A DNA stretch of 64,000 nt from an uncultured delta proteobacterium (GCA_963771175.1 CAVYSY010000024.1:192001-256000), one strand, 5' to 3'; shown: positions 1-64,000, numbered from the stretch's first letter. Made by a program: numbers and translations. Notes: generated from the sequence alone by a model not told the origin.

Positions 1-896
1 CGTCCCGGGCGCAGCGCCAGCCCCACCGCCAGCATCGCCGCGGGGAAGCCCGCCAGCGGGTAGGCGAAGCGGTTGTGGAGCGCGAGCGAGAACTGCCGGA
101 ACTCCAGCCCCACCTCCTCGCGCACGACGATCTGCTCGCGAAGCACGGGCAACCGCATCTGCTCGGGCCGGCCGGGGCGGATGCGGAACGTCTCCGCGGA
201 GACGCCCAGGTCGTACTCGGCCTCCTCCAGCTCACGCACCGGGGACTTGCCGCCCTTCGTGAAGGAGCGCTCCACCACGCCGCTCAGCTTCCAGCGGGTG
301 CCCTCCACCGAGTGCATCGCCTTCGCGTCCAGGCGCCGCGCCAGCCGGAAGTCCGGGGTGACAGTGAGGATGGACACGTTGTCGAAGCCGTCCTGCGCGC
401 TGCCGCCTCGCAGGTAGAAGATGTTCTCGCCCCGGCGGAACCACTGCTTGGGCGAATGGTACAGGCCCCAGTCCCCCCAACGATTGAAGCGCTGGGTGGT
501 GATCTCCTCCACGCGCCGAGAGGCCGTTACGCTCACCCACTCGTCGAAGGCCACGAGCCCCACGCACGCGAGGCCCACGCACAGGGCCACCGGCAGGTAG
601 AGGGCCGAGGGCCCGAAGGTGAGCGACTGCATCGCCGTCACCTCGCCGCGCTTGCGCAGGGAGGACACCGCGGCCCCGGCCGCCAGCAGCAGCGCCGCCG
701 GCCCGAGCTGCTGCGTGACCACCAACGCCTTGTTGGCGTACAGCAGCATCACGTTCCAGACCCAGCCCTCGCCGGAGTAGTTCCGAGCCCGGTCCACGAA
801 GTCCACCACCAGGAAGATGGTGAGCACGGCGGCGAAGATGCCCACCGCGAACTGGACGTACGTGCGAGCCACGTAGCGGAAGAGCGTCCGGTTCAC
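1..896 (-). CDS. lptG: LPS export ABC permease LptG (YjgP/YjgQ family), 3' end beyond window start
   Basis: Read manually: GTG at 896 (GTGA overlap with the lptF stop) gives MNRTLFRYVARTYVQF..., GEVTAMQSLTFGP-type motif, multiple TM segments; directly follows the lptF paralogue. Confidence 0.8.
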   Translation of the reverse strand, partial: MNRTLFRYVARTYVQFAVGIFAAVLTIFLVVDFVDRARNYSGEGWVWNVMLLYANKALVVTQQLGPAALLLAAGAAVSSLRKRGEVTAMQSLTFGPSALYLPVALCVGLACVGLVAFDEWVSVTASRRVEEITTQRFNRWGDWGLYHSPKQWFRRGENIFYLRGGSAQDGFDNVSILTVTPDFRLARRLDAKAMHSVEGTRWKLSGVVERSFTKGGKSPVRELEEAEYDLGVSAETFRIRPGRPEQMRLPVLREQIVVREEVGLEFRQFSLALHNRFAYPLAGFPAAMLAVGLALRPG

Positions 897-2005
897 CGCA
901 CCGTCCCCGAGCGGCTGACGCGGTACATGGCCACGAGCCCCGCCGCGCAGAAGATGATGTTGGCGAGCTGGCCTGCCAGGAGCACCGGCATCTTCCCCTG
1001 CTGGCCCATCTGCTCGAAGAAGCGCATCAGCAGGTAGAAGAGCACGTAGCCGCCGAGCGTGAGGAGGTAGCCCCACGCGCGCCCGCCCTGCCGACGCCCG
1101 ATGGCCAGCGGCGTGCCCAGCAGCGCGAAGGACAGCGGCGCGAGCGCGTTCCCCAGCCGGTTGTGCAACGCCATCAGGAAGGAGCGGGGATCTCCCCCGG
1201 TGCGCTCGGCCTCTTCCGCGGCCTGCAGCAGCTCACTGGGAGTGAGCTCCTCCTTGGGCGAGCGGAAGCGGTTGCGCCGCCCCATGGAGCCCTCCACGCC
1301 CACGGCGATCTCCCCCGTCTGGAAGGTGACGACCGAGTAGTTCTCGGTGCCCCGGTTGGCCCGGTGCGCCTCGCCATCCCCGAGCACCAGCGTCAGCACC
1401 TGCCCGGCGACACTCGTGTTCACCCGGCCCTCGCGCGCGAGCATCAGCAGCGGCGCGGACCGCTCACGGTCGTCGTGGAGCAGCACGTTGGTCCACCCGC
1501 GATCCTCGCCGTCCACCTTCTCGGCGTAGAGCGTGAGGTTGGAGAGGTCCTCGTAGAAGACGCCGGACTTCACGTCGCCCACCACGTTCTTCTTGATGAT
1601 CTCCGCGACGAATTCCTTCACGCCGGTGAGGCCCCACGGCTCGACGGTGGAGGTGATCAACACCATCAACCCGGCGAGCACCGCGCCAATGGCCAGCGGC
1701 CCGGCGAGCAACTGCACCGGGCCGATGCCGAGCGCCTGCAGCGCGGTGAGCTCGCGGTCCTCCGCCAGCCGGCCCAGTCCCAGGAGGATGGCCAGGAGGA
1801 AGGCGATGGGCAGCGCCATCATCAGGAAGTGCGGCGCGAGGTAGCCGAGCAGCCGCCCGATGTCCCCCAGCGTCACGGCGGACCCGAGGAGCACGTCCGT
1901 GCCCCGCAGGAACTGCATGACGAAGAGCAGCAGGAAGAGGAACGCCACCCACACCCCGAGGGGGATGACCAGTTCCTTCAGCAGGTAGCGGGCGAGCAGC
2001 TTCAC
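893..2005 (-). CDS. lptF: LPS export ABC permease LptF (YjgP/YjgQ family)
   Basis: [11 protein letters not shown]..., 'GRLAEDRELTALQALGIG' family motif, about 6 TM helices; GTG start overlaps the purD stop. Confidence 0.85.
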   Translation of the reverse strand: MKLLARYLLKELVIPLGVWVAFLFLLLFVMQFLRGTDVLLGSAVTLGDIGRLLGYLAPHFLMMALPIAFLLAILLGLGRLAEDRELTALQALGIGPVQLLAGPLAIGAVLAGLMVLITSTVEPWGLTGVKEFVAEIIKKNVVGDVKSGVFYEDLSNLTLYAEKVDGEDRGWTNVLLHDDRERSAPLLMLAREGRVNTSVAGQVLTLVLGDGEAHRANRGTENYSVVTFQTGEIAVGVEGSMGRRNRFRSPKEELTPSELLQAAEEAERTGGDPRSFLMALHNRLGNALAPLSFALLGTPLAIGRRQGGRAWGYLLTLGGYVLFYLLMRFFEQMGQQGKMPVLLAGQLANIIFCAAGLVAMYRVSRSGTVR

Positions 2006-3270
2006 GGCGTCGTTGCTGGCGCCCGAAGTCCCTTGGCGCCGATGTCCCGGCGGAAGTGCATGCCCTCGAAGCGGATGCGGGCCGTGGCGGCGTACGCGGT
2101 GGAGCGGGCCTCCGCCAGGTCCGCCCCACGCGCGCATACGGTGAGCACCCGGCCACCGGCCGTGAGCCACTGGCCGCCCTTCTCCTCCACGCCCGCGACG
2201 AACACGGGGGCATCGGCCGGCACCGAGTCGACACCCTCGATGCGATCACCCTTCCGCGGCGCCTCCGGGTAGCCGTGGGCGGCGAGCACCACGCCCACCG
2301 AGGCCCCCGGATGCACCGCGAGCGGACGCGACTCCAGCCGGCCGCGCGCGCACGCATCCAGCAGCGGCAGCACGTCCTCCGCGAGCTGCATCATCAGCAC
2401 CTGCGTCTCGGGGTCCCCGAAACGCGCGTTGAACTCGAGCACCTTGGGGCCACCGCGCGTCAGCATCAGCCCCGCATACAGCGCACCCTTGAAGGGGATT
2501 CCCCGCCGCCGCAGCGTCGCCAGCGTCGGGGCGATCACCTGCTCGCCCACCGCGGAGAGCTGCTCCGGGGACAGGAACGGCGCCGGTGCGTACGCGCCCA
2601 TACCGCCGGTGTTGGGACCCGTGTCGCCCTCCCCCACCCGCTTGTGGTCCTGCGCCGGGGGGAGCAGCACGTAGCGCTCGCCGTCGCAGAGCGCGATGAC
2701 GGAGACCTCCTCGCCCTCGAGCAACTCCTCCAGCACCATCCGCTGGCCCGCCGTGCCCATGGCGCCCACCGCGCGCACGGCCTCGCGGGCCGCCTGCGCG
2801 TCCTGCGCCACGATGACGCCCTTGCCCGCGGCCAGCCCGTCCGCCTTGACGACGATGCGCCCCTGCGCCACCGCGTAGGCCTCGGCCTGGGCCACGTCGG
2901 TGAACACCTGGAAGCCGGCGGTGGGCACTCCCGCCTCGGCCATGATCTCCTTGGCGAAGGCCTTGGAGCCCTCGATGAGCGCGGCTCCGGCCACCGGGCC
3001 GAAACACGGGATGCCGGCCGCGACGAGCGCATCCGCCACACCCGCCACCAGCGGCGCCTCCGGGCCCACCACCACCAGATCCACCTGCTCCTGACGGGCA
3101 AGCGCCACCACCGCATCGGGCGCGTCCGCCTGGAGGGGGACGTTGGTGCCCACGCGGGCGGTGCCGGGATTGCCCGGGCCCACCAGCAGCTTCGTCAGCA
3201 GCGGGCTCTGGGCCAGCTTCCATGCGAGCGCGTGCTCTCGCGCGCCGGAACCGAGGAGAAGGACCTTCAC
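2002..3270 (-). CDS. purD: Phosphoribosylamine--glycine ligase
   Basis: [61 protein letters not shown] motifs. Confidence 0.97.
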
Positions 3271-3271
3271 G

Positions 3272-6200
3272 TCAACCTCGTTTGTCGAGCATGTAGAGAA
3301 CGCGCTTGGCGGGCAGGTACGAGGGATCGATCCCCAGCAGCCGGACCAGTCGCGAACGGACCGAGTCGCGGCTGGTGGCCGCCTCCAGCTCGGCCAGCTT
3401 CACCTCCGCCGCGTACAGCTTCGGAGCGAGCGTCACCGCCTCGCGGAAGGCCTTCTTGGCCGGCTCCACCTGCTTGGACTCCACCAGCACGAGCCCCTGG
3501 GCGAGGTGGGCGATAGCCACCTGGCGCCCGCCCGCGACCGCGCGACCGGCATGCCCCTTCGCCGCGTTCAGGTCCTTGCGACCGCCCAGCAGGCCCAGCG
3601 AGATGAACGCCCGGTAGGCGAACGCGGGAGCGTTGTTGGAGTCCACCTCGTTCACCTGCTTCAGCATCTTCTCGGCCGCGGCGACATTGCCCTGGTGGAA
3701 GCGCAGGAGCCCCTCGTAGAGGTGGGGCAGGATGTCGTCGTCGCCCCGGGCGATCCCCACGATGGAGCCCTCGAGCCCATCGAGCAGATCTCCCGGCTGC
3801 AGGTAGAAGGACGTGACGACCGGCCTCGGAGCCAGTCGCAGCGGATCCGCCTGGAGCACCTGGGCGAGCACACGGAAGGACTCGTCCCGACGCCCGTCCT
3901 GGGCGGCGGCCACTCCGGCCAGCAGCAGCGCGTCCGCGCGACGAGGGTCCGTCCGCGCGACTTCCATGAAGCGCTCGATCGCCTCGGTGGGCTTGCGCTC
4001 CAGCAGTCGCAACCGGCCCTCGAGCAGCTTCTCCAGCTCCGGCTCCTCGAGTTGACCCCGCAAGGAGGCAAGATGGCCGGCCGCCGCCGCGGCATCCTTG
4101 CGTGCCAGCGCCACCAGGAAGAGCTGGAGCTGCGCGGCCGGGTTGTCCTTCACCAGTTCCAGGGATTCGCGAGCCGCCTTGGCCGCCGCGTCCAGGTTGT
4201 TGGCCGAGCGCTCCGCGGCCGCCAGGTGCAGCAGCAGCTCCGCCACCTCGCGATCCTCATACTTCTCGCGGTTGCGCAGCATCCCGCGCAAGGCCCCCAG
4301 CGCACCGGGCAGTCCGCCTTCCACCTGGTAGCGCAGCACCGCGAGCGACAGGAGCGTCTGGAAGTCCCCCGGCGTGCTCTTGAGACGCGTCTCGTAGAGT
4401 TGGCGCGCCCGCTCCACTTCCCCCACCTCCAGGAAGATGCGGGCGAGGGTGATGCGGGTCTCCCAGTGATCGGCATCCTGCGTGAGCCGCTTCTCCAGGC
4501 GGTCGATCGCCAGCGAGAAGTCGCCCGCCGTCTCATCGGCCAGCGCGCGGTAGTAGTGGACGCGCTGGAGGTCCGGCGCGAGCGCCAGCGCCGAGTCGAA
4601 GTGCTGGTTGGCCAGCTCGCGCGAGGACGTCAGGAAGACGCGACCCAGCACCAGGTGGGCCTCGGCCTTGGGCGCCGTGGCATCCTTGGGACTGGCCAGC
4701 ACCTCCTCGGCGAGCTTGCGCGCCTGCTCCACGTTCTCCGACTGACGCGAACGGGCGAGCAGGAGGTTGGCATGGGCCGCCAGCAGCTCCGCGCCCCGGC
4801 TGGACCGACTCTCGGCGGCCTCGATGAGGGAGCGCGCCTCCTGGAAGGTCGCATCGTCCATCCGCGCACCGTGACCCAGCGCGAGCGCCTGGACATAGCC
4901 GCCGATGGCCGCATCGCTCTTCGGATCCAGCAACAGCGCCCGCTGGAAGGACTCGGCCGCCTGTGCGTAGGACAGACGCTGGTCCTTGACGAGCAGCGAC
5001 TGCCCCTCGGCGAGGAGCTGCTTGCTGTCACCGCTGCCAGCATCCACGAACATGAGCTGCCAGCGTGGCAGCACCGCTTCCACCGCGGGAGGCAACGTGA
5101 CGGTCGTGGGATGATCCGACGGGGTCTCGGTCTCCCCGCCTCCGCCCACCAGCGCCTTCACCTGGGGAACGAAGACGTACGCGGACCCAGCGACACCGAC
5201 CACCAGCAGGAGAACCACGGCGCCCACCAGCGCGCCTCGACCCCGCCCGCTGGAGGCGGACACGGCCACTCCCGTCATGGCGGGGGAGCGCTGTCCCGTG
5301 GGACGGACAGCACTGCGAGGCTCGGCCGCCAGTGAGGGCGGAGCCCCGGCGGAGCGTCCACCGCTGTCCGGCTCGGGCGGCAGCGACGCGTTCCCCGACG
5401 CCCCATTGCCCATGGGAGGCAGGTCGAGGATCTCCACGGACCTGGCCGCGGGCGGGGGCGAGGAGGACGGCTTCGCACGCTGTCGGCAGTCCTCGCACGC
5501 ACCGAGCGCCTGATCGAACGGATCCACCAACGACTTGCCGCACTCACGGCACGCCTTCGGCGCGGCGTCGAACGAGGGGGCCGCGGGAGCAGGAGTCGAA
5601 GCCTTGACGGGAGCCGAAACGGGCGCCTGTTGCGGCTGCGAGGTCGGCGCTCCGAAGAAGTCGAGGAGCGGATCGCCCTCGGGAGCCGCCGCGACCGGGG
5701 CCGCCGACTGGGGCGGCGCATTGAAACCCGGAGGCGAGTTGAAGTCGAACAGCCCGTCGTCCGCTGGCTCCGGGATCGCCGCGACAGCCGGCTTCGGCTG
5801 AGGCGCGGGAGCCGCCGGCTTCATCTGCACCGGAGGCGCGGCCGGCTTCGGCTGAGGCGCGGGAGCCGCCGACTGAGGCGGCATGCTGAACCCGGGAGGT
5901 GCGTTGAAGTCGAACAGCCCGTCGTCCGCTGGCTCCGGGATCGCCGCGGCAGCCGGCCTGGCCTGCACGGGCGACGCGGCCGGCTTCGGCTGAGGCACGG
6001 GAGCCGCCGGCTGGGGTGGCGCATCGAACCCCGGAGGCGAGTTGAAGTCGAACAGCGCATCGTCCGACGGCTCCGGGAAGGCGGGGGCCGCGGGTTTGGG
6101 TTGCACTGGCGCGGCGGGCTTCGCCTGCACCGGCTTGGGCGCGGGCGGAGCGATGTCGTCGAACAGCAGATCGCCCGACGGAATCGAGTACCCCGGCGTG

Positions 6201-6733
6201 GCCGGCCTGTCCTGGGCCGGATCGGACGCGGAGAGGTCGATGTTGTCGAACAGCGGATCGCCCGCTGGCCCCGAGGAGATCGGGTTGGACGGAGACGACT
6301 GGGTGAGCTCCGCGAGATCGCCGAACAGCGAGTCCTTCGACAGAGCCGGAGAGGCCGCGGCCGGAGCCTTGCCGATCGCGGCGAGGTCTCCCATCAGCGA
6401 GTCGGACTCGGCCGCATCGGCATCCGGCGCCGGCTCCATGTCTCCGAGGTCCCCGAAGAGCGAGTCGGACAGGGTGCCCGACGGAGTCGTCGGAGCCGAA
6501 GCTGGCTTCGCCGCCGCCGCGGGCTTCGCGACAGCGGGCTTCGGCGCGGCCGCGGGCTTCGGCGCCGGAGCCGTGGCAACAGGAGCGGGAGCACCCGGTT
6601 GGGCGGGAGCGTCCTCCCGCTTCACCAACTGCAAATGGCGGCAGCGCGGGCACTGCGCGCGCACACCCTTGGGCGTGATGACCCGATCATCGATGGCGTA
6701 GGCCGCCGCACACTTTTGACAGACGATCCGCAT
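3272..6733 (-). CDS. MJ0042-type zinc-ribbon / Pro-Ala linker / TM / TPR-repeat protein
   Basis: N-terminal CQKC..CPRC Zn ribbon, second CREC..CEDC cluster, one TM segment, long TPR-like C-terminal half; lies between purH and purD. Confidence 0.8.
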   Translation of the reverse strand: MRIVCQKCAAAYAIDDRVITPKGVRAQCPRCRHLQLVKREDAPAQPGAPAPVATAPAPKPAAAPKPAVAKPAAAAKPASAPTTPSGTLSDSLFGDLGDMEPAPDADAAESDSLMGDLAAIGKAPAAASPALSKDSLFGDLAELTQSSPSNPISSGPAGDPLFDNIDLSASDPAQDRPATPGYSIPSGDLLFDDIAPPAPKPVQAKPAAPVQPKPAAPAFPEPSDDALFDFNSPPGFDAPPQPAAPVPQPKPAASPVQARPAAAAIPEPADDGLFDFNAPPGFSMPPQSAAPAPQPKPAAPPVQMKPAAPAPQPKPAVAAIPEPADDGLFDFNSPPGFNAPPQSAAPVAAAPEGDPLLDFFGAPTSQPQQAPVSAPVKASTPAPAAPSFDAAPKACRECGKSLVDPFDQALGACEDCRQRAKPSSSPPPAARSVEILDLPPMGNGASGNASLPPEPDSGGRSAGAPPSLAAEPRSAVRPTGQRSPAMTGVAVSASSGRGRGALVGAVVLLLVVGVAGSAYVFVPQVKALVGGGGETETPSDHPTTVTLPPAVEAVLPRWQLMFVDAGSGDSKQLLAEGQSLLVKDQRLSYAQAAESFQRALLLDPKSDAAIGGYVQALALGHGARMDDATFQEARSLIEAAESRSSRGAELLAAHANLLLARSRQSENVEQARKLAEEVLASPKDATAPKAEAHLVLGRVFLTSSRELANQHFDSALALAPDLQRVHYYRALADETAGDFSLAIDRLEKRLTQDADHWETRITLARIFLEVGEVERARQLYETRLKSTPGDFQTLLSLAVLRYQVEGGLPGALGALRGMLRNREKYEDREVAELLLHLAAAERSANNLDAAAKAARESLELVKDNPAAQLQLFLVALARKDAAAAAGHLASLRGQLEEPELEKLLEGRLRLLERKPTEAIERFMEVARTDPRRADALLLAGVAAAQDGRRDESFRVLAQVLQADPLRLAPRPVVTSFYLQPGDLLDGLEGSIVGIARGDDDILPHLYEGLLRFHQGNVAAAEKMLKQVNEVDSNNAPAFAYRAFISLGLLGGRKDLNAAKGHAGRAVAGGRQVAIAHLAQGLVLVESKQVEPAKKAFREAVTLAPKLYAAEVKLAELEAATSRDSVRSRLVRLLGIDPSYLPAKRVLYMLDKRG
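5695..6080 (-). repeat. Three imperfect intragenic repeats encoding PEP(A/S)DD(G/A)LFDFN(S/A)PPGF
   Basis: gttgaagtcgaacagc recurs near 5738, 5903 and 6041 with near-identical flanks. Confidence 0.85.
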
Positions 6734-6736
6734 GGT

Positions 6737-8281
6737 TCAGTGCCGGAAGTGTCGCACTCCGGTCACCACCATTGCCATTCCATGTTCATCGGCGGCGGCG
6801 ACGACCTCTGAGTCGCGGACCGAGCCGCCAGGCTGGATGACGCAGGTGGCCCCTGCCCGAGCGGCCTCATCGAGCCCATCCCTGAAGGGGAAGAAGGCGT
6901 CCGAGGCCACGGCACTCCCCTTGAGGGCTTCGCCTCCACGTGCAGCGGCAATTTTCACCGAATCCACACGGCTCGTCTGGCCGCCACCCGCGGCCAGGAG
7001 CTCGGAGCTATTGGCGAAGACGATGGCGTTGCTCTTCACGTGCTTGCACACCCGCCAGGCGAAGCGCAGGGCCCGCTCCTCGTCGGGTGTGGGGGCGCGC
7101 TTGCTGACGACCTTCCACTCGAGCGGGGGCTCGACCGCATCCTTGTCCTGCAGCACCAGGCCGCCGGACACGCTGCGGGCCTCCAGCTGGGCGCGGGGAC
7201 GGGCCTGGGGCGAGGCCAACGCGGAGCCGGCCTCCAGCAGGCGCAGGTTCTTCTTGGCCGACAGCACCTGCAGGGCCTCGGCCGAGTAGGACGGGGCGAT
7301 GACCGCTTCGAGGAACGTCTCGGCGAGCGCCTCGGCGCAGGTGCGGTCCACCTCGCGGTTGAGCGCCACGATGCCACCGAAGGCGGACACCTCGTCGATC
7401 GCGCGCGCGGTGCGGTAGGCCGTGGTCAGCGACGTGTCCACCGACACGCCGCAGGGCGTGTTGTGCTTGATGATGACCGCGCAGGGCTGCTCGGGGAACT
7501 CCAGCACCAGACCGAGCGCCGCATCCAGGTCCAGGATGTTGTTGTAGGAGAGCTCCTTGCCCTGGAGGATGCGGGAGAAGGCCACGGTGGGCTCCGCGGG
7601 CGCGGCGTGCTCGCGGTAGAAGGCGCCGCGCTGGTGCGGGTTCTCGCCGTAGCGCAGGTTCTGCACCTTCTGGAACGCGAGCGTCTGCTCGTGGGGGAAC
7701 GGCTCCCCGGCCTGGGTCGACAGCCAGCTCGCGATGGAGGCGTCATAGGCCGCGGTGTGCGCGAAGGCCTTGCGCATCAGCCGCCGGCGCGTCTCCTCGC
7801 TCGTGGCGCGGGACTTCTCCATCTCGGCGAGCACGGCCTCGTAGTCGTCGGGGTCCACCACCACCGTCACGTGGCGGAAGTTCTTCGCCGAGGCGCGCAC
7901 CATGGCCGGCCCGCCGATGTCGATCTGCTCGATGACATCTGCCTCGGCGGCCCCGGAGGCGACCGTCTGCCGGAAGGGGTAGAGGTTGACGGCCACCAGG
8001 GAGATGGGCGCGATGCCTTGGGAGGCCATCTCCGCCTTGTCGCTCTCCACGTCCAGACGGCCGAGGATGCCGCCATGGATGCGTGGGTGGAGCGTCTTCA
8101 CCCGGCCACCGAGGATCTCCGGACTCTGGGTGTGCTCGGAGACCTTCTTCGCGGGGATACCCGCGGCTTGGAGCGCTGCGAGGGTGCCTCCGGTGGAGAG
8201 CAGCTCGAAGCCGAGCCGGACGAGTCCTTGAGCGAAGGGGACCAGACCGCGTTTATCGGAAACGCTGAGGAGAGCCAGCAC
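6737..8281 (-). CDS. purH: Bifunctional AICAR transformylase/IMP cyclohydrolase
   Basis: [58 protein letters not shown]; start could instead be 8326. Confidence 0.97.
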
Positions 8282-8389
8282 GGGTATGCACGCCTCTGTC
8301 TGTAGGAGAGGCGGCCCGTCTAGCAACCACCCCTCTGGGTGTCAACGAAGCGTGCGACCCGTGTCCATCAATGGTTCCGCGCCCGATTT

Positions 8390-8884
<495 letters not shown>

Positions 8885-8937
8885 GTCCTGTCCCCTCCAA
8901 CGATATTTCCACTCTACCCGTTCCCCTCCCCCCCAGC

Positions 8938-9462
8938 CTATTGCGAATGGAGCTTTTCGTCTCGGCGCGCGGTGACCGCGCTCCCCAACCGGGCCACGTC
9001 CCGGACCAGATCCTGGGCCCTGCTCCTCAACGTGACCAACTCCTCCTCCAATGTGCGCCGGTACTCCGCACCGAAGGCTCGCTCCCCCAGTTGATCCTGA
9101 AAACCCTCGAACACCTCGGAGAGATCCCGCTCGAGCTGATCGATGTGATTCTTATGGAACAAGAATGAGCGCTTGATGTCCTCCAGGGTGTGACCTTCCG
9201 CCATCATCTTTTTGATGGCGTTGATCCGCCGCACCGCTTCCACCGGATACAGCCCCCGGCTTCCCTGGTGCTTCCCCTTGCGCCCCACTCGGCGGCTGCG
9301 AGGTAGCAGTCCTACCTGCACATACTTGCGGAACGTCGCCTCGGAGAGCTGAACGCCGCGCGGACGGAAGATCTCGACGATCTCCCTCGCGGGCAGGCCA
9401 CCGGCGAAGTCGCGTTCGATGCGCTCGAGCTCCTCGGGTTCCAGCAACCGCGTCCCTTCCAT
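8938..9462 (-). CDS. MerR-like HTH transcriptional regulator
   Basis: [15 protein letters not shown]...[29 protein letters not shown]-terminal coiled coil. Confidence 0.75.
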
Positions 9463-9638
9463 TGAATATACGCTACTGAATGGGCGCCCTTGAATGCCAG
9501 AAAGCTCGCGAAGGTGTCAAGAAGAGCCTGTAGCGGCCTGTAGCGGTGGGCGCACGAAGGCCGGGCGCTGCGGGCGGGCCGAGGCGCGACGCGGGGTTAC
9601 GGGAGCTGGCGAAGGACGGCCGACGTCGGCGACATCAA

Positions 9639-11561
9639 CTAGCGCTTGCGCGCGTCGAAGCTCTTCGTCACCGAGCCGTTGGGCGTGATGGAGACATCGA
9701 AGGTCTTGGAAGCGCCCGAGGGGGGCTGGAAGGTGACCTTGTAGGTGCCCGGCGGGAGCGAGTACCTGGAGGTCCCCTGCACTTCCCGGGGCTTCTGGCC
9801 CGTGACGAGGACGGTGGCGTAGGGCCTGGCGACCACGACGAGGGTCCCCTTGGCCTCGACGGGCGCGGCCTGCGCCACGACACCGGCATCGGCCACCTCC
9901 GTGGGGGCGGGCCCGGCATCAGGCGGCGTGGGCACCGCGACCTTCACTTCGGACGGAGCAGCGGTCCCCGTCGGAGGAGCCGCGAGGGGCTCGGCGGGCC
10001 TGGCGGTCGCCGGGCTCGGCGCCCCCGAGCTCGTCGACGAGGAAGCACCCTGCACGGCGGAAGGGGTCGTGGGAGCCGGGTCCTTCGACGGCAGCACCAG
10101 GGCCGTCGCTCCACCGATGAGGACCAGGGCCACCACGCCCACGCCCACCCAGAGGCCCTTGCCCCTCCCCTTCGCTCCGGCGGTCTCCTGCGCGGAGGTG
10201 ACCGCGGGCATCACCTGGGCCACCCGCACGGGGGCGACGGGCTTCGACGCGCGCCCCTTCCCCTCGGGGCTGGCCACCGGACACCGGGCGTGAATCCCTG
10301 GCGTCCGGGACCGAGGGCATCGGAATCGTGGGGCGCTCGGGAAGGTCGGACGGAGCGGACCGCGTCTCTCCTTCCCCCTCCAGGTCACGAGGCAGCACCA
10401 TGGTGGACGCGGAGACCAGGGACTCCTCGGGCGAAGCGGTGCGCACCGACTTGTTGCGCTCCGAGGACGAGCCGGTGTTGCGCGGCAGCACCGCGGTGGG
10501 CTCGCGGGTGGAAGAAGGCGCGGGCGACTCCCCCGTGCGGCTCCGGGCGCGTGTTCCCGAGCCCGTCACGGGCGTGCTGCCGGAGCGGCTCCGCTGCGGG
10601 CGATCCATCAGCGCGGCCGGAGTCGGGATGAACTGGGTGAGGGGCGCGTCGAGCAGCCGCCGCACGAAGGTGGCCACGTCCGTGTCGTCCACGCTCCTCG
10701 CGTTGCGCAGCACGCACTGGGCGAGCGCGCGCTCCAGCTCGCCGGCGGTCTGGAAGCGCGCCTCCGGGTCGCGCTCGAGCGCGATGGCACCACCTCGTCC
10801 AGGTCCTGCGGCACGTCCGGGTTGAGGCGGGCCGGCGAGGCGATGACGCTCTCCTGCACCGCGCGCAGCACGGCGATGTCCGAGTCACCGTCGAAGAGCC
10901 GGCCGCCGGTGAGCATCTCCCAGAGCACGATGCCGAGCGCGAAGACGTCGGTGCGCGCGTCCACCTCCTCGCCGCGCGCCTGCTCCGGGGACATGTACGC
11001 GAACTTGCCCTTGAGCATGCCCGACTGGGTGGCTGGTCGCCGCCTTGGCGATGCCGAAGTCGGTGAGCTTCACCGCGCCGTCGAGCGACAGCAGCACGTT
11101 GTGCGGGGTGACGTCGCGGTGCACCAGGCCCAGCAGCTCGCCGTCCGCGGACTGAGCCGGTGCGCGTAGTGCAGCCCGCGCGCCACCTGCGCGCCGATGT
11201 GCGCCACCAGCGTCGGAGGCACCGCCACGCCCTTCTCCCGGCAGCGCTTGCGCAGATCCCACAGCGAGCAGCCGCGCACGTACTCCATCGCCAGGTAGTA
11301 CGAGTCGTCGTGCTTGTCGAAGTCGAAGATCTGCACCACGTTGGCGTGGTTGAGCCGCGAGGCCAGCCGCGCCTCCGCGATGAACATCTGCACGAAGCCC
11401 TGGTCATCCGCGAGGAACGCGCGCACCCGCTTGATGACGACTTCCTTCTCGAAGCCCTCGGGGCCCATCGCGGTGGCCAGGTAGATCTCGGCCATGCCGC
11501 CTTCGGCGAGCTTGCGCTTGACGACGTACTTGCCGATCGGTGTGCCTGCTTCGATTGTCAC
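9639..11561 (-). CDS. Membrane Ser/Thr protein kinase with C-terminal PEGA-like domain (several frameshifts)
   Basis: [36 protein letters not shown] spread over ORFs 11070-11561, 10885-11262, 10608-11018, 9919-10713 and 9639-10388. Confidence 0.85.
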
Positions 11562-11578
11562 GGCGGAGATCCAAGGGT

Positions 11579-13511
11579 CTAGAACTGCACGACCACGATG
11601 TTGGGAATGTTGGGCTTCACCTCGACACGCCGGGTGCGTGTGCCCTGGTCCGGATTCGAGAACTTGCAGTCATAGGTGCCAACGGTCATCTGCACGTCCC
11701 GGAAGGGCGTCTCGCCCATCTTGGTTCCATTGCACGAAACCTCGGCCCACACTGTGATCGGCTTCACAACGAAGCGGACCATGGCCTTCCGCGACTCCTG
11801 CGGACGGGTCTCCCGGACTCTCCGCCACGACGGCCCGGGCGGGCTCCGGTTTGCGCTCGTCCTTCGGGGTCGAAGCCACGGCCTGACGCGGGACCCGAGC
11901 CTCCCCGGTCGACGCCTGTCCGGTGGAGAGGCCGCCCCCCGAGGCCACCACCTGGGCCTTGACGACCGCCGGCGCCTGCTCGGGCTCCGTGCGCGGGGTG
12001 GGCGGGGCCGAGACGACCACGGCGGGCTTCGGCTCCTCCTTCGGGGTCGGCTTCGGCTGCGTCACGGGCTTCGCCGTCGCATCCGGAGGCACCTGGGAGG
12101 GCGCGGGACGCAGCGCCCACCAGGCTCCCCCAAGCAGGCTCACGAGGATTCCCCCCGCGATGAACCCCACCACCAGCCGGTTCGACTTCTTCTGGGGAGC
12201 GGGCGCGGGAGCCACGGGGGCGGAGGCAGGAGCAGCGGGGAGGGCTGGCTGCCGTGCCCGGCTCGGCCTCGGCACGGGTCTCTCGGCGGAGCGCGGCTCC
12301 TCTCCGAGCTCGGCGGTACGGCGGAGGCTCCCGGTGCGCCGGGGCTCCTGCGCCTTACGCCCCGAGGAGCCACCGCGCGGCTCGCTCCGGGAGGCCCGGG
12401 GCGGTGTACGCGACGGCGGCGTGCGCTCCAACCGATCCGTCGACTCCCGTGCCGCCGGTGCCACGCCCGAGTCCACCTGACGCGGCGCCGCCTTCGTCTC
12501 GGCGGACTTGTCGGACGACCTCGCCTCGGACGGAGAGAGGGGCTCGGAGTCCTCCACGAGCAACTCGCCCAGCCGGGACTCCTCGGCCAGCCGCGCGGCG
12601 TAGAGATTGTTCATGAAGTCCGCGACGTGCGCCGAGGACGACGCATGCTGGTGGGCGACGAGCCAGTCCTCCAGCGCGAGCTGGAGCTGCACCGCCTCCG
12701 AGTAGCGGTCCTCCGGGCTGCGCGCCAGCGCCTTCATGACGATGGGGTCCAGGTCCTCCGGCACGCGCGGGTTGACCTGGGAGGGCGGAGGAATGTCGCA
12801 CTCGGCCACCGCCTGCAGCGTGGCCATGTCGCTGGGCCGCTTGAAGAGGCGGTTGCAGGTGAGCAGCTCGTACAGCACCACCCCCAGAGCGAAGATGTCG
12901 CTGCGCCGATCGACCTTCTGCCCGGCGGCCTGCTCCGGCGACATGTACGAGTACTTGCCCTTGAGCACCCCCGAGCGCGTGACGGTGGCCTGGTCCGCCG
13001 CCTTGGCGATGCCGAAGTCCACCACCTTCACCCGCCCGTCGAACGTCACCAGGATGTTCTGCGGCGAGATGTCCCGGTGGACGATGTTCAGCGGCTTGCC
13101 GGCGGCGTCCGTCTTCTTGTGCGCGTAGTCCAGGCCGGCGCAGGCCTCGATGATGACGCGGCACACCAGCGGCACTGGAATGGGCGTGTCCGCCCGGTCC
13201 GCGCGCTTCCACACGCGCCGCAGGTCCTCACCATGGATGTACTCCATGGCGATGAAGAAGCTGTCGTCCTGGGCGCCCAGGTCGAAGATCTGGACGATGT
13301 TGGGGTGGTTGAGCCGGGCGGCGATGCGGGCCTCGTCCAGGAACATCCGGACGAAGTCCTCGTTCTCCGCCAGGTGCGGGAGGATGCGCTTGACCACCAG
13401 CCGCTTCTCGAAGCCCTCGGGGCCCCGCTGGCGCGCGAGATAGATCTGCGCCATGCCGCCCATGGCGAGCTTCTCGAGCAGCTGGTAGTTGCCGTAGTTC
13501 TCGATCGACAC
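11579..13511 (-). CDS. Membrane Ser/Thr protein kinase with C-terminal PEGA-like domain (frameshift near 11790)
   Basis: [32 protein letters not shown] segment; tail continues in ORF 11579-11782. Confidence 0.88.
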
Positions 13512-13631
13512 GGTGCGACAAGCCCCTTTCCACGGCAGGGCAACCGTGGACGGAGGCACCCGGGTGCGGAAGGACCCGAGCGTAAGCGGCCCGGCCGGGA
13601 GGGTCAAACCCCCTGTCGATCGTCCCCTCTC

Positions 13632-14006
13632 CTACCCCCCGCGGCGGGCGGGGGCTCGGACCTGGCGGGTCTCGCGCATGAGCGCTTCCAGCTCGTCCAG
13701 GTGCCGCCGCAGCACGGGCATCAGCACGGGCGCGGCATCCACCCGGTCGAAGAGGTCCAACACCCGGTCCACCTTGCGCTCGATCTCCTCGGCCCGGGCC
13801 GGGGAGATGCGGCGCAGCAACAGGTCCACCGCCGCCTCCATCATGGCCCGAGCCACCGCGTCGCGAGAGCCGAGCGGCTCGTCCTGCCGGCGCTGCCCAC
13901 CGCCCTCGATGACGCGCAGGCCGCCGGGCGGGCGGACGGGCGCGGGCGTAGAACGGGTGAGCGGACGCTCGGAGGTGGAGTTGTCGTCGTGCTGTCGGGA
14001 GCTCAC
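13632..14006 (-). CDS. Hypothetical protein
   Basis: GGAGG RBS before GTG 14006 (alternative start 14048); 'GLRVIEGGG' motif and helical C-terminus. Confidence 0.65.
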   Translation of the reverse strand: MSSRQHDDNSTSERPLTRSTPAPVRPPGGLRVIEGGGQRRQDEPLGSRDAVARAMMEAAVDLLLRRISPARAEEIERKVDRVLDLFDRVDAAPVLMPVLRRHLDELEALMRETRQVRAPARRGG

Positions 14007-14164
14007 CGTCGCCTCCTGCTGCGGGGATGCCCTCAGGGTACTCAGCATGGGTTGCCCTCCAATTTTCCGGTCAACCGCACAGACCGATGCAGAGCTGTAG
14101 CACTCGCGTCCGACATGTCGCGCCGGAGGCCGGATTCTCGGCCCCAGCGCGTTTCACCCCACTC

Positions 14165-17117
14165 TCAGCGGCACACGCGGCGGTAGTGGATCTCCACCTT
14201 CGCCCCCGGCGCGGGAGCCGTGGAGAAGACGACGCTGTTGCTGCCGCCGTCATAGGACCAACCGCTCGTCGCCGGAGAGCCGTTCACCTGCACCGTGATG
14301 CTGCCCGCGTCTGGCTGCTCGCTGAGCGGGAAGCGGTCCTGCGCGGAGAAGGCCTTGTTGGCCACCGCGCGCAGCAGGGGCGCGTAGTCGGCGGTGCACA
14401 CGGAGAGCACCTCGCCGCCGGTGCGGGCCGCGGCCTCCGCGTAGCGCGTCCCGGCACCGCCCGAGGTGGGGCACCCGGAGGCCGTGGGCGCGATGGCATA
14501 GATGGTCATGCGCTGCGGCTGGTGCTCGCCCTTGCGCTCCTGGAGGAAGTGCACGTAGGTGTCCACGCTGTCGGGCGAGTGGTCGTCCTCGTCCCCCATG
14601 AAGACGACCACCAGCGCCGCCTCGTCGCGCAGGAAGCCCCGGTTGCCGTCGTTCTTCTGGGGCGTGCGCGGATCATCCGCGCTGCCCACCAGCGGCTCCG
14701 ATAGAGCGCGGCGCACGGCCTCGAAGCCCTGCTCCACCACCGCGCACTGGCCCACCGACACGTTGCGCTGCAGCACCGTCCCCAGGTCCGCCGTGCGGTT
14801 CGTCAGGAGGCGCGGTCCGCTGTTGTTCACCGGGAAGAAGCGACCCGCCTCGCCGCCACGGGCCCCGCCGGGACAGGCGTCGGAGATGGGATCGATTCCC
14901 GTGGTGGTGACCGCCACGTGCATGTCCACGCCCGTGGCCAGCGCGGCGTCGGCGAAGGCGGGCATGGCCGACACGATGCGTGGCTGCTCCTCCACCATGG
15001 ACGCGGTGTTGTCCACCACGAAGAGGACGTCCACCTTGGAGCCGTCCTGCTGCACGAAGGTGTCCGTCTTCTCCACCCGCTTGGAGGACTCGCCGATGAG
15101 CGGCACGAGCAGCGGCTCGGGCAGGTCCGACACGTCCACGAAGAGCGGCGACATGTTCAGCCCATGCACCTGGGCCAGGTAGCCCACCTCCACCGTGAAG
15201 GCCTCACCCGGAGCCAGCGTGAAGGGAGTGCCCGGCGCGTCCTCCGAGCTCGAACTCGCCATCCGTGGTCCCCGCCCCGATGTGCACCCCGGACACCGTC
15301 ACCGGAGTCCGGCAGGCGTTGAGGAAGTTCACCTCTCGCGGGGGCGGCGGGCAGTCCGGACGCGCCACGCCGTAGTCCAGGTAGCGCGGCGAGGCCACCA
15401 GGCACGCGGCCTCCGAGTGGGCCATCAGCGGCACCAGCACCAGCGGGTTGGTGGGATCCGCCGGCTCGAGCTGCACCATGCCCGTGAAGTCGCCGCCCGC
15501 CGCCGGGGCAATGAAGGCCACCATGAAGCTGAACCAGTCCCCCGGCCACATGATGAGGCCGTCCAGCTCGCCGCCCGGCATGCTGAACACCCCGCCCCCG
15601 TTGTCGCGCAGGCGGAGGTTCTTCACCGCGCACAGGTCCGTGCCCTGGTTCTCCACCTTGATGCCCAGCACCGCGCCCTTGCCGGGCACCACCGTGCCGA
15701 AGTCCACCGCCATCGGGGTGACGGCCACCTCGCACGGCGCGTGCCGCTCCGCGAAGCCCGTGAAGTCCAGCTCCGCGGTGATGCCCGTGTACACGTTCGT
15801 GGTCATCACCAGCCGACCCGCCGCGGCCCCCACGCGCGTGGGCTCGTAGAAGACCTTGAAGTTCACCTCCTCGCCGGGCAGCAGCCGGTACGGCAGCGCC
15901 AGCGGCGGGGTGTTGAACTGGATGTCCGCGTCCGGGTGCCCATCCATCGAGTGGAACTCGAGCCCGTAAATGGTGAGCGGGCCCCCGTTGGAGGAGCCGC
16001 AGTTCTTCACGTTGACCACCACGGCCGTCTTCGAGCCGAGCGGCTGGCGCCCGAAGTCATGGGAGAGCGGCGACACGCACAGCTCCGCCGCGCCGCCGAA
16101 GCCGCGCAGCCCCACGTCCGTGGTGGGGTTGCGCTTGCTCTCCACATGGAAGATGGCCTTGTCCTCGGCCGGCCCCATGTGACCCGGGCTGTAGCGCAGC
16201 TCCCAGGTGCGCGTCTCACCGGGCCCCAGCACCAGCGGCAGGCCCGGGGCCCCATGGCTGAAGGAGGCGTCCTTGCCCTCCAGGTTCAGCGCCGTCACCG
16301 TCATGGGCTCGGTGCTGATGTTGTGCAGGCGCGCCAGCCGGAAGCTGTCCTTGTCCACCGGCACGGAGCCGAAGTCGAGCTCGGGCGGCTCGGCCACCAC
16401 CGCCCGATCCAGCGCCTCGGCCACCACCTGCACCGCCACGTCCGAGCACCCCCGGCACGGCGACACCGCCAGCGCCACCTGCTTGCGCCCCACCCTCCCG
16501 GGCGAGAACGTGAGTGGCACCTCGCGCTGCTCCCCCGGCCCCAGCGTCAGGGGGGCCACGGAGAACTCGTCCCGGTCCGCCCCCAGCGGCTTCGGCGTCA
16601 CCTCCACCGGCATGTCCGTGGGGTTGTTGACGGTGAAGCTCAGCGTCTTGGAGGACTCGGCCTCGATGCGCCCGAAGTCCAACCGCCGCGGCGACACGCG
16701 CGCCCACGCCTCCACCCCCATGCCCTGCAACGGGACACGGATGAGCGGCCCCCGCTTCGCGTCCGAGCGCACCACCAGCGTGGCCGGCAGGGGCCCGGAC
16801 TCCAGCGGAGTGAAGCGCACCCGCAGCGCGCAATCGCCGCCGGGGATGAGCGTGTGCGGACCCTCGTGGGTGAAGTCCACCCTCCAGGAGCCCGCCGGCC
16901 CTTCCACCCAGGCCTCGTCCACGATGATGCGCGCACGACCCACGTTGCGCAGCACCACCTCCGCCTCGCGCCCGTCGAAAATAGCCACCCGCTGGAAATC
17001 CAATCCTCCCGGCGTTGCCGTCAGCCGACCGTCGGCGATGGTCGGTCGATCGCGATCCGCGCACCCCGCCAACACCACCAGCACTGCGAGGGCCCACAGG
17101 CCCCAGCGCCCGCTCAT
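14165..17117 (-). CDS. Lipoprotein with tandem choice-of-anchor-D (ASH/Ig-like) domains and C-terminal vWA-like domain (frameshift near 15240)
   Basis: Lipobox LAGC; repeated 'P..LDFG.V' Ig-like units; C-terminal VDVLFVVDNTASM (vWA MIDAS-like) in ORF 14165-15262. Confidence 0.8.
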
Positions 17118-17323
17118 GGCTCCCCTTCCCCTTCCCACGCCCACCACCCCACCCTGGAACCCACACGAGGGACCTACGGGATCAGGGTGCGAAGCTAGGC
17201 ACCCACGGTGGGGGGAGCAACGGCCCAGGAAGGAGCGAATGTCCGCCACGAGAACACCTCTCCCCCCCTCCCACCTCCGCGCTGTCACCATTCGGAGCGC
17301 GCTCCCGGTCCCTCCCCGCCGGG

Positions 17324-17339
17324 CGGCACGTCGCTTGCT
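17324..17339 (+). promoter_or_regulatory. Putative sigma54 (-24/-12) promoter
   Basis: CGGCACGTCGCTTGCT = GG-N10-GC, 37 nt upstream of ATG 17376. Confidence 0.65.
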
Positions 17340-17375
17340 GTCCTCTTGAAGCAGACCCCTACGGGAGGACGAGTC

Positions 17376-17639
17376 ATGAACGAGCAGCAGATGCGCGACT
17401 GGATGAAGGAGAACCTCGGTCGGCTCAAGACGCTGCGCGATGAGATTCGCGTGGACATCCACCTGGCCAGCATGGACGCCAAGGACAAGTGGAAGGAGCT
17501 GGAGCCCGTGATGCGCGACGCGGAGAAGCTCGCCGATGAGGTGTCGGACGTCTCGCGCCGGACCATGGAGGAGCTGGTGGAGAAGTTCCGCCACTTCCGC
17601 GAGTCGGTCCGCTACCACCGGCCAGGCGGGCAGCCGTAA
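17376..17639 (+). CDS. Small helical coiled-coil hypothetical protein
   Basis: GGGAGG RBS, MNEQQMRDWMKENLGRLKTLRDEIRVDIHLASMDAKDKWKELEP... Confidence 0.75.
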   Translation: MNEQQMRDWMKENLGRLKTLRDEIRVDIHLASMDAKDKWKELEPVMRDAEKLADEVSDVSRRTMEELVEKFRHFRESVRYHRPGGQP

Positions 17640-17762
17640 TCCGGAAGGCACGGCCCTGACGCGGCACACGCAATTACTGCGGACCGCCGCACCGGAGCCG
17701 CAAGCACTGCACCCACGCCCCGGCTGGCCGAGCCCACTCCCATGCCCCATGATGGGAACCCT

Positions 17763-18620
17763 ATGAACGTGCGGCCCGCGGAGCTGCAATCCCTGCTGGG
17801 GCGGGCCGGACGCCGGCTCGCCTCCGGATTGGTGGAGGGTTCCCTGGAGCACATGCGCTCCGTTCCCTTCCGGGACGCGGGCCACGGCTACGACGTCTTC
17901 GGGTACGAGCCCCTGCACGCGGCCTGTATCCTGCCCGTACTGAAGACCCTCCACCGGCACTGGTTCCGAGTCCGCTCGCACGGGACCGAGCACGTGCCCG
18001 CCCACGGCCCGGCCATCGTCGTGGGCAACCACTCGGGCACCCTGCCCTTCGATGCGATGATGTTGTGGACGGACATCGTCCTCCGGTGCCGGCGCCTGCC
18101 GCGTACGGTGGCCGACTACTTCGTGCCCGCCCTGCCCTTCATCGGCACCCTGTTCGCCCGAGGCGGCGTGGTGGGAGGCACGGCGGGCAACCTCCGGGTG
18201 CTGCTCGACGCGGGCGAGTTGCTGATGATCTTCCCCGAGGGCGTCCCCGGCATCGCCAAGCCCTTCCGCGAGCGCTACCAGCTCCAGGAGTTCCGCGTGG
18301 GCCACGCGGAGCTGGCCATCCGCCACCAGGCCCCCGTCGTGCCCGTGGGCATCGTGGGCGCGGAGGAACAGATGCCGCAGTTCGCCCGCCTGCCCGTCCA
18401 CGCCTTCGGCATCCCCCATCTGCCGATCATGTTGACGCCCCTGCCCCTGCCCGTGCGCTACCACTTCCACTATGGCGAGCCCCTGCGGCTCCACGAGGGC
18501 CTGCGTCCCGAGGACGCCGATGACCCGGAGGTGGTGCGGCGGGCCTCCGAGCGGGTACGTCACGCCGTCCAGGCGCTCGTCAACCGGGGCCTCCAGCTGC
18601 GCAAGGGGGTGTTCCGATGA
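17763..18620 (+). CDS. Lysophospholipid/glycerol acyltransferase (PlsC family)
   Basis: NHSGTLPFD (HX4D) and IFPEG motifs. Confidence 0.9.
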   Translation: MNVRPAELQSLLGRAGRRLASGLVEGSLEHMRSVPFRDAGHGYDVFGYEPLHAACILPVLKTLHRHWFRVRSHGTEHVPAHGPAIVVGNHSGTLPFDAMMLWTDIVLRCRRLPRTVADYFVPALPFIGTLFARGGVVGGTAGNLRVLLDAGELLMIFPEGVPGIAKPFRERYQLQEFRVGHAELAIRHQAPVVPVGIVGAEEQMPQFARLPVHAFGIPHLPIMLTPLPLPVRYHFHYGEPLRLHEGLRPEDADDPEVVRRASERVRHAVQALVNRGLQLRKGVFR

Positions 18621-19615
18621 GCGCGCGCTCCGGCTGGCGGTCCCCGAGGGGCGTGCTGGTGCTGGGCGCGAGCACGCCGCTGGGAGAGCGCCTGTGCCGG
18701 GCGCTGCTGGCGGACCCCTCCCTGCGCGCGGTGCTCGCCGTGGGCAGGGAGCCTCGCGAGCAGGTCCACCTCCCGGACGACGCGCGGCTGACGTACCAGC
18801 CGGTGGACATCACCCACGCGCGGCCGGTGCACGACATGCTCTTCGGCACGGCGAGAGACCTTGGGGTCGACGTGGTGGTGCACCTCGCCATGCACCGGGC
18901 CAACGACTTCGGTGACCAGGTCCACATGCAGAACGTCGAGTCCCTGCGGTGGTTGCTCTCGCTGTCGGACCGGCACCCCACCCTGCGGCGGCTGGTGTTC
19001 CGCTCGAACGCGGACGTGTACCGCGTGGAGCCCGGCCTGCCGTCCGTCATCACCGAGGACCACCCGCTGGAGCTCTCTCCCGACGCCCCCCAGTGGGTAC
19101 GAGACCGCGTGGAGGCGGATCTGCTGGCCTGCGCGCGGATGGGAGTGGCGGCCGGGCTGGAGATCGCCGTGCTGCGCTGCGCGGAAGTGCTCGCGCCCAA
19201 CGAGGGCTCCCAGCTTCACGACTACCTGTCCGCGCCGGTGTGCCTGCGCTCGGCGGGCTTCAACCCCATGCTCAACGTGCTGTCGCTGGAGGACGCCACC
19301 GAGGCGCTCCGGCTGGCCGTGTACGCCGGCGGCACCCAGGGCATCTTCAACATCCCCGGCGCGGACACCCTGCCCCTGTCCGGGTGCATCCGCCTGGCGG
19401 GCCGGGTGGACGTGCCGGTACCGGGGCCCCTGCTCGCGCCCGTCTACGAGGCCCGGCGCCGCCTGAGGGGGGCCCAGTTCTCCTACCGCATCAACCGGGG
19501 CCGCTTCCACCTCGCGGCCGTGCTGGACGGCACCCACGCCCGCCGGCTGCTGGGGTACGAGCCCCACCACCCGGTGGATTGGAAAGAAAGCGGCGAAGGT
19601 CGCCAGATGCGATAA
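18617..19615 (+). CDS. NAD-dependent epimerase/dehydratase family (atypical SDR)
   Basis: VLVLGASTPLG Rossmann-like start, VVVHLA, FNIPG; ATGA overlap with the acyltransferase. Confidence 0.8.
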   Translation: MSARSGWRSPRGVLVLGASTPLGERLCRALLADPSLRAVLAVGREPREQVHLPDDARLTYQPVDITHARPVHDMLFGTARDLGVDVVVHLAMHRANDFGDQVHMQNVESLRWLLSLSDRHPTLRRLVFRSNADVYRVEPGLPSVITEDHPLELSPDAPQWVRDRVEADLLACARMGVAAGLEIAVLRCAEVLAPNEGSQLHDYLSAPVCLRSAGFNPMLNVLSLEDATEALRLAVYAGGTQGIFNIPGADTLPLSGCIRLAGRVDVPVPGPLLAPVYEARRRLRGAQFSYRINRGRFHLAAVLDGTHARRLLGYEPHHPVDWKESGEGRQMR

Positions 19616-19656
19616 GCCAGGGGGTCCACGCCCCCCCAGGGCCCCGGAGGGACCGC

Positions 19657-20298
19657 ATGCCGACGGAGTCGCAGCAGAAACGTGAGCCGCGCCACTTCTC
19701 GATGATCCGCACCTTCACGCCCGCGGACTTCGTCACACTGGGCAATGCCTTCTCGGGGGCGGGAGCCATCCTGGCCCAGATGCAGTACCTGGCCACCGGG
19801 CAGCCGCGCTGGCTGTGGCTGGCCTTCGGGCTCATGCCGCTGGCCTTCCTCCTCGACGCGCTCGACGGGCGCGTCGCGCGCTGGCGCTTCCAGTCCTCGC
19901 CCCTGGGCGCGGACCTGGACTCGCTGGCGGACGTCATTTCCTTCGGCGTGGCGCCCGCGTCGCTGGCCTTCTCGGTGGGGCTGCGCGGCGCGCTGGACGT
20001 GGTGGTGCTGCTCTACTTCGTGGGCTGTGGCGTCAGCCGCCTGGCACGCTTCAACGTCACCGCCGCCTCCCTCGCGGATGGCACCGGCAAGGTGAAGTAC
20101 TTCGAGGGCACCCCCATCCCCACCAGCCTGGCGCTCGTGCTGGTGCTGGCCATCCTCTTCTGGAAGGGGCTCACCGGGGAGGCGCTCCCCTTCGGGGTGT
20201 GGAACATCGGGGCGTTCCAGCTCCACCCGCTGGTGCTGATGTACTTCGCCAGCGGCAGCGCGATGATCAGCAAGACGCTGCGCATCCCCAAGTTCTGA
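19657..20298 (+). CDS. pssA: CDP-alcohol phosphatidyltransferase (phosphatidylserine synthase-like)
   Basis: DALDGRVAR...GADLDSLADVISFGVAP, RLARFN, YFEGTPIP; GGAGG RBS. Confidence 0.85.
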   Translation: MPTESQQKREPRHFSMIRTFTPADFVTLGNAFSGAGAILAQMQYLATGQPRWLWLAFGLMPLAFLLDALDGRVARWRFQSSPLGADLDSLADVISFGVAPASLAFSVGLRGALDVVVLLYFVGCGVSRLARFNVTAASLADGTGKVKYFEGTPIPTSLALVLVLAILFWKGLTGEALPFGVWNIGAFQLHPLVLMYFASGSAMISKTLRIPKF

Positions 20299-20299
20299 G

Positions 20300-21541
20300 C
20301 TATCGGATGACGGGCCACCACTGGCGCCGGGTGAGCGCCTGGCAGGTACCGATGCCGGCGGCCAGCGCTCCGATGCGCAGCGCCGTCTGCACCAGGGTGG
20401 CGGTGCCCGCGGAGTAGTCCTGCTCGGCCAGTTCCAGCACGGAGCGGAAGGCCAGCACGCCGGGCACGAGCGGGATGAAACCCGGAATGACGCAGATGCT
20501 GGTGGGCATGCGAAGGGCGTACGCGATGGGCTCGGACAGGAGCACGATGCCGAACCCCGCGAAGAACATGGCGCCCTCGGGAGGCATGGCCGGGGCGAGC
20601 AGCGCGACACCCCCTCGCAGGGCGTAACCCACCGCCCCCACGAGCGCACAGGGCAGCAGCGCGCCGCGGGGAACGTCGAAGAGCACGGCGAAGCCGGTGG
20701 TGGCCACGAGCGCCAGCAGGGTGGCGGGGATGAGCGGCGGTGACGTGCTGGTGGCGAGCGCCAACTGGACTCCGGAGACGAGCAGCACCACGTACAGGCC
20801 GGCCCCGACGATGATGATGATGAGCGTCGCGGACAAGGCTCGGGCCATGCCGGAGAGGGTGTCCCCTCGGAACAGATCCGCCACGGAGCTGACCATGAGG
20901 ACGCCGGGCACCAGCAGGAGCACCGAGGCGGCCAGGACGAGCCCCGGCTCGGCGGCCCCCAGCACGCGAGCCCCCAGCAGCCCGAGGCCGGCGGCCACCA
21001 CCGTCACCAGGAAGGTCATCGCCATCCGGCCCACCTGCAGGCGGGCCAGCAACTCGCGCAGGGCCTGCCCCACGCCGGCCGCCACGCCCGCCACCACTGC
21101 CTCCAGGGCATTGCCGCCGAAGAGGAGCGCGAAGCAGGCGCAGGCGGCTCCCACCGCCAGGATCGTGATGACATCCCCGTAGAGCCGGGGCGCGCGGGCG
21201 ATGCGCTCCAGCTCGTCGCGGAGCTGCGACCGACTCAGCTCGCCGGAGCCCGCCCGCTCGGCGAGCGCGTTGACGGCGGCCACCCGGTTCAGGTCGATGC
21301 CCGTCTTCACCACGCGCACGATGCGGGTGCGGTGCTGCTCGTGGGAGATGGCGGTGCTCACGATGCCGGTGGGCGTGGCGAACACGTCCAGCCGCTGGGC
21401 GCCCAGAGCCGTCCCGAAGCGGGTGACGGCCTCCTCCACCCGGGCCATGTTGGCGCCGTTCTCCAGCATGATCTGCCCGGCGCGCAGCGCCACGCCGAGC
21501 ACCTCGCCGAGCTCCTGGTTGCTGAGGGGATGTGTATCCAT
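20300..21541 (-). CDS. Threonine/serine exporter ThrE family (fused two-domain)
   Basis: GQIMLENGANMARVEE, LLVPG, IPGFIPLVPG, about 10 TM segments. Confidence 0.88.
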   Translation of the reverse strand: MDTHPLSNQELGEVLGVALRAGQIMLENGANMARVEEAVTRFGTALGAQRLDVFATPTGIVSTAISHEQHRTRIVRVVKTGIDLNRVAAVNALAERAGSGELSRSQLRDELERIARAPRLYGDVITILAVGAACACFALLFGGNALEAVVAGVAAGVGQALRELLARLQVGRMAMTFLVTVVAAGLGLLGARVLGAAEPGLVLAASVLLLVPGVLMVSSVADLFRGDTLSGMARALSATLIIIIVGAGLYVVLLVSGVQLALATSTSPPLIPATLLALVATTGFAVLFDVPRGALLPCALVGAVGYALRGGVALLAPAMPPEGAMFFAGFGIVLLSEPIAYALRMPTSICVIPGFIPLVPGVLAFRSVLELAEQDYSAGTATLVQTALRIGALAAGIGTCQALTRRQWWPVIR

Positions 21542-21553
21542 CCGTGCTGGGGG

Positions 21554-22183
21554 CTACCTTCCGAGTGGTTTGGTGTTGGAGACCTGGAGACCCGCTTCCG
21601 AGACCTGGACGAACACCTCGCTCGCGGCGGGGACGTCGATGAAGCCGTGCTGATCCCTGCTTCCGAGCCCGAAGCTCACGTCCACCCGGTGGCGACCCGG
21701 TGTCACACCGTGCAGGGTGAGGGAGCTGGAGCTGCCGGAGATCCTACGCGCGTAGTCCATCGTGATGGTGCAGGGCCTATGGCAGCGGAGGTGGAGGAGC
21801 GAGGTGTCATCCTTGCTCCGCTCGGGGGGAGGCGCCTCGGGAGGTGCCGCGGGCTTCGTACCCGCGTCGGGCCTGGAGGAGGAAGACGGCCCCGGGGAGA
21901 CGCCCAGGCGCATCTTCGAATCGATATACACGGTGGCCTCGGGGGCCTCCGGGATGTCGACGTAGCTGGACACCCTGGGAAGACCGAGGACGCCCTTGAT
22001 CTCGATGCGCCGCCTGCCGGGGGGCACTTCCTTGAACTCCCACTGGGAGTCGCTCACCCGCCGGCCGGACCTGCCCTCGAGGAGCACGGAGCAGCTCTCC
22101 CGGCAGCGGACCGTGACGGTGGTGCCCTCGGCGGCGAGGGCCACCGGGGAGACGAACAGGAGGAAGAGGCAGAGCGCGCGCAT
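21554..22183 (-). CDS. Secreted hypothetical protein with two repeated PEGA-like beta domains
   Basis: Signal peptide; two CxxxC...V(P/T)PGR(R/H)R repeats separated by a Pro-rich linker. Confidence 0.65.
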   Translation of the reverse strand: MRALCLFLLFVSPVALAAEGTTVTVRCRESCSVLLEGRSGRRVSDSQWEFKEVPPGRRRIEIKGVLGLPRVSSYVDIPEAPEATVYIDSKMRLGVSPGPSSSSRPDAGTKPAAPPEAPPPERSKDDTSLLHLRCHRPCTITMDYARRISGSSSSLTLHGVTPGRHRVDVSFGLGSRDQHGFIDVPAASEVFVQVSEAGLQVSNTKPLGR

Positions 22184-22226
22184 GGCAGACCGGAGAGGTC
22201 TACCACTTCCGGCATCGGGCGCGCCC

Positions 22227-22565
22227 TCAGTCCTGCTGCGGAACCTGGCCGCCCAGTTGGCCGAAGCCCTGGAAGATGGACGCCATGGTGCCCATCAGGA
22301 AGGAGCGGGACATCTCCTTGAGGGCCGTCATCTCCTTGCTCTCCCCGACCGTGCCAGCGGAGGAAGTCGCGTCCTTCTTCGCCTCGGAGATGGCCGTCGA
22401 GACGATGTCGCGACCGGAGACGAGCGGGGCACTCACCGGCTGGGGCGCCGCGCCGGAGGCACCGGCCTGCACGCGCGAGAGAAAGCTCGTACGGGGGGCC
22501 TCCTGTGCCGCGGACGGAGTCGAGGTGGGCACGCGGGGACCGGTCAGACCGTTGATGGTGGACAT
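22227..22565 (-). CDS. Small hypothetical protein (Ser/Thr/Pro-rich N-terminus)
   Basis: GGAGAGG RBS before ATG 22565; upstream promoter-like motif. Confidence 0.6.
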   Translation of the reverse strand: MSTINGLTGPRVPTSTPSAAQEAPRTSFLSRVQAGASGAAPQPVSAPLVSGRDIVSTAISEAKKDATSSAGTVGESKEMTALKEMSRSFLMGTMASIFQGFGQLGGQVPQQD

Positions 22566-22612
22566 GGAGCCTCTCCAGGGGGACCTCCCCTGGGGAGGGA
22601 CGTCCGTTCCCC

Positions 22613-22640
22613 ATTATCGCCCAAGGCCCGCCGAAGTTGC
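22613..22640 (-). promoter_or_regulatory. GCAAC-N15-GCGATAAT putative alternative-sigma promoter
   Basis: Same motif as at 25941-25969; 48 nt upstream of the 22565 start. Confidence 0.55.
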
Positions 22641-22740
22641 GTGGGAGAATTCCTCCGGACCCGGCCGAGGCATCCCGCCGGGTTGGGCATCCACGCCTTC
22701 GGGCGTATCCTCCCCCTCCCTTCAGGAGAGACAACAGAGG

Positions 22741-23553
22741 ATGGAGCACCCCAGGAAGGTAGCGACGGCACTCACGATCGCCGGCTCGGACAGCGGCGGT
22801 GGCGCGGGCATCCAGGCGGACCTGCGGACCTTCGCGTTCCATTGCGTCCACGGAACCAGTGCGATCACCGCGCTGACGGCCCAGAACACGCTCGGCGTCA
22901 CCCGGGTGGACGTCATGCCCGCCGAGTCGGTGGCGGCCCAGATGGACGCGGTGGCCACGGACATCGGGGTCGACGCAGCCAAGCTCGGCATGCTGGTCAA
23001 CCGGGAGATCATCTCCACAGTGGCCTCCCGCCTCCAGGCGCTGGGCATCACCCGGGTCGTCGTGGATCCGGTGATGGTGTCGCGGGCGGGCGCCCGGCTC
23101 ATCGACGACGAGGCCGTGGAGGCGCTGCGGGAGCGACTCCTGCCGCTGGCCACCCTCGTCACCCCCAATCGGCACGAGGCGCAGCTCCTGGCGGGGATGG
23201 AGCTCCAGACGCTCGACGACATGCGGGAGGCGGCGCGCCGCATCCACCGGCTGGGGCCTGGGGCGGTGCTTGTCAAGGGAGGGGCGATGCCGGGCACCCT
23301 GCGCGGCACCGATGTCTGGTTCGACGGCCAGCGCCTGGAGACGCTGCACCTGGCCTCGGTGGAGACGCCCAACACCCACGGCACCGGGTGCACGCTGTCG
23401 GCGGCCGTCGCCGCCAACCTGGCCCTGGGACACGAGCTGCTCGATGCCACCCGGCGCGCCAAGGAGTACGTCACCCGGGCGCTGCAGCACCCGCTCGCGG
23501 TGGGCCGGGGCAATGGTCCCATCGGCCACTTCTTCCCGCTGCTCGGAGCCTGA
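22741..23553 (+). CDS. thiD: Hydroxymethylpyrimidine/phosphomethylpyrimidine kinase
   Basis: ALTIAGSDSGGGAGIQADL, VVDPVM, TPN, THGTGCTLS. Confidence 0.95.
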   Translation: MEHPRKVATALTIAGSDSGGGAGIQADLRTFAFHCVHGTSAITALTAQNTLGVTRVDVMPAESVAAQMDAVATDIGVDAAKLGMLVNREIISTVASRLQALGITRVVVDPVMVSRAGARLIDDEAVEALRERLLPLATLVTPNRHEAQLLAGMELQTLDDMREAARRIHRLGPGAVLVKGGAMPGTLRGTDVWFDGQRLETLHLASVETPNTHGTGCTLSAAVAANLALGHELLDATRRAKEYVTRALQHPLAVGRGNGPIGHFFPLLGA

Positions 23554-23684
23554 GCGAGCACGCCAGGGAGCCCAAATCACTGGATGCTTGTTTTCTGAAC
23601 AGGCATGCGGACCGGACTCCTTGCTACAAACCGGGAGCTGGGGCTCCAGGCCCCGCCGCGCTTGGGGTAGCATGGGAGGAAGAG

Positions 23685-25217
23685 GTGCGCACGGCATTGG
23701 ACCATCAGAAAACGGGCAGTGGTCCGGTGTCCCAAGAGCTCCAAGCCAATAATCGGCTTCTCCACGCACTCACCGTGGCCCAGCAGGAGTTCATCCAGGG
23801 CAGTGACGCGCGCAACCTCTTCAACAAGCTCCTCGAGGTGCTGCTCGAGCTGACGGCCAGCGAGTACGGCTTCATTGGCGAGGTGCTCCGCGACCCGCAG
23901 GGCCAGCCCTATCTCCGCACCTACGCCATCACCAACATCGCCTGGACGGACGAGCTGCGGAAGTACTACGCCCAATACGCCGAGACGGGCATGGAGTTCC
24001 GCAACCTCCAAACGCTCTTCGGCACCGTGCTCCGGACCGGGGAGCCCGTGCTCACCAACACGCCCTCGTCGGATCCCCGCCGGGGTGGGCTCCCCCACGG
24101 TCACCCCGCCATGCACGCCTTCCTGGGGCTGCCCTTCAAGTCAGGCGAGGAGCTGGTGGGGATGGTGGGCATCGCCAACCGTCCCGGCGGCTACGGCCCC
24201 GACCTCATCGAGTTCCTCCAACCCCTGCTCGCCACCTGCTGCGCCATCATCCTGGGCTGGCGCAGCGAGCAACGCCGGCGCCAGGCCGAGGCGCTGCTGC
24301 GCCAGCGGGAAGAGGAGCTCCAGCGCCATCGCGAGCATCTGGAGGAGCAGGTGCAGAGCCGCACCGCGAAGCTGCTCCGCACCACCCAGGAGCTGGAGAA
24401 GCGGCAGGTCCAGCTCATCCACTCCGAGCGGATGGCCTCGCTGGGGCTGATCGCCAGCGGCGTCGCCCACGAGATCAACAACCCCCTGGGCTACATCACG
24501 AGCAACCTGGCCACGCTCACCCAGTATGTCTCGGTCTTCACACAGCTCCTGCGGCTCTACCAGGAGCTCGAGGCGGCCCTCGGGCCGGACCGCCCACCGC
24601 CCACGGCCGAGCTGCTCGCGCGCATCCACGCCCTGCGAGAGCAGGAGGATCTGGAGTACCTCCTCGGCGACGTGGACGATCTGCTCAACGACTCCCGCGA
24701 GGGTGCGCAGCGCGTGAAGGAGATCATCCACAACCTGCGCTCCTTCGTTCGGGAGGACTCGGGACGGCAGCAGCTCGTCGACGTGAACAAGGAGCTGGCC
24801 GCCACGCTGAAGCTGGTGTGGAACGAGCTGAAGTACCGGTGCGAGGTGCGGTGCGACTACAACGAGGTGCCGCCCGTCCTCGGCAACCCCACCCAGCTCA
24901 ACCAGGTGTTCACCAACCTGCTGCTCAACGCGGCCCAGGCCATCCCGGAGCGAGGGGAGATCCGCATCACCACCGCGCACGAGGCCGGCGAGGTGCTGGT
25001 GCACATCGCCGACACGGGGCACGGAATGACGCCGGAGGTGCTCTCCAAGCTCTTCACCCCGTTCTTCACCACCCGGCCCGCGGGCAAGGGCACGGGGCTG
25101 GGTCTCTCCATCAGCCAGGACATCGTCACGCGCCACCAGGGCCGCATCGAGGTCCGCAGCCAGCCCGGTGAGGGCAGCACCTTCACGATCCGGCTCCCCG
25201 TCGCACGAGACGCCTGA
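23685..25217 (+). CDS. GAF-domain sensor histidine kinase
   Basis: GAF (FLGLP..GMVGIANR), H-box GVAHEINNP, GKGTGLGL; GTG start after GGAGG. Confidence 0.92.
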   Translation: MRTALDHQKTGSGPVSQELQANNRLLHALTVAQQEFIQGSDARNLFNKLLEVLLELTASEYGFIGEVLRDPQGQPYLRTYAITNIAWTDELRKYYAQYAETGMEFRNLQTLFGTVLRTGEPVLTNTPSSDPRRGGLPHGHPAMHAFLGLPFKSGEELVGMVGIANRPGGYGPDLIEFLQPLLATCCAIILGWRSEQRRRQAEALLRQREEELQRHREHLEEQVQSRTAKLLRTTQELEKRQVQLIHSERMASLGLIASGVAHEINNPLGYITSNLATLTQYVSVFTQLLRLYQELEAALGPDRPPPTAELLARIHALREQEDLEYLLGDVDDLLNDSREGAQRVKEIIHNLRSFVREDSGRQQLVDVNKELAATLKLVWNELKYRCEVRCDYNEVPPVLGNPTQLNQVFTNLLLNAAQAIPERGEIRITTAHEAGEVLVHIADTGHGMTPEVLSKLFTPFFTTRPAGKGTGLGLSISQDIVTRHQGRIEVRSQPGEGSTFTIRLPVARDA

Positions 25218-25319
25218 AGCAGCGCCCCGTCCGCACGCCCGCCCTCCAGGCATCCGCGCTTCCTGGAATGTGACAGACCCGGTCTGGGGGCATCTCATCC
25301 AGGAGAGAGGGAGGCACCG

Positions 25320-25922
25320 ATGCGGGAGAACCCACGTCACGAATGGAAGGTCCTGCTCATGGCCGGCGTCCTCGCGCTTCCCGCGTGGGCGGCGGACAGG
25401 CCGGAGCCCGGAGCACCCCTGCCCTCCTTCACGGCGAAGGATCTCCTGGGACAGGAGCACTCCAGCGAGGAGTACCAGGGCCAGCGCACCCTGCTCGTCG
25501 CCATCACCGACAAGAACGCGGGCGACGGGATGCGGAGCTGGTTCGAGGCCGCCGACGCGCACGCCCCCGAGAGCGTCCAGCGCGAGTCCATCATCTCCCT
25601 CCATGTGCCCTTCTTCGTGGGCATGGGGACGGTGCGCCACCGCGCGCAGTCACAGGTACCTCGGCAGTTCTGGGACGACACCCTGCTCGATCGCAATGGC
25701 GCCATGGCCGACACGCTGGGGCTCGCGTCCAGCAAGCAGCCCTACGTCTTCGCCCTCGACGAGCACGGCCAGGTCCTCGCCAGCGCTCACGGGCCTCCAG
25801 ACTCCCCGGAAGCCCAGCGCATCTGGTCTTCCCTGTCCGGTCGGAGGGCGACAGGCACTCCGTCCGCCCCCGACACGGCCACATCCGCTCCGGAGAGCCC
25901 ACACGGCTCCGGCGAAAAATGA
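25320..25922 (+). CDS. Secreted thioredoxin-fold (ATP10/AhpC-TSA-like) protein without CxxC
   Basis: Signal peptide, 'PGAPLPSFTAKDLLGQEHS', 'PYVFALDEHGQV'. Confidence 0.6.
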   Translation: MRENPRHEWKVLLMAGVLALPAWAADRPEPGAPLPSFTAKDLLGQEHSSEEYQGQRTLLVAITDKNAGDGMRSWFEAADAHAPESVQRESIISLHVPFFVGMGTVRHRAQSQVPRQFWDDTLLDRNGAMADTLGLASSKQPYVFALDEHGQVLASAHGPPDSPEAQRIWSSLSGRRATGTPSAPDTATSAPESPHGSGEK

Positions 25923-25940
25923 GTCGCATGAGAAGAAGAC

Positions 25941-25969
25941 GCAACCCAAGGATCATGACTTGCGATAAT
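25941..25969 (+). promoter_or_regulatory. GCAAC-N16-GCGATAAT putative alternative-sigma promoter
   Basis: Matches the 22613-22640 motif; 45 nt upstream of ATG 26014. Confidence 0.55.
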
Positions 25970-26013
25970 CTTATCGACGCCTTTCTTGGCTCTTGAGACC
26001 GGAGGCTCACGCC

Positions 26014-26307
26014 ATGTGGATCGAAACCATCGTCATGCCCCGGGAAGAGCCAGCGCACTACAGCAGCCCCTCGCCCCGGTACGATCGCGAGTCCGGACAG
26101 CAGTCGGCGTGCGCCCTGGGCCAGCAGTTCCGTGACACCGTCCTCAGCTATCTCCAGAGCAACCAGCTCATGGGCGCGGTGAAGTGGATCAGCGAGCCGG
26201 GGAGCATCCCCATGGTGACGCTGCACTGCACCTCGCTCGTGCTGGAGCAGCTCCAGCAGTCCTCCGAGTTCGAGGCGGGCCGCACCCTGTCCCTCTCGGG
26301 ATTCTGA
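26014..26307 (+). CDS. Small hypothetical protein
   Basis: GGAGG RBS at 26001, MWIETIVMPREEP...; GC3-rich codons. Confidence 0.65.
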   Translation: MWIETIVMPREEPAHYSSPSPRYDRESGQQSACALGQQFRDTVLSYLQSNQLMGAVKWISEPGSIPMVTLHCTSLVLEQLQQSSEFEAGRTLSLSGF

Positions 26308-26500
26308 AGGGCTCGGGTCAGGTCGCTCGTCGTCGACCTCGGGCGATGTAGGCAAGAACCCCACCTCGTTCGTCGTCGACGAGGAGTGGGGTGTGCGACA
26401 GTCCACTCGACATTGCCACGCATTGGACGAAGCCAGGGACCGGCATGTCACGGCTCCGGTGTCGGGCGGGACGACGGGGGTTCTGTTATTCAGAGGGCCC

Positions 26501-27756
26501 ATGACGGACACCCTCCGATACGTGCCGAGCGACACCGCCGTACCGAACACCAGCGTGGACGCGACCCTGCTCTCCCCGAGCTCGCGAAACGAGAGCCTCC
26601 CGGCCCCCGCGCAAGCTCAGGCACGGCGCAGCACGGTGCTTCCCCGCGTTCAGTGGAACGGGGATCGGCACGACGTGGTGCCCTTCCAGCGCGAGCGCTT
26701 CGAGGAGGTCCGTCCCCTGGGCCAGGGCGGCATGGGCGAGGTGGTGCTGCTCAAGGACAACGACATCGAGCGGCTGGTGGCCCTCAAACGCCTGCCGGAG
26801 GCAACCGACGTTGATCGCCTGCTGCGCTTCGTGGAGGAGATCCGCACCGTCGGGCAGTTGGATCACCCGAACATCGTCCCGGTCCACGACGTCGGCATCG
26901 ACCACCTCGGTCGGTACTACTTCGTGATGAAGCACCTGCAGGGAGACACGCTCGAGTCCATCATCGAGAAGCTCCGCCAGGGAGACCGCGCCGCGCACGC
27001 GCACTACACCTTCCCGATGCGGGTGCAGCTCTTCATCGGCGTGCTCAACGCGCTGGCGTACGCGCACCGCAAGGGCTTCATCCACAGGGACCTCAAGCCC
27101 GCCAACATCATGGTGGGGCCCTACGGCGAGGTCACCGTGATGGACTGGGGCCTGGCCCGGCGCATCGACACGTCGGGAGACACGGCCCAGGCTCCGGGGT
27201 CCGCCGGAGCGCCCGCCCGTCGGCCCGCGCGAGGCGGCCTCGCTGCGCACGCAGGCTCGGCTCCGTGGTGGGAACGCCGCTCTACATGTCGCCCGAGCAG
27301 GCGCGAGGCCAGCACGACCAGGTCGACGTGCGCAGCGACACGTACAGCCTGACCGTGCTGTTCCACGAGTTCCTCTACCTGCGCCACTACCTGGAGGGCC
27401 GCGAGTCGCTGACCGACGTCCTGGAGGGCGTGCAGAAGGTGACGCCCGACCTGATGAGCATCTGGAAGCATGCGCACCAGCCGGCCGTGCCCGCTGAGCT
27501 CTCCTGGTTCCTCGCCAAGGGATTCCAGAAGGATCCGGCGCGGCGCTACCAGTCCGTCGAGGAGATGATGGACGTGCTCCAGGGCGCCATGGATGGGCGC
27601 ATCCACGTGCAGTGCCAGCGCACCATGCTCAAGCGCGGGCTCCACAAGATGCTGCGCATGGTGGATGAATCCCCGAACACGGTCATCATCGGAAGCACAC
27701 TGGCAGTGGTGGTGGTGCTCGCCGCGCTGGGGAATCTGCTGATGGCGCTCTTCTAG
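26501..27756 (+). CDS. Ser/Thr protein kinase with C-terminal TM (frameshifts near 27210-27265)
   Basis: LGQGGMGEV, HRDLKPAN, DWGLAR, then VGTPLYMSPEQ in the next frame. Confidence 0.88.
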
Positions 27757-27823
27757 CGCCCCCCCACTTTGAGCTAGATTCCCACGCCCGGGCGCCCTAC
27801 CGCTCTCCCCGAGGTCCCGCCGC

Positions 27824-30115
27824 ATGCCCTCACTCCCCAAAGACTCAGGTCCGGGCTCCCGGGAGTGGCCCGGTGTGTCCGCCAGTGGACCGGGCGCCGC
27901 CGAAGAGGAACTCCGGGCCAGCAACCGCCTGCTGCGGGCGCTCAACGAGGCCCAGGCGGACTTCATCCGGGGTGGTGACGCGGCCGCGCTGTTCGAGCGG
28001 CTGCTCGCGGTGCTGCTCGAGGTGACGGGCAGCGCCTCCGGCCTCATCGGCGAGGTGCTGACCGCCTCCGGGGGAACGCCTTCGCTCCGGGTCCTCGCCA
28101 GCACGCCGCGGGACTGGACGGACGCGCTGAGGGAGCACCCCGCCGGGCAGGACGCCGGGAACCCGGAGCCGCGAGACCTGCGCACGCTCGTGGGCGTCGT
28201 CCTCACCACCGGCCGGCCCGTGCAGTCCGGGGATGTCGCCCCGACGGCCCACGGCACCCCTCCCGACACCTCCCTGCACACCTTCCTCGGCCTGCCCCTC
28301 GAGTCCGCGGGCGAACGGGTGGGACTGGTGGGCCTCGCCAACCGCCCCGGCGGCTATGACGCCCGGGTCATCGAGCTCCTCCAGCCCGTCCTCTCCACGT
28401 GCGGCAACATGCTGCTCGGCCGGAGGAACGAGCACCGACGGCGCCAGACCGAGGAGGAGCAGTGCCGCGCCCTCGCCGAGAGCGCCGAGCGGATGCGGCT
28501 GACGCTGGACAACGTGGAGAACGGCTTGTGGGATTGGGACATCGCCACCCAGAAGCTGTACATGAGCCCGAAGTGGCTGGGCATGCTGGGATACCAAGAG
28601 GGGGAGCTGGAGCCCTCCATCGAGGTGTGGAGGTACCTGTGCCATCCGGAAGACCTGGCCGAAATGAACCGGCGCTTCCAGGCGTACCTGTCGGGGACCA
28701 CTCCCCTCTACGAGGTCGAGTACCGCGCGCGGTGCAAGGGTGGCGGGTGGAGGTGGATGCTGGGCCGAGCCAAGGCGGTGGCGCGCGACGAGCAGGGCCG
28801 TCCGCTGCGCATGGTGGGCACCAACCTGGACATCGATGCCCGCAAGCGCGGTGAGGAGCGCCTGCGCGCCCTGGTGCGGGCGATCCCGGACCTCATCTTC
28901 CGCAACAGCGCCGACGGCACCTACCTCGACTTCGAGGTCAACAACGACCGCCTGCTGGCGCCCGCCGAGTCCCTCATCGGCAGCAATATCCGCCAGATGC
29001 CGATGCCGCAGCCCGTCATCGAGAAGAGCCTCCTGTACATCGGGCGCGCCATCCAGCAGGGCACCCTGCAGGTCTTCGAGTACACGTTGGAGCAGCCGCA
29101 AGGGCCCCAGCACTACGAGGCACGCATCTACCGGAGCGGGCCGAACGAGGCGGTGTCGCTCATACGCAACATCACCGAGCGCAAGCAGACGGAGGAGCGC
29201 CTGCGCCAGCAGGAAGAGGAGCTGCGGCGCCACCGCGACAGCCTGGAGGAGCTGGTGCGCACCCGCACCGAGAAGCTCCGCATGGCCACGCTCGAGCTGG
29301 AGGATCAGCAGGCCCAGCTCATCCAGGCCGAGAAGATGGCCTCGCTGGGACAGATGGCGGCCGGCGTCGCCCATGAGATCAACAACCCGGTCAGCTATGT
29401 GATGAGCAACCTGGGCACGCTCGACGAGTACATCTCCGTGCTCACCCCGCTGCTCCAGCTCCAGCGCGGGCTGCTGGACAGCCAGGAGCCGGGGGCCGAG
29501 GGCACTCGGGAGGAGCTGCTCGCTCGCATGCGCGAGCTGTGGAATCAGGGCGACCTGGACTTCATCCTCTCGGACATGCCCGAGATGATCCAGGAGTCGC
29601 AGGCGGGCACCCGGCGCATTCAGGAGATCGCCCAGGGCCTGCGCTCGTTCGCCCGCGAGGACTCCGGCGCGCCGCAGCCCGTGGACGTGAACGCGGAGCT
29701 GTCCTCCACGCTGAAGATGGTGTGGAACGAGCTGAAGTACAAATGCGAGGTGAAGCGCGACTTCGGGCCGCTGCCCCCCGTCAACTTCCACCCCACCCAG
29801 CTCGCCCAGGTGTTCACCAACCTGCTCGTCAACGCGGCGCAGGCCATCGAGACGCGCGGGGAGATCCGCATCCGCACGCGGCACGAGGGCAATGACGTGG
29901 TGGTGGAGATCGCCGACACGGGCAAGGGCATGACGCCGGAGACGCTCTCCAAGCTCTTCACGCCCTTCTTCACCACCAAGCCACGCGGCCAGGGCACGGG
30001 GCTGGGGTTGTCCGTCAGCTACGGCATCATCACCCGTCACAAGGGCCGCATCGACGTGCAGAGCGAGCCCGGCAAGGGCAGCACCTTCATCCTCCGCCTG
30101 CCCACCTACCCGTGA
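27824..30115 (+). CDS. GAF-PAS-PAS sensor histidine kinase
   Basis: GAF, PAS (GLWDWD..HPEDL), H-box GVAHEINNP, GQGTGLGL. Confidence 0.93.
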   Translation: MPSLPKDSGPGSREWPGVSASGPGAAEEELRASNRLLRALNEAQADFIRGGDAAALFERLLAVLLEVTGSASGLIGEVLTASGGTPSLRVLASTPRDWTDALREHPAGQDAGNPEPRDLRTLVGVVLTTGRPVQSGDVAPTAHGTPPDTSLHTFLGLPLESAGERVGLVGLANRPGGYDARVIELLQPVLSTCGNMLLGRRNEHRRRQTEEEQCRALAESAERMRLTLDNVENGLWDWDIATQKLYMSPKWLGMLGYQEGELEPSIEVWRYLCHPEDLAEMNRRFQAYLSGTTPLYEVEYRARCKGGGWRWMLGRAKAVARDEQGRPLRMVGTNLDIDARKRGEERLRALVRAIPDLIFRNSADGTYLDFEVNNDRLLAPAESLIGSNIRQMPMPQPVIEKSLLYIGRAIQQGTLQVFEYTLEQPQGPQHYEARIYRSGPNEAVSLIRNITERKQTEERLRQQEEELRRHRDSLEELVRTRTEKLRMATLELEDQQAQLIQAEKMASLGQMAAGVAHEINNPVSYVMSNLGTLDEYISVLTPLLQLQRGLLDSQEPGAEGTREELLARMRELWNQGDLDFILSDMPEMIQESQAGTRRIQEIAQGLRSFAREDSGAPQPVDVNAELSSTLKMVWNELKYKCEVKRDFGPLPPVNFHPTQLAQVFTNLLVNAAQAIETRGEIRIRTRHEGNDVVVEIADTGKGMTPETLSKLFTPFFTTKPRGQGTGLGLSVSYGIITRHKGRIDVQSEPGKGSTFILRLPTYP

Positions 30116-30118
30116 GCC

Positions 30119-31497
30119 TCAGCGCCGGACCCCGGCCCCGTTCAACGGCAGCCGCAGCCGCGCACGGCACCCGGGGCCCTCCGTCCGGTTCTCCAGACGC
30201 AGGCTGCCGCCGTGCGCCTCGGCGATCTGCCGGCTGAGCGCGAGCCCGATGCCGCTGCCGTTGGGCTTGGTGGTGAAGAAGGGCACGAAGAGGTTCGCCG
30301 TGTCCGGCAGACCCGGGCCCTCGTCCTCCACCCACACCTCGAGCCGCGTCCGGCGCAGCCGCGGTCCACGACACCCACACGCCCCCGCGCGTCTCCAGCG
30401 CCGCGTCCACCGCGTTGCGCACCAGGTTGATGAGCAGCTGCTCGAGCTGATCGCCGTCCGCGCGCAGCGTGAGCATCGGGCCCCGGGCGACACCTCCACC
30501 GGCAGCCGCGTCTCCAGCGCGGCCACCCGCCGCACCCAGGGCTCCACGCTCCACGGGCGCGAGCAGCGGCGGCGGCAGCCGCGCCAGCCGCGCGTACGCG
30601 GACATGAAGCGCGCCCGAGCGCCTCGCTGCGCGCGCGCGATGACCGCGAGGCCCGCTCGTCGCGTCCTCGCTCCCAGTCCGACGGCTCGCGGCGCTCTGC
30701 GCCAGCGCGTCCTGCAGCGACTGCGGCGATGGAGTGGATGGGCGCGAGCGAGTTGTTGATCTCGTGGCTCAGCACGCGCACCAGCCGCTGCCACGCCTCG
30801 CGCTCCTCCTCGCGCAGCGCCGCCGCAGGTCCGTGAGCACCACGCAGCGTGGTGCGGCAGCCCGTCCTGGCGGAAGGTGCTGCGCCGCAGCTCGTAGCGG
30901 CCCGCCCTCGGCACCGCGGAAGGTGCGCGTCGAGCCGCCGCGGCGCCGCGCCCTCCAGCAGCTCGTCGAGCCCGAGCGCGTCGGCCTTCTGGCCCAGCAG
31001 GCGCGCGCGCGGCCGCGCCGAGCAGCCGCTCGCCCGCGCGGTTCACCAGCCGCAGGCGCCCGTCCTCGTCGAAGGCGAGCACCGCGACGTCGATCTCCTC
31101 CATCACCTGCGTGAGCAGCGCGTCCGGCCTCCAGCGCGCCCAGCCGCTGCTCGCGCAGCGTCTCGCCCAGCGCGTTGGCCTCGAGCAGCACCTCGCCCAG
31201 CGGATCGTTCGCCGCGCGCGCCGCGCCCGCGCACGCGAGTAGTCGCCCTCGCGCAGCGCCGCGCAGCAGGTTGGCCACCGTCTGCAGGGGCCGGGACACG
31301 CGCTCGCGCACGACGAGCGCCGCGCACCAGGCCCACACGCAGCACCACCAGGGCGGTGAGCGTCCAGCGCACCTTCGGGCTCGCAGTCCCCCGTCCACAG
31401 CAGGATCGCAGCGCGGTGAGCGAGCCCGGCAGCCCCGCGAGCAGCGCCAGCGAGGAGGACGTGCACGGTCGTGCGTGAAGCGGCTGGCGCCGACGGC

Positions 31498-31501
<4 letters not shown>
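30119..31501 (-). CDS. NtrY-like sensor histidine kinase (heavily frameshifted)
   Basis: Fragments RPLQTVANLL, RVLSHEINNSLAPI, NLFVPFFTTKPNGSGIGL; ATGA overlap with the upstream regulator. Confidence 0.8.
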
Positions 31502-32935
<1,434 letters not shown>

Positions 32936-33032
32936 CTGGGAGGAAGAGACTCTGCCAGAAGCAGCGGGCGGGAGGGGAACCGGAATGGGCCCGTCCGGTC
33001 CGCCTCCTCGCTCCCCCTACGCTCAGGCGGGA

Positions 33033-33781
<749 letters not shown>

Positions 33782-33785
<4 letters not shown>

Positions 33786-35026
33786 CGCAGCCTCACCCGC
33801 TCCACCGCGTCCCACGCGGTCATGTCCGAGAGGATCACCTGCTCCCCCTCGGCGAGGCCCTGGACGACCTCGATGGAATTCACCGAACCCCGGCCGAGCA
33901 GCACCGGGACGCGCACCGCCTCGTCACTGCCCGCCACCAGCCGGAAGAGCGACACCGTGGCGTTGGGCTGCGCGCCCGCGGGCCGGCCCACGGACAGCAC
34001 GTTGCCCAACCGCTCCAGCTCCACCGTGCCCTCCACGGTGAGGTCCGGACGGGCGCCCTTGGGCAGCTCGCCCGTGAGCGTCACCTCCACCCGCACCGTA
34101 CCCTGGCTCGCCGACGGAGCGATGCGCGCCACCACGCCCTCCACCACCCCGTTGCGCGTGTCCACCTCCGCCCGCTGGCCGAGCTGGATGTCCCGCGCCT
34201 GCGTCTCCGCGATGCGCAGCTCCGCCTTCAGCCGCTGGGGCTGCACCACCTTCGCCAGCACCGTGCCCGGCGTCACCCACTGCCCCAGCTCCAGCGGCAG
34301 CTCGGACAGCACGCCGGGCTCGCCCGCCTTCACCTGCATGGACTCGACCTGGGTCCGGCGGAAGCGCGCCACCGCCTTCAACCTCTCAATCTGCCCCGCC
34401 TGGGCCGCGAGCTGCTCGCGCGTGCTGGACTGGAGCACGGCCAGGCGCTGGCGCTCGAGGCTCAGTCGCGTGGTCATCTCGCCGGCCTTGCCCTTGACCT
34501 GCTGGACCTCCAGCTTCGGCACGAAGGAGCGGTCGAGCAGCGCCACGGTGGCCTCGGCCTGGCTCTCGGCGTTGAGGGCCTCGGCCTGCAGGGTGGCGAT
34601 CGCGGCCTCCTGGGAGATGCGCTGCGTCTCCAGGTTGGTGCGCAGGGCGATGAGCTCCGCCTCGGCGCTGGCCAGTTGGCGCTCAGCCTCCAGGGCCTGG
34701 AGCTGGACGTCCGGGTTGGACAGCTCGAGCAGGATCGTCCCCGGCTCCACCGCGGTGCCGGGCCGGACGTGGATGCGCTCGACGCGGCCCGCCGTGTCGG
34801 CGGTGAGCCAGCGGATGCGCTCGGGCACCAGCGAGCCCGCGCCCTTCACCTGGCGGACCATGGGCCCGCGCTTCACCGTGTCGAGCCACACGCCGCCGCG
34901 CTCCACCGTGGGAGCGGCTGCGCGCAGGCGGGAGAGGCCCTCCGTCACGCCTGCCAGCAGGAGCACGCCGAGACCCATGAGGAGCCAGGGCTTCTGACGG
35001 GATCTGGGTTTCTTGGGGATGTCCAC
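33782..35026 (-). CDS. Efflux periplasmic adaptor (HlyD/MacA-like)
   Basis: N-terminal TM, lipoyl-like 'GRVERIHVRPG', coiled coil, 'GLAEGEQVILSD'. Confidence 0.88.
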
Positions 35027-35039
35027 GTTCCGGACTTTA

Positions 35040-35054
35040 GCGAAAATCGTGCCA
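35040..35054 (-). promoter_or_regulatory. Sigma54 promoter for the adaptor-ABC-two-component operon
   Basis: TGGCACGATTTTCGC (GG-N10-GC) on the minus strand. Confidence 0.75.
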
Positions 35055-35133
35055 GGACAAAGCGTACCCTCAAACCCCTGGAATCACTCGGAGGGCGAGG
35101 GGGGCCCCAGAGGATGCTGCCCGGTTGCGAAAA

Positions 35134-35155
35134 GTGTCGTCCCAGAAACGGACAC
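35134..35155. promoter_or_regulatory. Putative enhancer site for the NtrC-type activator
   Basis: Inverted repeat GTCC-N7-GGAC within GTGTC...GACAC, about 100 bp upstream of the sigma54 promoter. Confidence 0.45.
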
Positions 35156-35308
35156 GCGCCCCGGCCGAGGGTGAGCGACCTGCGGCGCCCTTCATCCAGC
35201 CCGGAGGCCGTGATGAAACCATGATGAAGAGCGGAGCCCCGCATGAAGCACGATGCGGACCGCATCTGGATGATGGGTCGCATCCCGATGCCCGAGGTGG
35301 CCTCAACG

Positions 35309-37363
35309 ATGAAGCCCATGCTCCAGAATATCCTCTGCTGTGTCCTCCTGCTCCTCGCCATGCCGACCCCGGCCCTGGCCGACAGCGTCATCGTCGGACT
35401 GGTCGTCAGCGCCGAGAGCAAGAAGCCCATCCCAGACGTGGTCGTCACCGCGACCTCGCCCAGCCTCCGGGGTGAGCAGATCGTGGTCACGGACGCCCAG
35501 GGAGAATACCGCATCCCCCAGCTCCCGCCGGGCGTCTACTCCCTGCGGTTCGATAAGGAGAGGCACAAGCCATTCGTGCGCGCGGAGCTCCAGCTCCGTC
35601 CGGACCGCACCATCCGCGTGAACGTGGAGCTCCTCCCCGAGCCCTTCACCGAGGAGACCTCGGTGAGCGGCAAGCCCCCCACCATCGACGTCGGCTCCAC
35701 CAACACCGGCGTCAACGTCGACCAGGACTTCATCAAGCGCATCGCGGTGAACCGTCCGAGCGGCAAGGGAGGCGCGGCTCGCTCCTTCGAGAGCCTCTCC
35801 GAGCTGGCCCCGGGTGCCGATAGGACCCCCCGGATCCAGATCGGCAACTACCCGAGCCTGCACCAGACGCCGCCTCCCGAGCGCACCGTGGCGCCGCCTC
35901 CGCCTCCCGAGCGCACCGTGGCGCCGCCCCAGCAGCCCATCTTCGACATGTACTTCAAGGGCTACGGGGTGAACCCGACCATCGACACCGAGGAGGAGCG
36001 CTTCTCCACCTTCTCCGTGGACGTGGACAGCGCGTCCTACTCGCTCGCGCGCAATTTCCTGGAGCGGGGCTCACTTCCCGCTGAGCAGGCGGTGCGGGTG
36101 GAGGAGTTCGTGAACAGCTTCAACTACGGCTATGCGAGCGACCCCGAAGCCCCCTTCAGCGTGCATGTGGAGGGCTTCCCGTCTCCGAGCCGCAAGGGCT
36201 ACCACGTGGTGCACATCGGGCTGAAGGCGCGCGAGGTGAGCCACCAGGAGCGCAAGCCCTCCCACCTCATCTTCGTCATCGACGTGTCCGGCTCCATGAA
36301 CATCGAGAACCGGCTCGGGATGGTGAAGCGGGCGCTGCTGCTGCTGGTGAACCAGCTCGACGAGCGCGATCGGGTGTCCATCGTCGTCTATGGCTCGACC
36401 GCGCACCCGGTGCTGGAGCCCACGAGCGCCACCGAGAAGAAGAAGCTGCTCGCCGCCATCAACAGCCTCACCCCCGAGGGTTCCACCAACGCGCAGGCCG
36501 GCATCGAGCTGGGCTACCGCCTCGCCGCGAGCCACTTCATCGAGGGCGGCATCAACCGCATCATCCTGTGCTCGGACGGAGTGGCCAACAACGGCATCAC
36601 CGACGCGGACGGCATCTGGGAGCGGGTGCGTGGCCAGGCCGCGAAGGGCATCACCCTGACCACCGTGGGCTTCGGCATGGGCAACTACAATGACGTGCTG
36701 ATGGAGCGGCTGGCCCAGGTGGGCGAGGGCAACTACGCGTACGTGGACCGGCTGGAGGAGGCGCGCCGCATCTTCGTGCAGAACCTCACCGGCACCCTCC
36801 AGGTGGTGGCCAAGGACGTGAAGCTGCAACTGGAGTTCGACCGCCAGGCCGTGGCCCGCTACCGGCTGGTGGGCTACGAGAACCGGATGCTCACCAAGGA
36901 GCAGTTCTCCGATGACCGGGTGGATGCCGGCGAGGTGGGCGCGGGACATGCCGTCACCGCCATCTACGAGGTGAAGCTGCGCGAGCCTGGCGCCTCCTTC
37001 GGCACCCTGCGCATCCGCTACAAGGCGCCGGAAGGGGGCGACTCGCGACTGGTGGAGAAGGTGCTGCCCTCCAGCGTGCTCCGGTCGGCGTACAGCCGCG
37101 CCGCGCCTCCCACGCGCCTGTCCTACGTGGCGGCCGCCTTCGCCGAGAAGCTGCGGGGCTCCTACTGGGTGCGCACGCTCTCCTACGCGCAGCTCCTCTC
37201 GCTGTGGGACGAGCTGGGCCAGCCCCTGCGCGACCGGCCGGAGGTGAGGGAGCTCGGGTCCCTCATCGTCAAGGCCCAGGCGCTCGACCGGCGCGCCGAC
37301 CGCTTCGAGCAGTTCGCACCGGTGAGCACCATGGACTTCGACCGCGTCCCGGTCATCAAGTAG
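35309..37363 (+). CDS. Secreted YfbK-like vWA protein with N-terminal carboxypeptidase-regulatory-like domain
   Basis: Signal peptide, STFSVDVDSASY, VRVEEFVN, IDVSGSM, DAGEVGAGHAVTAIYE. Confidence 0.88.
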   Translation: MKPMLQNILCCVLLLLAMPTPALADSVIVGLVVSAESKKPIPDVVVTATSPSLRGEQIVVTDAQGEYRIPQLPPGVYSLRFDKERHKPFVRAELQLRPDRTIRVNVELLPEPFTEETSVSGKPPTIDVGSTNTGVNVDQDFIKRIAVNRPSGKGGAARSFESLSELAPGADRTPRIQIGNYPSLHQTPPPERTVAPPPPPERTVAPPQQPIFDMYFKGYGVNPTIDTEEERFSTFSVDVDSASYSLARNFLERGSLPAEQAVRVEEFVNSFNYGYASDPEAPFSVHVEGFPSPSRKGYHVVHIGLKAREVSHQERKPSHLIFVIDVSGSMNIENRLGMVKRALLLLVNQLDERDRVSIVVYGSTAHPVLEPTSATEKKKLLAAINSLTPEGSTNAQAGIELGYRLAASHFIEGGINRIILCSDGVANNGITDADGIWERVRGQAAKGITLTTVGFGMGNYNDVLMERLAQVGEGNYAYVDRLEEARRIFVQNLTGTLQVVAKDVKLQLEFDRQAVARYRLVGYENRMLTKEQFSDDRVDAGEVGAGHAVTAIYEVKLREPGASFGTLRIRYKAPEGGDSRLVEKVLPSSVLRSAYSRAAPPTRLSYVAAAFAEKLRGSYWVRTLSYAQLLSLWDELGQPLRDRPEVRELGSLIVKAQALDRRADRFEQFAPVSTMDFDRVPVIK
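35870..35928 (+). repeat. 30-bp tandem duplication (PPPERTVAPP x2)
   Basis: ccgcctcccgagcgcaccgtggcgccgcc repeated directly. Confidence 0.9.
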
Positions 37364-37372
37364 GCCCCTCGC

Positions 37373-39191
37373 ATGCTCCGCAGGCTGCTGCCCACCCTGG
37401 TTGCTCTCGTGCTCGGCCTCGCCGGGCTCGGGTGGGGTCTGTGGAACCTGCAGCGCATCTTCGCCACCGAGCGCGACGATGCCCGGGCCTCGCTCCGCTC
37501 CCGGCGCGAGGCCCTCGAGCAGTACGCCCTCGCCTCCCTGAGCCAGACGCTGAGGGAGAGGCTGGAGGCGGCACGGCCCCGGCTGGAGCTCGCCGCGACC
37601 GACCCGCTCGCCCCCGCCGAGGGACTCTACCTGCGCGAGCGCGGGGAGCAGGCACTGCCACGGCTGGCCCACAACGACCCGGGGCAGGACACCCCCGCCC
37701 GGGACCGGTACACGCGGCTGCGTGCCGGCACGGAGGCTCCCGACGAAGACGAAGGCCCGTGGGTGGAGCGACTCGCCCTGGTCATCACGGTGGAGCGGGC
37801 GCTCGTGCGGGAGGACGGGCGGACCACCACCGCGGCGCTCCTGGCCTTCCTCCAGCACCGGGCCCGGTACGTGCTCGCCTCCACGCGGGACGTGCCCTCC
37901 CTCCTCGTGGTGCTGGAGGCGCTGGCGGAGCGGGCCGACCCGATACCGGAGCTGATGCGGGCCCTGGTGCGCGAGGGGATGGAGGATGGGCAGGGGGGCC
38001 GACTGGACGGGCTGCAACGGCTGCTCCTCCTCAAGCGCTCGCGCTTCACCCGCGCTGACTTCGACTTCCTGCGCGAGCGCGTGGTGGCGCTGTCCACGCG
38101 GACGGGGACGCCGGTGATGGACTTCGAGGCACGCACCACGGAGCTGACCGCCGCGCCGCTGCCCCTGCCCGAGTCGCTCCCCGGCCCGGCGCTGGTGCGC
38201 TCCGGCTGGTACCTGGAACCGAAGGGCGAGGGCCATGCCCGGGGCGTGGCGGTGTCACCCGAGGCGCTGCTGGAGACACTCACCCGGGAGATGCGCGAGC
38301 GCGGCCTGCTCGGGCCCGAGGGGAATGTGCGCCTGCTCGGGACGGAGGAGGTGCTGCCGCTCGCGAGCCTGCGCCTGGGGGTGGAGACGCCCATGTGGGC
38401 GCGGGAGGAGTCGGCCCTGGAGCAGCGCTACCGGCTGAAGACGGGCATGGTGGGGGTGTGCGCGGTGCTCGCCCTCACCATCGCCGCGCTCGCCTTCCTC
38501 GGCCAGCAGCGCAAGTCCCGCTTCCTGGAGCTGCAAGAGCGACTTCGTGGCCACCGTCTCGCACGAGCTGCGCACGCCACTGGCCTCCATCCGGCTGCTC
38601 GCGGAGACACTGGAGTGGAGGCTGGCACAGGGCACCGAGGCCCGCGACTACCCCGCGCGCATCATCCACGAGGCGGACGGGTTGGGGTTCCTCGTGGAGA
38701 ACCTCCTGTCCTTCAACCGGATCGACAAGGGTCGCTGGGTGCCGCACCTCTCGCGCGTGCGGCTGGACGAGCTGGTGGCCACGCTGCGGCGCGACGTGGA
38801 GGCATGGGCTCAGGTGCCGGTGGAGCTGACGGCCGACGTGGGCGAGCGCGAGCTGAACGCGGACCCCCAGCTCCTGCGACTGCTGCTGGCCAACCTCGCG
38901 CGCAATGCCTGCGCCTACAACACGCGCAGCCCGGTGCGCCTGCACGTGGAGGCGCTCGCGGACGGACGGGTGCGCTTCTCGGACAACGGCGTGGGCATCC
39001 CCCAGGCGGAGTGGGAGCGCATCTTCGGCGAGTTCTACCGGCTGCGCGGCCAGGGGCGTGAGGTGCCCGGCAGCGGACTCGGCCTCGCCCTGTGCCAGCG
39101 CATCATGCGCCTGCACGGGGGCACCCTGCGCGTGGCGACCTCCAGCCCCGAGGGCACCACCTTCGAGCTCACCTTCCCGGAGCGGCGCTGA
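37373..39191 (+). CDS. Membrane sensor histidine kinase (single frameshift near 38533)
   Basis: Two TM segments, then FVATVSHELRTPL, DNGVGI, GSGLGL after removing one base. Confidence 0.87.
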
Positions 39192-39893
39192 ATGAACTCC
39201 CCTGCCCCCGCCATCCTCCTCGTGGAGGACGACCTCAACCTGCGGCTCGCGCTGCGCGACAACCTGGAGAACCAAGGTGGATACGCCGTGGAGGAGGCGG
39301 CCACCGTGGCCGAGGCCCGCGCGCACCTGGCCCGGCGCATCTTCCAGCTCATCCTGCTGGACGTGATGCTGCCGGACGGGGACGGTTACACGCTGTGCCG
39401 GAGCCTGCGCCAGGAGGGGGTGACGACCCCGGTGCTGATGCTCACCGCGCGCACCCTCGAGGACGACGTGGTGCGGGGCTTCGAAGCGGGCGCGCAGGAC
39501 TACCTGGGCAAGCCCTACCGCCTGCGAGAGTTGCTCGCGCGCGTGGGGGCGCTGGTGCGGCGCGGCGGCGGAGTGCCCGTGCAGATGCTGCGCTTCGCGG
39601 GTTATCGGATGGACCTCGACCGGCGCAAGGTGGAGACGCCCGACGGGAAGGCGGTGGAGCTGACCCGCACCGAGTTCGACCTGCTCGCCTTCTTCGTGCG
39701 TGAGCGCGAGCGCGTGCTGCGCCGGGATGAGCTCCTGGACGCGGTGTGGGGCCGCGACGTCGTCGTGGACCCGCACACCGTGGACAACTTCGTCTCCAGC
39801 CTCAAGCGCAAGCTGGGATGGAACAGCGCCTCGCGATTCGCCCTCCAGACGGTGCGCGGCGTGGGCTACCGCATGGAGATAGAGGGCTCTTGA
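39192..39893 (+). CDS. OmpR-family response regulator
   Basis: ILLVEDD, LLDVMLP, KPY, winged helix TVRGVGYR. Confidence 0.95.
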   Translation: MNSPAPAILLVEDDLNLRLALRDNLENQGGYAVEEAATVAEARAHLARRIFQLILLDVMLPDGDGYTLCRSLRQEGVTTPVLMLTARTLEDDVVRGFEAGAQDYLGKPYRLRELLARVGALVRRGGGVPVQMLRFAGYRMDLDRRKVETPDGKAVELTRTEFDLLAFFVRERERVLRRDELLDAVWGRDVVVDPHTVDNFVSSLKRKLGWNSASRFALQTVRGVGYRMEIEGS

Positions 39894-39911
39894 GTCCCTC
39901 CTGGGGGTAGC

Positions 39912-40511
39912 ATGCGCCCCGTGAGTACGGCGGGCGCCCTCCTCTTCCTGCTGCTGCTGGCCCTCCTCCTGGCGGGGATGCTGTCCATCGTCTTCCACTC
40001 GCTGCGGACCGGCATCTCCCCCATGCCAACCTCGGGGAAGGTCCGCCGCCAGTTGCTCTCCCTGCTTCCCCCGGACCTGGAGGGCACCGTGCTCGAGCTG
40101 GGCTCCGGCTGGGGGACACTGGCCTTCGCGCTGGCGGACCGCTGCCCTCGCGCCCAGGTGGTGGCCTTCGAGCTGTCTCCCCTCCCCTACGCCTTCTCGC
40201 GGCTGCGCCAGCGCCTCGCCCCACGCGCCAACCTCCGGCTCGCGCGCGAGGACTTCTTCCGCGCTCCCTTCTCGGGGGCCTCGGTCGTCGTCTGCTACCT
40301 CTTCCCCGGCGCCATGACGCGGCTGGCGCCCAAGCTGTCCGGGGAGCTCGCCCCGGGCACGCGCATCCTCAGCCACACCTTCGCGCTCCGAGGGTGGAAG
40401 CCCCTCCGTACCCTCGTGGTCGACGACCTGTACCGCACCCCCATCTACCTCTACGAGGTGCCGGCCCGGGAGGGCGGTTCCGAGGCACCTGGCGCCGGAC
40501 CTGGAGGGTAG
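39912..40511 (+). CDS. Membrane-anchored class I SAM methyltransferase
   Basis: N-terminal TM, ISPMPTS, VLELGSGWG, CYLFP. Confidence 0.85.
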   Translation: MRPVSTAGALLFLLLLALLLAGMLSIVFHSLRTGISPMPTSGKVRRQLLSLLPPDLEGTVLELGSGWGTLAFALADRCPRAQVVAFELSPLPYAFSRLRQRLAPRANLRLAREDFFRAPFSGASVVVCYLFPGAMTRLAPKLSGELAPGTRILSHTFALRGWKPLRTLVVDDLYRTPIYLYEVPAREGGSEAPGAGPGG

Positions 40512-40643
40512 CCCGCGCGTCCGACTTCCCTCGGAGGTCAGGCGGCGAATCCGCCCTCTCCGGTCCTCTATTCATGTCAGACCCAACGGATACGATTCCT
40601 CTCGTCGCCGCGAGGGAAACGCGGCGCGCAAAGGGAGAGACTC

Positions 40644-41734
40644 GTGGCTGACATCGCGGACGGCGCCCAGGTCGAGATGCAGGGCTCCGGCGCCAAGCCG
40701 TACGTGCTGAAGAACGTCGGCGGCGTGTACTCGTGCACGTGCCCGGCCTGGCGGAACCAGTCCGTCGCCATCGAGCGGCGCACGTGCAAGCACCTGCGCA
40801 AGCTCCGCGGCGATGCGGCCGAGGACGCCCGGGTGGGCGCCTCGGCGCCAGCGCTCCGGCCGAACGGTGACGCGCAACGTCCGCCCCGGGCGAGCGCGAG
40901 CGACACCGGCGAGGACACCGCGCCGCCCCGCCGCTGCTGCTGGCGCAGACCTGGGACAACGACGTCGACCTGACCGGCTGGTGGATGAGCGAGAAGCTCG
41001 ACGGCGTGCGCGCCTACTGGGACGGCAAGCAGTTCCTGTCGCGCCAGGGCAACCTCTACCACGCCCCCGACTGGTTCACCGCGGGGCTGCCCGACCACGC
41101 CGCTCGACGGCGAGCTGTGGGTCGGCCGCAAGAAGTTCCAGCGCACGGTGAGCATCGTGCGGCGGCAGGACAAGAGCGACCACTGGAAGGAGGTCGCTTC
41201 GTCGTCTTCGACGCGCCGGCGGATCGACGGCGCCTTCGAGGAGCGGCTCGCGCACTGCCAGCAGTACGTGCGAGGACATGGCGCCGCCGTACGCCGACTG
41301 GCTGCGAGCACGAGCCGCTGCCAGGGCCTGGCGCACCTGCGCGAGGAGCTGGCCCGGGTGGAGGCGCTCGGCGGCGAGGGGCTGATGCTGCGCCAGCCCG
41401 GCTCGCGCTACGAGGCCGGCCGCTCGTCCACGCTGCTGAAGGTCAAGACCTTCCACGACGCCGAGGCGCTCGTGGTGGGCCACTGGCCGGGCACGGGCAG
41501 GCACAAGGGGCGGCTGGGGGCGCTGGTGGTGGAGCTGCCCGACGGCACCGAGCTTCTCGGTGGGCACCGGCTTCTCCGACGCGGAGCGCGAGAACCCGCC
41601 CGCCCTCGGCACGCATCATCACGTTCCGCTACCAGGAGCTCTCCGACGGCGGCGTGCCGCGCTTCCCCTCGTACGTGGGGGTGCGCATCGACGCCGCGCC
41701 CTTCGAGGTCGTGGCCCGGCGCAAGCGCGCCTGA
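40644..41734 (+). CDS. ATP-dependent DNA ligase with N-terminal SWIM zinc finger (frameshifted)
   Basis: YSCTCPAW..CKH; SEKLDGVRAYWDG (KxDG), EGLMLR, LLKVK, GTGFSD, PRFP. Confidence 0.87.
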
Positions 41735-41765
41735 GCCGGAGGCCAGTAACGACCCCGTCCAAAAG

Positions 41766-41796
41766 CCACGGAACCAGGAGCGTGCTGGTTCCGTGG
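41766..41796. terminator. Hairpin between convergent ligase and protease genes
   Basis: CCACGGAACCAG-N7-CTGGTTCCGTGG perfect 12-bp stem. Confidence 0.6.
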
Positions 41797-41852
41797 GTCT
41801 CCAATGACGGGCGCTTCAGCGGGCCGCCCTGCCCCACTGGAAGGTGGCGCGA

Positions 41853-43146
41853 CTACTTCTTGTCCTGCGCCGTCTCGACAGAGGGGCGGAAGGTGGGGTC
41901 GAGGAAGCCGGAGAACATCAGCCGGTTGGGCGAGCACTTGCCCGGGTTGCCCACCTTGCCAGTCGTGGAGTTGTCGACCAGCGCGGAGGTCACGGCGGCG
42001 GGCGTGGCGGAGGCGTTGCGCTCCAGGAAGAGCGCGGCGACACCGGCCACGTGCGGAGAGGCCATCGAGGTGCCACTGAGGACTCGGGTGGAAGCGTCAT
42101 CGGTGGGCCAGGCGGAGAGGATCTGGTTACCCGGGGCGAAGACGTCCACGCAGCTCCCCCAATTGGAGAAGGAGGCACGCACGTCGTTGTTGCTGGTGGC
42201 GCCCACGGTGATGGCCTCGGGCGTGCGAGCCGGGGAGCGCGTGCAGGCGTCCGCGTTCTCGTTGCCCGCCGCGACCACGAAGGTGACTCCCGAGGCGACG
42301 GCCCGACGGACCGCGTCATCGACCGCATCGCTCTTGCCGCCTCCCAGGCTCATGTTGGCCACCGCGGGGAGCTGCCGGTTGTTGGCCACCCAGTCCACGC
42401 CGGCGATCACCCCGGCGTACGAGCCGGAGCCCGCGCAGTCGAGCACGCGCACCGCATGGAGCTGGACGCCCTTGGCGACCCCGTAGACATTGCCTCCCAC
42501 GGTGGCGGCCACGTGCGTGCCATGCCCGTTGCAGTCATTGCCCTTCTGGCCATCCTCGATGGAATCGAAGCTGAACTCCGCACGCCCACCGAACTCGCTG
42601 TGCGAGAATGCGGATGCCCGTGTCGATGATGTAGGCATGCACGCCCCGGCCGTTGGCGTTGTAGAGGTAGGTCCGGTCCAGCGGCAGGTCGTGCTGATCG
42701 AGCCGGTCGATGCCCCAGGTGGCCTCGGGCTGGCTCTCGATGATGGACATCACCCCGTTCTGCTCCACGTACTCCACCTCGGGGGCGGCGGCCATTGCCC
42801 GGGCCTGCTCCTCGGTCATGCGGCTCGCGAAGCCCCGCAGCGCATGCTCGTACGTGAAGAACACGCTGCCGCCGAACCGCGCCGTGAGGTTCTCGGCGAC
42901 CATCGCGGACTTGAGCGACTTCTCGCCCAGAGCGGGCGCCTTGAGGACGACGATGTACTCACCCGGCACCGCCCGTGCGGCGGTGATGAACTTCTCCTGG
43001 CGGGCCTGGGACTCGATGACCTTGGCCTGGGGGCAGGGATCCGAGGGCGGAGTGGTGGGGTCGGGAATGTTCTTCGCCGGACACGCCACCAGAAGGGACA
43101 GGGACACGGCGCAGAGAGACACTCCCGACACTGCTTGGAAACGCAT
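41853..43146 (-). CDS. Subtilisin-like S8 serine protease lipoprotein with I9 prodomain (aqualysin/proteinase K-like; frameshift near 42608)
   Basis: Lipobox LVAC, IIDTG, HGTHVA, GTSMASPHVAG. Confidence 0.9.
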
Positions 43147-43293
43147 GCATTCCCCCAAGGAGAGGCAATCACTGGACTGCCGGTTTCATTGTACAGTGAC
43201 GCCTGACGGTTCCCTGGCGTGACAGGCATCCGCGTCACACGTTCAACAATGGACGCGTGGCGTGGCAGCCGACCGAGTGTCTACCATTGGACA

Positions 43294-44578
43294 CTATTTC
43301 GCGGGCGGCGGCGCCAGGGCCTTGGGGGGCTCGGAAGGGGCCTCGCGTTTGAAGGGACTCCAGGACACCACCACCTCCTTGCCGGTGGCGTCGTGTCCAT
43401 ACAGGAAGTCGAGGATCTGTTTGATCTCGGCGGAGGACTCGGCGGGGCTCACGGTCACGTGGCCACGGAAGCCCCCGTGCTCGAGGGTCTCTTCCACGCG
43501 GATCACCTCGCGCCAGTCGCGCGTGGTGACGTCCGCCTGATCGTCCCAGTGCAGGAGGATGCGCTCGAGACGCTCCCAGGTGATGTCTATCTTTTCCGGG
43601 GCGCGCACCACCACGTCACTCCGCCAGCCACCGCCTTCGGGGTTGGGGCGCCAGCGGGAGATGCGCAGGTCGACGGGAGGTGGAACATCGGAGGGAGGCT
43701 GACCGCGAGTCAGCGCGAACGCCGTGGCCTCCAGCGGCCCGCCCCGCTCGAGTCGGGCCTGGAGCCTCACGGTGAAGCTCTTGATTTCGTGGGCGCCGAG
43801 TCCCTGGAGCGGATAGGCGTGCTCGACGATGGGCTCGGCCGTGGTCGCGGTGGAGCCATCGCCGAAGTCCCACACGTACGCCGTGACACGCTCGCCGCCC
43901 TGGTACAGCGCCTGGAACGTGAAGGTCCCCTGCCCTCGCTGGGTGACGCCGAGGCGAAGCGGTTCGTGCCGCTGGCCCTCGCCCTCGCCGCACGAGCGCA
44001 CGTCGATCTCCACATCTCGCTCGGCCAGCACACCGACGCGCCTCCCTCCGAGGTCCGTGCAGACCTGGAAGCGCACGCGGTACGAGCCAGCCGTCATGGG
44101 GGCCCGCCACTGGAGCGTCGGGCCGGGGTGCAATTCGGCGCCGCCTCCGGCGACGGGCCAGACCCAGCGGTAGACAGCACCCGGCTCGGGCTCACCGCCG
44201 ATGCGGGCGGACAGACCCATGGATTCACCCGCGCACACCCAGGGCCGATCCTTGTCGAGACCCTCGACCACCATGCTGGACGCGAGCGACACCCGCTCCT
44301 CGTGGAGGGCCGAGGAGAGCGCGTCCCCCGACGTGGCGGGCGACACGGGCACACGCGGGGCGGGCACGGGGGTCGGCGGAACCGGAGCTGCCGGGGACGA
44401 CTCCACCCTTGCGGGGGGGCCACCCTCGATGACACGAATGGGAGGAGGAGGCCCGGCAGGCTCCCGCCGCGGCCATAGGGTGACGGCGAGCACCATCACC
44501 ATGGCCATGACCGCGAGCCCCACGACGGCGCCAGCGCGAGCCCTGGCGCCGGGGCGTCCCGAGATTCCTGGTGGCATG
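43294..44578 (-). CDS. Membrane-anchored PKD-domain protein
   Basis: N-terminal TM, Pro-rich linker, YVWDFGDGS PKD motif; start could be 44592. Confidence 0.7.
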
Positions 44579-44598
44579 GGCGCGTTCCGCACGGCGCG

Positions 44599-45402
44599 CT
44601 AGAACCCGAAGTCGTTCAGGTGGCGGCGATAGCCTTGCGAGTTGGGCCGGTACCACTGGTCATCCCAGCCCTTGAACTCCACGTCATCGAGCAGGCGCTC
44701 GGTCTTGCCATTGAAGGAGACCTGGTTGATCAACTGCACCGCCGTCGAGCCCACGTTCCGGGAGACGAGCCGATCCGTGGTGTCGAGGTATTGGTAGGCA
44801 TAACGGCTGCAGTAGTCCTGGTAGAAGCAACCATTGTCGCAGGTGCTCAGGTTGTTGTAGGTGGCGTGCTTGTCCTCGGCGACGTAGAGCGTGGGCCAGC
44901 CGCGATAGGCATTGCGCGAATCGCTGGCCGTGTCGTACTCGAGCTGGGAATACGAGTACCACGCCGACGAGTCACAGCTGCTCTTGCGGTGGGCGGACAG
45001 GTAGGCCCAATCGAGGTACCACCTGCCACCGGAGTAATGGAGCTCCAGGAGCTGGAACTCGGGGTCTCCGTCGTGGCCGGTGGTGACGCCGGAGTCCTCG
45101 AAGAAGGTGTCCATGTAGAAGACCTGCAGCGTGCGGGTGGAGAAGCTGGTGCTCTTCACCGCGTAGTAGGGACGCCGGGCATGGCCGCTCTCTCCGGTGT
45201 CGAACCAGAAGAGGGGCATGAACCAGTAGGCGAGCTGGTACTCGCAGTCATCGTTGAGTCCGTCCTGGTCGGCGTCGGTGCCGGTGCCCCAGCAGTTGTC
45301 ACCATAGGGGATGTTTCCGAGACCATCGGCACGGGCCGGCGTTCCCTTCAGGGCAAGCAACAATCCCAACGACACGACTGCGATTCTGGCGATGCGGGCC
45401 AT
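44599..45402 (-). CDS. Secreted Cys-containing protein, Vps62/NPP1-like motifs
   Basis: Signal peptide, [34 protein letters not shown]. Confidence 0.6.
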
Positions 45403-45681
45403 TCGAGTCCTCCGGGGTGGGGGGGACCGCGAATGCTACACGCCATCGGCCGCTTCAGGAGAGGCGTGGGGCCCGCTTTTCGTCGTCTCGGGACGGGAAG
45501 TCCGGCAGGCCACGGCCATCCACCCGTGGACCCGAGAGGGGCCATGGCCGTCCCCAAGGAGGGCACCCGGGCGGATTGCGGTCTGCCCGTGAATCGCGGC
45601 GGCGCTGGCTTCATCGCGCCGTTATGGCCATCCCCTTGAATTTACTTCTGAATCCCACCCAGTCCTGTAGAGAATGGCCAC

Positions 45682-48067
<2,386 letters not shown>

Positions 48068-48083
48068 CGCCGCGCCGGCACGA

Positions 48084-48116
48084 GAAGAAGGCGGGAGGAG
48101 ACCTCCTGCCTTCTTC
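48084..48116. terminator. Hairpin between convergent genes
   Basis: GAAGAAGGCGGGAGG-aga-CCTCCTGCCTTCTTC. Confidence 0.65.
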
Positions 48117-48133
48117 CCCGCCGCCGTGGAGGC

Positions 48134-49661
48134 TCAGCCGCCCTTGGGGAAGGAGCGGCAGGCCTCGTCGTAGTCCTTCCACCAGCCCTCGAGGGCCTTG
48201 AGGTCGGTGGGGCGCGGCTCGTCGCCGCCGCCCGCCATGCTCAGGTAGTCGTGCAGCAGCGGCCGGAAGTGCGGGTGCGCGCAGCGGTCGATGATGTCCA
48301 CGGCGCGGCGCCGGGCGAGCGGATCTCCGTGTTGAGCGCGAAGCCCTGCTCGGTGACGACGCACTTGATGTCGTGCTCGGTGTGGTCGATGTGCCGCACG
48401 TACGGCATCACGCAGCTCACCGTGCGCCCGTCCTTGCAGCTGCCGCATCGACGGCGTGTGCACGATGCTGAGGTAGGCGTTGCGGAAGAAGTCGCCGCTG
48501 CCGCCCAGCCCGTTGACGATGCGCGAGCCGTCGATGTGCGTCGAGTTGACGTGGCCGTAGATGTCCACCTCGATCGGCGTGTTCATCGCGATGACGAACA
48601 GCCGCGAGATGAGCTCCGGGCAGTTGGACAGCCACATCGGCCGCAGCACCAGCTTGTCGCGGCAGCGGTCGAACAGCTCGCTCGAACTCGCTGCGCCCCT
48701 CGGCCGAGAAGGAGACCGCGGTCGCCGAGGCGCACTCGAACTTCTCGTCGTCCTCGACGTAGCGCATCATCCCGTCCTGGAACACCTCGGTCCAGAAGCG
48801 GATCTTCTGGAAGGGCGAGTCGTAGAGCTCGCCGACGATGGCGTTGGCCACGTTGCCCACCCCGGACTGGATGGGCGGCAGGCGCTTGCCCCAGTCGAAC
48901 CGCTCGCGGCAGCTGCAGGAGGAAGTCGATGACGTTCTGGGCGATGCGGCGGTCGGTGTCGCTCGCCGCCTTGAAGGGCACCGGGTAGTCGGGCGTGCTG
49001 CGACTCGACGACCGCCACCACCTTGCGCGTGGTCGAACTCGACGTAGGGCGTGCCGATGCGGTCGCGCACGTTGACGATCGGCAGCGGCCAGCCCACGTG
49101 CGGGTGCACCGGCGGGCAGCGACGATGTCGTGGAAGCCGGTGTAGTCCGGCACCGCGGTGTTCACCTCGAGGATGATCTTCTTGGCCTTGGCCAGCGCCT
49201 CGGCGGAGATGCCCACCGACGAGGTGAGGATGACGCTGCCGTCCGGGCGGATGCGCGAGACCTCGACCACCGCCACGTCGATGTCGCCGTAGAAGCCGTA
49301 CATCAGGTTGCGCGCGAAGACCGACAGGTGGACGTCGGTGAAGTCCATCTCGCCCGCGTGGATGAGCTTGCGCGAGGCGGCCGAGGACATGTACGGCCCG
49401 CGCTTGCGCGATGAAGGGCGCGATCGGGTTCTCGACCTCGTCCGAGAGCGAGGCGCCGCTGAGCAGGGTGATGCGGGTGTCGGGCGCGGTCTCCGCGAGG
49501 TGCCGGGCCAGCGCCGGGAGGAAGATCTTGGGCTCGCCCGACTTGGTGAAGCCGCTGATGGCCACGGTGTTGCCGTCGGTGACGTGCTTGACCGCCTCCT
49601 CGACCGGCACGACCTTGGCCAGCAGCTCCGCGTTCTCGATTCGCTCCTGAAGTGTGCTCAT
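48134..49661 (-). CDS. Acetyl-CoA hydrolase/succinate CoA-transferase family (heavily frameshifted)
   Basis: [50 protein letters not shown]. Confidence 0.85.
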
Positions 49662-49901
49662 GGAGTGTCCTGCTCTAGTGCCGCGCGCCCCGGCTGTCCA
49701 CGATACGATGTAACCCCCCTGGACCCTGGCGAAGGGAGGGTCCGAGCGCGGCCTTCCAGGGTAAGCACGGTCAGAAGGCGTACGGGCGGGCGCCTGCCAG
49801 GCCACCGGGTCGCGGCGCAGTGTCTGGCGCTACGGCTTCCAACCCTGAGAAGAGGACCCCACGCGGCCACCTGCAAGGGGCTCGGCCTGCCGCTGCGCGT
49901 C

Positions 49902-50007
49902 CCCTTACCCGTGTCCCCCTGATTTTACTCGGACCATCTCACACCCACCTTGCACCACCTCATCCCACTCGAATCCGCGCTGGAGAGGCACGCTGGGGGC
50001 ACATGGA
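49902..50007. repeat. Degenerate copy of island-end sequence (homologous to 62197-62321)
   Basis: Shared blocks CCCTTACCCG, TGATTT(T)ACTCGG, CACCTCATCCCAC, CCGCGCTGGAG, GGGGCACATGG in the same order. Confidence 0.8.
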
Positions 50008-50058
50008 CGTGCCCCATCACCACACAGGCCCTCATCTGTGACTGGTATGGAGGCGCGC

Positions 50059-51981
50059 ATGAGGAAGCGCATCCTGGATGGTCCAACGACTCGCTCCGCC
50101 GACCATGTGGCCGAGAACGTGGCGAAGCTGAAGGAACTGTTTCCCGATGCGTTCACGGAGGGGAAGGTCGACTTCGACGTACTCAAGCAGGTCCTCGGCG
50201 GGGCCGTGGACGAGCGCGAGGAGAAGTACGGGCTCAATTGGCACGGGAAGCGGCGAGCCCGCCAACTCGCGCTGACGCCGTCGACCGGGACCTTGCGCCC
50301 CTGCCCCGAGGAGAGCGTGGACTGGGAGACGCACCCAGAACCTCTTCATCGAGGGTGACAACCTGGAAGTCTTGAAGTTGTTGCAGAAGAGCTACGCCGG
50401 GAAGGTGAAGCTCATCTACATCGACCCGCCCTATAACACTGGCAAGGACTTCGTCTATCCGGACGACTTTCAGGACAACATCAAGAATTACCTGGAGCTG
50501 ACCGGGCAGGTGGAGGGCGGACAGAAGATCACGTCCAACACCGAGGCGTCGGGGCGGTTTCATACGGATTGGTTGAACATGATGTATCCGCGGCTGAAGC
50601 TGGCGCGGGACCTACTGCAAGAGGAGGGCCTGATATTCGTCAGCATCGACGACGGCGAGCACGTTCGCCTGGCGGCGACGCTCGATGAGATTTTCGGGCC
50701 GGAGAACTTCGTCGCCAACTTCATCTGGAAGCGGAAGGCCGGCGGTGGTGACGACAGCGGACACGTTGCCGCGGAGCACGAGTACGTTGTTTGCTATGCG
50801 CGGGACCTGCCGCGAGCTGGCGTGGCTGCGATTCAGCACGAAAGCCCGGCGATGACAGCGAAATACAATCGTTCGGAGAACGGGCGCCGGTACTACCTGG
50901 AACGTCTCGACAAGACGAGCCTGACGTATAGCCCGTCGATGGACTTCGAGATTGAATGTCCGGATGGGACGAAGACTCGTCCGCCCCAGCCAGACCCGCG
51001 CGTGCCGACAACCATCTGGAGGTGGAGTCGCTCAAAAGTCGAGGAGAGGCGACAGGAGCTCGTGTTCGATCGCGACAATAAAACAAACGAATGGCGCATC
51101 TACACCAAGACCATGGAGTCCCTCGACGGCGTAACTCCACGCAGCCTGCTGGTGGATACCGAGCATGGCCGGAACCGTGATGGCACCCAGGAGCTCGCGG
51201 AACTGCTTGGGACGAAGGTCTTCAACAATCCCAAGCCGCTCAAGCTCCTGGGCCATCTGCTTTCGATTGGAGCGAAGGACAAGGACGCCGTGGTCTGCGA
51301 CTTCTTCGCTGGCTCGGGGTCGACGGGGCACGCCCTCTTTCGCCAGAACCTGAGCGATGCAGGGCATCGGCGGTTCATCCTCGTGCAGTTGCCAGAGCCG
51401 TTGCATCCGGATGATTCGCGCGAGCGTGCCGCTACCGAATTCTGTGACAATCTCGGAAAGCCTCGAACGATCTCCAGAATTGACGAAGGAACGCCTTCGC
51501 CGTGCAGGCAAGAAGATTCAGGAAGACGCCACGGCGAATCCCGGCGATCTCGGCTTCCGCGTGTTCAAGCTCGACAGCTCGAACATTCGCGCCTGGGAGC
51601 CGAACCGGGACGCGTTGAAGGACTCCCTCTTCGACAGCTTGGAGCACATCAAGGAGGGCCGGAGCCCGGACGACATCCTCTACGAGCTGCTGCTCAAGCT
51701 CGGCCTCGATCTGTGCGTGCCCATCGAGCAGCGGACCATCGCCGGCAAGACGGTCCACAGCATCGGCGGCGGCGTGCTGATGGTCTGCCTCGCCGAGAAG
51801 ATCGCCGCGCGAGGACGTCGAGCCGCTGGCGCTGGGCATCGTCGAGTGGCACAAGGAGCTGGCCCCGGCCGGCGAGACCACCTGCGTCTTCCGCGACAGC
51901 GCCTTCGCCGACGACGTGGCCAAGACGAACCTCGCGGCCATCCTCGAGCAGCACGGCCTGGCGAACGTGCGGAGCCTGTAG
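50059..51981 (+). CDS. mod: Type III R-M methyltransferase subunit (frameshifts near 50332, 51480, 51810)
   Basis: EKYGLNWHGK, IEGDNLEVLKLL, IYIDPPYNTG, DFFAGSGSTG, FILVQLPE, GFRVFKL. Confidence 0.92.
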
Positions 51982-51993
51982 GAGCGTCCGGCG

Positions 51994-54900
51994 ATGAAGC
52001 TTCACTTCGAGCCGAACCTCGACTACCAGCTCCAGCGCCATCGAGGCGGTCTGCGACCTGTTCCGCGGCCAGGAGATCTGCCGCACCGAGTTCACCGTCA
52101 CCCGCGAGCGCTCGGCGGACCTGCAGCTCCTGCCCGGCATGCGAGAGCGACCTCGGCATCGGCAACCGGCTCACACTGCTCGACGACGAGCTGCTCGAGA
52201 ACCTCGAACGACATCCAGCTCCGCAACGGCCTGCGCCCCGTCGGCAGACGCTCGCCTCCGGCGATTTCACCGTGGAGATGGAGACCGGCACCGGCAAGAC
52301 CTACGTCTACCTGCGCACGATCTTCGAGCTGAACAAGCGCTACGGCTTCACCAAGTTCGTCATCGTGGTGCCGTCGGTGGCCATCAAGGAAGGCGTCTAC
52401 AAGACGCTCCAGATCACCGAGGAGCACTTCCGCGGCCTCTACGCCAACGCGCCCTTCGACTACTTCCTCTACGACTCGGCCAAGCTCGGCCAGGTGCGCA
52501 ACTTCGCCACCAGCCCGCACATCCAGATCATGGTGGTGACGGTCGGCGCCATCAACAAGAAGGACGTCAACAACCTCTACAAGGACAGCGAGAAGACCGG
52601 CGGCGAGAAGCCCATCGACCTGATCAAGGCCACGCGCCCCATCCTCATCGTGGACGAGCCGCAGAGCGTGGACGGCGGCCTCGAGGGGCGCGGCAAGGAG
52701 GCGCTCGGCGCGCATGAACCCGCTCTGCACGCTGCGCTACTCGGCCACGCACGTCGACAAGCACCACATGGTCTACCGGCTCGACGCGGTGGACGCCTAC
52801 GAGCGCAAGCTGGTCAAGCAGATCGAGGTCGCCTCGGCCACCGTCGAGGGCGCCCACAACAAGCCCTACGTGCGGCTGGTCTCCGGTCGAGCAACAAGCG
52901 GCGGCGTCATCACGCGCGAAGGTCGAGCTGGACGTGCAGACGGCCGACGGCGTCCGGCGCCGGCGAGGTGACCGTCCAGGACGGCGACGACCTGGAGCAG
53001 ACCACCGGCCGCGCCGATCTACGCCGACTGCCGCATCGGCGAGATCCGCGTCGGGCAAGGGCAACGAGTTCCTGGAGCTGCGCGTGCCCGGCGGCGAGCA
53101 GTACCTGACGCCCGGCCAGGCCTGCGGCGACGTGGACGCCGCTGGCCGTGCAGCGGCAGATGATCCGCCGCACGATCAAGGAGCACCTCGACAAGGAGAA
53201 GCGCCTGCGCCCGCAGGGCATCAAGGTGCCTCAGCCTGTTCTTCATCGACGCGGTGGACCAGCTACCGGCAGTACGACGCGCGACGGCAACCCGGTGAAG
53301 GGCGACTACGCCCGCATCTTCGAGGAGGAGTACCGGCGCGCTGGCCAAGCACCCGGACTACCAGACGCTCTTCAAGGAGGTGGACCTGACGCGCGCCGCC
53401 GAGCGAGGTCCACGACGGCTACTTCTCCATCGACAAGAAGGGCGGCTGGACCGACACCGCCGAGAACAACCAGGCGAACCGCGACAACGCCGAGCGCGCC
53501 TACAACCTGATCATGAAGGACAAGGAGAAGCTGCTGAGCTTCGAGACGCCGCTCAAGTTCATCTTCTCCCACTCGGCGCTGCGCGAAGGCTGGGACAACC
53601 CGAACGTCTTCCAGATTTGCACCCTGCGCGACATGGGCACCGAGCGCGAGCGCCGCCAGACCATCGGCCGCGGCCTGCGTCTGTGCGTGAACCAGAAGGG
53701 CGAGCGCCTGCGCGGCTTCGAGATCAACACGCTGACCGTCATCGCCACCGAGAGCTACGAGCAGTTCGCCGAGAACCTGCAGAAGGAGATCGAGGAGGAC
53801 ACCGGCATCCGCTTCGGCATCGTGGAAGAGCACCAGTTCGCCGCGATCGCCGTGACGGGACGCGGACGGCAGACCGACGCCGCTGGGCGTCGAGCAGTCG
53901 AAGGCGCTCTGGGAGCACCTGCAAGGCGCCGGGCTACATCGACGCCAAGGGCAAGGTGCAGGACTCGCTGCGCAAGGCGCTGAAGGACGGCACGCTGTCC
54001 GCTGCCGCCGAGCGTTCGAGGCCCAGCTCCAGCAGGATCGACGGAGATTCTCCGCAAGCTCGCCGGGCGGCTGGAGATCAAGAACGCCGACGAGCGCAAG
54101 CCGATTGCGCACCGCGGCAGGCCGTGCTGCACAGCGAGGAGTTCAAGGCGCTGTGGGATCGCATCAAGCACAAGACCACCTACCGCGTGCAGTTCGACAA
54201 CGAGAAGCTGATTGCAGAGCTGCGTCACGGCGCTCCGCGACGCGCCGCCGATCGCCAAGACCCGCGCTGCAATGGCGCAAGGCCGACCTCGCCATCGGCA
54301 AGGCGGGCGTGGAGGCGACGGAGACGCAGACGCTGCCGCGCCGGTGGTCCTCGACGAAGGCGACATCGAGCTGCCCGACCTGCTGACCGACCTGCAGGAC
54401 CAGACCCAGCTCACCCGCCGCACCATCTACCGCATCCTGACCGAGAGCGGCCGGCTCGACGACTTCAAGCGCAACCCGCAGCAGTTCATCGAGCTTGCGT
54501 GGCCGAGGCCATCAACCGCAGCAAGCGGCTCGCCCTGGTGGACGGCATCAAGTACCAGCGGCTCGGCGACGAGCACTACTACGCCCAGGAGCTGTTCGAG
54601 GAGGAGGAGCTGACCGGCTATCTCAAGAACATGCTGGCGGCGACGAAGTCGGTCTACGAGCACGTCGTCTACGACTCGGACGTCGAAGCGAACCTTCGCC
54701 GAGCAGCTGGAGAAGAACGAGGCGGTCAAGGTCTACGCCAAGCTCCCGGGCTGGTTCAAGGTGCCGACGCCGCTCGGACGCTACAACCCGGACTGGGCCG
54801 TGCTGGTCGAGAAGGACGAGGGCGAGCGCCTCTACTTCGTGGTCGAGACCAAGAGCAGCCTGTTCACGGACGACCTGCGCGACAAGGAAAGCGCGAAGAT

Positions 54901-55009
54901 CGAATGCGGCAAGGCCCACTTCGCCAGCCTCGGAGTCAGCGAGCCGCCGCCCAAGTACACCGTCGCGCGGACGCTCGAGCAGGTCCTAAACGAGGTCGAG
55001 CCGACCTGA
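51994..55009 (+). CDS. res: Type III R-M restriction subunit (heavily frameshifted)
   Basis: EMETGTGKT, DEPQ, LRYSATH, SALREGWDNPNVFQICTL, QTIGRGLRL, YNPDWA..VETK nuclease motif. Confidence 0.92.
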
Positions 55010-55019
55010 TACCACCCGG

Positions 55020-56449
55020 TCACTGGCTCGTCCCCGGAGGCTGCGTGCTCGCCAGCCATCCCCCGCCGAGCGCTTTGTAGAGGTTGACGAGGTTGGACAG
55101 GCGGGAGAGCTGCGCGTCGATGAGCGTCTGCTGGGCGTTGTAGAGGTCTCGCTGAGCCGACAACAGCGTGATGTAGCTGTCCACGCCCGCCCGGTAGCGC
55201 TGTTCGGACAAGCGGAAGCGCTGCTCCTCGGCCGCCACCCGCTCCGTCTGCGCCTTGAGCTGTTCCTCGAAGGAGGCGCGGGCGACGAGGGCATCCGCCA
55301 CCTCGCGGAATGCCGTCTGGATGGAGGCCTCATAGCGGGCAATCTCGATGGACTTGGAGACCTCCGCCACCTCGAGGTTCGCCCGGAGCCGGCCGCCGGT
55401 GAAGATGGGCAGGCGAATCTGGGGCACGAAGCTCCAGACGCCCGCACCGCCGGAGAAGAGCCCGACGAGCTCCGTGCTGGAGACGCCACCGGACCCCGTC
55501 AGAGTGATGGACGGGAAGAACGCGGCACGCGCCGCCCCGATGTTCGCGTTGGCCGCCTTGAGCTGGTGCTCGGCCTGGAGGATGTCGGGCCTGCGCTGCA
55601 GCAGGTCCGACGGCAGTCCCGCGGGCAGGTCCGCGAGGAGCTTCTGGGTGGACAGGGGCCGCGGCGCGGGAAGCTCGGCGGGCAGGGGGCGGCCAATGAG
55701 GAGCACCAGGGCGTTCTCCGCCTGAGCGTACTGGCGCTTATAGAGTTCCAGGGTGAAACGGCTGGCGTGGACCTGGGTCTCCGCCGTGCGCAGGTCCAGT
55801 TCGGAAGCCCGGCCGAGCTCGTAGCTGCGCCGGGTGATGTCGAAGGAAGCCTGCACCGTCTCGAGTGTCTGGCGGGCGAGGGCCAACTGTTCGTCGAGCG
55901 CGCGCTGGGTGAGGTAGGCCCGGGCGACCTCCGCCACGAGCGACAGGTGCGCGCTGCGCTGCGCCTCGCCCAGTGCGAGGTACTGCTCCAGTGCCTGGTT
56001 GTTGAGGCTGCGCACCCGGCCGAAGAAGTCGAGCTCGTAGGCCGTCACGCCCACGCCCACACTGTAGGCGTTGAGGGTCGTGGCCTCCCCCGTCGGGCTC
56101 TGGAAGGCGGGCATCCGCTGGATGGCGTCGCTGGCGGTGGCGTTGACCGTGGGGAAGAGGTCCGCGCGCTGGATGCGGTACTGCGCCCGGGCGCGCTCCA
56201 CGTTCAGCGCGGCGATGCGCAGGCTGCGGTTGTTCTCGAGGGCCAGGGAGATCAGCTCCGCAGGCGCTCATCCCCGAAGACGTCCCGCCAGCCAATGTCG
56301 GCCGCGTGCACGCCCGTCTGCCCCTCGCCGCCCTCCCCTCCTGGAAACACGGAGACGACGGGTGCCTCGGGACGCTGGTACTTCGGCGCGAGCGTGCAGC
56401 TCGCCAGCAGGGCCGCGCTCGCGGCGGCCAGCAGAGAATGCCTAACCAT
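55020..56449 (-). CDS. RND efflux outer-membrane lipoprotein (OprM/NodT family; frameshift near 56258)
   Basis: Lipobox [30 protein letters not shown]. Confidence 0.9.
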
Positions 56450-59400
56450 GGACCGCACCTCCGGCGGTGGCAGGCGCCTGGGGAGCCGCGGTGGGCTCCC
56501 TCGAGAACCTGCGGAGAATGACGACGAAGAACAGCGGCACGAAGAAGACGGCCAGCACGGTGGCGGAGATCATGCCGCCGATCACGCCGGTGCCGATGGC
56601 GTTCTGGCTGCCCGAGCCGGCGCCGCTGGCGATGGCCAGCGGCAGCACGCCGAGGATGAAGGCGAGCGAGGTCATGATGATCGGGCGCAGGCGCATGCGG
56701 CACGGCTTCGAGCGCCGCGTCGAGCAGGCTCCTGCCCTGCTCGTACAGCTCCTTGGCGAACTCGACGATCAGGATGGCGTTCTTGGCCGACAGACCGATG
56801 GTGGTGAGCAGGCCGACCTGGAAGTAGACGTCGTTGCTGCAGGCCGCGCCATCAGCGCGGCCAGCAGCGCGCCGAGGACGCCGAGCGGCACCACCAGCAT
56901 GACCGACGAACGGGATCGACCAGCTCTCGTAGAGCGCGGCCAGGCAGAGGAACACGACCAGCAGCGAGAGGGCGTAGAGCATCGGCGCCTGGGAGCCGGA
57001 CAGCCGCTCCTCGTAGGACAGGCCGGTCCACTCGATAGCCGATGCCGGCGGCAGCTGCTGGACGAGCTCCTCCATCGCGCGCCATCGCCTCGCCGGAGCT
57101 GTTGCCCGGCGCGGCCTCGCCGAGGATCTCGACCGAGGGGATGCCGTTGTAGCGCTCCAGCTTCGGCGAGCCGTAGGTCCACTCGCCGGTGGCGAAGGCC
57201 GAGAACGGCACCATCTCGCCCTGCGCGTTGCGCACGTACCAGCGGTCGAGGTCCTCCGGCTGCATGCGGAAGGGCGCATCGCGCCTGCATGTAGACCTTC
57301 TTCACGCGACCGCGGTCGATGAAGTCGTTGACGTAGGTGCCGCCCCAGGCCGAGGACAGGGTGGTGTTGATGTCCGCCAGCGACAGGCCCAGCGCCGCTC
57401 GCCTTCTCCTGGTCGATGTCGACGCTGGAACTGCGGCGTGTCGTCGAGGCCGTTGGGGCGCACCTTCGTCAGCGCCGGGTTCTGCGCGGCCAGCCCGAGG
57501 AGCTGGTTGCGCGCCGCGCATCAGCGCCTCATGGCCGAGTCCGCCGCGGTCCTGCAGGTACACGTCGAAGCCCGTGGCGTTGCCCAGCTCCAGGACCGCC
57601 GGCGGCACGAAGGCGAAGACCATGCGCGTCCTTGAGCTGCGAAGAACACTGCCATCGCGCGGCCCGCCAGCGCCTTCGACGTTCTGCGCGGGCGGCTCGC
57701 GCTCGCTCCCAGTCCTTGAGCTGCACGAAGGCCATGCCGGCGTTCTGGCCGCGGCCGCCGAAGCTGAAGCCGGCGATGGCCGAAGACCGAGCTCGACGGC
57801 GTCCTTCTCCTCGTCGAGGTAGTAGTCCGCACCTTCTCGAGGACCGCTGGTCGGTCCGCTCGCAGCGTGGCGCCGGCCGGCAGCTGCACCTGCGCGAAGA
57901 TGCACGCCCTGGTCCTCGTCCGGCAGGAAGGCGGTCGGCAGGCGGACGAACAGCAGGCCCATGCCGCCGACGATCGCCACGTAGACGACCATGGAGCGGC
58001 CCGTGCGTCCCGAGCAGCACGCCGCACGACGCCGCTGCGTAGCGTGTCAGCGCCGCGCTCGAAGGTGCGGTTGAACCAGCCGAAGAAGCCGCGCCGTTCT
58101 CGTGGCCGTGGCCGTGCGGCCATCGGCTTGAGCAGGTGGCGCAGAGCGCCGGGGTGAGCGATCAGCGCCACCAGCACCGACAGCACCATGGCCGACGACG
58201 ATGGTGATGGAGAACTGCCGGTAGATGACGCCGGCCGAGCCGCCGAAGAAGGCCATCGGCACGAACACCGCCGACAGCACCAGGCCGATGCCGATCAGCG
58301 CGCCGGTGATCTGCTCCATCGACTTGCGCGTCGCCTCCTTCGGCGACAGGCCCTCCTCGCTCATCACGCGCTCGACGTTCTCGACCACCACGATGGCGTC
58401 GTCCACCAGCAGGCCGATGGCCAGCACCATGGCGAACATGGTCAGCGTGTTGATGCTGATAGCCGAACACCGCCAGCACGCCGAAGGTGCCGAGCAGCAC
58501 CACCGGCACCGCGATGGTCGGGATCAGCGTGGCGCGGAAGTTCTGCAGGAACAGGAACATCACCAGGAAGACGAGCACGATGGCCTCGATCAGCGTCTTG
58601 ACCACCTCCTCGATGGACGAGGCGCACGAAGGGCGTGGTGTCGTAGGGATAGATCACCTTGCACGCCCGGCCGGGAAGAACGTCTGCGAGCTCGCTCGAC
58701 GCTGTCGCGCACCGCCGGCCACGGTGTCCAGCGCGTTGGCGCCGGTCGGCCAGCTTGATGGCCATCGCCGCGGCCGGCTTGCCGTTGTAGCGCGCTGGCT
58801 GATGTCGTAGTTCTCGCCGCCGAGCTCGACGCGGGCGACGTCGCGCAGCGCACCTGCGAGCCGTCCGGCGTTGACGCGCAGCAGGATGTTGCCGAACTGC
58901 TCCGGCGTCTGCAGGCGGCTCTGCGCCGTGACGGTGGCGTTGAGCTGCTGGCCCGGCGATCGCCGGCAGGCCGCCGAGCTGGCCGGCGGAGACCTGCACG
59001 TTCTGCGCCTGGATGGCGCCGCTCGACGTCCGCCGGCGTCAGCTGGTAGTTCATGAGCTTGTCCGGGTCGAGCCAGATGCGCATGGCGTACTGGCGCGCC
59101 GAAGAGCTGGACGTCGCCCACGCCGCGGCACGCGGCTGAGCGGGTCCTGCACGTTGGCGGCCATGTAGTCGCCGAGGTCGTAGCCGGTCATGCTGCCGTC
59201 GTCGGAGATGAAGCCGACGATCATCAGGAAGTTGTTGCACGGCCTTGTCGACGCGCACGCCCTGCTGCTGCACCTCCTGCGGCAGCAGCGGCGTGGCCAG
59301 CTGCAGCTTGTTCTGCACCTGCACCTGGGCGATGTCCGGGTTGGTGCCGGCGTCGAAGGTCAGCGTGATGGTCACGTGCCGTCCGAGTCGCTCGCCGAGT

Positions 59401-59637
59401 CCATGTAGCGCAGGTCGTCGAGCCCGTTGAGCTGCTGCTCGATGACCTGCGTGACGGTGTTCTCGACCGTCTCGGCCGAGGCGCCGGGGTAGATGGCGCT
59501 GATGCTCACGCGCGGCGGCGCGATGCTCGGGTACTGCGCGATCGGGCAGGCTCAGGATCGACAGCGCGCCCGGCCAGCATGATGACGATGGCGATGACCC
59601 ACGCGAAGATCGGCCGGTCGATGAAGAATCTGGCCAC
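56442..59637 (-). CDS. HAE1 RND efflux permease (AcrB/MexB-like; heavily frameshifted)
   Basis: [42 protein letters not shown]. Confidence 0.9.
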
Positions 59638-59670
59638 GGAAGTTCTCGCTGATGCGGTGAGCGGATGGGC

Positions 59671-60905
59671 TCAGCGCGTGAATTGAGTGACGGGGGCACT
59701 CGCGGCGGCGGGCACGGCGCGCACCTCGCTGCCCGGCCGCACCTTCTGCAGGCCCTCGACGATGACACGGTCGCCCGCCGCCAGCCCCTCGGTGACGAGC
59801 CACTTGTCACCCACGCTCCGCGCCGCCGCGAGCGTGCGCAGCTCGACCTTGTTCCCCGCGCCGACGACGAGCGCCGTCGCCTCGCCCTTGGGGTCGCGCG
59901 TGACGGCCACCTGCGGCACGAGCAGCGCGTCCGGGTCCACGCCTTCCTCCAGCCGCGCGCGGACGAACATGCCCGGCAGCAGCCGCTGCTGGGGGTTCGG
60001 CACGAGCACCCGCAGGGTGATGGAGCCCGTGGACGGGTCCACCGTCACGTCGGAGAACTGCAGCGTGCCCGGCTCCGAGTACTCGGTGCCGTCCTCCAGG
60101 AGGAGCTTCACCTTCGCGTGCGTGGCGTCCGCGCGCTGAAGCCGCCCGCTCTCCAGTTCGCGTCGGAGCCGCAGCAACTCGGCGCTCGACTCGGAGACGT
60201 CCACGTAGAGCGGGTCGAGCTGCTGCACGGTGGCCATGAGGGTGGCCTGGCCCTGCTGGACGTAGGCGCCCTCGGTCACCGTCGCGCGGCCGATGCGGCC
60301 CGACACGGGCGCAGTGACGTGGGTGTAGCCGAGGTTGATTTGCGCCGTCTGGACGGCGGCCTTCGCCGCGGCGACGTCCGCGAGGGATACCTTGTGCGCC
60401 GCGGTGACGTTCTCGTACTCCTGCTTGCTGATGGCCCGCTCCGCCAGCAGCTCCGTGTAGCGCTCCTCCTTGAGGCGGTGTCTGCTCCAGGTTCGCCTCG
60501 GCCCGCGCGAGCGTGGCCTTGGCGCTGTCGAGCGCCGCCTGGTAGGGCTGGGGATCGATCTCGAAGAGCACCTGCCCCTCCTTCGACGTCGCTGCCCTCG
60601 GTGAAGAGCCGCTTGAGCACGATGCCGTTGACGCGGGCGCGCACCTCGGCCACCCGGTACGCGGAAGTCCGGCCCGGCAGTTCCTTGGCGAGCGCCACGG
60701 GCGCCGCGGCCAGCTGCACCACCCCTACCTCCACGGGACCCGAGGGACCCCGGCCAGTTGGAGCGCCCGGCTTGTCGCCACACGCGCCAAGAAGCAGGGC
60801 TCCGAGGGCGGCCACGCCCAAGCCCCTGACTCGCGGGGTGGGAAAAGGCCAGCGGGTACATGCCTGCTCGGCAGCTCTCTTCAGGACGGATTCTGTTTTC
60901 GCCAT
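59671..60905 (-). CDS. RND periplasmic adaptor lipoprotein (AcrA/MexA-like; frameshifts near 60480-60580)
   Basis: LGAC lipobox, ELPGRTSAYRVAEVRARV, APVSGRIG, LLPGMFVR. Confidence 0.9.
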
Positions 60906-60964
60906 CTCTCCCTCGGCCTCGGTCGGAGGGCCCCGCGGGGGCATCCACGAGGCGACAAGCAGCA

Positions 60965-61047
60965 AACTAAACCGTTCAGTTTAGTTCTATTGCCGCGGAG
61001 AGATACGGCTGGAGGCATTTCCCGTCAAGACTAAACCGTTCAGTTTA
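60965..61047. promoter_or_regulatory. Two TetR-type operators in the divergent promoter region
   Basis: ACTAAACCGTTCAGTTTA occurs twice (60966-60983, 61030-61047); the first is palindromic AACTAAAC-N6-GTTTAGTT; a TTGACG -35 on the minus strand at 61023-61028. Confidence 0.8.
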
Positions 61048-61097
61048 TTCAGTTCGAAGGGGTGATATGCGGGCCAGGCGAGCGAGAAAGGCGGGAT

Positions 61098-61715
61098 ATG
61101 AGGAAGACACCAGCGGAGCTCTCACCGACCAAGCGTGCGCAGATTCTCAGTGGCGCGTCCGCGGTCTTCAGTGACCTGGGGTACGAGCGGGCGAGCGTCG
61201 ATGCGATTGCCGCCCGCGCCGGGGTCTCCAAGGCGACGATCTACAACCACTTCGAGGACAAGAAGGCGCTGTTCGTCGCATGCCTCTCCGAGGAGACGCG
61301 CGCGGTGGAGGAGCGTCTGCGCGAGGTGCTGGACACGCCGTCGGGCGATCTGGAGCGTGACCTCCAGCTGATTGGGGAGGCCTTGATGCGCCTGCTCCTC
61401 TCACCTGCCATCCTCAAGCGGTACCGCATCTTCGCGGCACAAGTGGACCGCTTTCCGGAGCTCGGGGTGGCGCTGTTCGAGCAGGGTACGAGTGCCACGC
61501 AACTGCGGATGACCCGCTACCTGGAGCGAGCCAGCGCGACGGGGGCCTTGAGACTGGAGGACCCCGCCCAGGCCGCCCTGGACTTCCTGTCCCTCTGCCA
61601 TGGCGACATCCCCATCCGGGCACAGCTCGGGGTCCTCAAGAGCCTCACGGACGAACAGATTCGAGCCAGGGTCGCTCACGCCGTGCGTGTCTTCCTCTGT
61701 AGCTACCGCCCGTGA
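61098..61715 (+). CDS. TetR/AcrR family transcriptional regulator
   Basis: ILSGASAVF..GYERASVDAIAARAGVSKATIYNHFEDKKALF; divergent from the pump. Confidence 0.93.
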   Translation: MRKTPAELSPTKRAQILSGASAVFSDLGYERASVDAIAARAGVSKATIYNHFEDKKALFVACLSEETRAVEERLREVLDTPSGDLERDLQLIGEALMRLLLSPAILKRYRIFAAQVDRFPELGVALFEQGTSATQLRMTRYLERASATGALRLEDPAQAALDFLSLCHGDIPIRAQLGVLKSLTDEQIRARVAHAVRVFLCSYRP

Positions 61716-61918
61716 GGGCAGCCACCACCTCTTCCAACCCCTGCGCTACCAGGTGGCCACCGCCGGCCTGAGCCCCTCGGACATCGCGATGCCCATCCGC
61801 TCGCAGTTCGCTGGGCTGCCCGACGTGTCCGTACAATGGGGCGCGCAGAGAGCGTGAGCCTGGAGAAACGCAGGGTCGGCGCCGAGGACGGCGCGCGGGT
61901 GGTCGGCGAGAGCGCCTG

Positions 61919-62062
61919 GGGCCGAAGGGGGACATCGTGAGCCGCTACACGACACTCCCCTGGGAGTCCGTCTGGGCGGAGGTGGCGAAGCTGAAGGGGG
62001 AGCTCCGGTCCCCGTCGACGTCGCCGGCAGGAGGCGCGCTGCCCTCGGACGAAGCCCCGTAG
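61919..62062 (+). pseudogene. C-terminal remnant of a tyrosine recombinase/integrase
   Basis: Manual translation GPKGDIVSRYTTLPWESVWAEVAKLKGELRS...*, resembling the myxobacterial integrase tail around the catalytic Tyr; abuts att features. Confidence 0.6.
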
Positions 62063-62081
62063 CCACAGTCGAGCCACAGTC
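62061..62081. repeat. Direct repeat AGCCACAGTC x2 (putative integrase arm-type sites)
   Basis: agccacagtc-g-agccacagtc directly after the integrase remnant. Confidence 0.6.
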
Positions 62082-62090
62082 CGGATCAGC

Positions 62091-62129
62091 AAAAGAAAAA
62101 AGCCCCCGAGTCACTTGGACTCGGAGGCT
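62091..62129 (-). terminator. Rho-independent terminator downstream of the tRNA fragment
   Basis: AGCCTCCGAGTC-CAAGT-GACTCGGGGGCT followed by TTTTTCTTTT on the minus strand. Confidence 0.8.
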
Positions 62130-62135
62130 CTTTCG

Positions 62136-62161
62136 GGTTGCCCAGGGCGGGATTCGAACCC
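62136..62161 (-). mobile_element. att core: displaced 3' end of a tRNA (probably tRNA-Leu)
   Basis: Minus strand GGGTTCGAATCCCGCCCTGGGCAACC = T-arm plus acceptor 3' strand, with no 5' half; CCTGGGCA end is typical of GCCCAGG- tRNA-Leu. Confidence 0.75.
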
Positions 62162-62196
62162 GGTACGGGGGGATGGAAAACCTCAAGCAGGACGCG

Positions 62197-62321
62197 CCCT
62201 TACCCGCCATCCCCTTGATTTACTCGGGTTCGTCGTCCCGCACTATCCCACCCCGCGCCACCTCATCCCACCTCGTCCCCCCTGAACCCGCGCTGGAGGG
62301 GCACATACGGGGCACATGGGC
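62197..62321. mobile_element. End of a second integrative element, with GGGGCACAT direct repeats
   Basis: GGGGCACAT at 62298-62306 and 62309-62317; adjacent to the att core; homologous to 49902-50007. Confidence 0.65.
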
Positions 62322-62468
62322 GCGTCACACCACCGCCTCGGCGATCGTTGGTCGCGCCAACTCGTGCTCACACGCCTGACCTAAAGTTCAGAGGCCTCCG
62401 CCCGAAGCGGGCAGGTTCGGGGAAACCCCGCTGAGGCTTCCCGCTATGGGTGTAGGAGGAGCCCACAT

Positions 62469-64000
62469 GCTGAAGTCCAAAAAGAAGCTTTTCGAGGAGA
62501 CCCGGAAGGGTTTGCAGGCGCTTCAGGAAGAGAAGGTCTACGACCAAGCCCTCGCAGAGAACCCCGAATCCTGGAACTTGCGTCTTCGAGCTGCAGAGCC
62601 TGCTCGCCCTGGGCCACAGGGAGGAAGCGCTCCCACTCTTCCAGCAGGCTCTGGCGCTCCATCCGGAGGCGGATGACAGCGCCGCAGCGGCAGCTGCCCG
62701 CCATGACCTAGCACATGCGCTCGCGGATGAGCAGGAGAACGTCTTCGCGCTCAACACCGCCAGGCAACTCTACAGCCGTGCGCTGGAATCATCGGCCCGC
62801 CAACGCGCCCCGCTCCGCTCCGCGGAGACCGAAAGCTCTCTCGCCGTCTGCCTGCGCCGGATGGCTCACCTTGTCTCTCGGGAGGATCGCGCGCCGCTCT
62901 TCGAGGAGATCGAACGACGCTACAGAAGTGCCATATGGAGGCTGGAGGGCTGCGGTCAGCTGGGCCTTCAACAACTCTCCGAGGTCCACCTGAACCTCGC
63001 CAACTTCCTGGGAACCGAACGTGGGGAGGTTGAGCGTGCCATCCGCGAGTATGACCGAGCGGAGGAATGCGCCCGGCGTGCCAAAGAGTTCTTCGGTCCC
63101 TCCCGCAACTCCATTCCCCTGCGGGCCCGGCTCTCCTCCGCGAGCCTGCTGCGCGTGCGTGGACGAAAGCAAGACCTCAAGCAGGCCGAGCGATTGGCGA
63201 AGGAGGTCATCCAAGCGGGGGACCCGCAGTACCAGGGGCTCGCGCGCATGGAGTTCGCCGAGGTCATCCTCGCAGGGGATGCTCCCGACCGGGCGACCCG
63301 CGCCCGCGCTTTGCTGGAGCAGGTGCGATGGAACGTGCTGGACCAGTTCGAGCACCTGAGGCACTTGGCAGCCCTGCTCAGGCGTTCCGATGGACGTCAG
63401 GCCGCCATCGAGCTGCTGAGCGGATTCATCGAGAAGGCCATCCACCATCGGGCCCAGGCCACCATCTCCGACTTCGAGGCGGACGCGGCTTCGGTCGATC
63501 TGCAGGATGCCGCGGAGTTGGTGGCGCGCATCCTCGCGCAGGACCAACAGGATGCGCTGCACGCCTTTCTGGCACTCGAGAATACGAGTGGCTTCCGCTT
63601 CGCCGAGAACCTCTCCTCGTATGTGCGAAGGCCCGAGGAGCCGTTGGCCAAGGCTCTTTACGACGAGCTGAAGAAGCACATGGGACAGACGTACATGCTC
63701 GACACCTTCGCGCAGTCGATGAAGCGCCAGGCCCCCGATGAGCAGCGGGAGTACCTCGACAACATCATTCCCCAGTTGAAGCAGTCTGCCGAGGACAAGG
63801 ACTCCGGCTTCATCCTGCCCAGCTGCATCGCCGCCCGAAAGGCGCCCGTCCCCTCAGAATACTTCGACACGTTGGTCGAAAAGGGGCGCCAGCAAGTGCT
63901 CCGGCTGCGCTACTCGCTCGCCCGGGCGGACACGACCTTCGCGGAGGTCCAGCACATCCTCAACCAGAACCTTGGCTCCGAGGAGCTGACCGACGTGCTC
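62469..64000 (+). CDS. Large TPR-repeat protein, probably TPR-CHAT (frameshift near 62598; runs off window)
   Basis: AGGAGG RBS + ATG 62469; after the frameshift an open frame to 64000: LLALGHREEALPLFQQALAL..RQLYSRAL..VHLNLANFL..AIREYDRAEE..ALHAFLALENTSGFRFAENL. Confidence 0.7.

Follow-up and report, generated by a model that had tools for sequence, protein, structure and literature searches.

The stretch between 49.9 and 62.3 kb of the window (the whole 64-kb piece of DNA analysed here) carries defence and efflux genes next to an isolated tRNA 3' end, which raises the question of whether it grew by repeated insertion of mobile islands into a single tRNA gene. A sequence-only reading had proposed as much, and every feature it listed exists, with coordinates correct to within a few bases. 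We find that the segment is a docking site at a tRNA-Leu gene, where several integrase-borne islands, some of them with anti-phage genes, inserted successively and have partly decayed. We put at roughly 0.8 the probability that, in a myxobacterium resembling Archangium or Vitiosangium, decayed integrative elements have come to lie here in tandem at the 3' end of tRNA-Leu(GAG). Because two integrase types and two arm-repeat types are involved, the sequence supports the probable presence of relics of at least three elements, here called A, B and C, as in the earlier guess of at least two and probably three integrations.

A displaced tRNA-Leu(GAG) 3' end

No tRNA was found in the 64-kb window by ARAGORN. 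An exact 24-mer on the minus strand at 62139-62162 nevertheless corresponds to the 3' end of tRNA-Leu(GAG), from T-stem position 50 to the discriminator, and constitutes the att core; the fragment had been proposed at 62136-62161, so that its existence stands while its position was off by 1-3 nt. Among the matches listed (at least 120 loci), 114 of 122 occurrences of the 24-mer lie within a tRNA-Leu gene, 76 of these 114 with a GAG anticodon, and seven of the 122 are orphan fragments. Homology to intact tRNAs ends at 62162, exactly at the T-stem: intact Myxococcaceae tRNAs read ...CCCGcacacc, whereas the window reads ...CCCGgtacgg. The fragment has the orientation of the target gene and agrees at every base with the tRNA-Leu(GAG) 3' end of relatives; next to it comes the tRNA terminator, an intrinsic terminator with a 17-pair stem and a T-run (62096-62134, minus strand) located, as anticipated, between the tandem repeats of element B and the tRNA 3' end. 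This terminator is kept beside tRNA-Leu(GAG) across Myxococcaceae loci, with compensatory changes in its stem. A displaced fragment of the Islander type was thus found for elements B and C only, and the left copy of the island end, at 49.9 kb, is flanked by neither a tRNA fragment nor a terminator.

Element ends and their tandem repeats

The last 46 codons and stop of an Mx8-type tyrosine integrase, including the region of the catalytic Tyr, occupy 61922-62062 on the plus strand, which bears out the proposed integrase C-terminal remnant. A Pfam search by itself did not detect it; tblastn with the 397-aa integrase of the Vitiosangium sp. locus L052 did, with 38 of 46 residues identical to the C-terminus of that protein (83%, E=1e-16). 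Demonstrable integrase sequence is limited to 61922-62059, equivalent to residues 352-397 of the L052 protein, and does not extend into 61716-61921; the full Mx8 Int-like catalytic domain is absent from the window, and the link of the remnant to the Mx8 family runs through the L052 integrase. At L052 the complete integrase and an excisionase-like gene abut an intact tRNA, and the window is collinear with this junction across remnant, repeat, terminator and core (61919-62162, 87.8% identity over 245 nt). The repeat, AGCCACAGTC-G-AGCCACAGTC at 62061-62081 (plus strand), had been described as a sequence present twice; it is a tandem 11-nt repeat and a putative arm-type site of element B; it found a match in only 1 of 100 shuffles, and both copies co-vary in relatives, reading AGCTACAATC twice in L052 and CGCTACATCC then AGCTACAGTC in L029.

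Directly to the right of the tRNA fragment, the left end of element C spans about 180 nt (62163-62346, plus strand, from its profile extent), and is 75-77% identical to sequence beside an orphan tRNA fragment in L064; it also resembles L099, and its first 27 nt resemble L040. A truncated end of the same family and orientation, assigned to element A, lies at 49871-50034 (plus strand), and lacks the outermost ~30 nt and the tRNA fragment. Both ends had been noticed over shorter extents, 62197-62321 and, for the degenerate copy, 49902-50007. Local alignment of 62164-62340 to the window gave a score of 73 at 49.8-50.2 kb, compared with 27 for the 99th percentile of 616 background tiles, repeat family D13 pairs the two ends at 75% over 77 nt, and the left copy matches L064 at 74% over 113 nt; the extent 49871-50034 comes from an nhmmer profile whose training set includes the left copy itself, and the family rests on four copies from three genomes. 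In L064 and L099 the family adjoins orphan tRNA-Leu fragments, and the genomes of these two loci carry an integrase beside an intact tRNA on other contigs (L021 and L039). Sister elements with an integrase are L021, L039, L052 and L071, and no L021-type integrase occurs anywhere in the window. The first gene of element C (62466-64000, plus strand; from translations and GC3 phase) is TPR-like; its frame shifts near 62580, and the gene continues past the window end. It has no Pfam or PADLOC family, and since its atlas lookalikes are TPR proteins at 0.93 with low recognition, the assignment is weak.

Each left end contains a tandem 11-nt repeat of the GGGGCACA type, GAGGCACGCTG/GGGGCACATGG at 49985-50006 (a putative arm-type site) and GGGGCACATAC/GGGGCACATGG at 62298-62319, both on the plus strand; these are the two matches to the motif in the window, and two or more arose in none of 100 shuffles. 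The motif is also found in the L064 left end and at the L021 integrase 3' end, where the 21-mer GGGGCACACTGGGGGCACATG is identical, and GTGCGACATACGTGC(G/A)ACATG is common to L039 and L099. Element-specific tandem 11-mers thus recur at both ends of such elements and separate two integrase lineages. The paired repeats, one set close to where the integrase gene ends and the other ~135-155 nt into the left end, are likely to be arm-type integrase sites and are treated here as putative ones.

Putative cargo of the segment

The Type III mod and res genes that had been recognized were both identified by Pfam and PADLOC, each spread over several reading frames, and follow the Type III restriction-modification order, mod (N6/N4 methyltransferase) then res (SF2 helicase and nuclease). 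The methyltransferase gene mod (50047-51990, plus strand, end approximate; Pfam N6_N4_Mtase) comprises at least three frame pieces with at least two frame changes, and matches MTase_III (PDLC03634, E=1.5e-126) at positions 6-92, 106-464 and 466-576 in three frames. The restriction subunit gene res (51990-55009, plus strand, start approximate; Pfam ResIII) comprises at least seven pieces with at least six frame changes, and matches REase_III (PDLC03647, up to E=2.9e-84) at positions 51-236, 231-290, 375-444, 458-614, 631-725, 724-817 and 878-986, together spanning positions 51-986 of the 989 in the model.

To the right, adaptor, permease and outer-membrane factor genes form one operon with a divergent TetR gene, the arrangement of a tripartite pump, and the proposed RND pump was recovered as OEP, ACR_tran and MFP matches. 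The outer-membrane factor (NodT/OprM type; 55023-56449, minus strand; Pfam OEP, TIGR01845) has one frameshift near 56258. Its two frames align collinearly with proteins of 478 aa, at 96% identity in Archangium lansingense and 95% in Vitiosangium sp., and beyond these its distribution is patchy, with 79% in one Myxococcus sp. and then at most 70%. An intact permease (AcrB/MexB type; 56445-59640, minus strand) is not present in the window, where Pfam ACR_tran is spread over at least ten stop-to-stop pieces (positions 2-23, 30-85, 87-205, 220-276, 327-381, 379-469, 646-765, 763-831, 831-959 and 958-1020), and tblastn with the L049 pump gave seven pieces in alternating frames. The periplasmic adaptor (AcrA/MexA type; 59674-60966, minus strand) has an intact open frame; NCBIfam AcrA matches residues 165-419 only (E=1.3e-105), its N-terminal ~160 residues match no adaptor model, and a GC3 phase shift lies at 60.45-60.8 kb. 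The TetR-family repressor (61062-61715, plus strand; Pfam TetR_N, TetR_C_7) had been listed too and is intact, at 217 aa.

The same site in related genomes

We compared at least 120 loci carrying the 24-mer, a small sample drawn from the matches listed, to which the source genome itself did not contribute. In Myxococcaceae relatives tRNA-Leu(GAG) sits after gap-pgk-tpiA, and in L076 and L052 the order gap-pgk-tpiA-tRNA-Leu(GAG)-terminator gives way to variable DNA. What lies downstream of the tRNA varies from locus to locus, and among the loci listed (at least 120), 10 of 120 have an integrase, or what remains of one, directly 3' of the tRNA. The mod, res, TetR and MFP genes of the window lie beside the tRNA in none of the loci listed, among which the sole RND match near a tRNA is the distant L049 pump (49-62% identity over short pieces). 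Conflict genes at the site comprise DISARM in L052, Mokosh with a DrmD-like helicase in L040, a Zac/PDC-M27-like PLD with SNF2 in L025, and an AHH toxin with its immunity gene in L076. With Type III restriction-modification in the window, several unrelated defence systems thus occupy one site across genomes, as expected of a hotspot and of the defence-island site suspected earlier, within this small sample of listed loci. In Archangium violaceum, the closest species with a usable locus among those listed, the CoA-transferase gene (88.8% nucleotide identity) lies 7.5 kb from an intact tRNA, and the interval holds different genes and none of those seen in the window, matching the prediction that close relatives would show this gene by the tRNA with different cargo.

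Alternative explanations

We considered whether the repeated ~130-180-nt sequence could instead be the promoter or regulatory leader of unrelated operons, with a sigma-54-like GGCAC-N5-GGGCA, rather than a recombination end. Both window copies stand upstream of plus-strand genes, a -24/-12 promoter likeness is apparent by eye, and a 33-nt partial match occurs upstream of the GlnRS gene; but the sequence adjoins an orphan tRNA fragment in three genomes, the neighbouring genes in L064 are oriented the opposite way, and the 11-mer pair recurs inside the integrase 3' end of the same genome and co-varies with it, making a leader highly improbable. A separate concern is that single-base frameshifts run throughout 47.3-62.6 kb, starting outside the island, so that the cargo genes are frameshifted as the sequence is written. 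This tract is probably an assembly artefact. That mod/res, the pump and the neighbouring CoA-transferase are instead genuine pseudogenes in a decaying region we regard as unlikely, although the public record, on a 295,226-nt contig, carries annotations for pieces of Mod (472 aa) and of the outer-membrane protein (393 aa), and the indels are unevenly spread, numbering 11 in the CoA-transferase gene, one in that of the outer-membrane factor and none in TetR. Natural gene decay in bacteria is biased to deletions of varied length, whereas all 11 CoA-transferase indels relative to the A. violaceum orthologue are single-base, none in homopolymers, and amount to eight insertions and three deletions as read from the alignment by eye. 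GC3 is moreover 0.96-1.00 within every frame piece, the tract starts at 47.34 kb inside a housekeeping GlnRS/YqeY fusion gene outside any island, and 1-47 kb shows long unbroken coding phases and no such frame-switching in a phase plot, a view coarser than gene-by-gene inspection.

The cargo raises a further alternative, that only B and C are true integrations at the tRNA, that RND/TetR is lineage-specific chromosomal flank directly downstream of the tRNA, and that the block of left end and mod/res (49.9-55.0 kb) was acquired independently, through recombination or the exchange of a cargo cassette, rather than being the array's oldest member. By position element A would be oldest, yet mod is strain-specific (its best non-self relatives are 76-77% identical, none above 77% and none named as myxobacterial) while A. 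lansingense and Vitiosangium sp. share the RND operon found to its right, at 95-96% protein identity; it may therefore be wrong either to read the array simply as left-is-oldest or to count the pump as cargo. In Vitiosangium sp. the outer-membrane gene and the tRNA-Leu island are on one 261,573-nt contig (NZ_PZOX01000019.1); GC content is 0.61-0.63 over mod against 0.69-0.71 over the pump; and since only 10 nt separate the ends of res and the outer-membrane gene, there is no room for a right end of element A. Against this, the 49.9-kb left end is oriented like that of element C, so that, from the geometry of integration, element DNA would be expected all the way from there to the tRNA; the patchiness of the outer-membrane protein, and the lack of such a pump within 10 kb of the tRNA in A. 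violaceum and A. gephyra, likewise speak against a chromosomal flank. We consider this alternative somewhat unlikely and retain the tandem array of three elements.

Comparison with known systems

In the Islander account of tDNA islands (PMC4383910), 3760 of 3919 islands have a 3' fragment and 1836 a T-stem site, with 125 tandems of two or more and four of three or more. The window shares with the islands described there a displaced 3' fragment at the far end and a crossover in the T-stem region, and probably also tyrosine-integrase insertion at the 3' part of a tDNA and regeneration of the gene by the island, but it keeps one att fragment for three element relics, and two of the three integrases are missing or cut to 46 codons. 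It is not callable as an array under the Islander rule as set out there, because that rule wants an own fragment and integrase for each member (PMC4383910).

The L052 integrase, which represents the family of element B, aligns to Mx8 Int with 46% identity across 381 aa (E=7e-99), has an excisionase-like HTH gene just upstream, as uoi is in Mx8, and comes from the same host group, but it measures 397 aa against the 533 of Mx8 Int. In Mx8, attP is contained within int, so that the C-terminus of Int changes on integration, and the target is tRNA-Asp, whereas the core of element B lies ~80 nt past the integrase stop codon and its target is tRNA-Leu(GAG). The AGCYACARTC repeat was not found in the Mx8 int region. 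In a lambda-type complex attP, arm-type sites flank the core, and here too putative sites, short integrase-lineage-specific direct repeats, stand on both sides of it at ~-75 and +135 to +155 nt; L021-type elements differ in having one repeat pair inside the integrase coding sequence. As at defence islands at integration hotspots, differing anti-phage systems occupy one integrase-served site in related genomes; the host clade, Myxococcaceae, and the site, tRNA-Leu(GAG), are different, and our literature search found no description of a Myxococcaceae tRNA-Leu(GAG) hotspot.

Discussion

The idea of successive integrations at a tRNA 3' end gains support from the homology break in the T-stem, the collinear integrase-tRNA junction and the recurring island end. 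What is observed directly is the fragment with its junctions and homologies, together with a gene content that varies among relatives; the order of the integration events, the role of the repeats as arm sites and the arrival of mod/res on element A we infer. As judged from its family, the tyrosine integrase of each element would recombine the chromosomal tRNA gene with an attP that carries the final 24 nt of that gene in copy, plus a terminator; the tRNA would be regenerated by the element's own copy, and the displaced old 3' end with everything downstream would pass to the far (left) end of the element. Element C would then start at 62163 and run past the window end, with 62139-62162 as its displaced fragment and with its integrase and the intact tRNA beyond 64000, outside the window. 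This fragment, the terminator, the AGCCACAGTC repeats and the 46-codon integrase tail would be the right-hand remains of element B, an earlier insertion of Mx8 type that was otherwise presumably deleted. The truncated end at 49871-50034 and the Type III mod/res genes would mark where a third element, A, begins on the left; A would belong to the family of C and may have lost its att fragment and integrase.

Stacking of mobile islands at tRNA genes is already known, and this locus is a further example, a clear but ordinary case of a well-known process. Tentatively, and with the odds somewhat against so broad a statement, two unrelated tyrosine-integrase lineages (Mx8-like and XerC/D-like of 400 aa) may use the same 24-nt tRNA-Leu(GAG) core, each with its own tandem 11-bp pair of putative arm repeats, which would make the elements separately excisable in arrays. 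The tRNA could in that case be the main Myxococcaceae docking site for the exchange of defence systems, and cargo could be swapped freely in a slot immediately inward of the conserved left end. If true, such a slot would explain a strain-specific Type III restriction-modification system beside an older, shared pump operon.

Gene order around the tRNA-Leu fragment

The window (G+C ~68%) carries a GlnRS/YqeY fusion gene (45682-48067, plus strand) and an acetyl-CoA hydrolase/CoA-transferase gene (48134-49661, minus), followed by Type III mod and res (50047-55009, plus), a minus-strand RND pump operon encoding the outer-membrane factor (55023-56449), permease (56445-59640) and adaptor (59674-60966), and a divergent TetR gene (61062-61715, plus). 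In its CoA-transferase DNA the window matches Archangium violaceum at 88.8% identity, and this value, together with the identities of the pump outer-membrane protein, marks the host as an Archangium/Vitiosangium-like myxobacterium. A sigma-70 promoter scan returned 0 sites, and the gaps at 49662-49900, 60967-61061 and 62335-62470 had no match among the loci listed. Elsewhere in the window, long direct repeats of 70-76% identity (23736-24908 with 27908-29812; 10797-11513 with 12747-13472) look like paralogous genes, possibly sensor-kinase-like to judge from their inverted-repeat motifs, and a ~150-nt unit with 27-nt sub-repeats occurs three times in tandem at 5697-6150, inside a long minus-strand ORF (3272-6733).

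A tRNA-Leu 3' end is the att core

The sequence-only reading had taken a short stretch right of the TetR gene as an isolated tRNA 3' end and proposed a genome-wide check, which bears this out. The 24-mer at 62139-62162 occurs once in the window; scanning genome contigs with it, we recovered at least 120 loci, at least 80 of these with full 10-kb flanks (both counts are lower bounds). A tRNA-Leu gene holds the 24-mer in at least 114 of the 122 occurrences listed (anticodons: 76 GAG, 27 TAA, 6 CAA and 5 CAG), the others listed comprising at least one in a tRNA-Asp gene and at least seven orphan fragments. Within Myxococcaceae the 24-mer belongs to tRNA-Leu(GAG), which follows gap-pgk-tpiA and is succeeded by a conserved terminator. 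Every intact gene aligned reads ...GAACCCG-cacacc, as opposed to ...GAACCCG-gtacgg in the window, and this differing continuation places the break in tRNA homology between T-stem positions 49 and 50; the fragment spans position 50 to the discriminator. The Islander paper (PMC4383910) describes T-stem crossover as a common island type, which the fragment here fits.

Directly after the fragment lies a minus-strand terminator with a 17-pair stem (62134-62096), likewise proposed previously. Within the window ARAGORN found no tRNA genes and Rfam no family at gathering score, and the sole notable match at the E-value level, ctRNA_p42d (32 bits against a gathering score of 50), proved to be this hairpin. 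When the window's terminator was compared with those at six of the relatives' loci fetched with the 24-mer (L021, L039 and L052 against L076, L025 and L027), the stem was found in compensatory forms (CCGAGTC..GACTCGG, CCAAGTC..GACTTGG and CCGAATC..GATTCGG). The CCAAGTC form occurs in three of three examined loci with a full-length integrase beside this terminator (L021, L039, L052); at a further locus, L071, a 359-aa integrase abuts the tRNA without such a hairpin. On the other side of the fragment, the core-proximal GGATGGAAAACCTCAAGCAG (62163-62192) contains CCTCAAG ~20 nt from the core, as do the flanks of orphan fragments at L064 and L040. Intact tRNA-Leu(GAG) has its anticodon loop 22 nt from the core, and CCTCAAG may be left over from an attP with a longer tRNA copy.

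Relics of at least three integrative elements

Three decayed relics, A to C from left to right, can be distinguished at the site. Element B (61922-62162) is an Mx8-type right end: window positions 61919-62162 are 87.8% identical over 245 nt to a Vitiosangium locus (L052), in which a complete 397-aa tyrosine integrase, 46% identical over 381 aa to phage Mx8 Int, converges on the intact tRNA and is neighbored by an excisionase-like HTH gene and then DISARM genes (DrmMII, DrmD/A, DrmMI). The window retains the last 46 integrase codons only, with 38 of 46 residues identical to L052; Pfam returned nothing on this presumed remnant, and comparison with L052 alone exposed it. The previously claimed integrase C-terminal remnant thus stands for these codons, whereas no link to any integrase could be found for the 'HHLF...' stretch upstream (61716-61921). 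The claimed tandem pair of AGCCACAGTC was found at 62061-62081, just past the integrase stop codon; such 10-mers are kept as a pair but co-vary, with AGCCACAGTC twice in the window and AGCTACAATC twice in L052; L029 has a comparable pair. A search for the left end of B through the AGCCACAGTC repeat found it nowhere else in tandem, and as a single copy at chance level only. A 624-nt contig of a Gemmatimonadales MAG (L100) carries an orphan tRNA-Leu fragment flanked by GGTGACAGTC/G tandem repeats and, across from these, by the C-terminal remnant of an L052-type integrase in inverted orientation; it represents either the same element family outside Myxococcota or a mis-binned contig.

Element C extends from 62163 onward and opens with a ~180-nt left end, a cut copy of which (49871-50034) opens element A ahead of mod/res; this copy is missing its outermost ~30 nt and has no tRNA fragment. 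That these are two related island ends had been proposed from the sequence, and they align with a local score of 73, far above the 99th percentile of 27 (616 tiles). A candidate third copy in 61716-61925 scored 22, below the background 95th percentile (23), and was rejected. A 33-nt stretch (..GCCATCCCCTTGAATTTACT; 45614-45646) upstream of the GlnRS start matches the conserved inner part of the left end with a score of 37, second in the window to the true copy alone; the match may be due to chance or to a promoter-like element that both share.

The ~180 nt from 62163 are 75-77% identical to the flank of an orphan fragment in Myxococcus sp. 1LA (L064) and clearly related to their counterpart in MAG OH_PFB_83 (L099), and the first 27 nt are present in L040 too. 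Each of the L064 and L099 genomes has a second contig (L021 and L039, respectively) on which the intact tRNA is abutted by a 401-403-aa integrase that shares just 23-25% identity with the L052 type. The left end's tandem 11-mers reappear inside the 3' end of the same genome's integrase gene, GGGGCACACTGGGGGCACATG being common to L064 and L021 and GTGCGACATACGTGC(G/A)ACATG to L099 and L039; by resemblance, we regard these as putative arm-type integrase sites, which in the circular attP would flank the core in direct orientation at about -75 and +135 to +155 nt. The window has no remaining L021-type integrase; that of element C, predicted to be of this type with GGGGCACAnnnGGGGCACATG at its 3' end, would lie to the right, beyond the window, as would the intact tRNA. 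The first gene of element C gave weak TPR lookalikes only in an atlas search. Both left-end copies carry the GGGGCACA-type repeat and the integrase remnant carries the AGCCACAGTC type; two repeat types across two left ends and a remnant indicate relics of at least three elements, in line with the earlier estimate of at least two, probably three, integrations.

The same site in relatives

Among the 120 loci listed, an integrase or remnant abuts the tRNA 3' side in at least 10, and L083 and L029 are two further cases at the DNA level. Locus L040 (10025-10190 and 1-10000) shares the layout of the window, with a 37-residue integrase remnant, terminator, orphan fragment and a further island carrying Mokosh (MkoA/MkoB) and a DrmD-like helicase. 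Cargo at other loci includes PLD/SNF2 systems, an AHH toxin with its immunity gene, TsiV immunity genes, NERD-kinase giants, an AbiEii-like ATPase and transposases. The proposed comparison with relatives gave a matching picture, as A. violaceum has the CoA-transferase gene 7.5 kb from the intact tRNA with entirely different genes between, and its synteny with the window stops at the CoA-transferase start codon as aligned (window 49661). With DISARM, Mokosh and PLD/SNF2 at relatives' tRNA-Leu loci, the suggestion of a defense accretion site holds, and the sequence-only reading was essentially right in observation and interpretation. Collectively, the locus is an array of tandem islands at a tRNA site that acts as a defense hotspot, of a well-understood kind, at the Myxococcaceae tRNA-Leu(GAG); our literature search found no published description of this hotspot.

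The pump and mod/res may differ in age. Mod has no relative above 77% identity, its named top matches being from Proteobacteria and Streptomyces, whereas the pump outer-membrane protein shares 96% identity with its counterpart in Archangium lansingense and 95% with the one in Vitiosangium sp. GDMCC 1.1324, where the gene lies on the contig of L052, over 10 kb away from the tRNA (record covered: NZ_PZOX01000019.1, 122272-142295). This difference suggests that the pump may be old cargo or lineage-specific flank and mod/res a later arrival in the slot beside the left end. In a search with a conserved RND fragment, matches to a universal transmembrane segment drowned out all else, and the result is uninformative on close relatives.

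A frameshifted tract

Between ~47.34 and 62.6 kb the coding phase, as read from GC3, changes every 200-600 nt, with values of 0.96-1.00 within each piece, as opposed to long phases without comparable frame-switching over 1-47 kb. We counted at least 30 single-base frameshifts over these ~15 kb (47340-62600): at least two in mod, six in res and nine in the permease, and one each in the outer-membrane factor and the first gene of element C. The tract begins inside the housekeeping GlnRS/YqeY fusion, whose NF011291 match is split across two frames, and continues through the CoA-transferase, which has 11 single-base indels relative to A. violaceum (8 insertions and 3 deletions, alignment as read), none in homopolymers. 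Real decay would have to account for a start outside any island and for indels that are all of one base with insertions in the majority, features that favor uncorrected assembly error; a point for real decay is that the public record annotates the gene fragments. On balance the tract is probably an uncorrected assembly error, and the gene track at 47.3-62.6 kb of this assembly should not be trusted.

Implications

Mx8 and Mx9 integration is still the mainstay of genetic tools in myxobacteria. For integrative elements of this group, the locus supplies an att core mapped with precision to tRNA positions 50-73, along with element ends and candidate arm sites. Apart from these att parts and its use in the search for defense genes, it is an illustration of textbook island biology. 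Within large myxobacterial genomes, tRNA-Leu(GAG) is a place to seek new defense systems.
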